Shown in pieces: positions 1 through 64,000 of a stretch of DNA of 64,000 nt. Where the stretch lies: NCBI GenBank assembly GCA_963664395.2, contig OY761159.2, positions 2,944,001-3,008,000 of the forward strand, given 5' to 3'. Below the pieces are notes generated by a model. It had not been told where the DNA came from. It did not search any database and saw only the letters and a program-made list of their open reading frames with translations. The stretch comes from Candidatus Binatia bacterium (GTDB lineage Bacteria > Desulfobacterota > Binatia > Bin18). The position numbers and the translations under genes are program-made. Numbering within the stretch: the first letter of the stretch is position 1; the number at the start of each line of letters is the position of its first letter.

Positions 1-301
1 GCTTGACATCCTCGAAACGATGGCCCGTATCGCTGAACGACTCAGCCCAGCGCACCACCCGGCTATCCCAGGCAAAGGCCGGCATGGGGAGCGTATGCCG
101 GTCAGCCACATTCATGCGGGTCCCAAAGAAAATCAATTCCATATTGGGACCGTGCAGCAGATGGGCCAGGCGCACCGCGGCTTCAACAATGGGCATGGCC
201 ACCCCGACCATTAAATGTTCTGTGTCTTTCAAGTCGCGGGCAAGAAAAACGGCCATAAGCTCTTGAGCGGAAACATCTTGGGCAGAAACATCGCTCGGCA
301 T
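1..301 (-). CDS. CoA-transferase beta subunit (5' part; runs off window)
   Basis: Read manually: ATG at 301 gives MPSDVSAQDVSAQELMAVFLARDLKDTEHLMVGVAMPIVEAAVRLAHLLHGPNMEL..., typical of family I CoA-transferase B subunits. Lies directly downstream of the alpha subunit. Confidence 0.75.
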   Translation of the reverse strand, partial: MPSDVSAQDVSAQELMAVFLARDLKDTEHLMVGVAMPIVEAAVRLAHLLHGPNMELIFFGTRMNVADRHTLPMPAFAWDSRVVRWAESFSDTGHRFEDVK

Positions 302-323
302 AGTTTTTTCCTTGGGGGTTTAA

Positions 324-1199
324 TTAGTACTCGTGCAGTTCCAGCAGCCGCCGGATACCGATCTGTTCCAGATAGTCGGCATGGGTTTCCGGCCCTTGGC
401 AGTAGCGGGCGAAATACGCGTGCAGGGCTTCGGGGTCGCCTTTGGCCGCAGCCGTTGAGGCGTCCAGATAGCCTTTGAGATGGGCGTTGTCCTGGATGTA
501 ATAGCCCCGGCTATAGAACGGATGGGCGCCGTAGGGGACGCGCACGATGGCATCGGCGCCGGCAATCGTTGTCGCCCACGGGTCCTTGCGGATTTCCTCG
601 TTGGCCACGATTTTTTCCACCTGGACAATGGTGTGGTCCGCGGCGCGCTGCATAAACAGATCAATCCAGCCCGGTCCGCCAACGTGCTGGACATTGCCAT
701 ACGCGTCAGAAACGGCCGCGTGTAAAATTGTCACGTCGGGCTTGATTGGCGGGACGGCCAGCAAGGTCTCGCCCTGAATCGGGTCGGTAAAGACCTTGAG
801 GTCCGGGTTGACTTCGGGCAGGGAAGTCCCGACGCCGCCGCGCCACGGCAGGAAGGGCAGGCCCTGGGCCGCCGCCTGGAGGCCCGAGGTCAGGATGCCT
901 TCTTCACATTCCCAGACTTCGATTTCGCCGCGCTCTGCCGCGCGGCGAAAGGCCGGTGCGACTGGCACCCCAAAACCTCCACCGGCGTAATAACTGACCA
1001 CTTTTTTGACGCAACCGGCGGCAATGAGCATGTCCAATGACAGGCCGACATCAACAACGGTCAGGTCCTTCAGGCCGCGCCGGATTATCTGATGCACAAG
1101 GGCCATCGGGGTAGGGGAGCCTACGGCAATCGTCATGCCGTCTTCGATCCGGCTGGCTGCTTCAACTTCATCAATAACGTGAGAGGTGCGTGATTCCAC
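324..1199 (-). CDS. CoA-transferase alpha subunit (glutaconate CoA-transferase A-like)
   Basis: Motifs DMLIAAGCV, FRRAAERGEIEVWE, GLPFLP, D-x-x-GNV. GTG at 1199 is preceded by a GGAAGGA RBS; the ORF track start at 1274 is probably too long. Confidence 0.85.
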   Translation of the reverse strand: MESRTSHVIDEVEAASRIEDGMTIAVGSPTPMALVHQIIRRGLKDLTVVDVGLSLDMLIAAGCVKKVVSYYAGGGFGVPVAPAFRRAAERGEIEVWECEEGILTSGLQAAAQGLPFLPWRGGVGTSLPEVNPDLKVFTDPIQGETLLAVPPIKPDVTILHAAVSDAYGNVQHVGGPGWIDLFMQRAADHTIVQVEKIVANEEIRKDPWATTIAGADAIVRVPYGAHPFYSRGYYIQDNAHLKGYLDASTAAAKGDPEALHAYFARYCQGPETHADYLEQIGIRRLLELHEY

Positions 1200-1210
1200 G
1201 AGTATTCCTT

Positions 1211-1234
1211 CCCTTCGACTAGGCTCAGGACAGG
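1211..1234. repeat. REP-like extragenic element fragment (CCCTTCGACTAGGCTCAGGACAGG)
   Basis: Resembles the widespread CCTTCGAC-AGGCTCAG REP-type motif from memory. Single copy in this window. Confidence 0.35.
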
Positions 1235-1377
1235 CCTGATGCTTGATATACGCCCGTGTGTACTCCCTTGGCAATGGTCTACGAAGGGTTGTGATTTACG
1301 GACAGACCCTGGTGGGTTACACTTAGTGACCAAGGTCAGGCCGCTTGCAGGCCGCGGGTGAATAGGAGGAATGCACT

Positions 1378-1785
1378 ATGGCAAAGACCGTACGGGACAT
1401 TATGAGCGCCGAGGTGACCACGCTGGGCCGGAACGACACGCTGCTGCTGGCAAAGGATATCATGAACCTGGGCCGCGTCCGGCACTTTCCGGTCGTCGAG
1501 GACGACGAACTGGTCGGGGTGGTCAGTCAGCGCGATCTGTACCGGGCCTCGCTCGGTACGGTCATGCAATATGGAGAAAAGGCCCAGCGCGCCTTTCTGG
1601 AAAGCGTCGCGGTCAAGGAGGTCATGGCCGATCCGATTTCCATCAGCCCGGACGCAACGGTCCGGGACGCCGCCCGGCTGATGATGGAGCACAAAATTGG
1701 CTGCCTGCCCGTGTTGGAGGACAGCCGGCTGGTCGGCATTGTGACCGAGACCGATATGCTGCAAGTCGTGGTGGATATGGCCTGA
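1378..1785 (+). CDS. CBS-domain pair protein
   Basis: Two CBS motifs (VRDIMS...HFPVV...LVGVVSQRD; VKEVM...IGCLPV...LVGIVTETD). AGGAGG RBS. Confidence 0.92.
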   Translation: MAKTVRDIMSAEVTTLGRNDTLLLAKDIMNLGRVRHFPVVEDDELVGVVSQRDLYRASLGTVMQYGEKAQRAFLESVAVKEVMADPISISPDATVRDAARLMMEHKIGCLPVLEDSRLVGIVTETDMLQVVVDMA

Positions 1786-1861
1786 GGGCTACCGTGTTGC
1801 ACCCGGTGCGACAGAACGACACTACCGGAGGAAGCGATCACAACCGCAAGGAGGAGACCGC

Positions 1862-2209
1862 ATGGAAGACAAAGACCGTCTGGGAACCAAGCTGCAACAA
1901 AAGGAGCGGGCCGAGGAAAGCCACTACTTTGCAGAGCGCGACCGTGAGTTGATCGGCAAGCTGAAGGGGCAACGCGAGGCCGAGCACGAGGCCACGGTGC
2001 GTGAGCTGGCCCTGAACCGCTGCCCCAGGTGCGGGGTGCGGCTGACCACGCGGCTGATCGACGAGGTCGAGATCGACGAATGCGATCAGTGTCAGGGCAT
2101 GTGGCTCGACAAGGGCGAACTGGAAGCCATGTCCAAGCAGAAGGGCAGTCACTGGGTCAAGCAGTTCTTCGACGGCATGGGCCATATCCTGACCGGCCCC
2201 AAAAGCTAG
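1862..2209 (+). CDS. zf-TFIIB-type zinc-ribbon protein with charged helical N-terminus
   Basis: CPRC...EIDECDQCQGMWLDKGEL motif. AGGAGG RBS. Confidence 0.8.
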   Translation: MEDKDRLGTKLQQKERAEESHYFAERDRELIGKLKGQREAEHEATVRELALNRCPRCGVRLTTRLIDEVEIDECDQCQGMWLDKGELEAMSKQKGSHWVKQFFDGMGHILTGPKS

Positions 2210-2213
2210 CCGA

Positions 2214-5181
2214 CTAGGAGAGTCCGACGCTCACCCCTACGAACCAATACCGGCCCAGGCCGTCATACAGGCCGGGGAAGGTGTTGCCGTTGCCGGCGAA
2301 AGAGGGCCCTGCCGCGTTGCCCGCCAGCGGCGGGGCCTTGTCGAACAGGTTGTTCACGCCGACGCGCAGGCTGGTGTATTCATTGTAATTCCAGATAGCG
2401 GCCAGGTCGAAGTAGTGCCGCGCCCCGAGATCGACCTGGGTGGAGTTGAGATCTTCGACGCCGCCGATGTAGCGCCACATGAGACTGGGCCGCAGCCCCC
2501 ACGGTGTCACCCAGGTGGCGCGCAGATTGTTCCGAATATCCGGGGTCGGAAAACCGCAGGTGGCCCCCCAGTTGCCGGCGCAGTCTACCTTGCGCGCCCC
2601 TTGCAACTCCTGCTGGTCCCAGGTGGAGGTGATCGACAGGATGTCGCTGAAGCGCAGCCGCCCCCAGCGGCCCATTCCTATGACACTAAGCGGGAGGTCA
2701 TAGCCGACGGTGAGGTCGTAGCCCTGCACTTCCTCGATGGCCAGGTTGTCCAGCAGGGACACGATGCGACCGCTGTTGTCGATGTCGGAGCCCAGCCACA
2801 GGTCGCCGCTCCGCCCGCGTCTGACCTTGGCGCACTGCGAGGCGTTGCCGTCCAGACATTCGTTGAGGATGAACTCCGGCGTCAGGGTGCTGATGCCTTT
2901 GCTGATCTCGATCGAATAATAGTCCAGGCTGAGGTTGAAGCCGGGGATAAAGCCGGGCGTCCACACCAGGCCGAAGGAGTAGGTATCCGATTCCTCCGGT
3001 GCCAGGTCAGGGTTGCCGCCTTGCAGAAAATTGTACTGGGCCGCCGGGGAATTTTCGATGTTACCGAACTGGCTCGCGGTCACGCCGCTGCGGGCGCAGT
3101 CCTCAAGGCTGCGGCCCTCGGCCGTCCTGCCGTTGGCGACAGGCCCGGCACACGGGTCGGCGTTCATCTCGAACAGATTGAAGCCCTGCGGCAGGAAGCG
3201 TTCCCGCATACTCGGTCCGCGAATCGCCCGCTGGAAACTGGCCCGCAGTCTGAGGTCGGCATTAATGGCCCAGCCCGCGCGGACCCCAAAGGTATTGGTC
3301 TGCTCGCCGTAATCGTAGTCGGAATAGCGATAGCCCCCATCCAGACCGAGTTCTTCCACAAAGCGTACGCCGTCGATCAGCGGGAGGCCGGCTTCGATGA
3401 AAAACTCCGTCACGTCGGACCCGCCGCTGACGGGTTGGCTGGCGCCGCCCTGGCCGGCTCCATCGCCGCTGCGGTAGGCTTGGTCGGGTTTGAATTTGAG
3501 ATTGTCGTCGCGGTATTCGCCGCCCAAGACCACGTCCACGCCCGTAGTGGCGAATGGCGACCGGATGCCATAATCGCCGAGATGACCGGCGATATAGCCC
3601 GACACGACCGTCTGGTCGGTCGCTCCGCGGGCGGACAGGGGCAGCGTCAGGTAGTCGGTCATCTCCTGGGTCACCGCGCCCTCCCGAAAGATGTTCCAGG
3701 GGACGCAGTTCGGGTCGGAACCATCCAGCACGGAACGGCAGACAACTCGACCGGTTGCCGGGTCGTGCACCGCGTCCAGCGCCCGCCCGATGCGGGTAAT
3801 CGACAGGTCGTTCAGATAGGTGTTCCGCATGCGGACCTCGGAGTATTGGTAGTGCAGGTCGTAGCGCCAGGTATCATTAGAGGTCGCCGCGCAGACCGAA
3901 CACGCCCCGATAGGAGGTGTGGTGCAGGTCGTTTTGCCGGTTGCCGCCCTCCACATTCCGGCGGCCGATAAAGACCTGCTGGCTGTCATCTCGCGTCAAT
4001 CCATACGCGCCGCACAAGGCTTCAAACTGTTGCTGGGACAGGAATGGATTGCCGCAGCCCAGCGTATCGGTCACAAAAAACGCGCCCGAGGGGGCGATCT
4101 GGGCTACCGAGCGATTGTCCATGAACATGAACTCGGTGTAGGCCTCGACCCGGTCGTGCAGGTCGTAGTGGGCAAACAGGCCGGCGGTCCAGCGCCGGTC
4201 GGGGCGCTGGAAATAGTTCGATGGAGCGTAGTTGAACAGGGTCCCGCGGCGGGGCACGAAGCGGTCGCCCTCCACCTTATAGTCAAAGCTCTCCAGACCC
4301 CGACCTCGCAGCACGCCGAAGTCGGAAAAGGTGCCCTGCGGCTGGGTGGCCGAGCCGGAGCACTCGGTCAGGTCGTTGCTCAGGGCACACGAGCTGTAAT
4401 CGCGGTCGGCCTGGAGCACCGGGTCGATATCGCGGTAGGTGCCGTAGACCGTGACGTTACCGCGCTCCAGGTTTTTGCCCATGATCAGCGAGACATTCGA
4501 GATATCGCCGTCGGATGTTGAGCCCTTGGCGACCTCATAGCCGGCATCTTGGACAATCCGCTGCCACCTGTCGTTGCCGTTGTCGTGCTGGTATTGGCTG
4601 AACTGGTAATCCAGCTTGATGCCCTCGAAATCGTCAACCATCAGAAAGTTGACCACACCGGCGACCGCGTCGGAGCCGTAGGTGGCCGAGGAGCCGCCGG
4701 TCAGCACCTCAACGCTCTTGATCAGCGCGCCCGGAATCTGGTTGATATCGGCGCCGACTCCTCCTTGCAGCGGCGAGCCGGCCGGCAGGCGGCGGCCGTT
4801 GACCAACACCAGGGTGCGTTCCGCGCCCAGGTTGCGCAGATTCAGGGTCGCGGTGCCGGTAGCGCCGTAGGCCTGACTGGCGTTCTGGGCGGAGTACACC
4901 TGCGGCAGGGTGCGCAGCATATCCTCCACCCGGGTGGTGCCCTGGAAGGACAGGTCTTCGGCCTCAATCTGGATGACCGGGCTGGAGCTGACCAGATTTG
5001 CCCTTTGGATACGTGAGCCGGTCACGACTATCGCTTCCAACTCTGACGGCTCTTGGCGCGCTTCAGCCTCCGGCAGTGCGGCGCTCGGCTGCTCGGCATC
5101 TGCGTCCTGGGCACGGGCCGGTGCGGCAGTCAGCAGCAATGCCACCACGACCCCTTTCCATAGCAAAGTTCTTTTTGCCAT
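2214..5181 (-). pseudogene. TonB-dependent receptor, split by a +1 frameshift near 3879
   Basis: Signal peptide, TonB box (EAIVVTGSRI), plug (NLRNLG...RTLVLVNGRR, YGSDAVAGVVNF), C-terminal GRYWFVGVSVGLS. Sequence reads GAC CTC T AAT GAT ACC TGG; removing one base restores GDLNDTWRY, matching the paralogue GEIADVWRY. Confidence 0.85.
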
Positions 5182-5214
5182 GAGAACTCCTTTGTTGCCG
5201 CCCGAAGCGCCGGG

Positions 5215-8200
5215 TCAGGAGAGGCCGACACTCATGCCGACGAACCAGTAGCGGCCCAGGGCATCGTACAGGCCGGGGAAGGTGTTGCCACCTCTGCCGG
5301 CTTCACCGACGAGCGGCGGTTCCTTGTCAAACAGGTTGCGGATGCCGATACGCAGGCTGGCGTACTGGTTGACCTCCCAGATCATCGACAGGTCGAAATA
5401 GTGCCGGTCATTCACCGGGATGGGGCGATCCGGGTCGGTCTCCGTGCTGGTACTGATGTAGCGCCACATCAGGCTGGGTTGCAGCCCCCAGGGGCTCAGC
5501 CAGGTGGTCCGCATAATATTGCGGATTCTCGGGGTCGGGGTGCCGCATGAATAGCCCCAACTGCCCGCGCAGGCGATCTTCGGAATATCATCCGTTGCCT
5601 TCAGCGTATATGTATCGAGAAATGAAAGCCGGTTCGTCAAGTTGACAGAGCCGTAGCGACCAAGACTGAGCATATAGTCCACGCTGAAGTCATAGCCGCG
5701 GACGTTGGCGATGGCCAGGTTTTCCAGCACAGCCTGAACATGGCCGGTCGTCTCGATTGTGTTGGAAGACAGCCACAGGTCGCCGCCCGGCCCACGATTG
5801 ACCTTGTCGCACTGCGAGGTTTTGCCGTCCAGGCAGCGGTTCAGGACAAACTCGGGTGACAGGGCGCCGACACCACCCTTGAGTTCGATGGCGTAGTAAT
5901 CCACGCCGAAGGTGAGACCCTCAAGAAAGCCGGGCGTCCAGGTCAGGCCAAACGAATAGGTATCCGCATCTTCGGGAAGCAGGTCAGGGTTGCCGCCGAT
6001 CAGAAAGTTGTACTGACCGGCTGGTGAGTCGGGGATATTGCCGAACTGCTGGGCGGTCACCCCGCTGCGGGCGCACTCCTCAAGGGTGCGGCCGGCAGCG
6101 GTTTTACCGTCAACCACCGCGCCGGCACACGGGTCGGACGACATATAGATCAAGCCCAGCCGCTGCGGCAGGAACTGTTCCCGGATGCTCGGGGCGCGCA
6201 CCGCCCGCTGATAGCTGCCGCGCAGGCTGAGGTCGTGGTTGATGGCCCAGCCGGCCCGCACGCCGTAGGTATCGGTCTGTACGCCGTACCAGGAAGAACG
6301 ATAGCCCCCATTCAGGATCAGTTGGCGCACGAACGGAACGTCTTCGATGAGAGGAATACCGACTTCAAAGAAAACCGCTGGCACGTCGAACCCACCCTTG
6401 AGGGGCTTGGGTGCGCCGCCCACGCCGGTCCCGTCTCCGCTCTGGGTCACCCGGTCGGGCTTGTAGTTCAGATTTTCCTCGCGCCATTCACTGCCCAGCG
6501 CGATATCGAGGCCGGTGGTGGCGAACGGCGACACCAGACCGTAGCGGCCGAGATTGGCCGCGATATGGCCGGACATCACATGCTGGTTCGTGCTGCCGCG
6601 GGTCGTGCGTGTTTGTGTCAGGTAATCGGTCATGTCTTTGGTGACCGCGCCGTCCTCGAAGATGTTCCAGGCCACACAGTTCGGGTCGGCACCGCTCAGC
6701 GCCGAGCGGCAGGCGATGTCTCCGGTCGCGGGGTCGTAGACCGCATCAAGGGCGCGGTTGACCCGGCTGGCCGACATGCCGTTCACGAATTTGCTCAGCG
6801 CGCGCACCTCGGCGTATTGGTAAGACAGATTGTAGCGCCAGACATCGGCAATCTCGCCCCGCAGCCCGAACACGCCGCGATACGAGGTGTGGTGCAGATA
6901 ATCCTTGCGATTACCGCTCTCGACGCTGCGCCGGCCGATATACACATTCTGGATATCCTCTTGCGTCAAGCCGTACTGGCCACACAGGGCCTGAAACTGC
7001 TGATCGGACAGAAACGCATTGCCGCAGTGCAGATCCCTCTGCCTGAAGAACGAGCCCGAGGGAGCAATCTGGGCGGTGGTGCGGTCGTCCATGAACATCA
7101 GTTCGGTATAGGCCTCGACGTATTTGTGCAGGTCGTAATGAGCAAAGGCGCCGGCGGTCCAGCGCGTATCGGGCCGTTGAAAGTGATTCGGGGGCGCGTA
7201 GTTGTAGGGGCGACCGTCCCAGTTCGTGAACTTGTCTCCCTCGACCTGATAGAAGAACGGCGGCCCCGGATTATATCCGGGCCTGACCTTGCGGGTGCCG
7301 AAGTCGGCAAACAGGCCCTTGGGTATCGTGCCCGAGCCGATACACTCGTCAAGACCGGGTGTCAAATCGCAACTGGAGTGATCCCGGTCGCCCAGGAAAA
7401 CCTCTCCGCCGTCACGCCAAGTCGCGTAGGCGGTGATGTTGCCGCGATTGCCCAGGTTTTTGCCCAGGATGAGCGAGACGTTGGACAGCTCGCCGTCCGC
7501 GGTGGAGTCGTCGGCAACGCTATAGCCCTGGCTGGAGATCAGTTTTTTCAGGGCGCGATTGTCATTATCGTGCTGATGCTGACTGAACTGATAATCCAGC
7601 TTGATACCCTCGAAATCGTCGATCAGGATGAAGTTGATCACCCCGGCGACCGCATCCGAACCATAGGTCACCGAGGAGCCGCCGGTCAGGACATCGACGC
7701 GCTTGAGCAGCGCGCCCGGAATCTGGTTGATATCCTCGTTGCCGGTCCCCCCCCAAGGCGAGCCGGCCGGCATGCGGCGGCCGTTGATCAGCACCAGGGT
7801 GCGCGATGAGCCCAGGTGGCGCAGATTCAGGGTTGAGATCCCGCTGGCGCCGTTGGCGTTGGAGGCATCCTGACCGCCGGTAAACACCGAGGGCAGGGAG
7901 CGCACCAGCTCTTCCACCCGGACGGTCCCCTGGTGCAGCAGCTCTTCGGCATCAATGCTGACGATCGGGCCGAGCTCGACCCGGTCGGCCGCCTGCTGGA
8001 GCCGCGAACCGGTGGTCACGATCATCTCTTCCAGGGCCTCCAGTTTCTGTGGCTCTTTGTCGGCTTCGGCCTCAGGCCGTGCGCTAGCTTCGGCTTGCGG
8101 CTGTTCAGTTCCCGGCGGATCGGCGTCGGCTGCGCCGGCCGGTACGGCGGCGAAGGTGATGAGTAATGCTGTTGCTATGGCTCCGGCGAGCTTCAGCCGT

Positions 8201-8226
8201 ACCTCGGTATAGGTGATTACATTCAT
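5215..8226 (-). CDS. TonB-dependent receptor (1003 aa)
   Basis: Signal peptide, EEMIVTTGSR, plug motifs RTLVLINGRR and YGSDAVAGVINF, barrel C-terminus NLFDKEPP...GRYWFVG. Confidence 0.93.
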   Translation of the reverse strand: MNVITYTEVRLKLAGAIATALLITFAAVPAGAADADPPGTEQPQAEASARPEAEADKEPQKLEALEEMIVTTGSRLQQAADRVELGPIVSIDAEELLHQGTVRVEELVRSLPSVFTGGQDASNANGASGISTLNLRHLGSSRTLVLINGRRMPAGSPWGGTGNEDINQIPGALLKRVDVLTGGSSVTYGSDAVAGVINFILIDDFEGIKLDYQFSQHQHDNDNRALKKLISSQGYSVADDSTADGELSNVSLILGKNLGNRGNITAYATWRDGGEVFLGDRDHSSCDLTPGLDECIGSGTIPKGLFADFGTRKVRPGYNPGPPFFYQVEGDKFTNWDGRPYNYAPPNHFQRPDTRWTAGAFAHYDLHKYVEAYTELMFMDDRTTAQIAPSGSFFRQRDLHCGNAFLSDQQFQALCGQYGLTQEDIQNVYIGRRSVESGNRKDYLHHTSYRGVFGLRGEIADVWRYNLSYQYAEVRALSKFVNGMSASRVNRALDAVYDPATGDIACRSALSGADPNCVAWNIFEDGAVTKDMTDYLTQTRTTRGSTNQHVMSGHIAANLGRYGLVSPFATTGLDIALGSEWREENLNYKPDRVTQSGDGTGVGGAPKPLKGGFDVPAVFFEVGIPLIEDVPFVRQLILNGGYRSSWYGVQTDTYGVRAGWAINHDLSLRGSYQRAVRAPSIREQFLPQRLGLIYMSSDPCAGAVVDGKTAAGRTLEECARSGVTAQQFGNIPDSPAGQYNFLIGGNPDLLPEDADTYSFGLTWTPGFLEGLTFGVDYYAIELKGGVGALSPEFVLNRCLDGKTSQCDKVNRGPGGDLWLSSNTIETTGHVQAVLENLAIANVRGYDFSVDYMLSLGRYGSVNLTNRLSFLDTYTLKATDDIPKIACAGSWGYSCGTPTPRIRNIMRTTWLSPWGLQPSLMWRYISTSTETDPDRPIPVNDRHYFDLSMIWEVNQYASLRIGIRNLFDKEPPLVGEAGRGGNTFPGLYDALGRYWFVGMSVGLS

Positions 8227-8262
8227 TCACGCGCATGTAGGCCACCAATGGATATTTGTCAA

Positions 8263-9933
8263 TCACGGAGGAGGGTTCGATGAATTGAGCGCCTCCGACT
8301 TGGCAATCTTGGTGATTGCCGCATTGGAGAATTGCGCATGAAAACCCAATAATTCCCCGTCCTTACCGCACCGCGCCTCACGGCGCAGTTCGACCCAGGT
8401 CGTGAGGGCCATCCCGATGAGGACCAGGGTGAACGGGAAGCCCGCCGCGAGCGCTGCGGTCTGCAATGCCTGTAGACCGCCACCGAGCAGGAGGGCAATG
8501 GCGACCAGCCCTTCGAGCACGCACCAGAACAGGCAGCGCCCAACCGGAGCGTTGAAATTGCCGCCGGCGGTGATGGTCGCGACGACCAGCGAGCCGGAGT
8601 CCGATGAGGTGACGAAGAAGATGACGATCAGGACGAGAGCGACGACCGAAAGCGGACCTGTCAGCGGCAGGGGTTCGAGCATTTTGAACAGCGCCAACTC
8701 CGGTGTCCAGGCGGTCACGGTATCGATCACGCCGGTGTAGCCGTCGGTGAGATATTGGTGGACGGCGGTCCCGCCAAAAGCACTCATCCACAACAAACCG
8801 AACAGCGTCGGCAGGAGGAGGACGCACAATAGGAACTCGCGGACTGTCCGGCCCCTGGAAATGCGGGCGATGAAAATACCGACGAACGGTGCCCAGGCCA
8901 GCCACCAGGCCAGGTAGAAGGTGGTCCAGTCGTGCAGGAAGGCGGTGTCCTGTCGGCCGACCCAGTTGCTGAGCGGCACAATTTCGGTCAGGTAGGTGCC
9001 CAGCCCGCTGAAGAAACCGGCCCAGATATAGAGGGTCGGTCCGATCCCGATAATGCACACCAGCAGCCCCACCGCCAGAATCGCGTTCAACTCGCTGAGA
9101 CGCTTGATGCCGACATTGATCCCGGTCAGCACCGAGCCTGTCGCCACGGCGGTGATCAGCACAATGAGCACCACCCTGGTGAGGTCGGTGGCCGGAATCC
9201 CGAACAGATAATTGAGACCGCCCGTCACCTGATTGGCACCCAGGCCGAGCGAGGTAGCAAGCCCGAACACGGTCGTAAAGACGGCCAGCGTATCAATCAG
9301 GTGGCCGGCCCAGCCCCAGATGCGGTCACCGAGCAGGGGATAGAAGGCCGAGCGAATAGTGAGCGGCAGGCCCCGGTTATAGCTGAAGAAGGCCAGGGCG
9401 AGGCCCACAAGCGCGTAGATGGCCCAACCGTGCAGACCCCAGTGAAAAGTCGCCGCGGCGATGCCGAGGGCGCGAGCCGTCTCGGGGTCGGCGGCATTAA
9501 TACCGAGCGGGGGATGCAGAAAGTGTTGGACCGGCTCCAGCACCCCGAAGAACATCAGCCCAATGCCTATGCCGGCGGCAAAGAGCATCGCCAACCAACT
9601 GACAGAGGAGTACTCCGGGACGGCCTCTCGTCCGCCGAGCCGCACCTTGCCGAGCGGGGAGACAGCCAGACACAGGCAGAACAGCAGGACAAAGTTGGCG
9701 GTGAGCAGGAACAGCCAGTCGAACTGAGTGGTGAGCCAGATCCGAATACCCCCAAAGACCAGTGTCGCTCTTTCCGGGAACAGCAGCGTGCCGAGGACAA
9801 AGACGATGATGGTGAGTGCGGAAACCGGGAAGACCGCCTTGTCGATATCCGGACCCGATATCCGGGTATTGCTCCGCCCGCTCCCGTAGCCGGGTCCGTC
9901 GTCCTGCCGCGCGTGTTGGTCCACTTGGCTCAT
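8263..9933 (-). CDS. BCCT family (betaine/carnitine/choline) transporter
   Basis: Signature motifs SWLAMLFAAGIGIG, FHWGLHGWAIY, WWLAWAPFVGIFIARISRGRT, FFVTSSDSG. Confidence 0.95.
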   Translation of the reverse strand: MSQVDQHARQDDGPGYGSGRSNTRISGPDIDKAVFPVSALTIIVFVLGTLLFPERATLVFGGIRIWLTTQFDWLFLLTANFVLLFCLCLAVSPLGKVRLGGREAVPEYSSVSWLAMLFAAGIGIGLMFFGVLEPVQHFLHPPLGINAADPETARALGIAAATFHWGLHGWAIYALVGLALAFFSYNRGLPLTIRSAFYPLLGDRIWGWAGHLIDTLAVFTTVFGLATSLGLGANQVTGGLNYLFGIPATDLTRVVLIVLITAVATGSVLTGINVGIKRLSELNAILAVGLLVCIIGIGPTLYIWAGFFSGLGTYLTEIVPLSNWVGRQDTAFLHDWTTFYLAWWLAWAPFVGIFIARISRGRTVREFLLCVLLLPTLFGLLWMSAFGGTAVHQYLTDGYTGVIDTVTAWTPELALFKMLEPLPLTGPLSVVALVLIVIFFVTSSDSGSLVVATITAGGNFNAPVGRCLFWCVLEGLVAIALLLGGGLQALQTAALAAGFPFTLVLIGMALTTWVELRREARCGKDGELLGFHAQFSNAAITKIAKSEALNSSNPPP

Positions 9934-10010
9934 GCCTTCCTCCCCCCGCTACGGATTTGGCGCTCAGATTGTAACTCTTCAGACGGCGCATTGATATGCG
10001 CAGGGCGGAA

Positions 10011-10080
10011 GAGGCTTGTCACGGCAGGAGGCGCAGGCCGATATACACCAGGGTGAAGACCGTCAGAAAGACGATTCCAG
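10011..10080 (-). repeat. Direct repeat copy 1: orphan 3' end of the Nramp-like transporter gene
   Basis: 59/70 nt identical to 13993-14062 by manual alignment. Encodes GIVFLTVFTLVYIGLRLLP-stop. Confidence 0.88.
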
Positions 10081-10086
10081 TGTCAG

Positions 10087-10517
10087 GTTGTGGATTGCGG
10101 ACAGACCTTGGTGAGTTACACTCGCCTGCTCTGCGTCCGATATCTCCCCGTCGTTGTGGATTGCGGACAGACCTTGGTGAGTTACACTGTTCAGCGCCCG
10201 CACCTTACACCGGCAGTTGTTGTGGATTGCGGACAGACCTTGGTGAGTTACACTACTCGTACAGGAGATAGCGACCAGCCACGGGTTGTGGATTGCGGAC
10301 AGACCTTGGTGAGTTACACTGCCTGACCGCGCACACCGGCACGTCTGAATGTTGTGGATTGCGGACAGACCTTGGTGAGTTACACTAGGAAACCATACGA
10401 GGCTGAGCGAATCCCGTTGTGGATTGCGGACAGACCTTGGTGAGTTACACTTATCGAAGAAACGATGAACGCACGCGCTGCGTTGTGGATTGCGGACAGT
10501 CCTTGGTGAGTTACACT
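10087..10517 (+). CRISPR. Type II-C CRISPR array, 7 repeats of 36 bp, 6 spacers of 29-30 bp
   Basis: Repeat GTTGTGGATTGCGGACAGACCTTGGTGAGTTACACT starts at 10087, 10153, 10219, 10285, 10351, 10416 and 10482 (last has one substitution). Orientation inferred from the GTTG start and tracrRNA complementarity. Confidence 0.98.
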
Positions 10518-10567
10518 GTCCCCGACGCAACCTGCTGGAATCGTGGCGATTTCGCCCTCCAGATTGA

Positions 10568-10703
10568 TTACAAAAGTTCAATCCGGAGGGGCGCGGGCTC
10601 AGGAGGCTTGCGCTTTTTCCCATAGAAAACCTGGATTCTGCCAAACTGTTTGTCGGTAATCTTGATAAGCTGCCTCACTGATATCAACGCTTCGCTTAAT
10701 CAT
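10568..10703 (-). pseudogene. cas1/cas2 deletion scar (cas1 N-terminus fused to cas2 C-terminus)
   Basis: ATG overlapping the cas9 3' end gives MIKRSVDISEAAY (II-C Cas1-like start). Another frame gives LIKITDKQFGRIQVFYGKKRKPPEPAPLRIELL-stop (II-C Cas2-like end). Confidence 0.8.
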
Positions 10704-13700
10704 TTCGCAACTTCCCGATGGCATTCACAAGATGTTTTTTCATCGCGTAATCGTGCATCAACGGCGATACGGCCTTCTCCAGTTGTTCTGCACTATTCTT
10801 CCCAGCCGCTACAGTGTGGTGTTGGAGCCCAACTCTACTATTGGTGTACTCAAGTTTTTGGACTCGGTAGAACTGCCTCTCACCGTCTACTTCAACGCTG
10901 ACCAAGTCGTTGATATGTAACGCCATCACGAATTCATACGCTTCGCCGTGGTCGGTCTGAATGACCGGACGTTTCGAGCCGTTGATCCCTCTGGCGCGGT
11001 GGGCGGCTTCCATCGCGGTGACAAATCTCCCTTCATACTTTCCGGTTGCTTGGTGACGGATAATTTCGGCATGATGTGTATTGCCATACGCCATCCACCT
11101 GAACACCTTCCCCTGACGGTCACGTACCCCGAACTTGGTTTTTTTCAGGGTGTCCAAATCGAGGACTTTTAACTGCCGGACCCGGACCCTCTTGATGGGA
11201 GTCGTACCATTCTTGTGAACGACCCTCTTGTCGTCTGCGAAAGCCTGTTTTGGATCATTATCATGGTTCTCCAGATGCGCTCGGACCTGCTGCCGGACCA
11301 CGGGATCGATAATTTTGTCAACCCACGTGACCTTGAAATCCGTATTCAGGACTTGGCGATAGACTGTTCCCGGTCCGTCAACACCGTTGCCCGCGATGAA
11401 CCCGACTCCCGTTTCTTCGTGTAATGCGCCGCTGATCTTCCGTTGCGGGACGTGAGAGACAATCAGCGCTTGGAGTTGGTTGTGCACATCCTGCCTGAAG
11501 GTTTGCCACGGAATATCTATGCGTATATCTCGCAGATTGAGTTCCGAGTGGGAACGTTCGAGTTGCTTGGCCCGCCTCGCCAAACGCTGATGAAAGCCAC
11601 GGTCAATGCAGGCGATGACAGCAGCATCAATGGCGTGGTGGCGATGGTCTGTCCGTTCCTTCTCAGCGCTCGTGCCTATCAGGCTGTTCAAGCCCCATTG
11701 ACGACGGAGCCAACCGGTGAATGCCGCCTTGGGAAACGTGACATCAACTCCCAGGGCGCTCAGATAACGGCCTGCTTCCCGACTGATATAGCGAGTGTCG
11801 GTAAGCTGACTGCCGATAAAGTCTCTGTTTTGTAGCTCGGCTTCTTTCTTGTAGAAACGCTCCCGCTTGGACTTGAGGCTCTTGCCCCAACGACTGATGG
11901 TCTGGGTAATCTGATTCCACTTGTCCCCATTGCTACCGAAGGCGTCCATAGGCGTGCGATTGCGTTTGTCGCGGTTTTCCTCCGTATAGCAAACGACCTT
12001 GTTCATATAGGAGTCGTCCAGCGTCAGGCTGTAAGGCAGGATGTGGTCAATCTCAACCGCTGGCCCGAACAGTTCGGATAAAATGATCTGCCTTCCGCTG
12101 TAGGCGCACTTCTCTTCCTGGTCTTTCCACAGGCGATATTTCAGCTTGTCGCTTCGACTCGGATTTTCGGACAAGCCGAGATGTGCGTTTTTCTGGCGCA
12201 TCTCGGCGTACTTCTGAGCGGCTTCCTCATTGGCCTTGGTGTTCGCATTTTGCTGTTTGCGGAAGGCGGCATATCGCTTGGTATTCATCTCCAGATCGCG
12301 GGCCATTTCAATGCGAACCGCGTCCGGCTTGCCGTACTCGGCAATAACGGCATTCACCACCCGGCGTAGTTCGTGCAATCCTTTTTGCACTATGGGATTG
12401 GCTATTGTTGGCGGCGGGCCAAGACGGTCTTGCGCTGTGATGGATTCTGGTTCGTACCCGTAGCCCACTTCAACACGGGCATCAGAGAGAATTTTTCCCT
12501 GTTCCAGGTAGGGCAGCAGCTTGCGAACAGCTTTGGTCGAAAAATTGCCGTGACCCGGCTCGAACTCCACCATGCAGAGACGTACCGCAGTTGTGGAATC
12601 AAACTGCCAGTGACCTATAAGTCGCTTTTTCAATACGGATTTTTTCTGGATAGTCAGTAGGTCTTCCGCGAGAGCATATTGTTTGTCCCCGGAAAATGCG
12701 TCCCATTCGGGCAGTACCTTACGTATCGCGCAGGCGGTCGTGTTGCCTTTGAGCTTTTTGACTTCGGATCTTTCCAGGTTGAACTCGGTCGTCCGAGCCA
12801 GCCCAAGAGCTTTACGCAATCTGGCAAAAGTGAGCACCGGCGTGTTCTCAAACAGTGTGGCCAAGAGAGCACGGTCTTCATCGCTGAGCGTGCTCCAGGT
12901 TTCTGTATACGAATCAAAGAATTGGAGATTGTTGATGTCCTGGAGGTAACGGAACTTCTGATATTCCAAACGGGCAATTCTCGCTCGTGTGCATCGTGGC
13001 TCTAAGGAACATTTCCCTACTCGGTCATCCTGAAGCTTGAGCGGACGCTGATGGAAAATAATCTGCTCTATTTGTTCCTTTACCGTATCCGTCAACACCG
13101 TGTGGTGCTTTTTCTGTTCCTCCCAAATGGCGTCCAACTCCTCCCGGTACATTTGCCGGTCGGTCCGCAGATGTCCTCCGTCTCGCTGCCGGTTACGCTT
13201 GCTTTGAAGAGGCTCCAGCGAAGAGAGATATTCACCCAGGGTGCGACAACCGGATTTTTTGATCTTTTCTCGCAGATCACTGGTGTCTTTTTTGAACGCA
13301 GTCTCTTCTTTTTCTTCGTCCGTAATGTCGGTCTTGCCATCGGCATTGTCCTCGTCCAACTCGGCCAGAACTGCCTGCACGTCCGGGTCGTCCAACATCT
13401 CCTGACCCAGCAGCGTTTTACGGTTGCTGAGAAACCCCCGTCGTTGCACGAGGTGGAGAAGAACGCGCCCGAGTTCGTGTACACTCAGGGGGGAATCCAG
13501 CGCTTTGGCGCGGAGGGAGTACGGCTCTCCAAGCTCATTCAGAACGCTCTCCGGTTTCGGATGGTCTTTGAGACTGGTCGGCAGCAGATTCAGACTGACC
13601 AAGTAGTTCAGCATCCGTTGGCGGCGTCTGGCGCGTCGCTGCACTACGCGTCTTGCTAATCGGCTGTTACGACGCTTTTGATTCTTAGGCGTTGGTGTCT

Positions 13701-13836
13701 TATCTTCGACGGCTTTATTGAATATGCGCGAGCCGAGATCAATTAACCCGGTTGGTTTCCCAGCGTCGGTTGTTTTGAGGAGCGCCCAGCCTATGGAATT
13801 TGATCCTAAATCCAGTCCCAGAATGTGCTTGCTCAC
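10696..13836 (-). CDS. cas9: Type II-C CRISPR endonuclease Cas9 (1046 aa)
   Basis: RuvC-I ILGLDLGSNSIGWA, Arg-rich bridge helix, RuvC-II IEMARD, HNH EIDHILPYS...N...N, RuvC-III HHAIDA. Confidence 0.98.
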   Translation of the reverse strand: MSKHILGLDLGSNSIGWALLKTTDAGKPTGLIDLGSRIFNKAVEDKTPTPKNQKRRNSRLARRVVQRRARRRQRMLNYLVSLNLLPTSLKDHPKPESVLNELGEPYSLRAKALDSPLSVHELGRVLLHLVQRRGFLSNRKTLLGQEMLDDPDVQAVLAELDEDNADGKTDITDEEKEETAFKKDTSDLREKIKKSGCRTLGEYLSSLEPLQSKRNRQRDGGHLRTDRQMYREELDAIWEEQKKHHTVLTDTVKEQIEQIIFHQRPLKLQDDRVGKCSLEPRCTRARIARLEYQKFRYLQDINNLQFFDSYTETWSTLSDEDRALLATLFENTPVLTFARLRKALGLARTTEFNLERSEVKKLKGNTTACAIRKVLPEWDAFSGDKQYALAEDLLTIQKKSVLKKRLIGHWQFDSTTAVRLCMVEFEPGHGNFSTKAVRKLLPYLEQGKILSDARVEVGYGYEPESITAQDRLGPPPTIANPIVQKGLHELRRVVNAVIAEYGKPDAVRIEMARDLEMNTKRYAAFRKQQNANTKANEEAAQKYAEMRQKNAHLGLSENPSRSDKLKYRLWKDQEEKCAYSGRQIILSELFGPAVEIDHILPYSLTLDDSYMNKVVCYTEENRDKRNRTPMDAFGSNGDKWNQITQTISRWGKSLKSKRERFYKKEAELQNRDFIGSQLTDTRYISREAGRYLSALGVDVTFPKAAFTGWLRRQWGLNSLIGTSAEKERTDHRHHAIDAAVIACIDRGFHQRLARRAKQLERSHSELNLRDIRIDIPWQTFRQDVHNQLQALIVSHVPQRKISGALHEETGVGFIAGNGVDGPGTVYRQVLNTDFKVTWVDKIIDPVVRQQVRAHLENHDNDPKQAFADDKRVVHKNGTTPIKRVRVRQLKVLDLDTLKKTKFGVRDRQGKVFRWMAYGNTHHAEIIRHQATGKYEGRFVTAMEAAHRARGINGSKRPVIQTDHGEAYEFVMALHINDLVSVEVDGERQFYRVQKLEYTNSRVGLQHHTVAAGKNSAEQLEKAVSPLMHDYAMKKHLVNAIGKLRND

Positions 13837-13864
13837 GTATCGTCTCCCGTGTATATTCCTCGGC

Positions 13865-13970
13865 AGTGTAACTCACCAAGGCCTGTCGTCAGCTCTTCAT
13901 ACCAAAGAAGTTGTTTCTTCGCAGGCAACGCTTTCAAGCGACCAGAGCCCTCCCAGTGGGGGCTTTTTTT
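13865..13970 (+). ncRNA. tracrRNA
   Basis: AGTGTAACTCACCAAGGCCTGTC is a 22/23 match to the reverse complement of the repeat. It is followed by hairpins and a GC stem plus T7 terminator (13946-13970). Ends approximate. Confidence 0.88.
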
Positions 13971-13992
13971 ATTCTCTATGGTTGTCGGCGGT

Positions 13993-14062
13993 GACGCTTG
14001 TTACGGCACCAGCCGTATGCCGATATACACCAGGGTAAAGACCGTCAAAAAGACGATACCGG
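13993..14062 (-). repeat. Direct repeat copy 2: actual 3' end of the Nramp-like gene
   Basis: Aligned with 10011-10080; shared 18-bp identical core GCCGATATACACCAGGGT. Confidence 0.88.
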
Positions 14063-15311
14063 CCCAACTCAGCAGCCGCAGCCAGGGCGGAGGGTGGGCG
14101 GCGGCTGGCACATGGGGGCTGAGGACGAGCCGATGGTTGGCCAGGGCAATAATCGGCGCGACCAGAAATGAGATAACGGTGGCCAGGTCGATGAGCGTGG
14201 TAAAGCTGGTGAGAAACAGCGCAATAATCAGATAGCCGCCAACCGCGCCAATGACGAGCCAGACGTTATACACTGTGCGGCTGTCCTGTCCGTCCTGGCT
14301 CCGAGAAAACAATAATGCCCAGGTGCGGTCCATGGCCCTGGCATAGCCGTCAAAGATGACCAGGGCGGTGCCAAACATGACGGAAAAGGCCGAAGAGGCG
14401 ATGATGATATAGCTCCAGTCCCCGAGCGTTGCGGTGTAGAGCCGAATCACCTCATGCGTGAACTGTGTCCCGCTCTGGTTTGAGAATGACTGCCCGGAAC
14501 CGTACATGATGAACGCCCCCAGCGTCATGAAGCAGACGGCCAGAAACGCCGTCATCACATACGCGACATTAAAGTCGAGCAGCGTCTCGCGCAGGGTCGG
14601 CCGGTAGCCGGTCTGCTTGAAGCGTTCAAGCGTCCAGAGGCTGTTGAGGGCGGATAAATCCAAGGGAGCCGGCATCCAGCCCATGAGGGCAATCAGAAAG
14701 GCAAAGCCCGAGGCGGTCCAGACCTCGGACGAGTAGAAGGCCACCGGCGCGGTCGGACCGCGCAAGAGGGTCAGAACAAAAGCGGTCAGGGTGGAGAGAA
14801 ACAGTACTGTACAAATGACCTTGATGAGGCGGTCCAGGGTGCTGTATTTTCCGACCAGCAAAATGCTGACGCAGCCGACGATCAGGAACAGGGCGGTGTG
14901 GATAACCGGCAGGTCGAGGCCGAGCAGGTTGTTCAGCAGTCCGGCGGTGGTAAAACAGATGGCCGCGATAATAATGGACATCGGGCTGACCGTAATAAAC
15001 AAATAGAGATATAAGGCCCAGTTCCCGAAACGCTTATAGCCATCGATCAGGCTTTCGCCGGTCGCGTTCGCATAGCGCGAGCCGTACTCAAAGGACGGAT
15101 ATTTCAGGAGATTGGCAAGAATAACCGCCCACAGCAGCGCATAGCCATAGTCGGCCCCGGCGCGGGTTGACTGCACTAAATGTGAGACGCCAATGGCGGT
15201 GCTGGCAAAGAGCAGGCCCGGCCCCAGGGTTTTGAGCAGGCGGGAGCGCTGGCTGTCTTCTTCTTTCGGGGCGGTTGTCTCCATAGGAGCAGTCGCTTGT
15301 GTGTTTTCCAT
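14001..15311 (-). CDS. Nramp-related (APC superfamily) transporter
   Basis: LGPGLLFASTAIGVSHLVQSTRAGADYG, ALMGWMPAP, about 11 hydrophobic segments. Start taken at MENTQ. Confidence 0.85.
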   Translation of the reverse strand: MENTQATAPMETTAPKEEDSQRSRLLKTLGPGLLFASTAIGVSHLVQSTRAGADYGYALLWAVILANLLKYPSFEYGSRYANATGESLIDGYKRFGNWALYLYLFITVSPMSIIIAAICFTTAGLLNNLLGLDLPVIHTALFLIVGCVSILLVGKYSTLDRLIKVICTVLFLSTLTAFVLTLLRGPTAPVAFYSSEVWTASGFAFLIALMGWMPAPLDLSALNSLWTLERFKQTGYRPTLRETLLDFNVAYVMTAFLAVCFMTLGAFIMYGSGQSFSNQSGTQFTHEVIRLYTATLGDWSYIIIASSAFSVMFGTALVIFDGYARAMDRTWALLFSRSQDGQDSRTVYNVWLVIGAVGGYLIIALFLTSFTTLIDLATVISFLVAPIIALANHRLVLSPHVPAAAHPPPWLRLLSWAGIVFLTVFTLVYIGIRLVP

Positions 15312-15491
15312 ACAAAGCCTGGTATGACAATTGTGTGACTGAGGGTTGCAGCAGAGAAACATGACTCTTTCTTGTGTGTCAAGAAGAAGTGGTTGGACTG
15401 CGCTGCCCTTGAGAGGAGAGTTTCCTATGGAAGAGGGGGCTTCCTTTACGGGAACGCCTTTGCGCATAGCAACCCGATAATCGAGCGCCGC

Positions 15492-16877
15492 ATGGATCTT
15501 TCCGCTATCCTCCAAACGATTCCTCACTATCAGGAGTTCCTGACCCTGGAAGAACTGCGTCAAAGTTCCGTCCAACTCGTTGAAGAATTCCCGAACATTG
15601 CTCAACTCGAAAAAATTGGGATATCCACTGACGGACGTCCGATTGAGTTGTTAACCATCGGCTCTGGAACCCGGCACGCGCTTTTCCTTGGAGTGCCGCA
15701 TCCCAACGAACCTATTGGGACGCTGAGTCTGGAATTCCTGAGTCGTTTACTGTGCGAGCAGGACGACCTCAGAGCAGAGCTTGACTACACTTTCCTCATT
15801 GTCAAAGCCATTGATCCCGATGGCTTGGTCCTCAACGAAGGCTGGTTGAAGGGAGAGTTCTCTCCGCTTCAGTATGCCCTCAACTACTACCGCTGCACGG
15901 CCCGGGAACAAGTTGAGTGGGGCTTTCCGATTGACTATAAGACGCTGCATTTTTCCTCGCCATCTGCCGAAACCCAGGTGGTTATGCGGCTGATGCAGGC
16001 GTATCGGCCCCGTTTTTGTCACTCGCTGCATAACGCAAGTTTTTGTGGTGTCTATTTTTACGCCACCCGGAATTGCCCGGAACTGTTCACTCAGTTTCAC
16101 GAACTCGTCGCCGGCCAGGGCCTCCCGCTGCATCACGGTGAACCAGAGGTGCCGTATATCCAACCCTGGACACAGGCCGTGTATCCATTCTTCGGAGTAC
16201 GCGAAGGCTATGACTTCATGGCGCAGCATCTGGACGAAGACCCTGCGCTCTCCATCACGACGGGGACGAGTTCAGCCGATTATTTGAAACAGTACGTCCC
16301 GCAGGCATTGTCGCTCGTGTGCGAACTGCCGTACTTCACCGACCCGGCTATTGCAGATGTCTTGCCGGCAGGTATGTCGCGTCGTGCAGCGCTGCTTGAG
16401 GGACTCCGGCAGGTCGAAGAAATCGTCCAGCTTATTGAAACGCACGTGTCCGCTTTGCAGGCCGGGCTTCCTTCCTCGCGGCTCTCCCGGTCTGTTGCCG
16501 ACTACCTCGACCGAACCCCCAAACGCCTGGCGGCACAGCGGAGACAGCTCGAAGAGATCACGGCATATGCTGAAGAAGCAACCTGTGCGCAGGCCTTTGA
16601 CGCACTCGTCTGCAAGACCTTGCCGCCAACGCTCTATCTGGGCGAAGTATACCGTTTGGCGAAAGAGGGCGGCGAAGAGGGGAGAGCCGCAGAGATTCGT
16701 GGCCACATCGAACAGCAGATCGAACAACTCACGGCCAAGAGCACTCTTCAAGTCCTGCCATTAAAAAAGCTGGTTGCGGTACAAGTTGGAAGTGGGCTAC
16801 TGGCCATGCTACGGAGAGAGACAGAGGCGGACTCAACTGGGCGCATGTCCGAAAAGGGAGGGGAGCCATGGCAGTAG
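15492..16877 (+). CDS. M14 family zinc carboxypeptidase
   Basis: IG-x-S-x-x-GRPI, HPNE zinc motif, DPDG, SLHN. Confidence 0.85.
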   Translation: MDLSAILQTIPHYQEFLTLEELRQSSVQLVEEFPNIAQLEKIGISTDGRPIELLTIGSGTRHALFLGVPHPNEPIGTLSLEFLSRLLCEQDDLRAELDYTFLIVKAIDPDGLVLNEGWLKGEFSPLQYALNYYRCTAREQVEWGFPIDYKTLHFSSPSAETQVVMRLMQAYRPRFCHSLHNASFCGVYFYATRNCPELFTQFHELVAGQGLPLHHGEPEVPYIQPWTQAVYPFFGVREGYDFMAQHLDEDPALSITTGTSSADYLKQYVPQALSLVCELPYFTDPAIADVLPAGMSRRAALLEGLRQVEEIVQLIETHVSALQAGLPSSRLSRSVADYLDRTPKRLAAQRRQLEEITAYAEEATCAQAFDALVCKTLPPTLYLGEVYRLAKEGGEEGRAAEIRGHIEQQIEQLTAKSTLQVLPLKKLVAVQVGSGLLAMLRRETEADSTGRMSEKGGEPWQ

Positions 16878-18001
16878 AGAGCAGCCAATACGCAGACGGA
16901 ATGCGGCAGGCTGAGAAAAGACTCCTGGACTTCCTGCGTATAATGGAAGCCCACCTCGAAGGGCTCCATCTTAATCGACTGGCCGAACAGAATGCCCGGT
17001 TAAAAGAAAGACTCGGGGAGACGCTCGAAGCGCTACGGGCAGACCTGGCGCTCTCTTCTCCACCGGAACAGCTGCAAGAGTTCCATACGAAGTTTAGCAA
17101 AGCGGTGCAGCACTGTGCTGATGCCTATGCATTTCTGTTGCATTTTATCAGCCAGGAGTTTGCGATGGATTTCTTGAAAGGGCGGTATGAGTTCTGCCGG
17201 GGAAAATATCTCTTGTATGAACTGCGCGCCGGGTTGCCCATCCTCCAACAATACTGGGTTTTTCCGGATGTCTTGGCAGCTCTTCCAGCTTTGGAAATAC
17301 AGGAGCCCGACCTGGACGTCCCGGTGGGTATTATACGCAAAGAACGGCAGGAGCAGCGTTCAGCCTATTCTCTATATGTGCCTGAGCATTACACGCCGTA
17401 CAAAGAATGGCCGCTCATTGTCTGTCTCCACAGCGGCTATAGTCGGGAAGACGATTACCTGCTGACATGGCTGCGGGCCGCAAAGAGCAAGGGCTATATG
17501 CTGCTTGCCCCGAAGTCAGTTCGGGAAACCTGGTCGGCTATTCGTTTGCCCGGCATTCCTCCAGAGCCCATTCTGGACCGTCGTTCCATCCGCGCGATGC
17601 TGGAGGAGGTCTGGAATACCTATGCGGTGGACCGTCGGCGCATATATCTCACCGGGTTCTCTGACGGTGGGATTTTTACCTATGTTCTGGGGCTGGCGTA
17701 TGCGGATATTTTTGCCGGTATTGCCCCGGTGGCCGGGCGGATTCATCCTGCGATCAATCATCTACTGAATCGCGGTCAAGGCAAAGACCTGCCCATCTTC
17801 ATCGTGCATGGCGAACAAGACCCGATCTTTGCCGTTGATGTCACCCGACAGACACATACCGGGCTGACAAAGCTGGGCTATAACGTGACCTATACGGAGC
17901 TGCCGGATTGGGGCCACGCCTATCCGTACTCAATCAACGAGACGCTGGTGCTGCCGTGGTTCGAGGGCCTGGGGGCAAAGCAACTACTTGGTTCGGCGTG
18001 A
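16868..18001 (+). CDS. alpha/beta hydrolase (esterase/phospholipase-like)
   Basis: YVP...WPLIVCLH, nucleophile GFSDGG, HGEQD, GH. Confidence 0.85.
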   Translation: MAVESSQYADGMRQAEKRLLDFLRIMEAHLEGLHLNRLAEQNARLKERLGETLEALRADLALSSPPEQLQEFHTKFSKAVQHCADAYAFLLHFISQEFAMDFLKGRYEFCRGKYLLYELRAGLPILQQYWVFPDVLAALPALEIQEPDLDVPVGIIRKERQEQRSAYSLYVPEHYTPYKEWPLIVCLHSGYSREDDYLLTWLRAAKSKGYMLLAPKSVRETWSAIRLPGIPPEPILDRRSIRAMLEEVWNTYAVDRRRIYLTGFSDGGIFTYVLGLAYADIFAGIAPVAGRIHPAINHLLNRGQGKDLPIFIVHGEQDPIFAVDVTRQTHTGLTKLGYNVTYTELPDWGHAYPYSINETLVLPWFEGLGAKQLLGSA

Positions 18002-18070
18002 GGCATCAAGGGCGTAATAGGCCAGGACGCCGGCAAACGCCAGGGAAACAATGGAGACAATAATATCCAT
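17984..18070 (-). CDS. Putative 28-aa single-helix membrane peptide
   Basis: GGGAG RBS, then MDIIVSIVSLAFAGVLAYYALDASRRTK. Follows the permease in the same direction. Confidence 0.5.
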   Translation of the reverse strand: MDIIVSIVSLAFAGVLAYYALDASRRTK

Positions 18071-18102
18071 GTTACAACTCCCGTAAGCTTTCGATCCGGG
18101 TA

Positions 18103-18618
18103 TCAATTTTGCCCGCCCCAGCGTGAAAAGATATGAAACAAGCGCTGGCCGACGATGCCGATAATTGGCGGCAATAAAATACTCGGAAGGGCGCGCGCGG
18201 CGGTAAACGGCCAGCCCAGAAACGGGATTTCCCAGGTAAACATCCGGGTTGGGGAGAGGAGGGTTTTTGCGGTAATAAAGGCCAAGAGGGGGCCGACGGC
18301 GACCCCTTGCTTCAGTAACGAAGCCGCGATTGGAAAAACCACATAGGGACCCCCTGGCATCACCAAGCCGATAAGCCACCCGAGTAAGATTCCCTTGATG
18401 CCGGACTGTTCTCCCATCCACTGGACCAGGGTTTCTCGCGGCAGGAGGACGTTAAAAAATCCGGCAAAGCAGCATCCCAAGAGTAACGGCAACCAGACTT
18501 CCTGGAGGAGGCTGAAAGCCGACTGCACACCCTTGAGGGAAAGATCCGGGCTTTTGGTAAAGGCGATAATAGCCAGTACCAGGGTGAGGCCGCCCATAAT
18601 GAGAACGCCGGCGTTCAT
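18103..18618 (-). CDS. Permease, ArsP/DUF318-like half
   Basis: WMGEQSGIKGILLG...PGGPYVVFPIAASL motif, hydrophobic. Start uncertain (18618 or 18693). Confidence 0.75.
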   Translation of the reverse strand: MNAGVLIMGGLTLVLAIIAFTKSPDLSLKGVQSAFSLLQEVWLPLLLGCCFAGFFNVLLPRETLVQWMGEQSGIKGILLGWLIGLVMPGGPYVVFPIAASLLKQGVAVGPLLAFITAKTLLSPTRMFTWEIPFLGWPFTAARALPSILLPPIIGIVGQRLFHIFSRWGGQN

Positions 18619-18707
18619 ACGCTTCTTTCCTTTTTGTCCCTGAGGCGGCCCTTTCCCGGCTGGGCCGGTCGTATGCGTTGGTGTGTCACTCATGCATGTT
18701 GGAGACA

Positions 18708-19805
18708 TTAAGCCGAGAGTCGCCGGCTGGTATGCAGGTCGCGATACACGAGGGTGGTAGTTTCCTTGGGAGATTCTTGGGCCGCCTTGACGACGATGTC
18801 GTGCTGCGGTGAGAGGCCACACACCGGATCAGCCGCCGCTGCATCGCCAGTCAGCAGAAACGCCTGACACCGACAGCCGCCAAAATCAACGGCTCTTTGG
18901 GCGCAACTCCGACACGGCTCCTGCATCCAGTCTTCGCCCCGATAGGCATTGAGCGCTGGTGAGTCCTGCCAGATCTCAGTCAGCGACTTGTCTTTTACGC
19001 TCTCGAAGGTGAGGTGAGAAATCGCGTGTGCCGCATGGCAGGGTAAGACGACTCCAGTGGGAGTGATGACCATATAGCTGCGTGCCCACCCACCTGAGCA
19101 GGCCTTGGGCCGGTCGCCAAAATAGTCGATTTTGACAAAGACGATTTCCATCGTGCCCCGATAGCGCGTGCGGGCCTCACGGGCGAGCTGCTCTGCTTGG
19201 TCGTACTGCTCTCGGGTCGGCATGAGCGCGCTACGGTTCTCCAACGCCCAGGCGTAGTACTGCGTATTGGCCAGTTCGAGCCGCTGGGCTCCAAGCTCTG
19301 CGGCCTGCCTGATAATCTCTGACACGCGCTCAATATTGAGACGATGCAGGGTGATATTAATCGTGAGAGGAAAATCCAGTTTCCGAATCGATTCCGCACT
19401 GGCTAATTTCTTATCGTACGCGGGCATGCCGGCAATCAGGTCTGCGGTGCGCTGATCGGTGTCCTGTATGCTTAACTGGATATGTTCGAGTCCGGCAGTC
19501 TTCAGTTCCTTGAGCCGGTCTTCGTCCAGCAGGGTGCCGCCTGTTATCAAGTTCGTGTACAGGTCGCACGCCTGGGCATGCTGTACCAGGGGGAGAATAT
19601 CTTTACGAACCAGGGGTTCACCGCCAGAGAGGTGGAGTTGGACCACGCCGAGATCTGCAGCCTCCGTAAACGTCTGACACCACTGCTCGGTGCTGAGCTC
19701 ATCCAGCATGGCGTGGAAATCTACCGGATTAGAGCAATACACACATTTGAGAGGACAACGGTAGGAGAGTTCGGCAACGACAGTGTAGGGACGCGGCGTG
19801 TTCAT
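18708..19805 (-). CDS. pqqE: PQQ biosynthesis radical SAM protein
   Basis: AELSYRCPLKCVYCSNP, LELANTQYYAWA, SPASM DFGGCRCQAF. Confidence 0.97.
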   Translation of the reverse strand: MNTPRPYTVVAELSYRCPLKCVYCSNPVDFHAMLDELSTEQWCQTFTEAADLGVVQLHLSGGEPLVRKDILPLVQHAQACDLYTNLITGGTLLDEDRLKELKTAGLEHIQLSIQDTDQRTADLIAGMPAYDKKLASAESIRKLDFPLTINITLHRLNIERVSEIIRQAAELGAQRLELANTQYYAWALENRSALMPTREQYDQAEQLAREARTRYRGTMEIVFVKIDYFGDRPKACSGGWARSYMVITPTGVVLPCHAAHAISHLTFESVKDKSLTEIWQDSPALNAYRGEDWMQEPCRSCAQRAVDFGGCRCQAFLLTGDAAAADPVCGLSPQHDIVVKAAQESPKETTTLVYRDLHTSRRLSA

Positions 19806-19817
19806 GCATGACTCCGA

Positions 19818-20141
19818 CTATTGCTCTGGCTTGCTTTCGAGGCCGGTTTCCAAGAGACCACGTTCATGAATGCGGGTGAGTAACTCACCGACATGTTCTT
19901 CAATCTGTTCCCCTTTTGCGTCGGCAAATTGCTCACCCAGCATATCGATAATATCGGAGACGCTTCGTTTGCCGTCACATAGTTTGAGCACTTCGGCCGC
20001 GGTTTGATTGAGCATCAGGGCTGCTTCCGGGAAGATCAGCATGTATTGCTTGTCCACTTTATCCCAGCGCAGCCGCGCTTTTGAGGCAAGACGCGGCTTC
20101 CAGTTTGCCAATGTGTCTAATGTGTCTCGTGCCGTCGCCAT
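19818..20141 (-). CDS. pqqD: PQQ peptide chaperone
   Basis: LIFPEAALMLNQTAAEVLKLCDG; located between pqqC and pqqE. Confidence 0.93.
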   Translation of the reverse strand: MATARDTLDTLANWKPRLASKARLRWDKVDKQYMLIFPEAALMLNQTAAEVLKLCDGKRSVSDIIDMLGEQFADAKGEQIEEHVGELLTRIHERGLLETGLESKPEQ

Positions 20142-20169
20142 GCCAACAGTTCCCTTTTATTCAACCTGC

Positions 20170-20928
20170 CTACTCTTCCCAGAACGGTGGTTTCAGGCCG
20201 GGGCTGACGTGCGCATAGTGCATCGCATCAAGCAGACTCCATAAAATATGGCACTTGGTCCGGAGTGCGGCCAGGGCCTGCTCTTGGTGCTCGCGGGTCG
20301 GACAGTTTGTCATCACATACTCGAGGCCGTACTCGACATCGCGCGGGGCTTGCTCGAGCCGGGCGCGAAAATATTCGAGTCCCCGTTTTTCAACCCAAGG
20401 ATAGTGCTCATCAAAGGCCGGCAGCCGTCGGGCCATGAGCGCTGGGGCAAACAGCTCAGTCAGCGAAGACGCGACCGCTTCCATTAAAGAATGATTCTGG
20501 ACGTAGGTGAGATAGGCATCAACCGCAAACCGAACCCCAGGCAACACATAGCGAAAACGAATCATGTCTTCCCGTGAGAGCCCGGCAGCCTCGCCGAGGA
20601 CGAGCCACTTCTCAATACCGCCCGGATCATCGCCCCGGCCGTCATGATCGAGTATACGTTGTATCCATGAACGCCGGACGGCCGGATCGTTGACGCGGGC
20701 CATAATGGCCGCGTCTTTTCTCGGGATCATGCACTGATAGTAAAAACGATTTTCAATCCAGGCTTGGAGCTGACGCGGGGTGAGCCTGCCGGCGTGCATC
20801 AGCCCATGAAAAGGATGTTTGTCATGATAGCCGGCTGCTCCGATTGCCCGCAGCCGTCGGGTGAATTCTTCGGCGCTGAAGACCGCATTATCTGCCCTAT
20901 CCACTTGCCGGTCCGTATTCAGACTCAT
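20170..20928 (-). CDS. pqqC: Pyrroloquinoline-quinone synthase
   Basis: YHDKHPFH, NRFYYQ..IP.KD, RILDHDG, VRFAVDAY, SSLTELFAP. Confidence 0.97.
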   Translation of the reverse strand: MSLNTDRQVDRADNAVFSAEEFTRRLRAIGAAGYHDKHPFHGLMHAGRLTPRQLQAWIENRFYYQCMIPRKDAAIMARVNDPAVRRSWIQRILDHDGRGDDPGGIEKWLVLGEAAGLSREDMIRFRYVLPGVRFAVDAYLTYVQNHSLMEAVASSLTELFAPALMARRLPAFDEHYPWVEKRGLEYFRARLEQAPRDVEYGLEYVMTNCPTREHQEQALAALRTKCHILWSLLDAMHYAHVSPGLKPPFWEE

Positions 20929-20957
20929 ACCTTGACCCCACCTCGCTCGCCCGGCGT

Positions 20958-21878
20958 TTATACTTGAAAATCCATACCATCGAAGGCGATTTCCCAGCCT
21001 GCTTCTTCGGCTTGCCGTCGTTCGGGAGCATCCTCAATAACAAGCGGGTTGGTGTTATTCAAATGGGTGTAGACTTTCCGTACGCTGCTGAGATCGGCGA
21101 GTCTTTCCAGACTGCCCTCTGGCCCGGTAATTGGAACATGGCCCATTGAGAACGAGGTTTTCTGTGCCAGACCAACACCGATCATTTCATCGTCTGTCCA
21201 ACAGGTGCCATCAATGAAGAAGACGTCACACCCGCTGAGCCAATTTTTGACGCTATCGTCAACCTGCCGCACCCCAGGGAGATAGACGAGAGAACGTCCG
21301 GTTTGCGCGTCTGTGAATTTATAGCCGATGGACGCTTCACTCCAGTCATCGACTTTGCCCAAAAGGTAGGCTGGCGCGCGGCCCGGCACGCTGAAGGCTT
21401 CATAGCGAATGCCGCTGGGCTGCTCATCCACACCTATCAAATCCTGCTGGCCCGACAGTGCGACCGTTTTCCAGGTGCAGCGCGGGGGGCCGCAGACTGT
21501 TTGAAAGACCGAGTTGGTTTCCATAATCCAGCCGCGGACCTGCTGGGTCGAATACAGATACAGCGGTTGGGATTCTCTGAGGGTCAGCAGGCCGGCAATA
21601 TGGTCCACTTCGGCGTTGGTCAACAGGACTGCTTGAATGGGGGTATGGCGCGGAACGTCCTGGGGCGACAAGCCGTCAAACGCTGCGATTTGTTGGCGAA
21701 TATCCGGGCCGGCATTGACGAGATACCAGCGCCGATTGTCGGCGCTGATGGCAAGAGCTGACTGGGCGCGGGCTTTGGCGTTCAGGGTTCCGGCTCGCAG
21801 ACCTCGACAATGATCGCAGTTGCAGTTCCATTGCGGAAACCCACCGCCCGCGCCTGAGCCCAGTACCCGAATTCGCAC
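20958..21878 (-). CDS. pqqB: PQQ biosynthesis protein B
   Basis: VLGSGAGGGFPQWNCNC, MGH, HLNNTNP. GTG start after AGGAGG. Confidence 0.96.
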   Translation of the reverse strand: MRIRVLGSGAGGGFPQWNCNCDHCRGLRAGTLNAKARAQSALAISADNRRWYLVNAGPDIRQQIAAFDGLSPQDVPRHTPIQAVLLTNAEVDHIAGLLTLRESQPLYLYSTQQVRGWIMETNSVFQTVCGPPRCTWKTVALSGQQDLIGVDEQPSGIRYEAFSVPGRAPAYLLGKVDDWSEASIGYKFTDAQTGRSLVYLPGVRQVDDSVKNWLSGCDVFFIDGTCWTDDEMIGVGLAQKTSFSMGHVPITGPEGSLERLADLSSVRKVYTHLNNTNPLVIEDAPERRQAEEAGWEIAFDGMDFQV

Positions 21879-21966
21879 CCCGTCCTCCTGACTCTCTTGT
21901 CTGTAACCAGGTGGGATCTGCCACAATCGGCAAAGATACCCCTAAAGATGCCCTGCCTGATAAGAA

Positions 21967-21999
21967 AACGGGCTTCTCCATTTTCGGGAGAAGCCCGTT
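21967..21999 (-). terminator. Hairpin between pqqA and pqqB
   Basis: AACGGGCTTCTCC-loop-GGAGAAGCCCGTT with a T-rich tail on the minus strand. Confidence 0.7.
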
Positions 22000-22022
22000 C
22001 AGAGCAATCCTGTATAAGGAGA

Positions 22023-22100
22023 TTACTCGGAGACGAGAATGTACATGCTGACCTCGGCGTCCATTCTCACTTCGATAAATTCAGGTTTTTCCCACGTCAT
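22023..22100 (-). CDS. pqqA: PQQ precursor peptide (25 aa; not in ORF track)
   Basis: MTWEKPEFIEVRMDAEVSMYILVSE with W-x-K-P and E-x3-Y motif. AAGGAGGT RBS; upstream of pqqB. Confidence 0.95.
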   Translation of the reverse strand: MTWEKPEFIEVRMDAEVSMYILVSE

Positions 22101-22338
22101 GAGACTTACCTCCTTGTTTGCTTTGGGGCACCCTATCGCACCACAGTGAGCTTGTCCAGGTGCGATTTGCTCACGAGAGCAAGCTCGGTCGATAGGATAG
22201 TCCTGCTTCAGTTCCTAAGAATATGCAGAGATTTTACATTTTTGCAAGAAGCACAGGAAATTTCCTACCGATTCGGATATGGAGTGGCTTTTAAGGGCCC
22301 TTCTTGCTAACGGGGGTAAATCGAGAGTTGCATAGAAG

Positions 22339-22680
22339 ATGAATATTCAAATTTTTGGCCTGAAAAAATGTTCTGAGACCCGCAAGGCCCAACGCTTTTT
22401 CAAAGAGCGCCGGATTCCTGTTCATTTTATTGATCTCAGCCAAAAGGAAATGGCAAAGGGCGAATTACGCTCGGTGGCGGCGCGGGTCCCGTTGAAGGAC
22501 TTAATCGACACGACCGGTAAGCGCTTTATTGAAAAGGGACTGACGCATGCCTCGCTGAACGCCGCCCGGATCGAAAGCCTGCTCCTTGAAGATTCGCTCC
22601 TCATTCGGACACCCATTGTCCGCAACGGTAAAGCAGCAACGGTCGGGCATTGTCCCGAGGTCTGGAAAACGTGGTCCTAG
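22339..22680 (+). CDS. ArsC/Spx family protein
   Basis: IQIFGLKKCSETRKAQRFFKER...LIRTPIVRNG. Confidence 0.85.
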   Translation: MNIQIFGLKKCSETRKAQRFFKERRIPVHFIDLSQKEMAKGELRSVAARVPLKDLIDTTGKRFIEKGLTHASLNAARIESLLLEDSLLIRTPIVRNGKAATVGHCPEVWKTWS

Positions 22681-22746
22681 CCGGACCGAGCGGAGCAGGG
22701 CAAAAACTGGGGCTCGGGCCCGAGCCCCTCTCAATAGGCCAGTCTC

Positions 22747-23517
22747 TTACGCTAACGGCTCCGGCGCGTGTTTGATCTGCTGCCACTGGGTCAGGTCGTG
22801 GCCGTAGATAATCGTGGAGCCCTGCTTGTCGCGAAGATCGCGTAGTGTGTCAAGAGATCGGTGCATTTCATCCGTATCATAGGCAATCGACGGCAACATG
22901 TTCTCATCCATATTGCGTTTGGTGTAGCAGGCATCCCCTGTCACCACGATGTCCGTGCCTTTTGTGATCCGAAGGCGCATGGACTGATGACCTGGGGTAT
23001 GGCCATGGGTTGGGAAAAGGACCAGCGTCCCATCGCCGAAGATATCCATCTCGCCGTCTACGGGCTGGTAGTTGAGTTTGTGATCGTAGTCCTGGGGGTC
23101 AAAAAAGGCTTTTTCTCTGAGTGCAGGATCTTTTGACGCCTCAAGCTCGTTTTTCTGGACGAGAAATGTTGATTGAGGAAAAAACTCATTCCCGCCCGCA
23201 TGATCAAAGTGGAAGTGCGAGTTGACCACATACGTAATGTCAGCCGGGGTGAGCTTGAATTGAGCCAACTGGCTGACAATTTCTTCGCCTGGCTTGGCTC
23301 GGGGAACAAACGTATCAGCAATGTCGCCAAGACGGCCTTTCGCATCGTCTATGCATGAGCAGTGGACGCCGGTATCAAAGACCACGTTCCCTTTGGGGTG
23401 CGTAATCAAATAGCTCGGCACCGGAATAGTGATCTGCTCTCCCTGTTTGTCTTGCGGAAAAAACAGTCGGCTATCGAATTCAAGAAATCCGACCGGCATG
23501 GAAAAAATTTGCAACAT
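22747..23517 (-). CDS. Metallo-beta-lactamase fold hydrolase, N-acyl homoserine lactonase (AiiA)-like
   Basis: SHFHFDHAGG, GHTPGHQS, GDACY, GHD. Confidence 0.88.
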   Translation of the reverse strand: MLQIFSMPVGFLEFDSRLFFPQDKQGEQITIPVPSYLITHPKGNVVFDTGVHCSCIDDAKGRLGDIADTFVPRAKPGEEIVSQLAQFKLTPADITYVVNSHFHFDHAGGNEFFPQSTFLVQKNELEASKDPALREKAFFDPQDYDHKLNYQPVDGEMDIFGDGTLVLFPTHGHTPGHQSMRLRITKGTDIVVTGDACYTKRNMDENMLPSIAYDTDEMHRSLDTLRDLRDKQGSTIIYGHDLTQWQQIKHAPEPLA

Positions 23518-23713
23518 ACAACCCTCCTCTTTCGCTTTTACGAGCGAGATATAGCGTAGATATGCGGACCACAATGTCAGGTATTGGATAAGAGGTCCAG
23601 CCTGATTTGTCTGCTGCTCGAAGTGCATTAGTCAGGCCCGCAGGCAAGCAACTCAAGCCCAGTCACTCAAGAGCGTCTGATCACAGGAACCAAGGCCACC
23701 AAGAGTAGGGCGC

Positions 23714-23745
23714 AAAAACGGCGGGCATAGCGGCCCGCCGTTTTT
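23714..23745. terminator. Intrinsic terminator (A-tract and T-tract flanks)
   Basis: AAAAACGGCGGGC-loop-GCCCGCCGTTTTT. Confidence 0.85.
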
Positions 23746-23770
23746 AACTTTTTAGCTGGAAAAACGAAGC

Positions 23771-24151
23771 CTATAAACTGCGCTTCCCCCGACGAAGATT
23801 TCGCCGACTGCCCTTTGGTTTTGCGCCGCCCTTTGGGCCCGCCCAAGGTCGTTCAAAAGAACGCTCGCCACCGCCACCCGGAGAGGGTGAGGCCCGTCGA
23901 GGAGGACGATCCTCTGCTTTGTTTACCCGGATACTTCTTCCTCCGAGTTCGTACCCGTCAAAGCGCTCTACCGCGGCAGGAATGGACGCAGGGTCGGTGA
24001 ATTCGACAAAGGCGAATCCGCGGGGCCGGCCGGTTTCCCTGTCAGACGGGAGAAAAACCTCGACGAGTTCGCCCACTTCAGAAAAAAGAGTGTTCAACTC
24101 GCCTTGGGTGGTGTCAAAGTTCAAATTCCCAACAAAAACCTTGTTTCCGAT
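23771..24151 (-). CDS. RRM RNA-binding protein (probable ATC start)
   Basis: RNP2 KVFVGNL, RNP1 RGFAFVEF, basic Gly-rich tail. Confidence 0.9.
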   Translation of the reverse strand: MGNKVFVGNLNFDTTQGELNTLFSEVGELVEVFLPSDRETGRPRGFAFVEFTDPASIPAAVERFDGYELGGRSIRVNKAEDRPPRRASPSPGGGGERSFERPWAGPKGGAKPKGSRRNLRRGKRSL

Positions 24152-24398
24152 GATGACCTCCTCTCGGGTCAGTCCACACCGGTTTGAGTCGATGTGGAAT
24201 ACCTACGGCCTGTTACGGCCAGGTTGGAATGCCATGATCCCTCAATGACAAACTGGTGCAATAAAGCTGGCAGTATGACGCGAAATGCGAAAATGTACAA
24301 CCCTATGGAAGCGTCCGGGAGGAGGGCACCGGCAATCAGCGCGCCTTGCCGGTGCGGGGCTTTCTTTCGACTTGAAAGATACGCATGGGAGGAAGGGG

Positions 24399-25658
24399 TT
24401 ACGATGATGGCAGACGTATGGGAAATGTCTCCACATAAGCCCGAAACGCCAGGGTGAACAGTGCGAAGAAACCAACCAGAACACCCAATTCAATCCACCC
24501 CAGTGGAAGCCAGTGTTCATGCCAGATGGAGGGGACGACGAGGATGTAGCGCTCGAGCCACATGCCGACGAGGATAATGGTACTGATGCAGGCCAGAGCA
24601 GCCGGGTCACGCTTGACCCATTGCAGGAGAAGAATGGGGAAAGGGAGGAGAAAGTTGAAGAGCAGGACAATAAAGCTTACCTGTGTCCACGGCTCATCAA
24701 ACAATCGGACGACGAGAAAACCGGTCTCCTCCGGGAGATTGCCATACCAAATCGGTAAGTACTGACACCAGAACAGATACGTCCATAGGACACAAAAGCC
24801 AAAGAGAAGCTTGCCGAGGTCGTGGGCGCGTTCAGGAGAAAAAAGAGCTGAATTCGATGAATTCGATGAACTTGATGAACTTGATGAACTTATGGATGAG
24901 CGCATCAGCGCGGCAAGAATGGCTAGCAGGCTGAGTCCCGCGTACATATTCCCGATACAAAAATAGGCTCCGAATAATGTACTGAGCCAGTACGGCTCAA
25001 GCGACATCACCAGATCAAAGGCAAAAAGGCTGAATACAATCGCATAGAGCAAAATAAAAATGGGCGAGAGGACCGTCAGCTGCCGCTTCCCGCCTTCCGT
25101 ATCCGCTGCTTTCTCTTGGGAAACAAACAAGGCAAAAACGCCGGGCAGAGCGCCGGCTGCATACCGTGCCGCCAGGCTTCCGCTTGCCTGGAGTGAAGCC
25201 CGCAGCAGAGCGAACCCGCAGCCGTAGAGGACAACGAGACCAAAGAGGTTGCGGAGAATCAGGAAGGGCTTGTTCAGCCAGGCTTGTTTAGCCGGAACTG
25301 GGTCAAGTATCCACGAGAAGAGTTGCTCGCTGCCAAGAAAGAGAACAATAAAAAGAAAAAAGGAAAACGGCAGAAAAGCGGCAAGCGCCTCAGCAAGCTG
25401 CCGTACCGGCCCGGCCCACTGCGCTTTTGTGACCTGAAGAATGGCTGAAAAAGTCAGTCCGCTGAGCGCCAGCCCTGACCAGAAAAGCCAGTTGACAAGA
25501 TATGCCTGCCACGCCCGCTGGGAGTTCTCTCCGGCAACGCCAATGAGAAAAGTGAGCATGCCAACCCCAGCCAGGACCCATAGGCCAAGGGTGAAGGGGC
25601 CGGCGCGCTCAGCTGGAGGTACGCTCCGGGAAACTACGGGTTGGGCCTCAGCACTCAT
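24399..25658 (-). CDS. actF: Alternative complex III membrane subunit ActF
   Basis: FDLVMSLEPYWLSTLFG, HDLGKLLFGFCVLWTYLFWCQYLPIWYGNLPEE. Confidence 0.88.
   Translation of the reverse strand: MSAEAQPVVSRSVPPAERAGPFTLGLWVLAGVGMLTFLIGVAGENSQRAWQAYLVNWLFWSGLALSGLTFSAILQVTKAQWAGPVRQLAEALAAFLPFSFFLFIVLFLGSEQLFSWILDPVPAKQAWLNKPFLILRNLFGLVVLYGCGFALLRASLQASGSLAARYAAGALPGVFALFVSQEKAADTEGGKRQLTVLSPIFILLYAIVFSLFAFDLVMSLEPYWLSTLFGAYFCIGNMYAGLSLLAILAALMRSSISSSSSSSSSNSSNSALFSPERAHDLGKLLFGFCVLWTYLFWCQYLPIWYGNLPEETGFLVVRLFDEPWTQVSFIVLLFNFLLPFPILLLQWVKRDPAALACISTIILVGMWLERYILVVPSIWHEHWLPLGWIELGVLVGFFALFTLAFRAYVETFPIRLPSS
24849..24892. repeat. 9-bp tandem repeat (about 5 copies) encoding a poly-Ser loop in ActF
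   Basis: TGAATTCGA x2, TGAACTTGA x2, TGAACTTA. Confidence 0.8.
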
Positions 25659-26224
25659 TATGGCTGACTCTGCTGCAATTGCTGTTGGAGGTGGCGTACG
25701 TAATTCACAATGTCCCACCGCTCTGTGGTTGAAAGCGCGTGCTGATAGGCCGGCATCACCAATCCGCCGCTGCGGATGGTGGCATACAGATACCCGTCTT
25801 TTTGGTTTCTGATTCGCTCCGCATGAAGGTCCGAAGAGGGAACGACCTTGCCAACCATCTGGCCGTCGCCTCTGCCCTGCTCGCCATGACACAGCTCACA
25901 GTAAATCCGAAATAATACTTCCCCGTTCTGGATGGACTGAGGTGTGAATTCAACTGGATTACGGACGCGCAGGCCGGCCTTCATGCGCTCGGTAATGCGC
26001 GACGACATGGGCGGTTCAATGCCCGTTGTGGGAACGCTATTGGCCACGGGTGGCCGGGCGGCTGTTCCGGCCTTGAGTTCGGGCGGCCAATACATGTCGT
26101 CATTCCACGGCAGGGCATGGACAACGGCAACGCACAAGAGTCCCAGACCCAGAGAGAGACCGACGAGATGCCAGACCCGGCCACGGATGCCCGTGTTGGC
26201 GCGATGCCTACACACCTTGGCCAT
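25658..26224 (-). CDS. actE: Monoheme cytochrome c, ActE
   Basis: YCELCHG, MPAY...ERWDIVNYVR; position in the act operon. Confidence 0.85.
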   Translation of the reverse strand: MAKVCRHRANTGIRGRVWHLVGLSLGLGLLCVAVVHALPWNDDMYWPPELKAGTAARPPVANSVPTTGIEPPMSSRITERMKAGLRVRNPVEFTPQSIQNGEVLFRIYCELCHGEQGRGDGQMVGKVVPSSDLHAERIRNQKDGYLYATIRSGGLVMPAYQHALSTTERWDIVNYVRHLQQQLQQSQP

Positions 26225-28091
26225 AGACCTCCTCTGCGCCACCGGCGGTAATCGACCGCCGAATAGCCGTTGTCTGCTCGGCGGTACACGGGACGAGCAG
26301 TCCAAAGCGATCCTCTGAAAAACGCGGGTCGTGCGTGATGACAACCGAACGCGACGGCAGCCGGGCGTTGATGAGCAGCCCAATCACAGTGGCAATGGCC
26401 CCAAAGAGAATAGTCAGCTCAAAGGCGATAATGGCAAAGGCAGGTAAAGCCACAATGGGCTTGGCACTCGTTTGGAGCGGCCAGTCCAAGGCCGTATAGG
26501 TGGGTAAGGCGAAGCCGATAGCACAACCCAGCAGACCGCCAATCAACGTAAAATAGCGAATCGGACTTTTGCGTGTGCCGAGGGCCTCTTCAAGCGCCTG
26601 ACTGGGAAACGGGGAGACGACGCTGAGGTTTTTATAGCCCTCTCTCCGGAGAGAGCGGACTGTGGCGACGAGCTTGTCCGGATTCGTAAAGACGCCAACT
26701 ATGCCTGCTCCGCGGCCGGCACGAGCCGCTTCGCTGACGGGTAAGAGGGGCCGCTCGGATTCGTCTGCTTCAACTGCTGACGAACCGCTATCCGCAGACG
26801 GCAGGTGCTCTTTGACTTCGGCCAACGACACGAGCGGTAGAAACTTCACGAAGAGCAGGAAGAATAAAAAGAACCAGGCAAAACTGCCGAGCGTTATGCC
26901 CACTTCAACCCATGAAGGCTGATACAGACCCCAGGCAGCAGGATCAAACTCATGCGACAATGAACTCACAATAATGACAAAGCGCTCAAGCCACATGCCG
27001 ACATTGACTAGCAGTGCAATACCGAACAACCACAGCGTATTGGTGCGGATCGACTTCCACCACAGCAACATGGGGATGGCACAGTTGCAGGTGACCATCA
27101 GCCAAAACAGCGGGGCATAGTCGCCGGCCGCGCGATACCAGAAGACGCTCCGCTCGTACGGATTGGCACTATACCAGGCAATAAAAAATTCGCTGGCGTA
27201 GGAATAGGTCAGAATCAGCGAGGTGAGAATAATCATTTTGCCCAGATTGTCGAAGTGATAGGCGGTGATATAGGCTTCGAGGCCAAAAATCCTGCGGAGC
27301 GGAATGAGCAAGGTCAGGACCATAGCCAGGCCGGAGAAAATTGCGCCGGCGACAAAATAGGGCGCAAAGATGGTGCTATGCCAGCCTGGTACGATGGACA
27401 TGGCAAAATCCCATGACACCACGCTATGCACAGACACCACGAGCGGTGTCGCCAGCGCCGCAAGAAAACCATAGGCGCTCAGATAGTGATGCCACTGCCG
27501 GTCCGTGCCCTGCCAGCCAAGTGAGAAGAGGCCGTACAGCTTTTTACGCAGACCCGCGGTGCGGTCGCGGGCCGCCCCTAGGTCAGGGACCAGACCGATA
27601 TACCAGAACATAAAACTCACCACGAAATAGGTTGTGATCGCAAACGCATCCCAGACCAGGGGTGACTGGAAATTGACCCAGAGCTGACGTTGGTTGGGAT
27701 AGGGCAGCAGCCAATAAAAATTCCACGCCCGGCCAATATGGATAATGGGAAACAGGCCGGCAGTCATCACGGCAAAAATCGTCATGGCTTCAGCGCTGCG
27801 GGCAATGGGGGTACGCCAGCCGGCCCGAAATAAAAACAGCACCGCCGAGATCAGCGTGCCCGAGTGGGCAATACCGACCCAGAACACAAAATTGGTGATA
27901 TACACGCCCCAGCCGACCGGGTGAGCCAGCCCGGTCACGCCCAGTCCGGCGTGGATCTGATAGCCCCAGCAATACATACCAAAAGCCAGCACCACCAGGT
28001 CGCAGCCGAGCAGGGCATACCAGATACGCGTGGGCGAGCTGAGCAGGTTTTTGAGCAGGTCGCGATTGACCTGGAGATAGCTGGTCTGCAT
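26208..28091 (-). CDS. actC: ActC (NrfD/PsrC family) fused to ActD (DUF3341)
   Basis: ITNFVFWVGIAHSGTLISA, SVHSVVSWDF, then a linker and the ActD motifs SPFP, KPIVALPAF, FELTILF, DPRFSEDRF. Confidence 0.9.
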   Translation of the reverse strand: MQTSYLQVNRDLLKNLLSSPTRIWYALLGCDLVVLAFGMYCWGYQIHAGLGVTGLAHPVGWGVYITNFVFWVGIAHSGTLISAVLFLFRAGWRTPIARSAEAMTIFAVMTAGLFPIIHIGRAWNFYWLLPYPNQRQLWVNFQSPLVWDAFAITTYFVVSFMFWYIGLVPDLGAARDRTAGLRKKLYGLFSLGWQGTDRQWHHYLSAYGFLAALATPLVVSVHSVVSWDFAMSIVPGWHSTIFAPYFVAGAIFSGLAMVLTLLIPLRRIFGLEAYITAYHFDNLGKMIILTSLILTYSYASEFFIAWYSANPYERSVFWYRAAGDYAPLFWLMVTCNCAIPMLLWWKSIRTNTLWLFGIALLVNVGMWLERFVIIVSSLSHEFDPAAWGLYQPSWVEVGITLGSFAWFFLFFLLFVKFLPLVSLAEVKEHLPSADSGSSAVEADESERPLLPVSEAARAGRGAGIVGVFTNPDKLVATVRSLRREGYKNLSVVSPFPSQALEEALGTRKSPIRYFTLIGGLLGCAIGFALPTYTALDWPLQTSAKPIVALPAFAIIAFELTILFGAIATVIGLLINARLPSRSVVITHDPRFSEDRFGLLVPCTAEQTTAIRRSITAGGAEEVYGQGV

Positions 28092-28106
28092 GGGATGTTA
28101 TTGAGG

Positions 28107-31061
28107 TTATTCAGGGACGCGGCGTACTTTTTTGAGATAGGTAATCGCGGGCTTGGTGTTCAATGAATCAAAGACTTTATACCCTCGTGAATCGTGCGAT
28201 TGCCGGGAAACGTGGCTGGCGGGGTCTTTCATATTGCCAAATGTAATTGCCTGTGTCGGGCAGGTCTGGGCACAGGCCGGCGTGACCTCGCCGTCGCCCA
28301 CCGGGCGGTCTTCGTCTTTCGCTCGGTCTTTACCCGCCTGAATGCGCTGGACACAAAAGGTACATTTTTCCATGACGCCCGGTTCACGTATAGTGACATC
28401 CGGATTGAGCTGAAGATTGAGCGGTTCCGGCCAGTCCGCCTCGCTCCAGTTAAAGCGCCGCACCTTATAGGAACAGTTGTTGGCGCAATACCGGGTACCG
28501 ATACAGCGGTTATATATCTGGGCGTTGAGGCCCTCCGGGTTGTGATAAGTGGCATACACCGGACAGACCGGCTCGCAGGGCGCATTGCCACAATGCTGAC
28601 ACAGCATCGGAGCAAAGCGTACTTCGGGAGCGTCCTCTCTTTCTTTTTGCTCCTCGAAATAACGCTCAATCCGCAGCCAGGACATTTCCCGGCCCTGCGC
28701 GACCATATCCTTACCTACGACCGGAATATTATTTTCCGCATAACAGGCCGTGACACAGGCTCCACAGCCGGTACAGGCGGACAGGTCGATACTCATACCC
28801 CAGCGGTACTCGGCATACTCCAGCTCTGGATACATATCGCGAGCCTGATGCTCCGCGTGGTCCGCTTGGTGCTGTTCGCCGTTCTGTCCTGCCGTTACCG
28901 CTTGGGCGATACCTCGGCCGAGCTGCTGGCGACTGCCGTCCGTTGTGACCAGTGGCGCCCGTTTCCCTGTTCGAGTGAGGTGGACTGTGGTCGAAAGCCA
29001 GGGGAAGCCGCCCGAGGCTGTTTCGGGTTGGGCGGAAAGCAGACGGACCGGGTTGGCGCCATGTCCCTGGGCGTAGCGACCATAACTGCTATGGCCCAGG
29101 CCAATCGGCATAGCCACCGCATCGCGCCGCAGACCGGGGTACAAATAGGCACTCGCCTCGATTGTCCCATGCGGTGAGGTAATCGTCAGCAGGTCTCCCT
29201 CAGCGATCCCCAGGCGTCCGGCGGTCTCAGGATGAATTTCAAGCCAGGAATCCCAGACCGCTTGCGTCATGGGGTCGGGCAGCTCTTGCAGCCAGGGCTT
29301 ATTGGCTCCGCGGCCGTCATAGTAGCGCGACGAAGGATAGGCAATGAATGTCAGCGTGTCTTCGTCCCCTCCGTTGGAGCTGTCAAAAGTCGGCTCGGAA
29401 AAAATTGTCTCAAATACCGTTGAGGAGAGTTGAACCGCTAGCTGCTCTTCCGCTTGCCATACCCCACCCTGTTGCAGCGCGTGTCGCCAGAAGGTGTCAA
29501 AGTCGCCCGGTTCACCAGTCTTGCTCTGCCGTTTTTGCCAGGACGTTTGCAAATACTCGAAAAAATTCTTCCACGGCAGTGATTCCGAGAGCGTCGCATC
29601 AACTTGCGTGGCGACCGACAGTAAGGTATCGCCCAGCGCTTGTGTCTCAAACACGGGCTGCATGACGGGCTGCATCAGGCCATACACGCCGGCTTCGGGA
29701 TGGGAGTCTCCCCAGCTCTCTAAGGGGGTATGATCCGGCAAAATAAGATGCGCCCGTTCTGTTGTTTCATCCAGGAAAGACGAAAAGCTCACCACGAAAG
29801 GCACGTGAGCGAGCGCCTCGGCCAAACCGGAAGACAGCGGCAGGCTAAAGGCCGGATTGGTGTTGGTCAGCAACAGGAGCGGGACTTCTCCACGCCGCAT
29901 CTCAGCCAGCATGGATAACAGGGCTGAATACGAACTGACTTGCTGCGTTGCTTGTGCTTCATAAAAATGGACCGTCTCGCCGATATTGCCGGCTACATAA
30001 TTCAGCAGATTGACCGCAATCAGTGTGGCCGTCTCTTGCCGGGAACTTGTGGCTATGCCACCCCCGATGGCAAGGCTTGGACTGTGGTTGACGAATTCCT
30101 GGGCCAGACGACGGACCGCCGCCACGGGCACTTCTGTCACCTGGGCAACCTGTTCCGGCGAATAGGGCGCGAGAAGTTGGGCGAGCCGTCTCTTTTCTTC
30201 AGAAGGAACTGCACTGCCCGCTAGAATCAGATGCGCCAGCCCCAGGGCAAAGAAGGCTTCCCGGCCAGGCTTAATCGCAATCCATTCGTCCGCATTCGCT
30301 CCGGTGAGCGACATGCGGGATTCGACCTGGACCAATCTCCCCGCCGGCGCGTTCGCCGCACTATGCATCTGGCTAAACGCCTTGGCATAGTGCGTAGGTG
30401 AGCGCCACGTCTCCAGAAAATCAGTACCCAAGCTGATGAGAAAGCGGGCCTTGGCTATAGCATAGGTTGGAATCGAAGACTGCTGAAAACAGACCTGGTT
30501 CGCCTGTCTCAGCGCTTCGAAACCAAACGGTTCATACGTCACCTGGCGGTTTGAACCGAGTGCCTCAAGCCACTTCGTGGCCAACTGATAGACGCTGTCC
30601 GGGAGCTGGCCGGCGAGAAACGTGATCTTGTCTGCCTGTCCCTCTGCCCGTATTTTTTGCAGGCGTTCGACCAGAATCGCTTCCGCCTCCTGCCACGCCA
30701 GGGGTGTGAGCTCTCCAGCCTCATTGCGATACAGCGGCTGGCGGATACGATCCGGGTTATACAGTCCTTGCAAAGACGCCTGTCCGCGTGCACACAAGCC
30801 ACCTTGATTGAGCGGGTGGGATGGATTTCCTTCGACTTTGACGGCCCGCCCTTCTCTGGTCCGAACGACCATGCCACAACCGGCCGGGCATTCCTGACAG
30901 ACGGTGGCATAATACGTGGCCACCCCTGGTGTGATTTCCTCGGGCTGGATAACATAAGGAATAAGGGTTTCAACCGGCTTTGAGGCACAACTGACGACCG
31001 GGGCGGCTGCACTGGCCCCAAGCAGTTTCAAAAAATCTCTTCTGTCGAGTCTACTTCTCAT
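28107..31061 (-). CDS. actB: ActB: Tat-exported molybdopterin-oxidoreductase-like/Fe-S subunit
   Basis: DRRDFLK, NKPWLQELPDP, CTGCGACVTAC, CQHCGNAPCEPVCP, RCIGTRYCANNC, MEKCTFC. Confidence 0.92.
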   Translation of the reverse strand: MRSRLDRRDFLKLLGASAAAPVVSCASKPVETLIPYVIQPEEITPGVATYYATVCQECPAGCGMVVRTREGRAVKVEGNPSHPLNQGGLCARGQASLQGLYNPDRIRQPLYRNEAGELTPLAWQEAEAILVERLQKIRAEGQADKITFLAGQLPDSVYQLATKWLEALGSNRQVTYEPFGFEALRQANQVCFQQSSIPTYAIAKARFLISLGTDFLETWRSPTHYAKAFSQMHSAANAPAGRLVQVESRMSLTGANADEWIAIKPGREAFFALGLAHLILAGSAVPSEEKRRLAQLLAPYSPEQVAQVTEVPVAAVRRLAQEFVNHSPSLAIGGGIATSSRQETATLIAVNLLNYVAGNIGETVHFYEAQATQQVSSYSALLSMLAEMRRGEVPLLLLTNTNPAFSLPLSSGLAEALAHVPFVVSFSSFLDETTERAHLILPDHTPLESWGDSHPEAGVYGLMQPVMQPVFETQALGDTLLSVATQVDATLSESLPWKNFFEYLQTSWQKRQSKTGEPGDFDTFWRHALQQGGVWQAEEQLAVQLSSTVFETIFSEPTFDSSNGGDEDTLTFIAYPSSRYYDGRGANKPWLQELPDPMTQAVWDSWLEIHPETAGRLGIAEGDLLTITSPHGTIEASAYLYPGLRRDAVAMPIGLGHSSYGRYAQGHGANPVRLLSAQPETASGGFPWLSTTVHLTRTGKRAPLVTTDGSRQQLGRGIAQAVTAGQNGEQHQADHAEHQARDMYPELEYAEYRWGMSIDLSACTGCGACVTACYAENNIPVVGKDMVAQGREMSWLRIERYFEEQKEREDAPEVRFAPMLCQHCGNAPCEPVCPVYATYHNPEGLNAQIYNRCIGTRYCANNCSYKVRRFNWSEADWPEPLNLQLNPDVTIREPGVMEKCTFCVQRIQAGKDRAKDEDRPVGDGEVTPACAQTCPTQAITFGNMKDPASHVSRQSHDSRGYKVFDSLNTKPAITYLKKVRRVPE

Positions 31062-31093
31062 AATTGCTTCTTCCGCTTATTGGTTCTGCCGCA

Positions 31094-31684
31094 TCAATAG
31101 TGACACACCAGGCAGTCCTTGCTCGCTTGATGGGCATCATGGCAGGTCACGCACCAGCCCATCTTGAGCGACGCCACCTGTTCAACGCGTTGCATGTGTT
31201 GGACCTCGCCGTGACAGGACTGGCAGGCGACCCCGGCCCGGACATGGCGCTTGTGATTAAAGCGGGTGAAAGCCGGCAGGGCGTGGACGCGAATCCACGG
31301 AATCGGCTCTTGGTTTTTCCAGTAGGTCTGAATTTTTTTGATTTCCGGATTCTCTGTGGGCCTGGTATGGCAGCCCATACACGTCTGGACTGGCGGCACA
31401 TGGGCCGCTGGTGAGACGCGCGCCGCACTGTGGCAGTACAGGCAGTCCAGACCATATTCGCCCGCGTGCAGCTTATGGCTGAAGGCAATAGGCTGTTTGG
31501 GTGCATTCCCCCAGCCTGTCAGTCCCCAGTCGAGTAATTGGTAATCCCACCACACGGCTTTCCCGGATTGCCAGACCCGACCGCTCACATCGGGTCGATA
31601 GCGTACTGCTGACAGCCCAGCGAGGAGTGCCACCACAAGCAGAGTGATCCGAAAAACAGACAGTGAATGTATAGGCAACCGCAT
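31094..31684 (-). CDS. actA: Pentaheme cytochrome c, ActA
   Basis: Five CxxCH motifs (CLYCH, CMGCH, CQSCH, CVTCH, CLVCH), QPIAFSHKLH, MGWC. Confidence 0.92.
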   Translation of the reverse strand: MRLPIHSLSVFRITLLVVALLAGLSAVRYRPDVSGRVWQSGKAVWWDYQLLDWGLTGWGNAPKQPIAFSHKLHAGEYGLDCLYCHSAARVSPAAHVPPVQTCMGCHTRPTENPEIKKIQTYWKNQEPIPWIRVHALPAFTRFNHKRHVRAGVACQSCHGEVQHMQRVEQVASLKMGWCVTCHDAHQASKDCLVCHY

Positions 31685-32148
31685 AGCGCCCTATCTCGCG
31701 ACACGCCCTCCCTCCGCGGCGCGAGGGTCTTCTCCATATCTCATCTGTCTCTTTTCAGCCAGCACGGGCGGGAGTGCCTTCCACACGGGTCTTTTGGTCT
31801 GCTGTGACCGTCAACGAACGAGAGTGCTCTCCGAGTTCCTCATCGTCCTCTTTACTCCTTCTATCTGGTCCTGTTGGGGGGTGTATAGCAGAGTTTTGGG
31901 ACAGACAAGACAGAGGCCGTTGCGGTGTGAGACTTTTCATGGCTCTTGGCGTTCGTATGAGAGAAGTACCGCGGCCTGCACCGCCGTGGTAGGGATCAAA
32001 ACAGAACAGTCTTTCCTCCCTCTCCTCTTGCCGCCTTCCTTGACCGGACACTGAAAAGCAAGTACTTTTCGACCGCGTTACACCCCGGTTTCACGGATAG
32101 GTTTCAGGTGGAATCCTGCACCTATTTGCACATAAAGGAGGGAAGCAT

Positions 32149-33969
32149 ATGCACAGATATTGGTTGCAGGGAATCCTCATGGGCGTGTGTTGTCTGACGC
32201 TGCTGTGCGTCCCCCACCGCGCACAGGCGGTCGGCGGGCGGGCGGATACCCAGCCCGAACCCGCCAAAAATCAGCCGGCCACACCGGCGGCGAAACCGGC
32301 AGCCTCCGCCAAACCTGCCGCAGCCAGCCCGGCCACGAACGGCGGCCTCGACGGCTATACCTTTCACGCCATCACCCAGGACCACCTGCTCAAAGGGACG
32401 GACGACCCGGCCTATTGGCTGATGTACGGTGGCAATTACGCCGGTTGGCGGTTCAGCCCACTCACGGACATTAACCGCGATAATGTCAAGAACATGAAAG
32501 CGGCCTGGATGTTCCAGACCGGTATCCCGGCCCAAATGCAGGCCTCGCCTATTGTTGCCGACGGCATTCTCTATCTGACTGCCGCCTATAACCACCTCTT
32601 TGCCCTCAATGCGGTCACGGGCGAGCTACTGTGGCGCTATGAACACAAGTTGCCGGACGACATGCGCGTGTGTTGCGGGCCGTCGAATAAAGGGGCGGCT
32701 ATTGCGGGCGATAAAATTTTTATGGCAACCCTTGATGCCCATGTGGTTGCCCTGAATCGCAAAACTGGTGAGGTCATCTGGAACACTGAGATGGACCGCT
32801 ATTCCGACGGATTCAGCGCTACTGTTGCTCCACTCGTTGTCCGGGACAATCTGATCGTTGGCATTGCGGGGGGAGAGTACGGCGTGCGCGGCTATATCGA
32901 TTCCTATGATATCAATACTGGCGAACGGAAGTGGCGTCGCTACACCATCCCGGAAGCCGGCGAGCCGGGCGCTGAGACTTGGGCCGGTGACTCCTGGAAA
33001 CATGGGGGTGCCCCAACCTGGGTAACGGGGTCATACGACCCTGATGAAGATTTGCTGTATTGGGCGACGGGCAACACTGCGCCGGATTGGAACGGTGATG
33101 TCCGCAAAGGCGATAACCTCTACGCGGATTCGGTGCTGGCCCTTGACCCTGATACTGGTGAGATCAAATGGTACTTCCAGTTCACGCCCCACGATATCTG
33201 GGACTATGACGGCAATACCGATCTGTTTCTGGTCAATATTGAGCGCAGTGGCGAGACGGTCAAAGCCTTGGCCCAGCCGAACCGAAACGGCTATATGTAT
33301 GTATTGGACCGCACCTCGGGCAAATACCTGCACGGCACCCAATACGTCGACAAGCTGAATTGGTCAAAAGGTCTGGATGAGTCCGGCCGGCCGATTGTTG
33401 ACCCGCAGTTCGTTCCCACCGCAGAAGGCAAAGAATTTATCTGTCCCGGTTCCGTTGGTGGAAAAAACGGCTCGTACACGGCCGCCTACAGCCCGCTGAC
33501 CAAGCTGATGTATGTCCCTGTGGTGGAAAGCTGCTGGCAGATGGAGAAGTCAACCTCCATCTTTATCAAAGGCATCCCCTTCTGGGGCGGTGGACCCGGA
33601 AAAACCCAGGGCGATGATGGCTCATCCTACGGTCATCTGTCTGCCATTGACCCCTCCACCGGCGAGATCAAATGGCGCTATCAAGATGAATATCCCATGA
33701 TGGGTGGTGCCCTCACGACTGCCGGTGGTCTGGTATTTTCCGGTAACCTTGAAGGCTACGCCTTGGCCTTTGATGATTCGACCGGCGAGCTGTTATGGAA
33801 ATTCCAGACCGGCTCATCCATGCGCGCTCAGCCCATCACCTATAAGGCTGAGGGGCGGCAATATGTAGCCATCCCAAGTGGCGGCGGTGGTTTGGCCGTC
33901 ACCCTGGTTGGCGAGCCACCGCTGACGAGTAAAGGCAGCGCGTTGCTTGTGTTTGCCTTACCGGAGTAA
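32149..33969 (+). CDS. PQQ-dependent dehydrogenase, methanol/ethanol family
   Basis: Signal peptide, vicinal CC (VCCGPSN), GGEYGVRG, WATGN, PHDIWDYDG, Trp-docking repeats. Confidence 0.95.
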   Translation: MHRYWLQGILMGVCCLTLLCVPHRAQAVGGRADTQPEPAKNQPATPAAKPAASAKPAAASPATNGGLDGYTFHAITQDHLLKGTDDPAYWLMYGGNYAGWRFSPLTDINRDNVKNMKAAWMFQTGIPAQMQASPIVADGILYLTAAYNHLFALNAVTGELLWRYEHKLPDDMRVCCGPSNKGAAIAGDKIFMATLDAHVVALNRKTGEVIWNTEMDRYSDGFSATVAPLVVRDNLIVGIAGGEYGVRGYIDSYDINTGERKWRRYTIPEAGEPGAETWAGDSWKHGGAPTWVTGSYDPDEDLLYWATGNTAPDWNGDVRKGDNLYADSVLALDPDTGEIKWYFQFTPHDIWDYDGNTDLFLVNIERSGETVKALAQPNRNGYMYVLDRTSGKYLHGTQYVDKLNWSKGLDESGRPIVDPQFVPTAEGKEFICPGSVGGKNGSYTAAYSPLTKLMYVPVVESCWQMEKSTSIFIKGIPFWGGGPGKTQGDDGSSYGHLSAIDPSTGEIKWRYQDEYPMMGGALTTAGGLVFSGNLEGYALAFDDSTGELLWKFQTGSSMRAQPITYKAEGRQYVAIPSGGGGLAVTLVGEPPLTSKGSALLVFALPE

Positions 33970-33988
33970 ACCGGTGGAGTACGCTAGC

Positions 33989-34909
33989 ATGAGGCCGCTG
34001 TATTCTGCGATTCGTAGCTCTTGGGTTGCCCCTGAAGTGACTGCTTGGACAAAACGTACGCGAGGCGCTGTCGTTCCAGTACTCGGTTTTTTATCTTTTC
34101 TCTTTTTCCTGGCCCTGCCGGTGCAGCTCTCCGCGCAGGACGGGGCTCAACTCCGGGTATGCTTTCTGGGCAATAATCTTCCATTTTCTTCTCAGCAGGG
34201 AGAGCACGGATTCGACGTTGACGTGGCGCAGGCTATTGCCAGGACAATGGGGCGCAGGCTGGTCCCTGTCTGGGTCAAAAATGACGAGCGTATAACCGAG
34301 GTTGATGAGAGTGACTTCCCGCTACGGCGGTTATCAAAAAACGACTGTGACGCTATTTTGAGCGTGCCCGGCCGAGATGCCGTGCGCGAGGCCAGCAACG
34401 TGACGGTCGGCAACGCCTACTACGGGGCCGCTTTCGAGCTTCTGGGGCGTGCGGGCCAGACGCCGGCGTCCTTGCACGACATTGAGCACCAGGTCGTTGC
34501 GGTCCAAGCCCAAACGATTGCCAGCTTTATTCTGGAGTCTCTCAAGATTTCGATGCAGACCTTTTTCTCAACCGAGGAGTCCCTGGCTGCGGTGACAACG
34601 GGAGGCGCACAGTTGGCCTTTGTCTGGGGTCCGACCGCGGGCTGGTATGCGAAGCAGAACCCTGAGGCGAATCTTACGTTTGCCACGGCTGAGCCGATCT
34701 CAGTGGCGCGCTGGAACGAACACGCTGCCACCCGCACAGAAGACAAAGCGCTCCGCACAGCAATAGATGCGGCCCTGACACAGCTAAGAAAGAGCGGAGA
34801 ACTCAAGACCATAGCGGGGCGGTATGGCGTACCGTTGTATCCTCCATTCGAGAAAACCTATGACGTAATGGAGATGTTTCGACTCTCACGGGAAGCCGCA
34901 AAGAAATGA
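33989..34909 (+). CDS. Substrate-binding protein, MxaJ/XoxJ-like
   Basis: LRVC...NLPFS...GFDVDVA, AFVWGPTAGW; follows the PQQ dehydrogenase. Confidence 0.85.
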   Translation: MRPLYSAIRSSWVAPEVTAWTKRTRGAVVPVLGFLSFLFFLALPVQLSAQDGAQLRVCFLGNNLPFSSQQGEHGFDVDVAQAIARTMGRRLVPVWVKNDERITEVDESDFPLRRLSKNDCDAILSVPGRDAVREASNVTVGNAYYGAAFELLGRAGQTPASLHDIEHQVVAVQAQTIASFILESLKISMQTFFSTEESLAAVTTGGAQLAFVWGPTAGWYAKQNPEANLTFATAEPISVARWNEHAATRTEDKALRTAIDAALTQLRKSGELKTIAGRYGVPLYPPFEKTYDVMEMFRLSREAAKK

Positions 34910-34917
34910 GGAGGTCT

Positions 34918-35325
34918 ATGAAACGCGCGTATGGTGTTCTGCTGGTCAGTCTGCTGATGTGTCTCCCTGCAATCGGGCTGGCTGCTGAGGCGGTGAAGAA
35001 TCCTGTTGCTGGCGATGCGGCGGCAATTGCTGAGGGCGAGCTCCTCTTTCAGGCGGTATGTTCCGGCTATTGTCATGTGAAAGCGGACGCCGACCGGGAC
35101 GGCAAATGTCCCAATTTGTTCGACTGCGACTGGGCGAACGGCTCAGGGACTGACGCAGAAATGTTCAAGGTCGTCAGCGAGGGTGTACCAAAGACTGAGA
35201 TGATCGGCTTTGCCGGACAACTGCCTGATGACATGCTCTGGCAAATTTTGGCCTATGTACGATCCGCCTCGAAGTGTGAAGCCGTCCCTGAATCCGAGGC
35301 CGCGGCAGTGCCGGCCCACAAGTAA
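34918..35325 (+). CDS. Periplasmic cytochrome c with CX3CH motif
   Basis: Signal peptide, NP...AIAEGELLF, CSGYCH, M-x-x-F distal Met, WQILAYVRS. Confidence 0.82.
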   Translation: MKRAYGVLLVSLLMCLPAIGLAAEAVKNPVAGDAAAIAEGELLFQAVCSGYCHVKADADRDGKCPNLFDCDWANGSGTDAEMFKVVSEGVPKTEMIGFAGQLPDDMLWQILAYVRSASKCEAVPESEAAAVPAHK

Positions 35326-35338
35326 GGAGTATTCGCTC

Positions 35339-36304
35339 ATGAAAACACGCAACCCGCTGTCTATGTTTCTCGCCGGCCTGCCTCTGCTGGCGTGTCTGGC
35401 TTCAGCGCCGGTGTCCGCCCAACCGTTCGCCTACGTCACGCACGAGGAGTCGAACGATGTGTGGGTGATCGATACGCACACGGATGCGGTCGTGGCCAAA
35501 GTACCGGTCGGCGAACGTCCGCGCGGAGTGCTGGTCTCGGCTGATGGCACGCAGGTGTATGTCGCCAACGGTAACTCTGACGATATTTCGGTCATCGATG
35601 CGACAACCAATACGGTCGTGGAGACCTTTCCGGTCGGCATCGATCCCGAGGGGATCGACCTCAGCAACGACGAAAAACTGCTGTTCGTCGTGAATGAGAA
35701 CGAAGGCGTGATGCGCGTCGTCGATCTGGCAAGCAAGGAGGTGGTTGCCACCGTCCAGGCCGGCATAGAGCCGGAAACCGTGGTTCTCTCGCCCAACGGC
35801 AAGCTGGCCTTTGTGCCGAATGAGACTTCGCATGACGTGACAGTCATTGACACTCAAACCTATAAAGTCCTCAGTTCGATCAAGGTCGGCGAGAATCCAC
35901 GCGGCGTGGCCTTCATGCCGGACGGGAAAACCGCCTATGTGAGCAGTGAGCGGAGTAACACCGTCTCGGTGATCGATACCGAAAAACTGGCCGTGACCGA
36001 GACGATCAGCATGGGCGAACGCCCGGTCGGCATCTCGGTGCTGCCCGATGGCTCGAAGATCTATGTCGTACACGGTCGGACCAACGATGTGCGGGTGATC
36101 GACCCGGCTACCAACACGGTGACCAAGACCATCGCCCTGGGCGGCAAGCGCTGCTGGTGGTCGGCCCTGACCCCGGACGGCAAAAAACTCTACGCCACCA
36201 TGGGCCGCTCCGACGGCGTGGCGGTGATCGATACCGCTACCGATACGCTGCTCAAGACGATTGCGGTCGGGCAGGTCCCCTGGGGCGTGGCGATCACGCC
36301 GTAA
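35339..36304 (+). CDS. YVTN/YncE beta-propeller protein
   Basis: Seven repeats of YV(T/A)N...VSVID...VG..P.G; signal peptide. Confidence 0.92.
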   Translation: MKTRNPLSMFLAGLPLLACLASAPVSAQPFAYVTHEESNDVWVIDTHTDAVVAKVPVGERPRGVLVSADGTQVYVANGNSDDISVIDATTNTVVETFPVGIDPEGIDLSNDEKLLFVVNENEGVMRVVDLASKEVVATVQAGIEPETVVLSPNGKLAFVPNETSHDVTVIDTQTYKVLSSIKVGENPRGVAFMPDGKTAYVSSERSNTVSVIDTEKLAVTETISMGERPVGISVLPDGSKIYVVHGRTNDVRVIDPATNTVTKTIALGGKRCWWSALTPDGKKLYATMGRSDGVAVIDTATDTLLKTIAVGQVPWGVAITP

Positions 36305-36312
36305 ATCCTTCC

Positions 36313-37143
36313 TCAGAAGCGCCAGACCAACAGGAATTGGGGCAGGCTTTCGTCGTTCTTGGTGCCCAGCTTATTCCACCAGTACTGGTACTCCATACCG
36401 ACAAAAAGCCGGCCCGCACCACCGTTCAGCAGCTTGCCCAGGTCCAGGCGGAACTGCGGCTGGGTCAGAAACCAGCTTTTGACATGCTTGCCGAACTCGT
36501 CGGTCCGGCTGTGTGTGTACTCGGCATAGCCTTCGATCGAGAAATCCAGATTGCCGATACTGAAGGGATAGGCCCAGTTGAGGTTGAACATGAAGCTGTC
36601 GGTCTGTTTGGGAGCGCCTCCGCGCGAGACGCCTCGACTATCGTCAATATAGGCGGTCAGGTCGGTATTCAGAAAAGCAAAACCCGGCAGGTCCCAGGAG
36701 GTACGCAGGCCGGGCAGATATTTGATGACCTTGGCGTCCACACTGACATTGAGGCCGACGAGCAGGGAGAAGTCTTTGATCGGCCCGATTCCGAGCTTTT
36801 TGTGTGTCAGCTTGCCGAGGCTCAGGCTCGGAAACCACTCGAAGTACAAGTCGGTGTCGTTGAAGCCGTCACCCTCGACGTCTTCGATGAAGTCAGCAAA
36901 AAAGAAACTCTCCCCGTATTTCCAGCCCAGGGCGTTCTGCAAGGTCAGGATGAAGGTATTCTCATTGGCGTCCGAAAACGGGTTCTCAATATGGCCGTAC
37001 TGAAAATGCAGTTCGGTCGTACTCCAGTCAACAAGGGCCACGGCCGGCGAGGCCGTCAGCAAGGGTATAAGGGCTGAAACGCAGAGAAGGAGTTTGGGGG
37101 ATAACACACCGCTGCCGGTGTAACGATTGTGCAGGGAATGCAT
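36313..37143 (-). CDS. Tsx/OmpK-like outer membrane channel
   Basis: WKYGESFFFAD, TQPQFRLDLG, GMEYQYWWNKLG, terminal F. Confidence 0.85.
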   Translation of the reverse strand: MHSLHNRYTGSGVLSPKLLLCVSALIPLLTASPAVALVDWSTTELHFQYGHIENPFSDANENTFILTLQNALGWKYGESFFFADFIEDVEGDGFNDTDLYFEWFPSLSLGKLTHKKLGIGPIKDFSLLVGLNVSVDAKVIKYLPGLRTSWDLPGFAFLNTDLTAYIDDSRGVSRGGAPKQTDSFMFNLNWAYPFSIGNLDFSIEGYAEYTHSRTDEFGKHVKSWFLTQPQFRLDLGKLLNGGAGRLFVGMEYQYWWNKLGTKNDESLPQFLLVWRF

Positions 37144-37265
37144 CGGCGGGAATGTTGGTACGCTACGCTAATCCAACCTATGGGACTTATAGAGTATGCG
37201 AGCGCGGGCGTGAAACGGTTCCGACTTGTGGTGGAGACACAGAAGCCCCGAGGTATCGAGGAGCA

Positions 37266-37568
37266 TCAATTGTCCTCATGAGTAGCGGCATACTCTCCAG
37301 CCAGGTCGGCCTCAACCTGTTCGTTATCGACTCCCGTCGGGTAGCCGAGGTCAACTGCTCCGAAGTGGCGCTCAAAGCGTTCCCGCGCCGCCTGTTGCTC
37401 TGCTTCGGTTTGCCGCGTACGAGAGCTATGCCCTTCGTGGCCCCCTTGATATCGCTGCTCAAGAGTGGCGGCGATCCAACGCGCTGGCGACGTACCGGCG
37501 GTCTCTGCTTGGCGGCAAATCACACGGTAGACTTCATCGCTCAGTTTAAGAGTCAGCGTTTGGCTCAT
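37266..37568 (-). CDS. Putative antitoxin-like DNA-binding protein
   Basis: RHH-like start TLTLKLSDEVY, acidic tail; next to DUF433. Confidence 0.6.
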   Translation of the reverse strand: MSQTLTLKLSDEVYRVICRQAETAGTSPARWIAATLEQRYQGGHEGHSSRTRQTEAEQQAARERFERHFGAVDLGYPTGVDNEQVEADLAGEYAATHEDN

Positions 37569-37579
37569 TTCTTCCCTCT

Positions 37580-37783
37580 TTATTCAACCCGCCATGCTGC
37601 ATATGCCAGCGCTTCACGAATGTCGTCTTCCTCCAAATACGGATATGCCTCCAGGATATGTGCGGAGGAATGCCCTGCGGCAAGCAAGCCCACTACAGTC
37701 CCGACTGTCACACGTAAACCCCGAATGCAGGGTTTCCCGCCCATGACCGCCAGGTCAAGGGTAATACGTGTTAGGGGTTTCAT
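37580..37783 (-). CDS. DUF433 protein (antitoxin-like)
   Basis: GGKPCIRGLRVTV...YPYLEEDDIREALAYAA. Confidence 0.92.
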   Translation of the reverse strand: MKPLTRITLDLAVMGGKPCIRGLRVTVGTVVGLLAAGHSSAHILEAYPYLEEDDIREALAYAAWRVE

Positions 37784-37819
37784 AATACTTACAACTCCAA
37801 TACAGCAACGCCATAGAGC

Positions 37820-38008
37820 CTACGTTCCTTTTCCACGACCTCCACCAGTCAAAACCCAGACCAGACCTCCTATTAGTAGTGTTCCCACTATCGTCACTGT
37901 TTCCAATACTCCCTTCTTCCTACGTTTTTCCTCTGATTGACAAGAAGGGCAGAGTTCTTCTCTCGGCTCCAAAGGACGCCCACATCCTGGCTTTGGACAA
38001 ACGTTCAT
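37820..38008 (-). CDS. Small zinc-ribbon membrane protein
   Basis: CPKPGC...CPSC, basic patch, C-terminal TM helix. ATGA overlap with the upstream gene. Confidence 0.65.
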   Translation of the reverse strand: MNVCPKPGCGRPLEPREELCPSCQSEEKRRKKGVLETVTIVGTLLIGGLVWVLTGGGRGKGT

Positions 38009-38970
38009 CGTTCCCCTCCTTCCAGCAACTCAACGGGTTTGACCTCTATCTCTATGCAATCGAGTTCATTGTCTGCAAAAAGATCGCATCTATCAATAAA
38101 CGAGCGTTCATTATCCAGGTAGGCTCGCAATGGCTGTTCAGGCAAATGTTCTCCCCGGGAGGGGACCAATCGTGCTTTTTTTACCGCCAACGCAATTCCA
38201 CTGTTGCTAAGCTTGGATATATTTTCCTTCAACATCGCCACGGCTGCCTGCGGCTCGTTTACTGTCGCATAACATTCTGCCAGAGTTTGAATTCCGATAA
38301 GGCAAGCTTGAAATGATTCTTCGACAAGTCTGAACTTCTCTTCTGCCTTTTTAGTTCTATCTTTGGTAAGAATTGGCCAATCATCTCCAAAAACCGGTTT
38401 GGGTTCGGGCATTTCCGCTATTTGCCTTTTTAACGACCTTGCTGTTTTTTCAATGCCTGTGTTTAACGTTTGGATAGCGTTCTCAATCATCCTTGACTGC
38501 CGTTCATTATCTTGTATCAGCATTGCTTGCTTGTACTGACTTACGCCTGAATAAATTTCGGATATTCTATCGTCGTGAAGACCTCCGATTATTCTGTGTA
38601 TCTCCTGCTCTACACGATTCAGCTGTAGGGCTATGCTTATTAGAAGGATTTGAGAGCCTATTGCTGTAGCGCACTTGACAAGAGATGACCCAACGACCCG
38701 TAATTTGGCGTGCTGCACAATCTTCCCATCTTTATAGAACACACCTTTCAGATTGCCGGCGGTATCTCTATAGAGTTTCCCTCTTTCTGGAGAGCAGACA
38801 ATTTTATACACGGCATCTGGATTCAAAGTCCTTACAATCTCAGGAATACCGGACAGACAACGTAATTCACTTAAAACGGTTTCTCTATTCTTCCGAAAAA
38901 TCTTGGTTTGGAAATCCGAGTTTGGTCCAAGGTCAGGTGGGATGGAGGGTATTGTTAGGATTTTTGTCAT
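38005..38970 (-). CDS. Hypothetical helical protein (321 aa)
   Basis: Long ORF in an AT-richer segment; no family recognised. Confidence 0.7.
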   Translation of the reverse strand: MTKILTIPSIPPDLGPNSDFQTKIFRKNRETVLSELRCLSGIPEIVRTLNPDAVYKIVCSPERGKLYRDTAGNLKGVFYKDGKIVQHAKLRVVGSSLVKCATAIGSQILLISIALQLNRVEQEIHRIIGGLHDDRISEIYSGVSQYKQAMLIQDNERQSRMIENAIQTLNTGIEKTARSLKRQIAEMPEPKPVFGDDWPILTKDRTKKAEEKFRLVEESFQACLIGIQTLAECYATVNEPQAAVAMLKENISKLSNSGIALAVKKARLVPSRGEHLPEQPLRAYLDNERSFIDRCDLFADNELDCIEIEVKPVELLEGGER

Positions 38971-39050
38971 TGTCTCTCTGCCTGTTGGTCCGTAATCTGA
39001 ATTGTGCTCTCTCCCAGATATGCCCTAGGTCTATTTTTCACATCCTCGAG

Positions 39051-39698
39051 CTAGGGTTTTCCCTCTCTCCAAATAATTCCCCCGCTTAAAAATCTTTGCT
39101 CTGCGTCTGTCATTTGTTGACTCTCTTTGGCCAGATTCCAGAACATGTGAAATACGTCTCTGTAAAAGCCTCTGGCATCAAGCGTCCATTGCTTCTCTGA
39201 CCCCGAAAGTCCTGGGGGTAACCAATCTGGCCGAGTCAGTGATCTTTCTATCTCTTCAATTTGATCGTTCTGGAGAGGATCTTTCCTGACCTGGATTTGA
39301 TAAGAAGATTTTCCGTGGACTCCAAGCGCGTGAGCAAAAGGGTTACGAAAGAGATCGTACAAGGCTTTGACTCCTTCAGTTCTGCTATCTCCTGGCTCCC
39401 AAGGATAGAAGTTTTTGAGCAGATGTTTGAAAGCCTCGCCTGAGCCGACCCATTTTGTCTTACCCTTGCGATCTCTCCAAGTAGGGTTCGAGGGCATGAA
39501 GATCGTCACTGAAATCCCACTGACAAGGCTGCACAGTCTATCTGTCGCGGCGAAATTACAGCCATGTTCTATGCCAAGCTCTGGAAGCGGAAGCCGCAGC
39601 ATAGCTCGAACATCTCCAAACTGCATGGAGAGATGGTCTCTAACAAAGGTAAAAACATGAGGATAGTTTTGGAGTTCTGGAATATCAGACAGCAGCAT
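39051..39698 (-). CDS. Hypothetical protein with HEPN-like R-x4-H motif
   Basis: LYDLFRNPFAH; GGGAG RBS. Confidence 0.6.
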   Translation of the reverse strand: MLLSDIPELQNYPHVFTFVRDHLSMQFGDVRAMLRLPLPELGIEHGCNFAATDRLCSLVSGISVTIFMPSNPTWRDRKGKTKWVGSGEAFKHLLKNFYPWEPGDSRTEGVKALYDLFRNPFAHALGVHGKSSYQIQVRKDPLQNDQIEEIERSLTRPDWLPPGLSGSEKQWTLDARGFYRDVFHMFWNLAKESQQMTDAEQRFLSGGIIWREGKP

Positions 39699-39771
39699 GC
39701 TGTGGGCTCCCTATTTGCGGATTGGCAACTCTTGAATACGCCTTTGTTCCGCTCCTTGTAGAGCGGCTTCG

Positions 39772-40028
39772 TCAAGCAGCGTACCGAACTCTTCGGTCAA
39801 ACGACTTGGGCAGGGCTTGGGCTGATTGACGTGGCATCTCAATCACGACGAAGTATTCCGCCGGGTATAGATAATCCTCTCCACTCTCATCAATAATTCG
39901 GATGTCGCCGTCCATAGCGGCATCTTCATCGGGCAGGATTCGGTAGGGTTTGTGGAGTTCGAGCGAGGCCAGATGGAGTTGTCTGCGCAGATAACAAACC
40001 GTGAACTCAAGGGTTGACGGGTTTTCAT
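39772..40028 (-). pseudogene. Frameshifted conserved small hypothetical protein
   Basis: MKTRQPLSSRFVICADNS, then a frame change near 39970 to SLELHKPYRILPDEDAAMDGDIRIIDESGEDYLYPAEYF, a family motif I recognise. Confidence 0.6.
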
Positions 40029-40071
40029 TGCGAAAGCCCGCCTTACCCGGATTGCCAACTGTTTCGGCGAC

Positions 40072-40395
40072 CTAGCTTTCGAGGGCGGCGCGCACGATGG
40101 GCTCAAGCTCGCCGCGGCTGTGCATTTCCTGGATGATGTCGCAGCCACCAACGAGCTCGCCATTCACATAGACCTGCGGAATAGTCGGCCAGTTTGAATA
40201 GCGCTTAATGCCGTCCCGCACCGCAGGGTCCTGCAACACATCGACGGTCTCGTACGGCACGCCCAGAGAATCGAAAATTTGGATGGTTGCGGCTGAGAAA
40301 CCACACATCGGGAAAGTCCGATTACCTTTCATATAGATGAGGACCTTATTGTTTTTTACCGTCTCATCAATGTGAGCGTGAACAGCATCTGCCAT
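40072..40395 (-). CDS. grxD: Monothiol glutaredoxin Grx4
   Basis: MKG...PMCGFS, WPTIPQVYV, GGCD. Confidence 0.95.
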   Translation of the reverse strand: MADAVHAHIDETVKNNKVLIYMKGNRTFPMCGFSAATIQIFDSLGVPYETVDVLQDPAVRDGIKRYSNWPTIPQVYVNGELVGGCDIIQEMHSRGELEPIVRAALES

Positions 40396-40448
40396 GTTTT
40401 CCTCCTCGTCACTGTTGTGACTTGTGTGAATGGTTGCGCGTCTTTTCG

Positions 40449-40754
40449 TTATGACTTGCTCGTTTCGATATTGACCAATCCCGAATTCTGCGCCTCAGCC
40501 TCGAATTCTTGGGGTGTCATTGTCTTGAGTGTCAAGGCATGAATGCGTTCGACCATGGCATCCTGGAGAGCACCGTACACTAATCGATGCCGGGCGACGG
40601 CATTCTTTCCGGCGAACTCTGCGGAAATAACAACGGCTTCGTAGTGATCGCCGCCACCGGTGTAATCGCGGATATGCACCTGCGCATCGGGTAGCGCCTC
40701 TATGATGCGGGACTGAATTTCGTCTACGGCAATGGGAGCCACGCCTTCTGGCAT
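40449..40754 (-). CDS. bolA: BolA/IbaG family protein
   Basis: GGDHY, F-x-G...RHRLVY, IHAL; adjacent to grxD. Confidence 0.92.
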   Translation of the reverse strand: MPEGVAPIAVDEIQSRIIEALPDAQVHIRDYTGGGDHYEAVVISAEFAGKNAVARHRLVYGALQDAMVERIHALTLKTMTPQEFEAEAQNSGLVNIETSKS

Positions 40755-40882
40755 TGTTGTAAACCTCCGGGTTTCATTCGGGTTTCATTCGAGCGGTTGC
40801 ACACGGTTGTGTGTAACGGGCGTTGACACATGCTATCTGAGCGCCTGGCTGTCTTGCAAGACCGCTTTTTGAGAGTCCTGAT

Positions 40883-40911
40883 AAAAAAGGGCACCGCTTG
40901 CTGGGTGCCCT
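40883..40911 (-). terminator. Intrinsic terminator
   Basis: AGGGCACC stem followed by T6 on the minus strand. Confidence 0.75.
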
Positions 40912-40983
40912 CCGGTGCTAGTGCAATACTGCACTAGCGTTTGTCTACCCTCTGGGATTGCTGGAGGGCAGTTGAAAACGAGG

Positions 40984-41100
40984 CTATTTTTTCTGCATCT
41001 CAGCGCCGCAGCACTTAATTGGGCCGTCTCCACCTTTGGTCACGATGACCTGAGCGCCGCAGCTTCCGCACAGATACATTTTGCCGAGTTGATTTGCCAT
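40984..41100 (-). CDS. 38-aa desulforedoxin-like CxxC...CC protein (not in ORF track)
   Basis: MANQLGKMYLCGSCGAQVIVTKGGDGPIKCCGAEMQKK; AGGAGGT RBS. Confidence 0.85.
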   Translation of the reverse strand: MANQLGKMYLCGSCGAQVIVTKGGDGPIKCCGAEMQKK

Positions 41101-41124
41101 ACTACTATACCTCCTGTTTTTCTC

Positions 41125-41886
41125 TTAGCGTCCGGTAAATCGAGGTTTCCGCTTGGCTAAGAAAGATGCTACACCCTCGGCCCGATCTTGGGTCGTCTGG
41201 AGAAGAGCATAGAGATCTTCTTCCAACCGAACTCCCTGATCCAGCGTCAGATCCATTGCCTTATGTACCGCTTCTTTACCCAGTCGTAAAGCGATGGGGC
41301 CTTTGCCTAACAGACCGGATAGGACCTCGTCAACACGGGTCGAAAAGTCGCTTGCAGCCAGCACTTCAGTGACGAGTCCGATACGATACGCTTCAGGCGC
41401 GCCAACCTGTCTGCCCGTGAGGATCATTTCCAGGGCCTTTGCCTGCCCGACCACGCGCGGCAGGCGTTGCGTCCCCCCACCAAAAGGAATCATCTGCTCG
41501 CTAATCTGGGGGAGGCTGAAGCGAGCCGTCGAAACGGCAAGGCGGAGGTCGCAGGCTAAGGCCAGCTCCAGCCCGAGTCCGAACGCACTGCCATTGAGGA
41601 CCGCGAGCGTCGGTTTTGTTATTGCCGCGAGCGCTTTGACGCACTGGATGGGGCCGAATTGCTCACGAATTTTCTGCGCCGTATCGGCTGCTTGTGTCAG
41701 GCCCTCACAAAAACTATGCTCCGAGCCAGTGAGGACACCAATCTCGACAGCCTCGTCCTCCTCAACTGCCTGGCAGGCGGCTGCCAGTTCCTGGTCCGTC
41801 AGGGGAGTGAGCCGGTTGCCTTGGTCTGGACAAGACAATCGCAGCCAAGCCACTCTCCCTTGAATCTCGTACACAAGATCAGACAC
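41125..41886 (-). CDS. Enoyl-CoA hydratase/isomerase family
   Basis: GLGLELALACDLR, GGTQRLPRVVG, EGVASFLAKRKPRF. Confidence 0.9.
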   Translation of the reverse strand: MSDLVYEIQGRVAWLRLSCPDQGNRLTPLTDQELAAACQAVEEDEAVEIGVLTGSEHSFCEGLTQAADTAQKIREQFGPIQCVKALAAITKPTLAVLNGSAFGLGLELALACDLRLAVSTARFSLPQISEQMIPFGGGTQRLPRVVGQAKALEMILTGRQVGAPEAYRIGLVTEVLAASDFSTRVDEVLSGLLGKGPIALRLGKEAVHKAMDLTLDQGVRLEEDLYALLQTTQDRAEGVASFLAKRKPRFTGR

Positions 41887-41929
41887 AACGTACCCTTAAA
41901 AAGGAGCGTCCATTCGGACGCCCTGCTCA

Positions 41930-43481
41930 CTATTCGTACTGCGCTTTGAGTTCTTTCTTGAGGACTTTGCCCAAAGGATTCTTGGGAAGCTCGTCAATAA
42001 AATTAATCTCCCCTGGTTTTTTGAAGCTGGCCAGCCGTTCCTTACAGAAATCGCTAACTTCGTCCGCAGTGGCCGTCTGATCTGGCTTGAGGGCGACAAA
42101 GGCAACGATCTTTTGTCCCCAATCGACGTCAGGAACCCCGATAATTGCCGCCTCATCAACTGCCGGATGGGCGTGCAGGACCGCTTCGATTTCAGCTGGG
42201 GCGATGTTCTCACCGCCACGAATAATGATGTCGTCCTTGCGCCCGACCAGATAGACATAGCCGTCTTCGTCGATATAGCCCATGTCGCGGGTATGCAGCC
42301 AGCCGTTTTCGTCCAACAGGGCGGCGGTCGCACTTTCCTGATTGGCGTAGCCCTTCATCACGCGCGGAGTATGAATAACGACTTCACCGATCTCGTTGGC
42401 CGGCAGCTCTTTGTTCTCGTCATCAAGCACTTGGACTTCCACATCCGGCAGCGGTTTGCCGACCGAGGTCAAACGCTTGAGATTGCGCTCGACTTCTTCC
42501 GGCGTGCCGTTCAGCTTATGGTCATCCGGTCCAAGGACGGTCAGGGTCGAGTTGGTTTCGGTCTGGCCAAAGGCATTCACGAAACCGGTCGAATCCGGAA
42601 ACATATCAATAGCTTTGCGAATGACGGGGAAGGCCATGGGCGAGCCGCCATAGGAGACGTTCTGTAAACTCGACAAGTCATAGTTCGAGAACTCGGGATG
42701 ATCGATGAGTTGTTTGAGCATCGTGGGAACAACAAAAGCATGTGTGACCTGCTCGCTCTGGACTGCCTCCAGCCACTCTTCGGTATCGAACTGACGCAGG
42801 ATGGCGATCTTCCGGCCGTTCCAGAGCGCGGTCATAATGTTCATCGTGCCGGCAATGTGGTAGAGCGGAGCGCACAGGAGTGAAGTGCCGCGCGGAGTGC
42901 CGTCCGCCATTTCAACCGTGCCGATGACATAATTGGTAAATCCGCCATAGGTCAGCATCACGCCCTTGGGCAAAGATCGTCCCGCTGGTATACATCAGGA
43001 TGGACAGGTCGTCCTCATCCACTTCGACCTCTTCGATGTCGGGCGAACCCTGCTCAATCAAGTCGTCGTAGTGCAGCATATCGTCACGCCGCGTTTCGAG
43101 CGCGACATATGTCTCAACACAGCCAAGATTGGGCTTGAGGCTATTGACCAAGTCAATATAGCGAGCGCCCACAAGCAGAATCTTGGTCTCTGCCGCGGTA
43201 ATCATATATTCCAATTCAGGGGGCTTGGCCCGATAGTTCAGCGGCACAAATGTCGCGCCCAGAGTCGCCGTGGCATAATAGGCTTCGATGTATTGGGTGC
43301 AGTTTGTCTGCAAGATCGCCACGCGGTCACCCGGTTGAATACCTTGGTCACGCAAACCGCTTGCCAGCCGTTTGACCCGGTCCACGAGCGCTCCATAGGT
43401 CAACCGAGTGCCTTCAAAGGCCAGGATTTCCTGGTCCGGAAACATCATACCTGGAATGCCGATGAACTGTGACGTATTCAT
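41930..43481 (-). pseudogene. Acyl-CoA ligase (AMP-forming), frameshifted near 42977
   Basis: Two ORFs join at TAT ACC AGC GGG ACG A TCT TTG CCC AAG (YTSGT-x-SLPKG). FGQTE, GRKDDIIIRGGENI and LPKNPLGK motifs present. Confidence 0.85.
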
Positions 43482-44197
43482 TGTTGCTCCTTCACCAGTG
43501 CAAATAGATTTTGTTCCAGTCGTAAGCCATCGGATAAATTCAGGTCCGCTCCTTGTCGGACGGCCCGTTTTGCCAGGGCTACGACTGTCGGATGATAACG
43601 GGACAGTGTGTATGCCAGAGATTTAGCCTCCGTCAAGAGGGTCGCCAGGGGAACCACCTGATTTACCAGGCCAATTTGGAGGGCTTGGTCTGCCTTCAGC
43701 CGCTTTCCGGTGAGGACCATATCGAGGGCGCGGCCTAACCGAATTGCACGGGGCGCGGTCTGCGTCCCGGCGACCCCAGGGATCATACCGAGGCTCGTTT
43801 CCGGTAAAAAGAAGACCGTATCGTCTGCGGCAACGCACAAGTCGCACAGCAGCGCCATTTCCATCCCACCACCGACGGTATAGCCATGGACCGCCGCAAT
43901 GGTGGGTTGGGGCAAGTGCAACAGCAGCCCCCAATTGTCCCGTTGCCAACGGACTTCACGCGCCCGCACCGGAGAGGGCGCGGACCCGAACTCTGAAACG
44001 TCTCCGCCGGTACAAAAGGCCGGGCCTTCGCCACGCAGGATCATGACTCGGACCTCGGGATCATCCCGCACGGCCTGGAGAATTTCGTACAAATCGTCCC
44101 GCATCTCCACGTTATAGGCGTTGAGCATGGCCGGCCGGTTGAGGCTGACAACGGCGATGCCGTCGTCTTTTTCGTACAGGACTGCGGGGGAAGACAT
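43478..44197 (-). CDS. Enoyl-CoA hydratase/isomerase family
   Basis: AFCTGGD, GGGMEMALLCD, LPETSLGMIPG. Confidence 0.92.
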   Translation of the reverse strand: MSSPAVLYEKDDGIAVVSLNRPAMLNAYNVEMRDDLYEILQAVRDDPEVRVMILRGEGPAFCTGGDVSEFGSAPSPVRAREVRWQRDNWGLLLHLPQPTIAAVHGYTVGGGMEMALLCDLCVAADDTVFFLPETSLGMIPGVAGTQTAPRAIRLGRALDMVLTGKRLKADQALQIGLVNQVVPLATLLTEAKSLAYTLSRYHPTVVALAKRAVRQGADLNLSDGLRLEQNLFALVKEQQ

Positions 44198-44206
44198 ACA
44201 CGCTCT

Positions 44207-45766
44207 TTATGCCGAATAGACAATCTGTCCGTCAATGATTGTTGTGTGGACGCTTGCACTGCTTATTGCCTCAGCAGGGAGCCTCGTCAAGTCACTATCC
44301 AAATCGCTGTCAAGGATATTCACATCCGCACGCATTCCAGGGGCGATTCTGCCGACCCGGTTTTCCTCAAATCCAATCCAGGCTCCGGCGTGTGTGAAAA
44401 GACCAATCGCCTCAGACAGGGAGAGTCGTTCGGCAGGATTGAGGACAATTCCGGTTTGGGATTGGCGTGTTATGGCAGCTTGGACCGCTACCAGTGGTGC
44501 CTGCGGGGCGATTGGACAATCTGAGCTGCCGACAATTGGAATGTTTCGATCCCGGAAACTTTTTGCCCGGTACAACCAGGCGTGCAAATCCGGATCAATC
44601 TCTGCGGCATATTTGTCGCCATAGAAATGAAGAAAGCCGGGCTGCATCACCACCGCACAGCCCGTCTCGGCCAAGGTGTCGAGCAACGGCGGGGGGCAGA
44701 GCGTACAGTGTTCAATCCGATGACGATGATCGCGGCGAGGCAGCCGTTCTTGGGCTTGCCGAATCGCGTCGAGGGCCGCGCACACGGGGGCTTCTTCAAC
44801 CGCATGGATGGCGACCTGAAAACCATGGTGATGAACCTGCCATACCATTTCAGCCAGATCATCCAGGGGTGGATACAACTCGCCCCCACTTTCGTGCAGC
44901 ATGATTTTGATACTGCCAAGCCGGACGCGGTCATACGGACCGAAAGGTTGGAGTTCGGCCTCCAGGACTTCTGGGAAGGCATCAATCCCGACCATGACGG
45001 TTGCATGGGGACGTACTGTCCCGTTCGCGCGTAAGGTGGAGAATCGCGCTATATCCTCAAGTGTATTACCTGCACTCGCATCATGAAACGAACAAATCCC
45101 ATGTCTGAGCAATGCGTGGTTGACCTGTCGTAATCCCGCCTGAAACTCCTGCGACGGGAGCGGAGGAATTGTAGTCCGAAGAAATGACTCCAATTCGTAG
45201 ACGAGGCCCGTTGGTTCTCCGCTTGCGTCGCGCTCGACGTGTCCGCCCCTTGGAGGGGTAAAATTTGCATGTATGCCGGCTCGCCGGAGCGCCGCGCTAT
45301 TCAGAACGGCAGCATGGCCGGTCCGATGGCGCAGGATCACCGGTCGGTCGGTCGCTATGGCATCGAGGTCGTGTCGGTTCGGATGGCGTTTCTCGTCGAG
45401 AAAGAACTCGTCATAGCCATAGCCGCGCAGCCAGTCTTGCGAGCCGAGAGTAGTCAGACGCGCCTGGAGTTGAGAGCGGATTTCAGCAATCGACCGGGCT
45501 GCACTCAGGTCTGCGCCGCAGTAGCGGCTTGCCCAGGCAAAGAGGTGCAGGTGGGGGTCGATGAAGCCGGGCAGAACCGTTCTCCCGGCGCACGCTAAGG
45601 TCTGTGTTTTCGGCGAGACAAAGGAGCGCAGTTCCTCCTCGGTGCCGACCGCGAGGATTCTTCCTGCCGCGATAGCGACCGCTTGTGCTTCAGTCCGGTT
45701 CGGGTCGAAGGTGAGGACATGTCCACCGTAGAGTAGCAGGTCAGCAGTGTGGGGTGCGGAAGACAT
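44207..45766 (-). CDS. Amidohydrolase 3 (YtcJ-like)
   Basis: PGFIDPHLH, GH...NSAAL, QVAIHA, HRIEHC, SSDCP, G-x-I-x-x-G-x-x-AD. Confidence 0.92.
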   Translation of the reverse strand: MSSAPHTADLLLYGGHVLTFDPNRTEAQAVAIAAGRILAVGTEEELRSFVSPKTQTLACAGRTVLPGFIDPHLHLFAWASRYCGADLSAARSIAEIRSQLQARLTTLGSQDWLRGYGYDEFFLDEKRHPNRHDLDAIATDRPVILRHRTGHAAVLNSAALRRAGIHANFTPPRGGHVERDASGEPTGLVYELESFLRTTIPPLPSQEFQAGLRQVNHALLRHGICSFHDASAGNTLEDIARFSTLRANGTVRPHATVMVGIDAFPEVLEAELQPFGPYDRVRLGSIKIMLHESGGELYPPLDDLAEMVWQVHHHGFQVAIHAVEEAPVCAALDAIRQAQERLPRRDHRHRIEHCTLCPPPLLDTLAETGCAVVMQPGFLHFYGDKYAAEIDPDLHAWLYRAKSFRDRNIPIVGSSDCPIAPQAPLVAVQAAITRQSQTGIVLNPAERLSLSEAIGLFTHAGAWIGFEENRVGRIAPGMRADVNILDSDLDSDLTRLPAEAISSASVHTTIIDGQIVYSA

Positions 45767-45840
45767 AGCCCCCAGAAAAGGAAAGAGCGAGGTTTCCCTC
45801 GCTCCTCACTGTTAGGCGTACAGTTTGCAACAGACCGGTA

Positions 45841-45981
45841 TCAGTCAGACGACGGAAGCGGCTTGGCTTCCTTGAGCGGCATTTCTTTATCGCAGCAGTT
45901 GAGCGCGCCGTCGCCCGGCTTGTTGCACAGTACCTCAGTCCCGCACTCTTCGCACATATAGCGTTTACCCAGTTGTGCCAT
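45841..45981 (-). CDS. 46-aa desulforedoxin-like CxxC...CC protein with KPLPSSD tail (not in ORF track)
   Basis: MAQLGKRYMCEECGTEVLCNKPGDGALNCCDKEMPLKEAKPLPSSD; AGGAGG RBS. Confidence 0.87.
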   Translation of the reverse strand: MAQLGKRYMCEECGTEVLCNKPGDGALNCCDKEMPLKEAKPLPSSD

Positions 45982-46019
45982 TGATTCCTCCTGTCGTGAT
46001 ATGTCTCTACAAGTAATAT

Positions 46020-47093
46020 CTACTGTAGAAACGGTAACTTGGTCACCTCGGCTATCATGTCCGCGTCCGGCCTGTCAATCCGCAGCCGGGTGCCCGGCTC
46101 GCCATGTTCACGCCGGACATAGCCCAGGGCAATCGGTCGGCCCAGCGTTGGGGAGGTTGCGACGCTGGTCAGCCAGCCGACTTCCTTGTCGTCCTTCACT
46201 AGTCGGTCGCCTCGTGTCGGCAAGGCAGCCTGCGCCTCATTTTGCAGCAGAAACCCACTGAGCTGACGATTCATACGCCCGCGCGCAGAGGCCCGCTCGA
46301 CGACTTCCTGGCCCAGATAACAGCCTTTATCAAAATTAATGGCTCGGTCGAGGCCGACCTCCAGCACGATTCTTTCTTCGTCCATATCGAGGCCATACCA
46401 CGGAATGCCGGCCTCAACCCGAAGTATATTCAGCGCGGTATGACCGACGGGAAGCAGCCCGTCGAGTTGAGCGAGGGCCTGCCAGACGACGGATACCCGG
46501 TCGCCGGGAACGTGAAACTCATAGCCACCCTTACCGGTCTGGTCAGAGCGAACCACACGGACCCGAACATCTGCAAGCGTTTCGTCCCGATGCTGTAACT
46601 CCTGCTCCGGCAAGGAAGAGAGACCGGCTGCCGCCAGGACTTCTGCCGCGGCCGGGCCTTGGACCGCAAGGGTCACCTGATGGGTGCTCAGGTCTTCAAT
46701 TTCCACATCATCGGCAATGATAAAACGGTCGAGGGCTTCAATCGTCTTTTCCTTGATACGGGCATCAAGGTCGAGAAGGATTGCCGACTCTTCGGCATAG
46801 ACGCGCAAATCCGCCACAATCCTTCCCTGCTCCGTCAGCAGCGTTGCCGGACAGCCCTCGCCGGGCCGCAGGGCTTTGACATCGTTGGACAGCATGCCCT
46901 GCAGAAAATCGGTGCGATCTTCTCCCGTGAATTTCACCTGGGTGCGAAAGGACAGGTCAATCAGTCCCGCCTTTTCGCAGACGGCTGCGTAGTCGTCCTG
47001 CGGGTTGGTGAAGGCGTTCGGGAGTTCAAGGCCGCGATCGTCGGTGAGCGGTACGCCCTGGCTTTCAAGCCAGGCAGAGAGAGAGCTTTTCAT
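46020..47093 (-). CDS. ygfZ: GcvT/YgfZ-like folate-binding protein
   Basis: KGCYLGQE signature, LRVEAGIP. Confidence 0.85.
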   Translation of the reverse strand: MKSSLSAWLESQGVPLTDDRGLELPNAFTNPQDDYAAVCEKAGLIDLSFRTQVKFTGEDRTDFLQGMLSNDVKALRPGEGCPATLLTEQGRIVADLRVYAEESAILLDLDARIKEKTIEALDRFIIADDVEIEDLSTHQVTLAVQGPAAAEVLAAAGLSSLPEQELQHRDETLADVRVRVVRSDQTGKGGYEFHVPGDRVSVVWQALAQLDGLLPVGHTALNILRVEAGIPWYGLDMDEERIVLEVGLDRAINFDKGCYLGQEVVERASARGRMNRQLSGFLLQNEAQAALPTRGDRLVKDDKEVGWLTSVATSPTLGRPIALGYVRREHGEPGTRLRIDRPDADMIAEVTKLPFLQ

Positions 47094-47147
47094 AATAAGT
47101 AGGCTATAGCAAAGAGGGACTTGCGAGGAAAGGTTGGAAACGACCTC

Positions 47148-48224
47148 TCACGACGCCGCATTCAGACGGCGCAAATTCCGCACAGCCCGGATGCGCTCCT
47201 GGGCCAGGGTAACGGCCAAACGATGGGGCGGGATGTCTCGCTGCTTGGCTTGGGTAAAAATCGTTTTCAGGGTGGAGTAAATCGCTTCGGTTTTGGCCTT
47301 GGCCCGCTCGCGGCGATAGCCGCCGGGACCCAACTCGTCCGCGACGTTAATCAGCCCCCCGGCGTTAATTGCAAAGTCCGGCGCATACAGAATGCCGTGC
47401 GTGTGAATCGCGTCTCCGTCTGCCTCGGTGAGTAACTGATTGTTGGCCCCACCGCCGATAATACGGCAGCGGAGTTGAGGCATCGTCTCCGGATTGAAAA
47501 CGCCACCCGCGGCACAAGGGGCGAGGATGTCGCATTGCTGAGTCAGAATAACGGTCGGATCGACAACCTCGGCGCCCAGTTCGGTCCTCGCCTTGTCGGT
47601 CCGGGCGGTGTCCACATCCGCGACTATCAGCCGCGCCCCGGCTTGGTGGAGGTATTGCGCCAGAGAGTAGCCGACTTTCCCCAGGCCGGGCAGGGCCACG
47701 CTCAAGCCCTGAAATTCGGCCTTGCCATCGGTTTCTTCAAGACACGCCCGCAGGCCACAGAAGATGCCCCAGGCGGTCATGGGGGAGGGGTCTCCGCCGC
47801 CGCCAAACGCCTCCGCCCGTCCGACCCCGAACCGACTCTCGGCCAGGACGTGTTCAATGTCCGCGGTCGTCGTGCCCATGTCTTCGGTTGGAATATAGCG
47901 CCCGGCTAAAGACTCTATGGCGCGGCCCAGCGCCCGAAACACGATCTCTCTATTTGTGACTGTCTGATTGGCGACAACAACCGCCTTGCCGCCGCCATAC
48001 TCCAGGCCGGCCAGGGAGGCTTTATAGGTCATGGCCTGGGAAAGGCGCAGGACATCCGTAACCGCATCATCCTCGCTGGCATACGCCCGCATACGAATAC
48101 CACCCAGGGCGGGCCCTAAGGTGGTATCATGGATGGCAATCAGGGCGGTGAGGCCGGCGTTGCGGTCCGCGCAGAAGACTACCTGTTCGTGGTCTTCTGC
48201 CTGCATGCGTTCAAAGAGTGCCAT
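47148..48224 (-). CDS. Leu/Phe/Val dehydrogenase
   Basis: IHDTTLGPALGG, MTYK, GGGKAV, EDMGT, GLGKVG, ANNQL. Confidence 0.93.
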   Translation of the reverse strand: MALFERMQAEDHEQVVFCADRNAGLTALIAIHDTTLGPALGGIRMRAYASEDDAVTDVLRLSQAMTYKASLAGLEYGGGKAVVVANQTVTNREIVFRALGRAIESLAGRYIPTEDMGTTTADIEHVLAESRFGVGRAEAFGGGGDPSPMTAWGIFCGLRACLEETDGKAEFQGLSVALPGLGKVGYSLAQYLHQAGARLIVADVDTARTDKARTELGAEVVDPTVILTQQCDILAPCAAGGVFNPETMPQLRCRIIGGGANNQLLTEADGDAIHTHGILYAPDFAINAGGLINVADELGPGGYRRERAKAKTEAIYSTLKTIFTQAKQRDIPPHRLAVTLAQERIRAVRNLRRLNAAS

Positions 48225-48234
48225 ACGGCCTGCT

Positions 48235-48540
48235 TCATACAGCGACTAGGACATCGTCGCCATCTACTTTGACCTCATAGGTGTCTTGTTTTTCGTCCGG
48301 GTCTTCACTGTTTTCTCCGGTCGTAACATCGAAATCCCAGGCGTGCCACGGGCAGGTGACCATATTGCCATCCAGCTCGCCTTCGCCTAATGGGCCACCC
48401 TGGTGCGGACAAACATTATCTAACGCGTAGAACGTACCATCGACATTGAAAACGGCTACTTGCTGGTCGTTGACCTCAAAACACCGCCCCTCGCCTGCGG
48501 GGATATCACTCGTCGAGGCCACTTTGACAAAATCGGCCAT
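48235..48540 (-). CDS. Rieske [2Fe-2S] ferredoxin
   Basis: CPHQGG...CPWH. Confidence 0.93.
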   Translation of the reverse strand: MADFVKVASTSDIPAGEGRCFEVNDQQVAVFNVDGTFYALDNVCPHQGGPLGEGELDGNMVTCPWHAWDFDVTTGENSEDPDEKQDTYEVKVDGDDVLVAV

Positions 48541-48634
48541 GCTGTCCTCCTGTGTCTGAAATATCGGCGAATTAAACAAATTACGCTACGGGCCGCAAGG
48601 TTAGTCAAGGGTCGGCCAGTATAGACTGGCGCAC

Positions 48635-48676
48635 AAAAAAGCCCCTGTGTCAGACAGTGAGGACGACACAGGGGCT
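48635..48676 (-). terminator. Intrinsic terminator
   Basis: AGCCCCTGTGTC inverted repeat with a T6 tail on the minus strand. Confidence 0.75.
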
Positions 48677-48698
48677 GTGAGCCATCAACAGGATTCTT

Positions 48699-49007
48699 TT
48701 AGCCGCCGTAGAAGACCTTGTCTCCCAGGTCGGCCATGTGCAGCGTCGCCAGGTCAGCGCGTCCTTCGGGTTGCTTCTGGACAGCCGCATTCACCACTTT
48801 TCCAATAAAAATAGAGTGGTCGCCGTTCTCGACCGTTTGCTCCAACGAGCACTCGACATAGGCCGGGACGCTGGCGAGCACCGGCGCGCCAGTCGTGCCC
48901 GCGCTGTACACCTCGCCGTTAATCTTGTTGCCGTCTTTTTCCGCGGTCAGCACATACAGGCCGTAGGGGATCATACGGAGAGCGGTTTTCTTGGCATCTG
49001 CATCCAT
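48699..49007 (-). pseudogene. Flavin reductase family protein with in-frame internal deletion
   Basis: LRMIPYGLYVLT and GAPVL...EC...GDHSIFIGKV present; the central S-x-x-PP/F-x-(L/V)N segment is missing. Only 102 aa. Confidence 0.7.
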
Positions 49008-49527
49008 CAGTCTTTCTCCCTTTTCTGAAAAATTGTCCCTGCGTTGTATCTGCCCCCTCCCGCGCGTTCAAGTCCGGCCCGTTTGCGCGTCAACCCCGCT
49101 CAGGTATGTAGAACGTGCGTGTAGCTGAAGCCGACTATCTCAGGGAGATAGTCATCGTAATGCAGAAAAGAGCAGAGACTCACACCCGCGCCGGGGTAGA
49201 ATACCAGCCGCATGGTGCCGCGTATTTTGAGCAGCGCCAATTGCGGCGTCACGCCCGAGTCTGGTCGCTCTGGGCGCTGGGTGTACTGATTCGAGACCCG
49301 TGGGTGGGTTGATCAACTCCCGACCGATAACGCCGTCTGCGCTCAACCGTTTGAATAGACTATCGGCTAGGGACTGCTCATTGTGTGGTATGGGCACAGG
49401 AAGGAAGGTATTATGAAGGTAGGCTACTGTTCATAATCTACTTTGCTGAAACACCGAATCCGAGTATCGGGGTTCGGTGTCTCTAAGTTGGACTACTCGA
49501 CACAGATCGACTCACAGGAGGCATAAC

Positions 49528-50334
49528 ATGGTCGATCAGCAACCCGACGCGATAGATCAATCTCAATCGCTACGCAACACGGGCATCGTGTATGTGCTGA
49601 CAAACCCGGAGATGCCGAATTGCATTAAAATTGGCACCACACAAAAGTGGCCGCAACGTATGAAGGAATTAGATGGTACGTCTGTTCCGGTACCGTTTGA
49701 GTGCATGTATGCGGCGCGGGTGCATGACCCAAAAGCATGGGAAAAGACCCTGCATTATGTATTCGAGGACGCAAGAATCAACCCGAAGCGAGAATTTTTT
49801 AGCAAGGACGTTGCTGAAAAGGCGATCCGGATTTTGAAAACGGCGCAGGTCGAGAACGTCTCCTATACCTCAACCGACGTACGTGAGCGCCGTAAGCGCC
49901 TCGAGGAACTCGCAAACAAGCAGAACCGGTTCAACTTCGAAGTACTGGGCATACCCATCGGGGCAGAATTACAATTCATCCACAACAACGTAACCACATG
50001 TACAGTCACCAATCAAAAGCCACCCAAAGTGAATTTCCGTGGCGAGGAACTTCCGTTGTCCCGTGCAACTCACAAGGCATTTGCCTTAGAAGGTCTGTTG
50101 CATCGGAGCCACGAGGATAAAACCGAAGCCAATCCATTCGATGCCATCAACAAGGGCGATCCATTTGATGCTATTTCCCAGGTAGTGAACTGCGCAGAAG
50201 CGCTGTTGTGTTTGAGCTACTACGAGGGGAATGAAACTATGGCTATTGATGAAGCCAACAGCATGCACGATCTCTCTCAAGGGCTGGGATGGTGGAGGTA
50301 TAATGATCTAACCCTGGCAGAACTCTATAGTTAG
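49528..50334 (+). CDS. GIY-YIG (T5orf172/MUG113-like) domain protein
   Basis: GIVYVLTNPEMPNCIKIGTT...R..EL...VPVPF...E..LH...REFF; AGGAGG RBS. Confidence 0.85.
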   Translation: MVDQQPDAIDQSQSLRNTGIVYVLTNPEMPNCIKIGTTQKWPQRMKELDGTSVPVPFECMYAARVHDPKAWEKTLHYVFEDARINPKREFFSKDVAEKAIRILKTAQVENVSYTSTDVRERRKRLEELANKQNRFNFEVLGIPIGAELQFIHNNVTTCTVTNQKPPKVNFRGEELPLSRATHKAFALEGLLHRSHEDKTEANPFDAINKGDPFDAISQVVNCAEALLCLSYYEGNETMAIDEANSMHDLSQGLGWWRYNDLTLAELYS

Positions 50335-50340
50335 AGCGCC

Positions 50341-51420
50341 CTATGGTGAGGAATCAACCTCCACCATCCAGCCGTGTCGGTCGGGCTTCAGGCCGCGCTG
50401 GATGGCGGACAACTCGTCAAACAGGCGTTGGGACAGCGGGCCGACTCGGCCGTCGTTGATGACAATGCTCTCGTCCTTATATGACAGCTCGCTGACCGGC
50501 GAGATGACGGCCGCGGTTCCGGCACCAAACACCTCACGCAACAGTCCATTCCGCGCTGCGGTCAAGACCTCAGCGATGGTAATGGGTCGCTCTGCCACCT
50601 GCATCCCAAAGTCCTGGGCGAGTTGGAGGGCGGAGGCGCGGGTCACGCCTTCGAGGATAGTCCCCGTGACTGGTGGGGTGACGAGCTCATCCCCAATCAC
50701 AAAGGCGATATTCATCGAGCCGACTTCTTCGATGTATTGCTGTTCGACGCCATCGAGCCACAACACTTGGGCAAAACCGTCTTTGTGGGCTTCTTCGCCG
50801 GCAAACAAACTACCGGCGTAATTCCCAGCCGTTTTCGCGGCTCCGGTTCCACCTCGTACGGCCCGCACATAACGGTCTTCAACGCGGATTCGGAGCGGTT
50901 TGAAGCCTTCGGCATAATAGGCGGCAACGGGCGAAAGAATAATAAAGAACTGGTAGGTGTGAGACGGTCGCACCCGCAGGTCGGGATCGCGCGCAAAAGC
51001 AACCGGCCGGATATACAAAGAGGTGCCGGGCGCATGCGGCACCCAGTCCTGGTCCAGTTTCACCAACTGCTTGAGCGCCGAGAGAAAGAGTGCCGGGTCA
51101 ACAGGCGGGATACACAGCCGGGCGGCAGAGCGATTGAAGCGGGCGATATTGCGGTCTGGCCGAAAGAGCAGAATTTTGTCGTCCGGCGAACGATAGGCCT
51201 TGAGGCCTTCAAAGATGGCCTGGGCATAGTGGAGCCCGACGGTGGCCGGTTCCAGCGCAAGCGGACCATACGGTACGATACGTGGGTTGGACCAGCCGGT
51301 ATCTGCAACACCATCCATGAGAAACATATGGTCGGTAAAGACCTGGCCAAAACCGAGTGCGTCGTCTTGCGGTTTGGGTTTGGGCTGACTGCTGTGAGTG
51401 ATGGAAATGTGCATATTCAT
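50341..51420 (-). CDS. ilvE: Branched-chain amino acid aminotransferase
   Basis: LGFG..FTDHM, LHYAQAIFEGLKAY, AKTAGNY, EEVGSMN, GTAAVISP. Confidence 0.96.
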   Translation of the reverse strand: MNMHISITHSSQPKPKPQDDALGFGQVFTDHMFLMDGVADTGWSNPRIVPYGPLALEPATVGLHYAQAIFEGLKAYRSPDDKILLFRPDRNIARFNRSAARLCIPPVDPALFLSALKQLVKLDQDWVPHAPGTSLYIRPVAFARDPDLRVRPSHTYQFFIILSPVAAYYAEGFKPLRIRVEDRYVRAVRGGTGAAKTAGNYAGSLFAGEEAHKDGFAQVLWLDGVEQQYIEEVGSMNIAFVIGDELVTPPVTGTILEGVTRASALQLAQDFGMQVAERPITIAEVLTAARNGLLREVFGAGTAAVISPVSELSYKDESIVINDGRVGPLSQRLFDELSAIQRGLKPDRHGWMVEVDSSP

Positions 51421-51556
51421 GACTCTGATAACTCCCTGCGGGAGGCCGGAGTGTAACAGAGCTGAGAGTGCTATCGAAGCAGGCTCGCGCATTGACTTCG
51501 GCCTGCTCTGCACGCTAGGGTCGGTGCCTGTTTGACGCCGACACAAAGGAGGAAGC

Positions 51557-52111
51557 ATGGCGCGTATTCCCTATCCCAAGGTTGAAGACTTACCGGAAAA
51601 GGTCCGCACCGCCGCGGAAAAGCTCCCACCGCTCAATATCATGAAGATGTTCCTGAATGCGCCGACGAATGCCATACCGCTGTTATCTTTTGGCCAGTCC
51701 ATTTTGACGAAACAAGAGCTGGCCGCCCACCTGCGCGAGCTGGCTATTCTGCGGGTGGCGCATCTGACCGGGGCCAACTATGAGTGGACTCAGCACGTGC
51801 CCATAGCCAAAGAGACGGGTGTCACGGACGCCCAGGTGGACGCCATTCCTCAAGGAGCTGACGGGGCCGGTGCGGACGCTTTCAACGAGGTGGAAAAGCG
51901 CGTGCTCCGTTTTACGGATGAGGTCACCCAAGATGTCAAAGCGTCGGCTGAGACCTTCTCTGCATTAGAGAAGGATTTGGGACCGCGTCAAATGGTCGAG
52001 CTGGCGCTGGCCATTGGTTTCTACGGGATGGTAGCGCGGGTTATGGAATCGTTCGAGGTCGAGTTAGAGCCCACGGCGGGGACGTATTCGATTGATCAGC
52101 TCCGCCGCTGA
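51557..52111 (+). CDS. Carboxymuconolactone decarboxylase (AhpD-like) family
   Basis: LRELAILRVA...YEWTQH. Confidence 0.88.
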   Translation: MARIPYPKVEDLPEKVRTAAEKLPPLNIMKMFLNAPTNAIPLLSFGQSILTKQELAAHLRELAILRVAHLTGANYEWTQHVPIAKETGVTDAQVDAIPQGADGAGADAFNEVEKRVLRFTDEVTQDVKASAETFSALEKDLGPRQMVELALAIGFYGMVARVMESFEVELEPTAGTYSIDQLRR

Positions 52112-52113
52112 GA

Positions 52114-52479
52114 TTAATCGGCCGCGTAAATCCGGGGGACTTTCCAGCGTTCGAAGAAACCGACTTTGGGCTTCTTATCTGCCTTGAGGTCTGCGACATG
52201 GGCATCAATGTCCTGGTACAGCCGGGCAACATCAATCCCGTGCGAGGCGGGCCGAAAGTCTTCGAGCCGCATGAGGGCTTGGGTCAAAAGGTTAATCGCG
52301 CCCTGTGAGCCGCCCCGGTTGAAACGCATGTGGAGGCCCGTGGCTAGGCGGATTAAGGCTTCGTAAAATGGCTTGTCTGCTGCGTCGACTTCATGCCAGA
52401 CCTCTTCGAGCACTTGATGGCTGTCAAAGTATTCCCGACGGTTAAAAAGCCGAACGGCCTGCTTGAGCTTTGGATGCAT
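52114..52479 (-). CDS. DUF309 protein
   Basis: LFN..EYFDSHQVLEEVW. Confidence 0.88.
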   Translation of the reverse strand: MHPKLKQAVRLFNRREYFDSHQVLEEVWHEVDAADKPFYEALIRLATGLHMRFNRGGSQGAINLLTQALMRLEDFRPASHGIDVARLYQDIDAHVADLKADKKPKVGFFERWKVPRIYAAD

Positions 52480-52523
52480 GACGATTATGACAAGAGAGAA
52501 ATTTTGAAAGCGAGGATCATTCT

Positions 52524-53975
52524 ATGCCACTACGCACGGTTGAGCAATACAAAGACAGCTTGAAAGACGACCGGCTGGTCTATTTTCGGGGCCAACGTAT
52601 CCCTGACGTGACCGCGCATCCGCTCATTCAAACCGCCATTGAGCACGAAGCCACCGACTATCGTCTCATGCACGACCCGCAATACCGGGAGCTGGCCGTT
52701 GTCCGGAACCCCGAAACCGGCGAGGAGATGAGCCGCTATTTTCTGCCGCCGCAGAATGCCGAACAACTGCTCAAACGGAGTGAGTTGATTGAAACCGCCT
52801 GTCGAGAAGGCGGGACGCTCGTCGTGCTGGCGAAAGTGGTCGGCAGTGACGCGCTGTTTGGCCTGCTGCGGACCTCCCGGAAAATTGATGAAGCCTGCGG
52901 GACAGCCTACCACCAACGGGTCAAAGCCTTTTATGATTACTGCTGTAAAGAAGATGTCAGCTTTGCTCTGGCTCAAACCGATACCAAAGGCGACCGCGCC
53001 TTACGTCCCTCGGAACAAGAAGACCCGGATGTCTACCTGCGGATTGTTGAAGAACGCCCGGACGGCATTGTAGTGCGTGGGGCCAAGGTCCACACCTCAA
53101 ATACCACCCACGCCAATGAGATGATCGTCCTGCCCACGCGGGCCATGGGCGAAGAGGACAAAGACTACGCGGTCTCATTTGCTATCCCGCTGGATACGCC
53201 GGGGCTCAAGCTGCTGATGAGCGGCTATGGCTCGCACACGCAGCGCAACAGCTTCGATCATCCGGTCAGCTCGGGCGTGAAAATGACGGAAACGCTGACC
53301 ATCTTTGATGATGTGTTTGTGCCCAACGAACGGATTTTCCTCCAAGGCGAATGGCAGTTTGCCGGTCCCTTGGCGCTGTCGTTTGTTGAGTATCATCGCC
53401 TGACCGCGATTTCGTATAAACTGCCTTTCCTGGACCTCTTGGCCGGTGCCGGGCGCTTGATGGCCGAGTATAACGGCATTGAAAAAGCCGCGCATGTCAA
53501 AGAAAAACTGTTTTGGCTGGCGAGCTACGTCGAAACCACCCGCTTGCTGACCCATATGGCGTGTCTGAAGGCACGCGCGACGGACTTTGGGATGGTCATC
53601 CCCGACCCCCCGACCGTGAATATTGCCAAGCATCATTTTGCGGCCGATTTCCACCAAGCCCTGTCGCACGTTCAGGATTTGGCCGGCGGTATTATTGTCA
53701 CCGGACCGGCAGTGGAAGACCTGCGGAGCGAAGAGATCGGACCGTTGATCGAGAAATACATGAAGGGCAAGACGGGCACGTCGGGCAAAGAACGGCTCCA
53801 GGTCATTAATCTGATTCAAGACATCACCACCTCGGACTTTGGTGGTTATAACGCCGTGCTTGCTTTGCACGCCGAAGGCTCCATGGAGGCGGAAAAGATG
53901 CAGCTCTACCGTGAATATGACTGGCAGCGGGTGCGCGATTACGCCAGCAAAATGGCCCGGATTGGCAAGGAATAA
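52524..53975 (+). CDS. 4-hydroxyphenylacetate 3-hydroxylase / 4-hydroxybutyryl-CoA dehydratase family flavoprotein
   Basis: AQTDTKGDR, DGIVVRGAK, FDDVFVPNERIF, HAEGS. Confidence 0.88.
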   Translation: MPLRTVEQYKDSLKDDRLVYFRGQRIPDVTAHPLIQTAIEHEATDYRLMHDPQYRELAVVRNPETGEEMSRYFLPPQNAEQLLKRSELIETACREGGTLVVLAKVVGSDALFGLLRTSRKIDEACGTAYHQRVKAFYDYCCKEDVSFALAQTDTKGDRALRPSEQEDPDVYLRIVEERPDGIVVRGAKVHTSNTTHANEMIVLPTRAMGEEDKDYAVSFAIPLDTPGLKLLMSGYGSHTQRNSFDHPVSSGVKMTETLTIFDDVFVPNERIFLQGEWQFAGPLALSFVEYHRLTAISYKLPFLDLLAGAGRLMAEYNGIEKAAHVKEKLFWLASYVETTRLLTHMACLKARATDFGMVIPDPPTVNIAKHHFAADFHQALSHVQDLAGGIIVTGPAVEDLRSEEIGPLIEKYMKGKTGTSGKERLQVINLIQDITTSDFGGYNAVLALHAEGSMEAEKMQLYREYDWQRVRDYASKMARIGKE

Positions 53976-54007
53976 TATCTGTCTCTGCCCGATATCAGGT
54001 CGGCGCC

Positions 54008-54307
54008 CTACAGAGGCGTAGCTTGCCGGTCTGCGGTCGGCAAGCCGCGGATCATCTTGCCTGCCTGTCGTTCGGCAACCGCCAGGTCAAACTGAGTCTG
54101 AAGGTTCAGCCAGAATTGTGGCTCGACGCCGAACCAGTGCCCGAACCGCAAGGCCGTGTCGCCGGTCACGGCCCGCTTGCCGGCAATAATCTGGCCGACG
54201 CGGTTTGGCGGCACCTTGATCTGACGCGCGAACGCCGTGGGTGTTACGCCCATTTCCGCAAGCTCGTCTTTGAGGATTTCGCCGGGATGAACGGCCCGCT
54301 TCAGCAT
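54008..54307 (-). CDS. higA: HigA antitoxin
   Basis: VHPGEIL...GKRAVTGDTALR...FWLNLQ. Confidence 0.93.
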   Translation of the reverse strand: MLKRAVHPGEILKDELAEMGVTPTAFARQIKVPPNRVGQIIAGKRAVTGDTALRFGHWFGVEPQFWLNLQTQFDLAVAERQAGKMIRGLPTADRQATPL

Positions 54308-54320
54308 GTGGTCCTCCTCG

Positions 54321-54611
54321 TTACCCCTGATGGTAATCAACGATATCGACATCGCTTGGTCCCGGATGTCCATCCGGCCAAGCGAAGCAGAGTCGCCATT
54401 GTCGATTGATCCGAATGGCGTACTGTCCTTTCCGTGCGCCTCTAAGGGCCTCCAGCCGGTTGCTCGGTAAGGCCCTCAAGGTTGCCAACGACGGTGCCGC
54501 GTTCAAGATCGAAAGCCGTTTCGCGGCTTGCATTTCAAAGCTTTGAAACGCCCTGACGAATGCTCCAGCCGCAAACCGCCGGGTTTTTTCGTCTCTGTAG
54601 CTCAGTATCAT
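54321..54611 (-). CDS. higB: HigB (RelE-type) toxin
   Basis: PSNRLEALRG.RKGQYAIRINRQWRLCF.W...VDIVDYH. Confidence 0.93.
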   Translation of the reverse strand: MILSYRDEKTRRFAAGAFVRAFQSFEMQAAKRLSILNAAPSLATLRALPSNRLEALRGARKGQYAIRINRQWRLCFAWPDGHPGPSDVDIVDYHQG

Positions 54612-54749
54612 TCGAGTATGGGCACCAGACTATGACGATAGACGTCAAGCGTCAATCTACTGACGCTGCCGGTCAAGCTTGGCGGGAGTGGCGAAAACCC
54701 GTATTTAGAAGATAAGAGATAGTAAAGAATACGACCAAAGGAGGGGAAT

Positions 54750-56342
54750 ATGAATCGGCACGGAGAAAACATACAACCACAAGCAGAGGCCGGCTGGCAG
54801 CTCACTCGTCTCTCTTCGCCGAGTGCGCTGTTTGGGGCGAACGGTATGCGGATGGGGTCGGATGGGAAACTCTACGTGGTCCAGGCGTTCGGCAGTCAGG
54901 TGAGCAGGGTCGATACCGGGAGCGGTGCGTGTGAAACGATTTCGCCAGTCGGCGGCCCCATTGTTGCGCCGGATGATATTGCCTTTGACTCGCACGATGT
55001 CATGTATGTGACTGAGGTGATGAGCGCGCGGGTCAGCGCCCGAACGCCCAGCGGGGAAGTCCGGGTCATTGCGGATAATGTGCCGGCAGCAAATGGCATC
55101 ACCGCCTACCAGGACCGCTTGTTCATGGACGAATGCCGCCCCGGCGGCCGCCTGTTTGAACTGTATCCGGACGGTCGAGCGCCCCGCGTTATAGCCGAGA
55201 ACCTGCCTTTGCCCAATGCGCTCTCAGTTGGTCCCGATGGCAAGCTGTACTTTCCGCAAATCGCGGCCGGTGAGATTTGGCGTTGCCCGCTCGAAGGCGG
55301 TGCGCCTGAACGCTTTATGGACGGATTTGCTGTCCCGACCGCAGTCAAGTTCGACCGGAACGGCCTGCTGACAACAACTCAGGCCGCCAGCGGAGAAGTG
55401 ACGAAGATTGACATCCAAAGCGGAGAAAAGACCGTTGTCGCGCACGTCCGACCGGGGATCGATAATCTTGTCTTTGCGGATGACAACCGGCTGTTTATTT
55501 CCCACTTTGTGGACGGCGGTGTCGCTGAGATTCAAGCGGATGGAACCGAGCGCGTATTGGTACCCGCCGGTTTACTTGGTCCGTTCGGCATCACGGTGAC
55601 AGGCGACGGGACGGTCTATGCGGCCGACGGCATGAGTATGATCTCCGTCAGCCAAGACGGACGGGTCAGCCGTCCGACGATGTTTACCCAAGAGGGCTAT
55701 CCCGGCTTTATCCGCGGTATTGCCGCCGGTCCGGCTGGCAGCGTGTATGTCACGACCTCAGCCGGCGAAGTCGTCCTGTATAATTTCAGCACGCGCGAGC
55801 CGCAGATTTTGATAAACGAACTCAACGAACTCTATAGCCTCGCGCCGACCCGGGACGGAGGGGTTGTGGTGGCAGAGGGTGGCGAAGGACGACTGCTCAA
55901 GGTGACCTCAGATGGCAATGTCACCGTTCTCGCCCGTGGTCTTGGCCGACCGAACGGCGTTGTCGTGGCTGATGACGGATCGTGCTATGTCAGCGAGCCT
56001 GACAAGGGCCAGGTGTCGCATGTGAATGGCGGCAGCTCAACCGTGGTTGAGGGATTATCGTCACCGCAGGGGCTCGGATTACTCGGTGATCAACTCTTGA
56101 TCCTTGACTCAGGCAGCAAAGATCTCATAGCGGTGTCGCTTGGAACAAAACAGCAACAAACACTTGCTTCCGGCCTGCCGGTCGGCGCCCAGCCTGGCGT
56201 GACACCGCAACTGCTCATGGGGATTGCCGGGCTGATCCAGGGGCCGCTCACACCATTCTCCGGCCTTGCCGTAGGCGGAGACGGTACGGTCTATATTGCC
56301 GCGGATGGTGAGGGGAGTGTGCTGACGTTGAAACGAGCGTAG
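54750..56342 (+). CDS. SMP-30/gluconolactonase-like double beta-propeller
   Basis: Repeated PNG/PDD...DG.LY blades over 530 aa. Confidence 0.8.
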   Translation: MNRHGENIQPQAEAGWQLTRLSSPSALFGANGMRMGSDGKLYVVQAFGSQVSRVDTGSGACETISPVGGPIVAPDDIAFDSHDVMYVTEVMSARVSARTPSGEVRVIADNVPAANGITAYQDRLFMDECRPGGRLFELYPDGRAPRVIAENLPLPNALSVGPDGKLYFPQIAAGEIWRCPLEGGAPERFMDGFAVPTAVKFDRNGLLTTTQAASGEVTKIDIQSGEKTVVAHVRPGIDNLVFADDNRLFISHFVDGGVAEIQADGTERVLVPAGLLGPFGITVTGDGTVYAADGMSMISVSQDGRVSRPTMFTQEGYPGFIRGIAAGPAGSVYVTTSAGEVVLYNFSTREPQILINELNELYSLAPTRDGGVVVAEGGEGRLLKVTSDGNVTVLARGLGRPNGVVVADDGSCYVSEPDKGQVSHVNGGSSTVVEGLSSPQGLGLLGDQLLILDSGSKDLIAVSLGTKQQQTLASGLPVGAQPGVTPQLLMGIAGLIQGPLTPFSGLAVGGDGTVYIAADGEGSVLTLKRA

Positions 56343-56396
56343 ACACATTCGCGAGGGACGGTTGACGCCGTCCCTCGGTCAGGTCGCAGACTGCGT

Positions 56397-57377
56397 TTAC
56401 GGGACTTCCAGAATAATTTTGCCGAAATTTTTATTATCCTCCATGTATCGATGCGCCTCGCTTGCCTGTTCCAATGGAAAAGAACAATCAATAACAGGCT
56501 TGATCTTTCCTGCGCTTAAAAGCGGCAGCCAGTTCTCTTGAAAGCGGCGGGTGATGTCAATTTTATCCGCCAGGGTCCGACTGCGTAGAACAGAGCCAAA
56601 CACCTGGAGTCGTTTTCTCAGAATCAGTCCCAGATTCGTCTCTACTGTGACTCCACCCATCACACCGACGAGGACGATCCGCCCGCCAATAGTGAGACTT
56701 TTGAGATTCTTGTCCCAATACGCAGCCCCAATAAAATCTTCTATGACATCAACGCCCTTTCTGCCTGTGACCTCTTGAATCCACTCGGTGAAGTCCTGCT
56801 CTTTGTAGTTGCAGCCGGCAGTCGCGCCGAGGTCCACACAGCGTTGGATCTTTTCGGCTGAACCTGCTGTGACCAGCACGGCTGCACCGGTCTCGCGGGC
56901 CATCTGAATCCCGGCTGTCCCGACGCCGCTCGCCCCGGCATGAATCAGGATGGTTTCGCCCCGCTTCAGACCGGCCAGGGTAAAGATCGTTTCTTGCGCG
57001 GTGAAATACACTTCCGGGACAGCCGCGGCCTGCGTGAAGCTCCAGCCCTCGGGAATCGGCATAGCCATGCGGGCATCAATAACCGCCTTTTCTGCGTAGC
57101 CGCCCCCGCCGACCAGACCGAAGACACGCTCGCCTACTGCAATATTGGTCACTGCCGAGCCCACGGCCTCCACTTCGCCGGCGAGTTCGAGTCCGAGGAT
57201 ATCGGACTCACCCGGCGGCGGTGGGTATTGGCCTTGGCGTTGTAGCGTATCCGCCCGGTTCAGGGCGGTTGCACGCACCCGAACAAGAACCTGTTCAGGT
57301 GTTGGCGTTGGATCAGGGGCTTGGCCCAGCTTGAGGACGTCCGGGCCGCCTGGTGCTGCAATGGTAATGGCTTGCAT
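56397..57377 (-). CDS. NAD(P)H-quinone oxidoreductase, PIG3 family
   Basis: NRAD..QR.GQYPPPPG, GGGYAE, HAGASGVGTA, GKIIL. Confidence 0.93.
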   Translation of the reverse strand: MQAITIAAPGGPDVLKLGQAPDPTPTPEQVLVRVRATALNRADTLQRQGQYPPPPGESDILGLELAGEVEAVGSAVTNIAVGERVFGLVGGGGYAEKAVIDARMAMPIPEGWSFTQAAAVPEVYFTAQETIFTLAGLKRGETILIHAGASGVGTAGIQMARETGAAVLVTAGSAEKIQRCVDLGATAGCNYKEQDFTEWIQEVTGRKGVDVIEDFIGAAYWDKNLKSLTIGGRIVLVGVMGGVTVETNLGLILRKRLQVFGSVLRSRTLADKIDITRRFQENWLPLLSAGKIKPVIDCSFPLEQASEAHRYMEDNKNFGKIILEVP

Positions 57378-57472
57378 ACGGGGTATTCCTTATTCTATCC
57401 CCTCCTTGGAGGGGTGGCCGTAGGCCGGGGTGGGTTCCTGAATCGTCCGAAACCCACCATTTAATCGCTCGG

Positions 57473-58264
57473 TTACTTACCGGTGAACCGGGCCTTGCGT
57501 TTCTCGACAAATGCCGTAATTCCCTCCGCAAAATCCGGTGTTCCCATCGACAGAGTGATCGAGCGGGCTTCACTGTGCAGTTGTTCGTGCAGCGAGTTGC
57601 CGAGGCTTTGATTGAGCAGCAGTTTGGTCCGTCCAAAAGCGGCAGTCGGACCCTGGGCCAATTCTTCGGCCAACTTTCTCGCTTCAGCCATCACTTGGTC
57701 GGGCTCGACCACAGCAGTCAGCAGCCCCAGGTTCAGCGCCTCTTCGGCCGGAACAGGTTTGTTGCGCAAAAACATTTCGGTCGCCTTGGCCAAGCCAACG
57801 TGACGCGGCAGGAAAAAGGTTGAGCTGGAGTCCGGGCTTGCACCGATGCCCAGAAAGGCGGTGACGAGAGTGACCTGAGGCGAGGCAATACGGAAATCGC
57901 AGGCGAGTGCCAAACCAAACCCGCCGCCCGCGGCCACGCCGTTGAGCGCGGCAATGACGGGTTTGGGAATTTCGCGGACCATGGCAATGGCCGCATGCAG
58001 GACCGGCATCATTTTCTCAATGCTTGGAATAATACGCTGCTGTGCCAGCGCTTCGACAAAGAATTTAATATCGCCGCCGCCACTAAATGCCTTGCCGTTG
58101 CCGGTGAGAATAATCGCCCGCACCTCGTCATCATCCCAGCACTCCATCAGTGCCTGGCGTAAGCCGGTCGAGAGTTCGTTGTTCATCACGTTAAACTGGG
58201 CCGGACGGTTGAGGGTAATGGTTGCAATACTGCCCTCACGACTCCAATAGACGGCTTCTTCCAT
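57473..58264 (-). CDS. Enoyl-CoA hydratase/isomerase (PaaG-like)
   Basis: AFSGGGD, NGVAAGGGFGLALACD, IG.SPD. Confidence 0.9.
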   Translation of the reverse strand: MEEAVYWSREGSIATITLNRPAQFNVMNNELSTGLRQALMECWDDDEVRAIILTGNGKAFSGGGDIKFFVEALAQQRIIPSIEKMMPVLHAAIAMVREIPKPVIAALNGVAAGGGFGLALACDFRIASPQVTLVTAFLGIGASPDSSSTFFLPRHVGLAKATEMFLRNKPVPAEEALNLGLLTAVVEPDQVMAEARKLAEELAQGPTAAFGRTKLLLNQSLGNSLHEQLHSEARSITLSMGTPDFAEGITAFVEKRKARFTGK

Positions 58265-58408
58265 CGCGTTTCCCTCTTTCTTGTCTGCTCTTTTGCTCCC
58301 TCAGGTTTACCTCGCTTGACGGATTACCAGAGGTGCAGGAATATACTGACTGCGTGTGAAACTGTTTCCATATCAGACCCAATAGCGACAACAAAAGGGA
58401 GGTCACCC

Positions 58409-58858
58409 ATGGCAATTGTGCAGATAACCCCACCGGACGCTCACCAAACGCTGCGCCAGGATGCAGCAGTCGTCTACTTGGACGTACGAACCGAGGCGGA
58501 ATTCCAGGCCGGCCACCCTGAGCGCGCCGTCAATATTCCCGTGGTCTTTTTTGATCAGGCCGCCGGTCGCCCAGTCCCGAACCCACATTTCTTAACCGTT
58601 GTTGAAGCGACCATACCAAAGGAGGCCACCGTCATCGTCGGCTGCCAGGCCGGCGGTCGCTCGCAGCGCGCCGCCGAGATTATGGAACAGGCCGGGTATA
58701 CGCAGGTCTCGAATATGATGGGCGGATTTGGTGGCGGGCAAGACCAGCAGGGCCAGACCATCGCCGGTTGGCAGGAAGCCGGCCTGCCGGTGAATACCGA
58801 AAATAGTGACGGGGTGAGTTATGCGTCTTTAGCTGAGAAGGCTGGGGCGGGGGGATAG
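58409..58858 (+). CDS. Rhodanese-like protein
   Basis: YLDVRTEAEF..GH, CQAGGRS, GGF...W. Confidence 0.9.
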   Translation: MAIVQITPPDAHQTLRQDAAVVYLDVRTEAEFQAGHPERAVNIPVVFFDQAAGRPVPNPHFLTVVEATIPKEATVIVGCQAGGRSQRAAEIMEQAGYTQVSNMMGGFGGGQDQQGQTIAGWQEAGLPVNTENSDGVSYASLAEKAGAGG

Positions 58859-58944
58859 GCTCCGAAAAGTCAGCCGACGCGGCTGGCTGGCTTTGATTGA
58901 CCGGCAGGCGTGAGTATGCTTGAAACCAGGGTGCGGATATAAGC

Positions 58945-59283
58945 ATGGCGACTCTCGCGTTCGACACTCATGCCTTTGTGAAAGAATTGACCCAAGCCGG
59001 GATGCCGGAAGCGCAGGCCGAGGTGCTGGCGCGCTCGCAGGCGACCTTGATTGATGAGAAACTGGCCACCAAGCAGGACCTCAAGGAACTCGAAGCTCAC
59101 CTCACCCGGGATCTGAAAGAACTGGAAGCCCGTCTGACCCGGGACCTGAAGGAACTGGAAGACCGGCGGACACGAGACATGAGAGAGTTGGAGTTGCGTC
59201 TGAAGCACGACTTGACGTTGCGTCTCGGTTCAATGATGGTGGTGGCCATCGGGGTGGTCGCCGCGTTGGTGAAACTGCTGTGA
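58945..59283 (+). CDS. DUF1640/CCDC90-like coiled-coil membrane protein
   Basis: FDTHAFVKELTQAGMPEAQAE, LATKQDL, 11-aa repeats, C-terminal TM. Confidence 0.85.
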   Translation: MATLAFDTHAFVKELTQAGMPEAQAEVLARSQATLIDEKLATKQDLKELEAHLTRDLKELEARLTRDLKELEDRRTRDMRELELRLKHDLTLRLGSMMVVAIGVVAALVKLL

Positions 59284-59305
59284 GTGTGGAACATACGGAC
59301 TGCGC

Positions 59306-59518
59306 ATGAGCACCAGCGTCTTTGATACCCACGCCTCTGTGAAAGAGTTGACCCAAGCCGGGATGCCGGAAGCGCAGGCCGAGGTGCTGGCGCGCTCGCG
59401 GGCAACGTTGATTGACGAAAAACTGGCGACGAAACAAGACCTGAAAGAGCTGGAATTACGGCTGACAATCCGGCTCGGCTCGATGATGGTAGTCGCCGCG
59501 TTGGTAAAATTGCTGTGA
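59306..59518 (+). CDS. DUF1640/CCDC90-like protein, short tandem paralogue
   Basis: N-terminal region near-identical to 58945-59283; only one repeat unit. Confidence 0.8.
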   Translation: MSTSVFDTHASVKELTQAGMPEAQAEVLARSRATLIDEKLATKQDLKELELRLTIRLGSMMVVAALVKLL

Positions 59519-59580
59519 GGACGGGATTATGAGTGGCTTTCCTGTAACGTGCTCTTGCACCGCCGACTTTAATCACCGTT

Positions 59581-60588
59581 CTACGACGCCAAACACTCCT
59601 GAATCGCCGCGTCAATAAAATCATTGTCCTTCGGATTCATTCCAATTCCCGTCAGATGGCCCCAAATCGATGGGACCGGTCTGAGCGTCGCGTGTGGCAT
59701 ACAGGCCACTTCTGCTTCGCTGTCTTCGGGTGGAAAATAGAGATCGGTCTGACTTGGCATAATCATGGCCTTGGCGGAGACTGTGGCCAGCGCCTTCTGC
59801 CAATCTCCATCAAATCCCGGCGAGTCACCGACATTATGATCCTGCCACGTCTTTGCCTGAGCCAGCAGATTATTCGCGTCGCATTGGAGAAAAAAGTTCT
59901 CCCAAAAATAAACCAGGAAATCTTCGACGCTCGGATGGCCGAGCTGCTTGTACAGCTCTTCACGATACCAGGCCTGCGACAGGCCCCAGCCGGCATACAC
60001 CCGGGCCATGGCACGAACGCCCGTGGCCGGCGCTTGGGCATAATGACCGTGGTTCCAGGCTGCGTCCGCACGGAGCGCGGAAGTAAAGCCTTCGATAAAG
60101 ACATGGGTATGCGGAGTGGTCCGCGCCGCACCGCACCACGGCGCGATCCGTTCGACCATGGCCGGATAGCTGACCGCCCACTGAAAGCACTGCTGCGCGC
60201 CCATCGAGTAGCCGGAGACCAGGGCGAGCGACTCAATGCCAAGGCTCTGAACCAGGGCGTGCTGCGCCCGCACATTGTCGCGGATCGTCGTTGCCGGAAA
60301 ATGCGGGCCATTCATAGGAACGCGCGTTGTGCTGGGAGAAGAAGACAGCCCGTTGGTGAACATATTGACGCCAATCACACAATATTTGGCCGGGTCGAAA
60401 CACTTGCCGTTCTGGATCAAAAACTCATAGCCGGTGTGATCGCCGGAATACCACGAGCACAGCAGGATGGCATTGTCTTTGCGGCTGTTAAGTTCGCCAT
60501 AGACTTGGTAGGCGAGTTGCGCCTTGCGTAACACCAGGCCGCATTCGAGCGGAAAATCCCCTAACGAAAAAAGCTTATGCTCCGGCAT
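59581..60588 (-). CDS. Homoserine O-acetyltransferase-like alpha/beta hydrolase
   Basis: YGELN..KDNAIL, GYSMGAQ, DLYFPP, WGH. Confidence 0.88.
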   Translation of the reverse strand: MPEHKLFSLGDFPLECGLVLRKAQLAYQVYGELNSRKDNAILLCSWYSGDHTGYEFLIQNGKCFDPAKYCVIGVNMFTNGLSSSPSTTRVPMNGPHFPATTIRDNVRAQHALVQSLGIESLALVSGYSMGAQQCFQWAVSYPAMVERIAPWCGAARTTPHTHVFIEGFTSALRADAAWNHGHYAQAPATGVRAMARVYAGWGLSQAWYREELYKQLGHPSVEDFLVYFWENFFLQCDANNLLAQAKTWQDHNVGDSPGFDGDWQKALATVSAKAMIMPSQTDLYFPPEDSEAEVACMPHATLRPVPSIWGHLTGIGMNPKDNDFIDAAIQECLAS

Positions 60589-60696
60589 ATGGGTCCTCCT
60601 TTTAGCTGCAGTCGATCAATCCATGCTTCAATCACCTGGAGTCGGAAGTCAAGGCTGAGCTCAAAGTGGAGTTTCATGATCCCAATTACTTTCGAC

Positions 60697-62115
60697 CTAC
60701 ATGAAGAATCGAAATTGGTACGGCGCAGCTCCTAGGTTCGGTATGCGCTTGACAACTCTCGCCAATACCTTCGCGTAAGCCAGGGTGACCGGTAGAGGGT
60801 CATAGAGCGAGTCGTTATTCCAGTTCATCTTGGAAAGCCCGAGGATGGCGCGGGCCGTGTCATCCCAGGTGCCGTGGCCAGCATGGCGGACGAGGCGAAT
60901 GGGGCGAGGCGTACCGCGGCTGCCTTGAAAGAAGGAACGTTCCGTCACACCCTTCACGTCACCATGGGTCCATAGCAACGCCTCCCGGGGTCCGAGCCCA
61001 ACAACGGTTCCACGCGGAACCGGGAAATTGGCCGGTCTCCCCTTCCTGTCGTTCGGGTTCTGGTCTATACGGAGGCCTCGCCAGCCGACATCTTCGACAA
61101 CTTGGATAAGGTCAACGGCTTCGCACAGGTGTAGGGCTTCCATACAACCGTCAACTTCATCGGGTTTGAATTCCGTGGTCTTGTGAACCATAACACGACG
61201 TGGCGACCGACCGGCATGACGACGACGATACAGATCCATTGATCGTGTCATCACACGGAACATCTCGATTCTGGAAAGGAAGGGGTTATTGCGCTGGATT
61301 TCGATTTCTTGAGTATCGTAAGCCACGAACTCGAGGCCTGCCCCATCTGCATCGAACACTTGGCTACAACACGTTACGAAGCGTGGTCTGTCCGAGTCGG
61401 CGGGACGTACGGCGTAGGAGATGCCGATATAGGCCGTTTCTGGATCAGCCTCGGCTAGCTTCCACGGGACTCCGCCTGCTTTGGCATACAGCGCTAATCC
61501 GATGCGCCACATGACGCTGGCTTTGCAGTGATAGGCGATAGCGCTGTCTTCTCGCACTAATTGGATGGGCACTCCCCGAGCAGCTGTATATGCCTTCAAA
61601 TGATCATGCAGGTCGAAGTCGTCGTTGGGTCCGCCAACAAAACCAGACTCCCACCGTCTGGGAATGTAGACAAATAGAACGTCAAAGTCGCTTCGACGCG
61701 CTTCAAGACGCTGAATGGCTCTCACCAAGTATTCCGCAATCGTAACGTGCGGCTGAGGAGATTTTTGTAAGTTCGTATCAAGCTGATGGTCGACCTCCTC
61801 GTGGCAACCTTTACCGGCGGCGCTCATATGCAAACCGAAGACACGTTGGAAACTTGGCCATCGAGGGAGGTAATCCCTGCGCTCTCTTGGATTGAAAGCC
61901 GAGTTCAGGTTTCTCATGAAGTCATAGATGCGCTGACTCTCGCCGTGTGGTGCAAGGGTGGCTACACGGATGGGGTCGGGAACGAATCCTGCTGAATATG
62001 GCCCGTATTCCAGTAACCCACGCAGCGGATGTCGCTCTCGGTCCGAGGAGCGGTTGGGATGAAAAGCCAACATGGGCTCTGGGAGCCATATATGAGAGGC
62101 GATCTGGGAGGTCAC
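60697..62115 (-). CDS. Short prokaryotic Argonaute (MID-PIWI, catalytically inactive)
   Basis: HPLRGLLEYGPY, DLHDHLKA, YAKAGGVPW, YIGISY (no catalytic Asp), VHK, LSKMNWN...LPVT. 472 aa. Confidence 0.95.
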   Translation of the reverse strand: MTSQIASHIWLPEPMLAFHPNRSSDRERHPLRGLLEYGPYSAGFVPDPIRVATLAPHGESQRIYDFMRNLNSAFNPRERRDYLPRWPSFQRVFGLHMSAAGKGCHEEVDHQLDTNLQKSPQPHVTIAEYLVRAIQRLEARRSDFDVLFVYIPRRWESGFVGGPNDDFDLHDHLKAYTAARGVPIQLVREDSAIAYHCKASVMWRIGLALYAKAGGVPWKLAEADPETAYIGISYAVRPADSDRPRFVTCCSQVFDADGAGLEFVAYDTQEIEIQRNNPFLSRIEMFRVMTRSMDLYRRRHAGRSPRRVMVHKTTEFKPDEVDGCMEALHLCEAVDLIQVVEDVGWRGLRIDQNPNDRKGRPANFPVPRGTVVGLGPREALLWTHGDVKGVTERSFFQGSRGTPRPIRLVRHAGHGTWDDTARAILGLSKMNWNNDSLYDPLPVTLAYAKVLARVVKRIPNLGAAPYQFRFFM

Positions 62116-63848
62116 GACACTATCCTAGTGGAGAAACAGGTAACCGGTGAGATTTGAAAAACAGCGTCGACACCATATCCTATGTTTAACGCACATATCT
62201 CCTTTTCATCTTGAGATAAGTGATGTGCCCAGAAGTCGATCAGATCGTTGAGCACATGATTATATCGTCCGATAGTCCGCTCACGAGCAAAATCGGTCGC
62301 TGCTCCCTTGTTGGCGTCGGTAATGCCTTCAAATACCGTACAAGGTTCGATGAGTAGCCAAAGGCGGTCATTGGCCCAGTCCAATCGAGCGGTGATGCCT
62401 TCCCACCACCGGAGATCGGGGTTCCCGTTGACGACTCCTGTCAGTATCCCAACCAAGTCCCGCAAGCGGCTCCAGATTGCATTTTTCGGGTCTGTGGGCA
62501 CGAAGCGTCGGTGACCTATGATGTTCAGACCACCGTGCCGACTAATCGCGCGATTGAGGGCTTCGCCTAAGAGTCCGCGTTCCGTAGATTCATATCTTTG
62601 ACGCTTAACGTCGAATGCGTAAAGGTCGAATTCAGTGATGCCATAGGAGTCGAAGACGTTGCGTATGTCAGCGTCTGCCCCGAAGGCCAATACGCCGACT
62701 TGAGAACGGACAGCAAGCACGTCCGCGCTGGATTTCTGTACGGCTTCGCGTACTTCGGCCGTGCCACCGATATCGCAAACTAGCCGGCGGCACTGAGTCG
62801 GCGCATTGATGACAGGCAAGGCGTTAAACCGTACGACAGGCCAGCCACGGCGAGCAGTCCGCTGAAGAGGCACTGGGCTCCAAGGCCGACGCTGCGACGC
62901 GAACCGGTTGAGCGCGGTCGTGTCGATGTCTTTAATAAGGCGAACTAGGTCACGCAGGGTCTCGTCGAAGTTCTCGACAGGCACTAACACTGATTCGATG
63001 TTGTTAGCGATGCCACGATCCAACAGTCGCATGACGCGTGGTAGTGGCCAGTCTTCACTCCGGTGTAACCAGAAAAACCCAGCAGGGAAGGCTCCCTTAT
63101 GTTCCATCGCCTCATCGAGCGCGTCCATGATGGAATCATCACGTCCGCTGTATCCGCATACGACAAGACCAAAACGCTTGCATGATTCGACCAGCGCTCT
63201 CCTCAAATGGGCATCTTGCTGACGCAGTTCATCGTCTGTGTTTTTCAGGCGACGAGAGCGGAAGTCGCCGTGAAGCTTGATTTCTATGGGCCAGCGTTCG
63301 TCGGCTAGTGACTGCTGGGCTTGATCCGCCGAATTAAGATCTATAGTGGTCAGCGCGCTTGTTGTGTCGTATACCTTGGCACAGGCATCCGCGACGAGAG
63401 CGTCGAAGTTCGTGGTCCACACCATACGCGTTTGTTTGTGGCGCATCAGCGTTGCGAGCGCTATGTGGCCGTATGATGGCTTAGCGCCTGTCAGTTTCCC
63501 ATCTAGGAATGCACGCCGGTCTGACTCTGCCGGATACGCCGCTTCAAACAGCGCGGCGTATTCATCCGGTGCGCCGGGTGACGGCATACTTCCTAGGGAC
63601 TCGATATGAGCGTCAATGCGGTTGCGCACAGCTGGTTGGGACAGGTCCACGGATGCTTGGCTCCAACTGCGATTCTGGCTGGCGAATAGGATTTGCTTGA
63701 ATTCCCAAATCATATCTATAGCAGTCGGGAGGCCAGCGGAGGCTGATGCGCCGGCACCGAGAAACCACATGAGATTCCTAGCCCGTAACGAAAAGCGTCG
63801 AGCGAAGTCGTCGGCTGGGATTTGGGGCCTGCTTGTTTCTTGACTCAT
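62112..63848 (-). CDS. SIR2-APAZ NADase partner of short pAgo (SPARSA type)
   Basis: WFLGAGASASAG, WTTNFD, KLHGDF, GYSGRD. Stop overlaps the pAgo start (GTGA). Confidence 0.93.
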   Translation of the reverse strand: MSQETSRPQIPADDFARRFSLRARNLMWFLGAGASASAGLPTAIDMIWEFKQILFASQNRSWSQASVDLSQPAVRNRIDAHIESLGSMPSPGAPDEYAALFEAAYPAESDRRAFLDGKLTGAKPSYGHIALATLMRHKQTRMVWTTNFDALVADACAKVYDTTSALTTIDLNSADQAQQSLADERWPIEIKLHGDFRSRRLKNTDDELRQQDAHLRRALVESCKRFGLVVCGYSGRDDSIMDALDEAMEHKGAFPAGFFWLHRSEDWPLPRVMRLLDRGIANNIESVLVPVENFDETLRDLVRLIKDIDTTALNRFASQRRPWSPVPLQRTARRGWPVVRFNALPVINAPTQCRRLVCDIGGTAEVREAVQKSSADVLAVRSQVGVLAFGADADIRNVFDSYGITEFDLYAFDVKRQRYESTERGLLGEALNRAISRHGGLNIIGHRRFVPTDPKNAIWSRLRDLVGILTGVVNGNPDLRWWEGITARLDWANDRLWLLIEPCTVFEGITDANKGAATDFARERTIGRYNHVLNDLIDFWAHHLSQDEKEICALNIGYGVDAVFQISPVTCFSTRIVS

Positions 63849-64000
63849 ATCAAGCGGTAAAAAATTGGACTCTTAGGAAAGCTATTCACTCGGCCCTTGG
63901 TCAGCCTCAGATGAGCAGGTCGTCGTCAATGCTTAGAGTGATTGATATCGTGGATTTTCCCTTACGCCATCATCAGGCCGGAATCCTCGAATCGGCGAAA

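Follow-up and report, generated by a model that had tools for sequence, protein, structure and literature searches.

In the 64,000-nucleotide stretch of DNA analysed here (the window), which comes from a Candidatus Binatia bacterium, a small Cas9 locus lies between two copies of the 3' end of an Nramp-like transporter gene. This arrangement raises the question of whether the locus is a mobile cassette flanked by attachment sites. Most likely the duplicated tail marks instead the splice of a neighbouring foreign block beside an old, inherited Cas9 locus. The history proposed, to which a probability of about 0.55 is given, is that an imported block ended raggedly in the orphan copy of the tail and was illegitimately joined there to a truncated spacer, within a recombination-driven flexible island.

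Organization of the locus

Table 1. Features of the window that bear on the history of the site
Feature	Positions	Strand	Description
Degenerate CRISPR repeat	1288..1323	-	About 8.8 kb beyond the array
Two TonB-dependent receptor genes	2214..8226	-	Distal gene split into two frames at ~3877-3989
BCCT betaine/choline-type transporter gene	8263..9933	-	'x'-type 3' end, no tail copy after it
Orphan tail copy (T')	10011..10080	-	5' end at codon -19 of the Nramp-like gene
Junction	10079..10086		8 nt without homology to repeat or tail
CRISPR array	10087..10517	+	7 repeats of 36 nt, 6 unique spacers of 29-30 nt
cas2 3' stump	10568..10672	-	Last 34 codons; 30/34 residues identical to the end of a relative's Cas2
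cas9	10696..13836	-	Type II-C, 1046 aa, intact, HNH and RuvC domains
tracrRNA (predicted)	13865..13972	+	5' anti-repeat, hairpins, intrinsic terminator
Gene-attached tail copy (T)	13993..14062	-	Last 19-20 codons, stop codon and about 8 nt
Nramp-like transporter gene (N)	14001..15311	-	Likely start MENTQ...; longest ORF to 15605

The cas9 product matches the profile TIGR01865 (E 6.4e-200) and the Pfam families HNH_4, RuvC_III and Cas9_a. With a dN/dS of 0.19-0.22 against two orthologues, the gene is under purifying selection. The effector part of the locus is of type II-C and its adaptation part is lost: the 34-codon cas2 stump is all that remains of the adaptation module in the window, cas1 and the rest of cas2 having been removed by a deletion of ~1.09 kb relative to the related genome G022. 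In G022, Cas1 and Cas2 are the sole cas families matched by Pfam among the ORFs beside cas9. Independent decay of the adaptation module is seen in another relative, G027, and is probable in G022.

The crRNA is encoded on the + strand, convergent with cas9, and the tracrRNA is divergent from cas9 in orientation. The anti-repeat (13862-13887) is complementary to the array repeat at 22 of 23 nt and is followed on the same strand by the terminator (13944-13966). In the predicted cofold, repeat and anti-repeat pair over their full length apart from a bulge (-44.2 kcal/mol), and the outgroup L065 is predicted to share this geometry. The five arrays compared have no spacers in common, and the three of the six spacers that were scanned have no exact match in IMG/VR.

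An earlier, sequence-only reading of this DNA had placed the array, a cas scar, cas9 and the tracrRNA between two copies of the Nramp-like tail. A repeat search of the window recovers one such direct repeat (10011-10078 and 13993-14060, 58/68 identical) which, extended by two bases, reproduces the 59/70 identity given for the copies. The Nramp-like ORF itself ends in the right copy (...GIVFLTVFTLVYIGIRLVP before the stop codon), and the left copy translates as GIVFLTVFTLVYIGLRLLP, also followed by a stop. The tail occurs twice in the genome, the second copy being found with E 1.5e-15 in a whole-genome search. The Nramp-like gene is conserved in all 27 of 27 same-genus genomes, and its attached tail is followed by a conserved 3' flank of about 25 nt (13976-13992). 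The orphan tail runs on into the normal Nramp-to-BCCT spacer, as in the related genomes G001 and G006. The first array repeat had been described as lying close behind the left copy, and indeed starts 6-8 nt after it. The junction between them appears to be the stump of a truncated spacer, and any microhomology at this joint amounts to at most 2-3 nt.

Age and inheritance of the Cas9 locus

The view that the CRISPR locus arrived as a discrete module is not supported by the comparison with relatives. The junction of the Nramp-like gene, tail, flank and tracrRNA is common to the window and three of the 28 relatives' loci (G021, G022 and G027, of the same genus), and the tracrRNA is nearly invariant in these genomes and in the genome of the window, G000. 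The closest relative of G000 is G021 (about 91% identity, versus about 86% for the others), which retains only the tracrRNA from the Cas9 locus. A newcomer is also at odds with the divergence of cas9, which equals that of the genome background (84.0% identity between G000 and G022, with a background of 85.3-86.5%), and among the 28 genomes there is none to which the G000 cas9 is incongruently close.

Furthermore, relatives that seem to be 'empty' keep CRISPR fossils, which likewise speaks against the CRISPR locus as the newcomer. Among Cas9-less genomes, G001 has a CRISPR array immediately before TonB1, G002 and G012 have a lone repeat before TonB1, G016 has a tracrRNA remnant and G007 an array remnant. 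The degenerate terminal repeat of the window is found at the orthologous place in five of the five genomes checked and is a fossil of the old array end.

Ancestry of the BCCT/TonB block

Foreign ancestry is found on the BCCT/TonB side and not in the CRISPR locus. The orphan tail is contiguous with a block of roughly 8 kb that contains the BCCT and TonB receptor genes. Over positions 2200-9933, the identity is 93.9/93.7% between G000 and G006, 92.0/93.7% between G000 and G012, and 92.7/94.7% between G006 and G012, while the background between G000 and G006 is 86-87%. The ancestry of the block thus disagrees with the genome background, the G000-G006 identity being equal to the within-clade G006-G012 distance. 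BCCT, the two TonB receptor genes and T' together form this block of other-clade ancestry. This block is absent from G021 and G022, and the roughly 60 nt at the G021 deletion joint match nothing.

The alignment with G006 continues without a break as far as 10078, where the orphan tail has its 5' end. No sharp breakpoint is seen at the far end, where informative sites are mixed from about -3200 to 2400. Recombination mosaics are common over the 84 kb compared, so that an older block may have been replaced later by homologous recombination. The transporter gene itself is homogenised across clades and has a star-like pattern of informative sites; it therefore cannot show which flank is native. 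The 10 differing sites of the tail copies have no clade pattern, the copies being too short.

Empty sites, orphan tails and recombinases

A search for an empty site, where the transporter gene is followed directly by BCCT, had been suggested as a check, and this order is present at 12 of the 28 relatives' loci. The orphan copy and its downstream DNA match the empty-site allele (95% over 133 nt to G001). Other cargo at the site, also suggested, is found as well: orphan tails flank BCCT in eight genomes and another cargo in G007. The 5' limits of the orphan tails differ (codons -23, -27 and -19, and about -25 in a metagenome contig) and their 3' breakpoints are scattered over about 35 nt; independent occurrences thus do not share identical, precise ends. 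The four independent 5' limits lie within 24 nt, which an att-like core would explain as well. Both cassette orders exist, since BCCT is proximal and Cas9 distal in the metagenome contig L084, the informative one of two loci returned by a scan of JGI metagenomes for the tail pattern, and in the remnant of G016.

The absence of an integrase near the locus holds for the locus in 28 genomes and for the Pfam annotation of the ORFs, in which no recombinase family was matched among 88 ORFs that lie beyond the 3' end of the gene in 12 relatives or among 12 ORFs of the window. No tyrosine recombinase was located in the island among the matches listed in a PF00589 search of the 28 genomes; this separate genome-wide search was confined to the tyrosine type. 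The nearest conserved Xer-like gene is about 40-60 kb away, and for most genomes the matches listed comprise just three conserved tyrosine recombinases. The genome encodes ComEC and DprA, but as these also occur in 10-11 of 14 control genomes, they are uninformative on DNA entry.

Proposed history and alternatives

According to the favoured history, the Cas9 locus would be an old, vertically inherited resident adjoining the Nramp-like gene, and the region downstream of this gene a flexible island that recombination via conserved flanks reshuffles among co-occurring relatives. In the lineage of G000, a block from a species of another clade, comprising the last 19 codons of the donor Nramp-like gene, BCCT and the two TonB receptors, would have been spliced in behind the array. 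Its far end may have been set by homologous recombination near the CBS/CoA-transferase genes, and its near end, 57 nt inside the donor transporter gene, by an illegitimate join to a truncated spacer. As the near end would fall inside the donor gene by chance, the orphan tail would be a junction scar and not an att site. This mechanism is close to one option of the sequence-only reading, homology-facilitated recombination with a relative carrying a diverged allele, which stands in that respect but is not supported in taking the CRISPR locus as the arrival. The anatomy of the site, the common junction, the CRISPR fossils, the foreign ancestry of the block and the lack of an integrase are all directly shown; from them we infer which way the DNA moved, that the near end was joined illegitimately and how the DNA entered. 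The direction of import cannot be proved, since a CRISPR segment captured into a transporter-BCCT site would give the same structure.

Such a reverse event is rather unlikely. Here a lineage with the transporter-then-BCCT order would have regained the CRISPR segment, from codon -19 of the tail to the broken spacer, from a relative and without a dedicated recombinase, either by a RecA-type single crossover that integrated a circularised fragment at the 68 nt of tail homology, or through recombination anchored in the transporter gene combined with an illegitimate join. A single crossover in the tail predicts exactly the layout observed, with a second copy and then the downstream DNA of the recipient, and the similarity of the orphan tail and spacer to the empty-site allele of G001 is in line with this, as are the two cassette orders. 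Cross-clade gene flow in the transporter gene indicates that it does serve as a recombination anchor. However, the tail-tracrRNA junction is already present in G021, the sister species, which would date the insertion to before the split of G000 and G021 (about 9% divergence). The BCCT/TonB block is only about 6% from that of G006, which needs an extra replacement event. The lack of incongruent closeness of the G000 cas9 to any other also argues against recapture.

It is doubtful that the last ~20-27 codons of the transporter gene are an integrase-free docking site for short gene cassettes. BCCT, the Cas9 locus and others would then leave as circles via recombination between tail copies, pass between co-resident symbiont species and re-insert by a single crossover in about 60-100 nt of homology.

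Improbable to a greater degree is a tail that acts as a true att site, with Cas9, BCCT and other small cargos as cassettes that lack an integrase and rely on a recombinase gene elsewhere for mobilisation in trans, much like cis-mobilisable elements or cargo-only satellites. In favour of this, tail copies enclose at least three different cargos, to which metagenome contigs add a fourth, the 5' limits fall within codons -27 to -19, the copies always pass through the stop codon, and both orders of cassettes occur. Against this stand the 28 genomes without an integrase at the locus, with mostly three conserved tyrosine recombinases among the matches listed, the differing 5' limits and scattered 3' breakpoints, the array-side junction in a broken spacer and the congruence of cas9 divergence with that of the genomes. 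An excision product of the two copies of this genome was also not seen in the contigs. Skips that resemble an empty site occur (10008>13996 in runs X12 and X2, 10012>13987 in X12), but the empty-site joints of X12 and X2 are of a different allele, in which TGACG separates the two sides, and the skips stem from other alleles or species.

The evidence from reads is limited to contigs. One Logan contig of 5673 nt, from run X9, which may be the source sample, matches 9316-10086 and 10416-15317 with 2 mismatches and passes through both junctions, the array alone being collapsed, by 329 nt. Its depth is even, at 7 over the Cas9 locus and 6.4 over BCCT. In runs X12, X1 and X2, the array bin has no contig cover. 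A chimeric assembly of two co-occurring species or an eroded second transporter paralogue is hardly credible. The assembly has 14 contigs and 5.4% contamination, and many related species share the same samples, but the independent contig spans both junctions at even depth, and the junction has no common sequence that could confuse an assembler. Paralogue erosion is rejected because a second paralogue is absent from this place in all 28 relatives' loci, and second matches to the C-terminus of the gene are short tails only.

Implications

A Cas9 locus that is flanked by repeats and free of an integrase need not be mobile, and apparent att sites can be scars from neighbouring DNA imported into a recombination hot spot. 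The type II-C Cas9 and its tracrRNA are kept under purifying selection in three species in which the adaptation genes decayed independently, and the history of a flexible island is readable from CRISPR fossils. If the docking-site explanation were true, Cas9 units would spread among co-resident bacteria without integrases, and an integron-like exchange of cassettes by general recombination alone could move a working unit of Cas9, tracrRNA and array.

Comparison with known systems

The architecture of the type II-C locus of Neisseria meningitidis serves as the reference for this class. The locus in the window is similar to type II-C loci in the size of Cas9 (about 1050 aa), the position of the tracrRNA beside cas9, the 36-nt repeats, the crRNA convergent with cas9 and the full-length, bulged repeat:anti-repeat duplex, which is predicted here, but it differs from them by lacking cas1 and most of cas2.

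Integrative elements, including integrase-less CIME-like elements and cargo-only satellites, can restore the 3' end of their target gene, leaving attL and attR. As in such elements, direct repeats of the 3' end of a gene bracket the cargo here, and several cargos occur at one gene. Unlike them, the site has no integrase in 28 genomes and its limits vary, one of its junctions falls within a broken spacer, and the phylogeny of the 'cargo' agrees with that of its host.

Flexible genomic islands driven by recombination are a known kind of structure, and homology-facilitated illegitimate recombination was reportedly described by de Vries and Wackernagel in 2002. The site shares with these conserved flanks of raised cross-species similarity and a block of discordant ancestry, and would share with them one homologous anchor and one non-homologous join. 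It differs in that a short stretch of the conserved flanking gene is attached to the foreign end and is left as an orphan tail.

Organization of the Cas9 locus

The Cas9 locus of this genome (G000) lies between two copies of the tail of N, the Nramp-like transporter gene, this tail comprising the last ~19–20 codons, the stop codon and a few nucleotides. It is the one direct repeat returned by a repeat search of 9000–15000, with 58/68 bases identical, or 59/70 when lengthened by two bases as in the sequence-only reading, and just two copies are present in the whole genome. A Logan contig from sequencing run X9, possibly the source sample, spans both tail junctions with 2 mismatches, its sole collapse being the array, which confirms that the duplication brackets array, cas scar, cas9 and tracrRNA. 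At the array-side junction a repeat is followed by 8 unrelated nt, apparently a truncated spacer, and then by the tail from codon −19. The crRNA and tracrRNA are read from the same strand (plus), and they are predicted to pair along the full repeat:anti-repeat length, with a bulge, in a geometry that an outgroup locus shares. Two contigs of run X12 continue beyond the last repeat (window 10517, the cas2-stump end) with a different 30-nt sequence, a probable additional spacer, so that the arrays of related strains may be longer at the cas-proximal end.

Features of the Cas9 locus and its surroundings (window coordinates)
Feature	Position	Strand	Remarks
Degenerate CRISPR repeat	1288–1323	minus	~8.8 kb from array, between CBS and CoA-transferase genes
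Distal TonB-dependent receptor gene	2214–5181	minus	split: overlapping frames 2214–3989 and 3877–5181
BCCT transporter gene	8263–9933	minus
Tail copy, detached (orphan tail)	10011–10078
CRISPR array	10087–10517		seven 36-nt repeats; between tail copies
Cas2 C-terminal stump			34 codons, 30/34 residues as in a relative's Cas2; between tail copies
Cas9			1046 aa, intact; TIGR01865, E 6e-200; between tail copies
Anti-repeat, then hairpins and terminator		plus (terminator)	between tail copies
Tail copy at N	13993–14060
N	14001–15311	minus	longest ORF to 15605

The distal TonB receptor is a single ORF of 986–1005 aa in seven relatives (G006, G008, G004, G023, G026, G005 and G025), and a frameshift or an assembly indel accounts for its split in G000. 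An element of ~25–40 nt near 1211–1237 (within ~1206–1251) recurs at many loci in G000 and its relatives, some copies at 100% identity, and looks like a REP-type dispersed repeat.

The site in related genomes

N was found in 27/27 same-genus genomes. The ~8 kb downstream of it, taken from these and one same-family genome, gave 28 loci, which were sorted by tblastn. In 12, BCCT comes directly after N or within ~0.9 kb, and in two (G022 and G027, ~80% protein identity) it is Cas9 that follows; G001 has a truncated BCCT and G019 a degraded one, and the remaining 12 have neither gene. The postulated empty site, transporter then BCCT, thus exists, and the allele that fits it is the orphan copy with its downstream DNA (95% over 133 nt to G001). 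Defence-like cargo occupies the site in G014 (IIGP-type GTPase and Schlafen/AlbA_2 protein, L051 5951–7945) and G002 (large N6 methylase and FRG-domain protein, L049 3286–7001). Related pieces at 95–99% identity occur in run X2, labelled as a sponge metagenome.

Age of the CRISPR locus

Several lines of evidence speak against the proposal that the Cas9 side is the new arrival, inserted as a discrete module. The order N, tail, flank, tracrRNA and cas9 is collinear with G022 (86% over 4.7 kb) and G027 (84.5%), while G021 retains this order, at 94%, as far as the tracrRNA, a deletion then beginning inside the anti-repeat. CRISPR fossils occur in genomes without cas9. G001 has an array immediately ahead of its first TonB receptor gene, where G002 and G012 have a single repeat; G016 retains a remnant of the tracrRNA and G007 one of the array. 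The degenerate repeat occupies an orthologous place beside the CBS and CoA-transferase genes in all five genomes examined there (G000, G006, G012, G021, G022), and was not seen in more distant genus members (L052–L060). Together these point to a CRISPR locus as old as the subclade ancestor, the “empty” sites being probable secondary losses. With the degenerate repeat as the old array end, it follows that the Zn-ribbon ORF, CBS, the two TonB receptor genes and BCCT are insertions between the array and its terminal repeat.

The cas9 gene, absent in G021, G006 and G012, is 84.0% identical between G000 and G022, which is the between-clade background level; its dN/dS is 0.19–0.22, and the five arrays compared have no spacers in common. 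These values agree with a working effector that was inherited vertically. Independent decay of the adaptation genes is seen in G022, where cas1 is seemingly broken into two frames (L047 3493–4744), and in G027, where cas1 is lost and part of cas2 kept (L040 4931–5242), cas9 being intact in both (1044 and 1050 aa).

Ancestry of the BCCT/TonB block

The 84 kb around the site were compared among five genomes.

Pairwise identity (%) around the site
Pair	Background (three stretches)	TonB receptors 2200–8250	BCCT 8263–9933
G000–G021	90.7–91.5	absent in G021	absent in G021
G000–G006	86.2–87.0	93.9	93.7
G000–G012	86.1–87.4	92.0	93.7
G000–G022	85.3–86.5	absent in G022	absent in G022
G006–G012	90.1–93.5	92.7	94.7

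By background identity G021 is closest to G000, with G006, G012 and G022 in a separate clade; it is within this separate clade that G000 falls in the BCCT/TonB block. The G000–G006 alignment is continuous from ~1289 to 10078, where the orphan tail has its 5′ end, and the tail thus belongs to a block of foreign ancestry. This block (~6% divergence) is younger than the G000/G021 split (~9%). Further patches closer to the G006/G012 clade than to the sister G021 lie at ~44000–50000 and ~12–14 kb before the window start (G000:C1, L066), and recombination mosaics are therefore common beyond the Cas9 locus.

N itself (14001–15100) shows 92–96% identity between clades versus ~86% in the surrounding genome, with star-like private changes, suggesting recent homogenization across species. 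With a dS of 0.18–0.25, less than half the cas9 value (0.29–0.56), and its star-like pattern, N fits the picture of a gene often used as a recombination anchor.

Origin of the duplication

The best reading of the structure is a one-sided homologous import of the block. The far end of the incoming DNA would have been exchanged by homology close to the CBS/CoA-transferase genes, a zone in which informative sites become mixed; the near end, with too little of N to recombine, would have undergone illegitimate joining with the array. If a fragment brought more of N, recombination within N would substitute it for the Cas9 locus, producing the common N-BCCT configuration, which would explain why orphan tails are short. 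Such tails begin at codon −23 straight after the BCCT stop codon in 8/12 N-BCCT genomes and at codon −27 after a 1.45-kb cargo in G007, and are found behind other DNA in metagenome contigs.

The mirror event, in which one crossover in the tail would bring a CRISPR fragment into an N-BCCT site, gives the same structure and is the less likely course. It calls for one extra replacement, the tail-tracrRNA junction being present already in G021, but mosaics are common in the region. Cassettes are found in both orders, metagenome contig L084 having N, tail, BCCT, tail, permease ... PQQ, tracrRNA, cas9.

That the tail is an att-like or docking site has a low probability, although four tail limits cluster within 24 nt. 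The 3′ breakpoints past the tail stop codon spread over ~35 nt, and the island downstream of N has no tyrosine recombinase gene among the matches listed for 28 genomes, most genomes having, among those matches, three conserved ones only, the nearest 40–60 kb off. Recombinase families were likewise found by Pfam in none of 88 ORFs downstream of N in 12 relatives and none of 12 window ORFs (1–19805), in agreement with the integrase-free locus of the sequence-only reading. At the level of contigs, the empty-site joints seen in X12 and X2 carry other alleles.

Comparison with known systems

The case offers a well-resolved instance of island turnover among co-occurring species, with the caution that repeat-flanked Cas9 loci are not necessarily mobile. 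The effector part is typical of type II-C loci, whereas the adaptation genes have been lost. The tail repeats look like the attL/attR of integrative elements, but come without a recombinase, precise ends or incongruent cargo, and fail as such sites on these three tests. Homology-facilitated illegitimate recombination acting within a flexible genomic island is a mechanism that fits how the tail and the block behave.

Follow-up and report, generated by a model that had tools for sequence, protein, structure and literature searches.

The question raised by this locus is why two very small genes of the desulforedoxin fold should stand at either end of an operon for CoA-dependent enzymes. The operon lies on the minus strand of the window, the stretch of 64,000 nucleotides of a Candidatus Binatia genome that was analysed, where the mini-genes Dx46 and Dx38 bracket an amidohydrolase, a crotonase (ECHa), an AMP-forming ligase of the ANL type and a second crotonase (ECHb), with a strong terminator after them (Table 1). 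An earlier note, made from the nucleotide letters, had described this run and its terminator, as well as two paralogous mini-ORFs with AGGAGG and CxxC-x15-CC as its first and last members. The enzymes were recovered by Pfam matches and the terminator as a G+C hairpin with U6, while the mini-ORFs were found where the note had placed them, matched PF06397 and proved to share 18 of 35 residues (51%, E 8e-13).

Table 1. Coordinates of the mini-genes, the operon, its signals and the adjoining genes in the window
Feature	Position	Strand	Details
Grx4-type monothiol glutaredoxin	40072-40395	minus	context gene, downstream of terminator
BolA-like protein	40449-40754	minus	context gene, downstream of terminator
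Intrinsic terminator, operon end	~40881-40913	minus	10-bp G+C stem, 8-nt loop, U6
Dx38 gene	40984-41100	minus	38 aa, desulforedoxin-fold, CxxC-x15-CC
AGGAGG ribosome-binding site of Dx38	41110-41115	minus	cctcct on + strand, 9 nt before ATG
ECHb, crotonase-family	41125-41886	minus	253 aa, PF00378 E 2e-46
Small hairpin, then U run	41904-41923	minus	between ligase and ECHb; weak, z = -2.1
ANL (AMP-forming) acyl-CoA ligase	41930-43481	minus	PF00501 and PF13193; two frames, 42912-43481 and 41930-42973
ECHa, crotonase-family	43478-44197	minus	239 aa, PF00378 E 1e-54
Amidohydro_3 (YtcJ-like) metal-dependent hydrolase	44207-45766	minus	519 aa, PF07969 E 8e-84
Hairpin, 11 bp, then U-rich run	45782-45807	minus	within operon, between Dx46 and amidohydrolase gene; terminator-/attenuator-like
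Dx46 gene	45841-45981	minus	46 aa, desulforedoxin-fold, CxxC-x15-CC
AGGAGG ribosome-binding site of Dx46	45987-45992	minus	cctcct on + strand, 5 nt before ATG
GcvT-fold protein, YgfZ/CAF17-type C-terminal domain	46020-47093	minus	TIGR03317 78.3 bits vs 49; 38 nt upstream of Dx46

The two mini-ORFs are genuine genes. Both exceed the PF06397 gathering score of 23 in the Pfam profile search (24.1 and 26.8 bits) and are the only matches above cut-off in the whole 5.04-Mb genome; the NCBIfam model TIGR00319 (cut-off 36.05) was missed by both (17.9 and 19.7). Dx46 has an extra cysteine, Cys19, beyond the CxxC-x15-CC site and ends in a tail ...KEAKPLPSSD; Dx38 has no tail and ends in ...QKK. The pattern of Dx46 is beyond chance, because relatives were recognised in 137 of 137 candidates of 25-81 aa, at least 562 stretches in species genomes encode them, and the tail is nearly invariant across 50 aligned relatives. 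RNA-library contigs, in which DNA carry-over is possible, cover both mini-genes as well, in one library from each of two studies (X15, 41023-41489 and 45778-46002; X17, 41024-41486 and 45789-46065). A literature search found no paper on the tailed family.

The solved chains nearest to the amidohydrolase (3ICJ and 3IGH) are both uncharacterised hydrolases. ECHa carries what we take to be both glutamates of the hydratase pattern, and ECHb has Gln at what is presumably the position of the second catalytic Glu. The terminator closing the operon is real, with a fold of z = -5.9 over a 111-nt stretch; its hairpin is absent from the list of a consensus terminator scan. The hairpin behind Dx46 is the sole structure kept in the centroid fold (z = -2.3 over 76 nt). 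The ligase reads in two frames because 2 bases are missing from its P-loop codons, at 42976/42977. The window shows this 2-nt gap in comparison with the loci L004, L006 and L008, and every contig of X1, X4 and X15 that covers the place has AG put in behind 42976. Since the contigs of three sequencing runs lack the gap, the organism most likely has an intact ligase, and the repaired ligase that the earlier note wanted for co-expression is unnecessary. Intact orthologues of 512-569 aa are present in 67 of 80 related loci, and all ANL core motifs are kept across 50 aligned members.

The same gene content occurs in three arrangements. The bracket order of the window and its relatives, Dx46-(amidohydrolase)-ECHa-ligase-ECHb-Dx38, was followed in the 65 loci whose downstream flank reaches 5.2 kb or more, in which the ligase (64), ECHb (63), ECHa (62) and Dx38 (62) are nearly constant. 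Among the 80 related loci, 64 contain an ORF that matches Dx38; 54 of these ORFs are 34-46 aa long, and those inspected end in ...KK. The tandem order ECHb-ECHa-ligase-Dx38-Dx46 is present in 4/4 loci with the whole cluster (L166-L169), and a fifth, L170, which is ended by the contig end, carries ligase-Dx38 and a further Dx38-Dx46 pair. In the fused form, a Dx38-like domain is N-terminal and a tailed Dx46-like domain C-terminal; Dx46 and the C-domain of the fused protein P0147 share 58% identity over 45 aa, and Dx38 and the N-domain of P0147 share 70% over 23 aa. By these sequence comparisons, the window pair represents a two-domain protein in split form, and the natural fusions and tandems support the suggestion of the earlier note that the two paralogues work as a pair. 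A two-domain family with an LKEAKPLP(S/A)SD tail near acyl-CoA ligases in Actinobacteria, which that note had mentioned, does exist (Rhodococcus, Mycobacterium branderi, Streptomyces) and extends to Sphingobium. Family III CoA-transferases are also among the partner enzymes, besides crotonases and a ligase with normal ANL motifs.

The tailed family tracks one clade of acyl-CoA ligases, because adjacency, ligase phylogeny and presence or absence, even where the genes are unlinked, all agree. Of 58 metagenome loci of the fused type that have 600 nt or more of flank, 46 carry the ligase directly downstream and nine have neither ligase nor ECH there; the ligase also adjoins the fused gene in 4/4 annotated plasmid loci (two of Rhodococcus, one each of Mycobacterium branderi and Sphingobium). 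In a quick tree with rows chosen by association and a thin outgroup of seven long-branch sequences, a branch with SH-aLRT 99 separates 29 Dx-associated ligases from the seven other ANL enzymes, and the sub-clades of the ligases correspond to the bracket, tandem and fused architectures. Presence and absence were compared in ten related genomes. Where a stand-alone fused copy is the only tailed gene, an orthologue-level ligase is encoded elsewhere in 5/5 genomes (590-731 bits, 53-59% identity; next-best paralogue at most 336 bits), and G155 has both a Dx match and the ligase orthologue. In four genomes without any Dx match (99-100% complete), ligase matches are paralogue-level only, the best reaching 367 and 313 bits in two, and two having no match at E <= 1e-70. 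In a negative control, ligase, ECH or amidohydrolase matches occur in the flanks of 0/10 tail-less classical desulforedoxin-like loci of the same phylum. Thus, the peptides do belong with the ligase and crotonases, as had been proposed, while the YtcJ-like amidohydrolase of the proposed neighbourhood turned out to be optional, and 9 of 11 Cys-less fused genes of type (a) in the window's class have varied neighbourhoods with no shared neighbour. A zinc-supply link was seen in only one of these nine stand-alone loci. Two loci, L182 and L184, carry the orthologous ligase without an ECH match within 1.5 kb.

Which part of the family is constant can be read from 343 tailed proteins, all of which end in Asp. 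They close with SSD in 300 cases, SAD in 19, ASD in 13 and another x-x-D in 11; a non-hydroxyl residue stands at position -3 in 18 and at position -2 in 22, and Ser or Thr is present at one of the two in 343/343. Of 166 short forms, 159 have the C..C...C[C/H] site, and split forms strictly keep their Cys4 sites; of 177 forms of at least 82 aa, 30 have the site, whereas in the other 147, all two-domain members, the tailed domain has no complete one. Because most fused forms have lost the cysteines yet keep ...LPSSD, the tail, not the metal, is on sequence grounds the constant feature. Of the 'heterodimeric metal-binding subunit' of the earlier note, the pairing therefore stands, but the metal does not as a constant feature. 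Acylation of a tail lysine is unlikely, given that K37 is replaced by Q and K40 by R in relatives, and a tail replacing CoA for the crotonases is ruled out, there being no conserved thiol. The fused protein gives a confident AF2 model (pLDDT 92.5, pTM 0.81), apart from its final ~10 residues, which are extended and less confidently placed. Of 48,161 chains compared with the Cys-less C-domain of the fused protein, desulforedoxin 1CFW ranks first, with a 1.5 A superposition of 36/36 residues (Z 3.3). Zinc-ribbon ribosomal proteins, a family unrelated to Dx in descent and function, offer a parallel to the split Cys4 and fused Cys-less forms, as they have Cys-containing and Cys-less paralogues in which the metal site was lost without loss of function.

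The explanation that we prefer, with a probability of about one half, is that the Dx pair serves the ligase/crotonase module as a non-catalytic, heterodimeric partner and docks by its C-terminal tail. Dx46 and Dx38 would be the halves of a small pseudo-symmetric heterodimer, in which the Cys4 metal site of each half probably has a structural role, and which may be dedicated, by physical binding, to one clade of ligases and the accompanying crotonases. The globular pair would present the extended, invariant tail of Dx46 (...K-x-L-P-S-S-D-COOH), and this might dock non-covalently into a conserved site of a partner enzyme, most likely the ligase, so as to stabilise, activate or bridge it. The enzymes themselves may form an ordinary CoA-dependent catabolic module, in which the optional amidohydrolase would free an acid, the ligase make its CoA thioester and the two crotonases process the thioester. 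Non-universal adjacency speaks against this partner role, as does a terminal Asp that is stricter than many docking motifs.

The invariant Asp would also suit covalent chemistry. The ligase might adenylate the terminal carboxylate of Dx46, or charge the tail with an acyl or amino substrate, so that the intermediate rides on the protein as with LysW/AmCP until the amidohydrolase, where present, releases it. The extended tail of the AF2 model may fit such a carrier, as do the hydroxyl residue at -2 or -3 and the strict co-occurrence with an adenylate-forming enzyme. LysW is a plausible precedent, being a small zinc-ribbon-type carrier with a conserved acidic C-terminus encoded in a metabolic operon. 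However, about one double loss of the hydroxyl is expected by chance from the two single-position frequencies, so its constancy is not significant; relatives can replace the tail lysines, the tail offers no thiol, and the partners are standard CoA-thioester enzymes. The LysW tail is EDWGE rather than ...LPSSD, the ATP-using neighbour of Dx is an ANL ligase and not an ATP-grasp enzyme, and neither window protein matches LysW, PP-binding or ATP-grasp families at E <= 0.01, any loading of Dx being putative. The amidohydrolase is frequent (57/65 bracket loci, 2/4 complete tandem loci, 3/5 fused loci scanned) but optional, which leaves the release step suggested in the earlier note weak. The carrier idea is thus weakened and appears unlikely.

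Somewhat less likely again is a regulatory cap. Sensing metal or redox state, the pair would inhibit or activate the ligase or a crotonase by plugging that enzyme with the tail, and would tune the flux without being required for activity. The linkage evidence is the same as for a docking partner, the strictly kept Cys4 sites of split forms would suit a sensor, and the hairpin just behind Dx46 could allow this gene to be expressed independently of the enzymes. Sensing by the metal site cannot be general, because Cys-less fused forms keep the association; otherwise, the data fit a regulator and an obligatory subunit alike.

It is highly improbable that Dx carries electrons or donates iron by way of an Fe(Cys)4 site of the desulforedoxin type, in concert with the flanking YgfZ-like, BolA and Grx4 genes for iron-sulfur trafficking, with the CoA operon merely inserted between them. 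PF06397 membership and the intact Cys4 pattern favour it, as do the GcvT-like gene of YgfZ type upstream of Dx46 in 75/80 loci and the BolA and Grx4 genes downstream in 19/65. Against this, no GcvT, BolA or Grx matches lie near fused and tandem clusters, no redox enzyme was seen in the core module among the Pfam matches of window genes, and the ligase tree follows the Dx architecture. The loss of metal ligands in most fused members also makes a generic electron carrier unlikely, as the earlier note had supposed. Dx shares the ~36-residue fold and CxxC-x15-CC of Desulfovibrio gigas desulforedoxin (1DXG/1CFW) and the desulfoferrodoxin N-domain (PF06397), and the homodimer of desulforedoxin fits the pairing of two paralogous halves. 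In contrast to it, Dx consists of two distinct paralogues or one fused chain, carries a G-K-R/x-Y motif conserved at the N-terminus and, on one half, an invariant tail of 11 residues, can mostly dispense with the cysteines when fused, and neighbours acyl-CoA enzymes, which the tail-less genes do not.

Inherited synteny of functionally unrelated mini-genes within one lineage is scarcely credible, since order is reshuffled with content kept across Actinomycetota, Pseudomonadota and the window's lineage, and presence matches the ligase orthologue even when unlinked, despite the best 80 genome loci all coming from one deep lineage (mostly labelled Binatia) and the nine stand-alone fused genes with variable neighbours.

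The logic of the docking partner preferred here would resemble that of MbtH-like proteins with adenylation domains or of DUF35 zinc-ribbon subunits with thiolases. MbtH-like proteins are small, non-catalytic and bind the ANL-superfamily adenylating enzymes of non-ribosomal peptide synthetases, and their genes adjoin the partner or sit elsewhere in the genome, as stand-alone fused Dx genes do; they differ in fold and sequence (no Pfam match) and have no invariant C-terminal tail, and binding by Dx is putative. DUF35/BbsA-type subunits, with an OB-fold and a zinc ribbon, are part of thiolase and HMG-CoA synthase complexes. Like Dx, they are small scaffold subunits derived from a zinc ribbon and encoded within CoA-dependent, beta-oxidation-like clusters, but with another fold, thiolase-type partners and no tail motif. 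OB-fold genes of the DUF35/BbsA type were also observed in the same plasmid regions as fused Dx genes.

Both mini-proteins, a tailed one of 46 aa (Dx46, ending in KEAKPLPSSD) and a tail-less one of 38 aa (Dx38), are encoded by open reading frames whose ATG is preceded by AGGAGG, and CxxC-x15-CC can be read in each of them. Dx46 and Dx38 score 24.1 and 26.8 bits with the Desulfoferrod_N profile (PF06397; gathering cut-off 23), and 17.9 and 19.7 bits, under the curated cut-off of 36.05, with the NCBIfam model of the desulfoferrodoxin FeS4 iron-binding domain (TIGR00319). They are 51% identical to each other and are the sole such genes across the 5.04-Mb genome. Given these reading frames, AGGAGG sequences, profile scores, identity and uniqueness, the earlier observation of two small desulforedoxin-like paralogues enclosing a gene run is correct in every checkable point (AGGAGG, CxxC-x15-CC, paralogy, gene run and terminator; see table). 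All 137 candidates of 25-81 aa were relatives of Dx46, which has 466 representatives (E <= 0.001) in a 50%-identity library and is encoded by at least 562 stretches in species genomes. A Dx38-matching ORF, ending in KK in those listed, is present at 64 of the 80 related loci.

Features of the module and its flanks in the window, followed by unusual crotonases of fused-type loci (locus-prefixed coordinates)
Feature	Position	Strand	Remark
ELFV-type dehydrogenase	47148-48224	minus	upstream end of listed gene run
GcvT-fold protein with YgfZ-type domain	46020-47093	minus	passes YgfZ/CAF17 domain cut-off
Dx46	45841-45981	minus	ORF, PF06397
Amidohydro_3 hydrolase	44207-45766	minus	
ECHa crotonase	43478-44197	minus	
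AMP-forming ligase, two frames	42912-43481 and 41930-42973	minus	
ECHb crotonase	41125-41886	minus	
Dx38	40984-41100	minus	ORF, PF06397
Strong intrinsic terminator	~40881-40913	minus	10-bp G+C stem then U6, ~70-100 nt past Dx38
BolA-like gene	40449-40754	minus	beyond terminator
Grx4-type monothiol glutaredoxin	40072-40395	minus	beyond terminator
Unusual crotonase	L102:9944-11050		
Unusual crotonase	L106:10062-11087		
Unusual crotonase	L142:9846-10913		
Unusual crotonase	L157:9823-10899		

Both mini-genes are covered by metatranscriptome contigs (two libraries, each from its own study), which may include DNA carry-over. In the RNA contigs of run X15 word depth is higher over the mini-genes than over the enzymes, a contig depth that cannot rank genes. 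RNA contigs of two studies (X15 record 9 and X17 record 17) stop at 41023/41024, within the Dx38 frame, and contigs of X1 and X4, of unrecorded library type, continue past this place. Strain variation is the likelier cause of the shared ends, since X15 also holds a variant contig and a loose end near 40998. Within the operon, hairpins that resemble terminators and have U-rich tails follow Dx46 directly (45782-45807) and the ligase (41904-41923); they may be attenuators or RNA-stability elements setting different levels of mini-proteins and enzymes. A promoter scan returned a single site, which lies within the ligase gene; shuffled sequence gave more.

The two-domain hypothetical family with the same tail, which the earlier note had mentioned, does exist. 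A search for longer proteins found 151 relatives, most of 83-111 aa, in which a Dx38-like half precedes a tailed Dx46-like half (in P0147, 70% identity to Dx38 over 23 aa and 58% to Dx46 over 45 aa, including the tail). The family thus occurs in three architectures. In the bracket type, that of the window, Dx46 and Dx38 enclose the enzymes; 65 such loci extend 5.2 kb or more downstream, and they contain the ligase in 64 cases, ECHb in 63, ECHa and Dx38 in 62 each, the amidohydrolase in 57, and BolA and Grx in 19. In the tandem type the order is ECHb-ECHa-Lig-Dx38-Dx46, found at all four whole-cluster loci of other families in the same GTDB phylum; a further tandem-type locus (L170) ends at the contig edge and has the ligase followed by a Dx38-like gene, with a second Dx38-Dx46 pair about 2 kb on. 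In the fused type the order of the domains is that of the tandem genes, Dx38 then Dx46. Desulforedoxin is a homodimer, and the simplest reading of these sequences is that Dx38 and Dx46 would form a heterodimer of the same design.

An alignment of 50 Dx46 relatives shows no change at C10 or C13 and conservation of at least 90% at C29; in 38 relatives of Dx38, C11, C14, C30 and C31 are invariant. The C-terminal eleven residues of Dx46 are nearly invariant in the 50 relatives, and the tail is carried by 343 of the 384 proteins compared, where it ends in SSD (300), SAD (19), ASD (13) or another x-x-D (11). Constant features are the N-terminal G-K-R-Y, a K-x-G-x-G turn and L-P-(S/A)-(S/A)-D at the free C-terminus; the lysines of the tail are replaced by Gln or Arg in distant members, and the extra Cys19 by Val, Ile or Leu in about one fifth of members. 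The metal-ligand pattern is kept by 159 of 166 short forms, whereas only 30 of 177 forms of at least 82 aa, some of them over-called single-domain ORFs, have it. The ligands are therefore lost in 147 of the 177 two-domain relatives, which argues that the reversible redox chemistry of an Fe(Cys)4 centre is not the shared function of the family. To judge from the sequences, the site looks structural, because it is dispensable once the halves are covalently joined, and this dispensability argues against a shared role as electron carrier.

A fused, largely Cys-less member has a confidently predicted fold (pLDDT 92.5, pTM 0.81) of two small beta units, after which the chain runs on as an extended tail. 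In this model of a fused relative, rather than of the window proteins, the C-terminal unit superimposes on desulforedoxin (1CFW, top of 48,161 chains in the VIA search) at 1.5 A over 36 of 36 residues, with a Z of only 3.3 for a very small domain. Foldseek returned no PDB chain for the model at E <= 0.001, and no Pfam family matched the Cys-less fused forms. By sequence, and probably by fold, Dx46 and Dx38 belong to the desulforedoxin-type domain family; their gene context and conserved features set them apart as an uncharacterised subfamily.

The ligase is the most constant neighbour of the family. It contains AMP-binding (PF00501) and AMP-binding_C (PF13193) domains, and 50 aligned ligases share T165-S-G-T, P172-K173, G306/T308-E-T, D400, R415/D417-D418 and G505-K506; the set includes the P-loop, the hinge Asp and the C-terminal catalytic Lys, so every core motif of ANL enzymes is kept. 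Among solved chains FadD5 (8R2Q, E 6e-83) is the closest, with feruloyl-CoA synthetase and 4-coumarate ligases also among the nearest. In the window the gene falls into two frames, as two bases are missing in the P-loop codons compared with three close relatives. Every contig over the place in runs X1, X4 and X15 (X15 an RNA library, the other two from two studies and of unrecorded library type) has AG put in behind 42976, and the closest of the three is otherwise letter-identical to the window. The gap at 42976-42977 is therefore probably an assembly error, the other choice being a rare variant. A pseudogene is the less likely reading, because the bases are present in the contigs of these three runs and the ligase is a single intact ORF (512-569 aa) at 67 of the 80 related loci.

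In a quick maximum-likelihood tree, whose outgroup was small and long-branched (five paralogues from the genome of the window and two other ANL genes from the loci), the 29 Dx-associated ligases all fall on one side of a branch with SH-aLRT 99, in sub-clades corresponding to the bracket, tandem and fused types. The tree took in 12 of the 39 bracket-type and 10 of the 11 fused-type rows of alignment A4, together with four tandem, two plasmid (L157 not among these extra rows) and seven other ANL rows.

The association extends to the fused forms. Among 58 fused-type metagenome loci, each with at least 600 nt downstream, the gene directly downstream encodes an ANL ligase at 46, a crotonase at three and neither at nine. 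A Pfam scan of five of the eight long candidates, with three high-GC loci with many shadow ORFs left out, found a ligase, an unusual crotonase and a divergently oriented, partial family III CoA-transferase at all five and an Amidohydro_3 gene at three. In the crotonase about 170-190 unmatched N-terminal residues precede a match to positions 4-176 of the 251-position ECH profile, and the divergent neighbour, of 400-490 aa, covers only the first half of the CoA-transferase profile. On plasmids of cultured bacteria the fused gene, annotated as a hypothetical protein, adjoins an adenylate-forming enzyme at all four loci examined (Rhodococcus sp. DK17, R. qingshengii, Mycobacterium branderi and Sphingobium sp. 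RAC03), all inside beta-oxidation-like clusters.

Within the class, a second, Cys-less fused subtype was found in 11 of 121 sampled genomes. Two of these genes (L173 and L180) replace Dx46 in the operon, with the GcvT-like gene still upstream, and nine stand alone and have no shared neighbour. All five of the stand-alone genomes searched have, at another place in the genome, a ligase of orthologue level (590-731 bits, 53-59% identity; next-best paralogue at most 336 bits), with ECHa and ECHb beside it in three and no Dx ORF in its 1.5-kb flanks in any of the five. Four Dx-less genomes of 99-100% completeness gave paralogue-level hits only, two of them with best scores of 367 and 313 bits and two without any hit at E <= 1e-70; a fifth genome contains the Dx pair with the ligase between. 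At 10 loci of tail-less classical desulforedoxin-like genes in the same phylum no ligase, crotonase or amidohydrolase hit was obtained. In this comparison of few, related genomes the pattern of presence and absence is that expected of a dedicated partner, not of inherited synteny. One stand-alone Cys-less gene (L171, G143:C8, 6958-12143) lies downstream of genes for a ZnuA-like protein, an ABC ATPase and an ABC-3 permease on the same strand, an arrangement that would point to zinc supply. The other eight stand-alone loci gave no ZnuA or ZnuB hit and weak ABC-ATPase hits in two. A role of the Cys-less copy as a backup under zinc limitation was dropped; the genomes with a stand-alone copy contain a single tailed gene and not both forms, which counts against it.

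A Pfam scan ruled out membership of Dx46 and Dx38 in the LysW, MbtH-like, ACP and DUF35 families. Neither window protein matched the LysW zinc-ribbon family (PF21344) or MbtH-like proteins (PF03621) at E <= 0.01, nor was PP-binding (PF00550; ACP/PCP) hit; a LysW trace appeared at an E-value of 0.16 only, in an unrelated four-domain relative. LysW systems bind the substrate covalently at a C-terminal acidic residue and employ an ATP-grasp loading enzyme of the LysX/ArgX type, whereas the ATP-using enzyme here is an ANL ligase, and no ATP-grasp family turned up among 12 window proteins or 45 ORFs of the scanned fused loci. ACP and PCP are four-helix bundles with a DSL-type serine; the model of the fused relative, in contrast, is all-beta. 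By analogy, Dx46 and Dx38 may work like MbtH-like or DUF35 partners, the likeness to MbtH-like proteins lying in the mode of working only. A limited literature search found no publication on the tailed mini-protein family.

The enzymes themselves resemble an ordinary catabolic module that depends on CoA. In ECHa both glutamates of the hydratase pattern are present and in ECHb the second position is Gln, as read from the sequences; the amidohydrolase, an optional member, resembles only uncharacterised YtcJ-like structures. It is for this reason that a non-catalytic partner is favoured: a Dx46/Dx38 heterodimer would bind the ligase, or bridge the ligase and the crotonases, through the C-terminal tail, a reading given a probability of about 0.5. 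Complex predictions run without controls, pairing the Dx38 and Dx46 alignments each with the intact orthologous ligase of L004, scored 0.12 and 0.13, where the mark was 0.32, and count neither for nor against binding.

The tail might instead make Dx46 a covalent carrier, as its terminal Asp is invariant and the partner enzyme adenylates; the tail, however, has no conserved thiol or lysine, the partners are enzymes of thioester chemistry and the hydrolase can be missing, so that this seems unlikely. Quite improbable is a variant in which the ligase would adenylate the terminal Asp or esterify the adjacent Ser, and the protein would then carry, or serve as the platform for building, a portion of the pathway or a small tail-derived molecule; such a handle would match, in the CoA world, LysW-type carriers or peptide-derived cofactor precursors. 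The pair could equally improbably act as a regulatory plug, which the data do not separate from an obligatory subunit. A redox or iron role, to which the Cys4 sites and the YgfZ, BolA and Grx4 neighbours might point, is very improbable; these neighbours are limited to the lineage of the window.

Acyl-CoA ligases are treated as stand-alone enzymes, and here one whole clade has a dedicated mini-protein. The clade is distributed among uncultured Binatia-type bacteria, Rhodococcus, Mycobacterium, Streptomyces and sphingomonads, in clusters of the lipid-, steroid- and aromatic-breakdown type, and much of the mini-protein family is missed by gene callers and Pfam. Should these ligases require the pair for activity, expressing them in a foreign host on their own would fail or mislead; a tail that takes part in the chemistry would represent a new carrier principle. 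The split forms with metal, the tandem forms and the fused forms without metal also offer a natural series for studying how a covalent link replaces a structural metal site.

Several minor observations concern the surroundings of the operon and the outer members of the family. Three genes of the iron-sulfur-trafficking type (YgfZ-like GcvT-fold, BolA-like and Grx4-type) flank the operon in the window; a GcvT-like gene is upstream of Dx46 at 75 of the 80 related loci, and none of the three was seen beside the tandem forms or the fused forms of other phyla. The ELFV dehydrogenase, with the cluster in the closest relatives only, matches best the model of tryptophan dehydrogenase ScyB (348 bits, well under the cut-off of 600). 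Two distant relatives of 195-196 aa (P0273 and P0346) have four desulforedoxin-like repeats and end in FQVGG or FQGGG, with no SSD tail; among further distant relatives with two domains the C-terminus is INAAF or (I/M/V)SE. In seven proteins (P0302, P0311, P0316, P0332, P0337, P0338 and P0373) an unrelated N-terminal domain of about 60 residues, with no Pfam match in P0302, the one scanned, replaces the Dx38-like half and is followed by one tailed Cys-containing domain. In a single record (P0124, 408 aa) a tailed Dx46-like domain is directly fused to an Amidohydro_3 domain; this may be a gene-calling or assembly artefact and not a true fusion, because its C-terminal part looks frame-shifted. 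Finally, runs X10 and X11 (typed 'DNA?', sponge metagenome) contain 0.73-0.81 of the sampled words of 40900-46100, which hints at the habitat.
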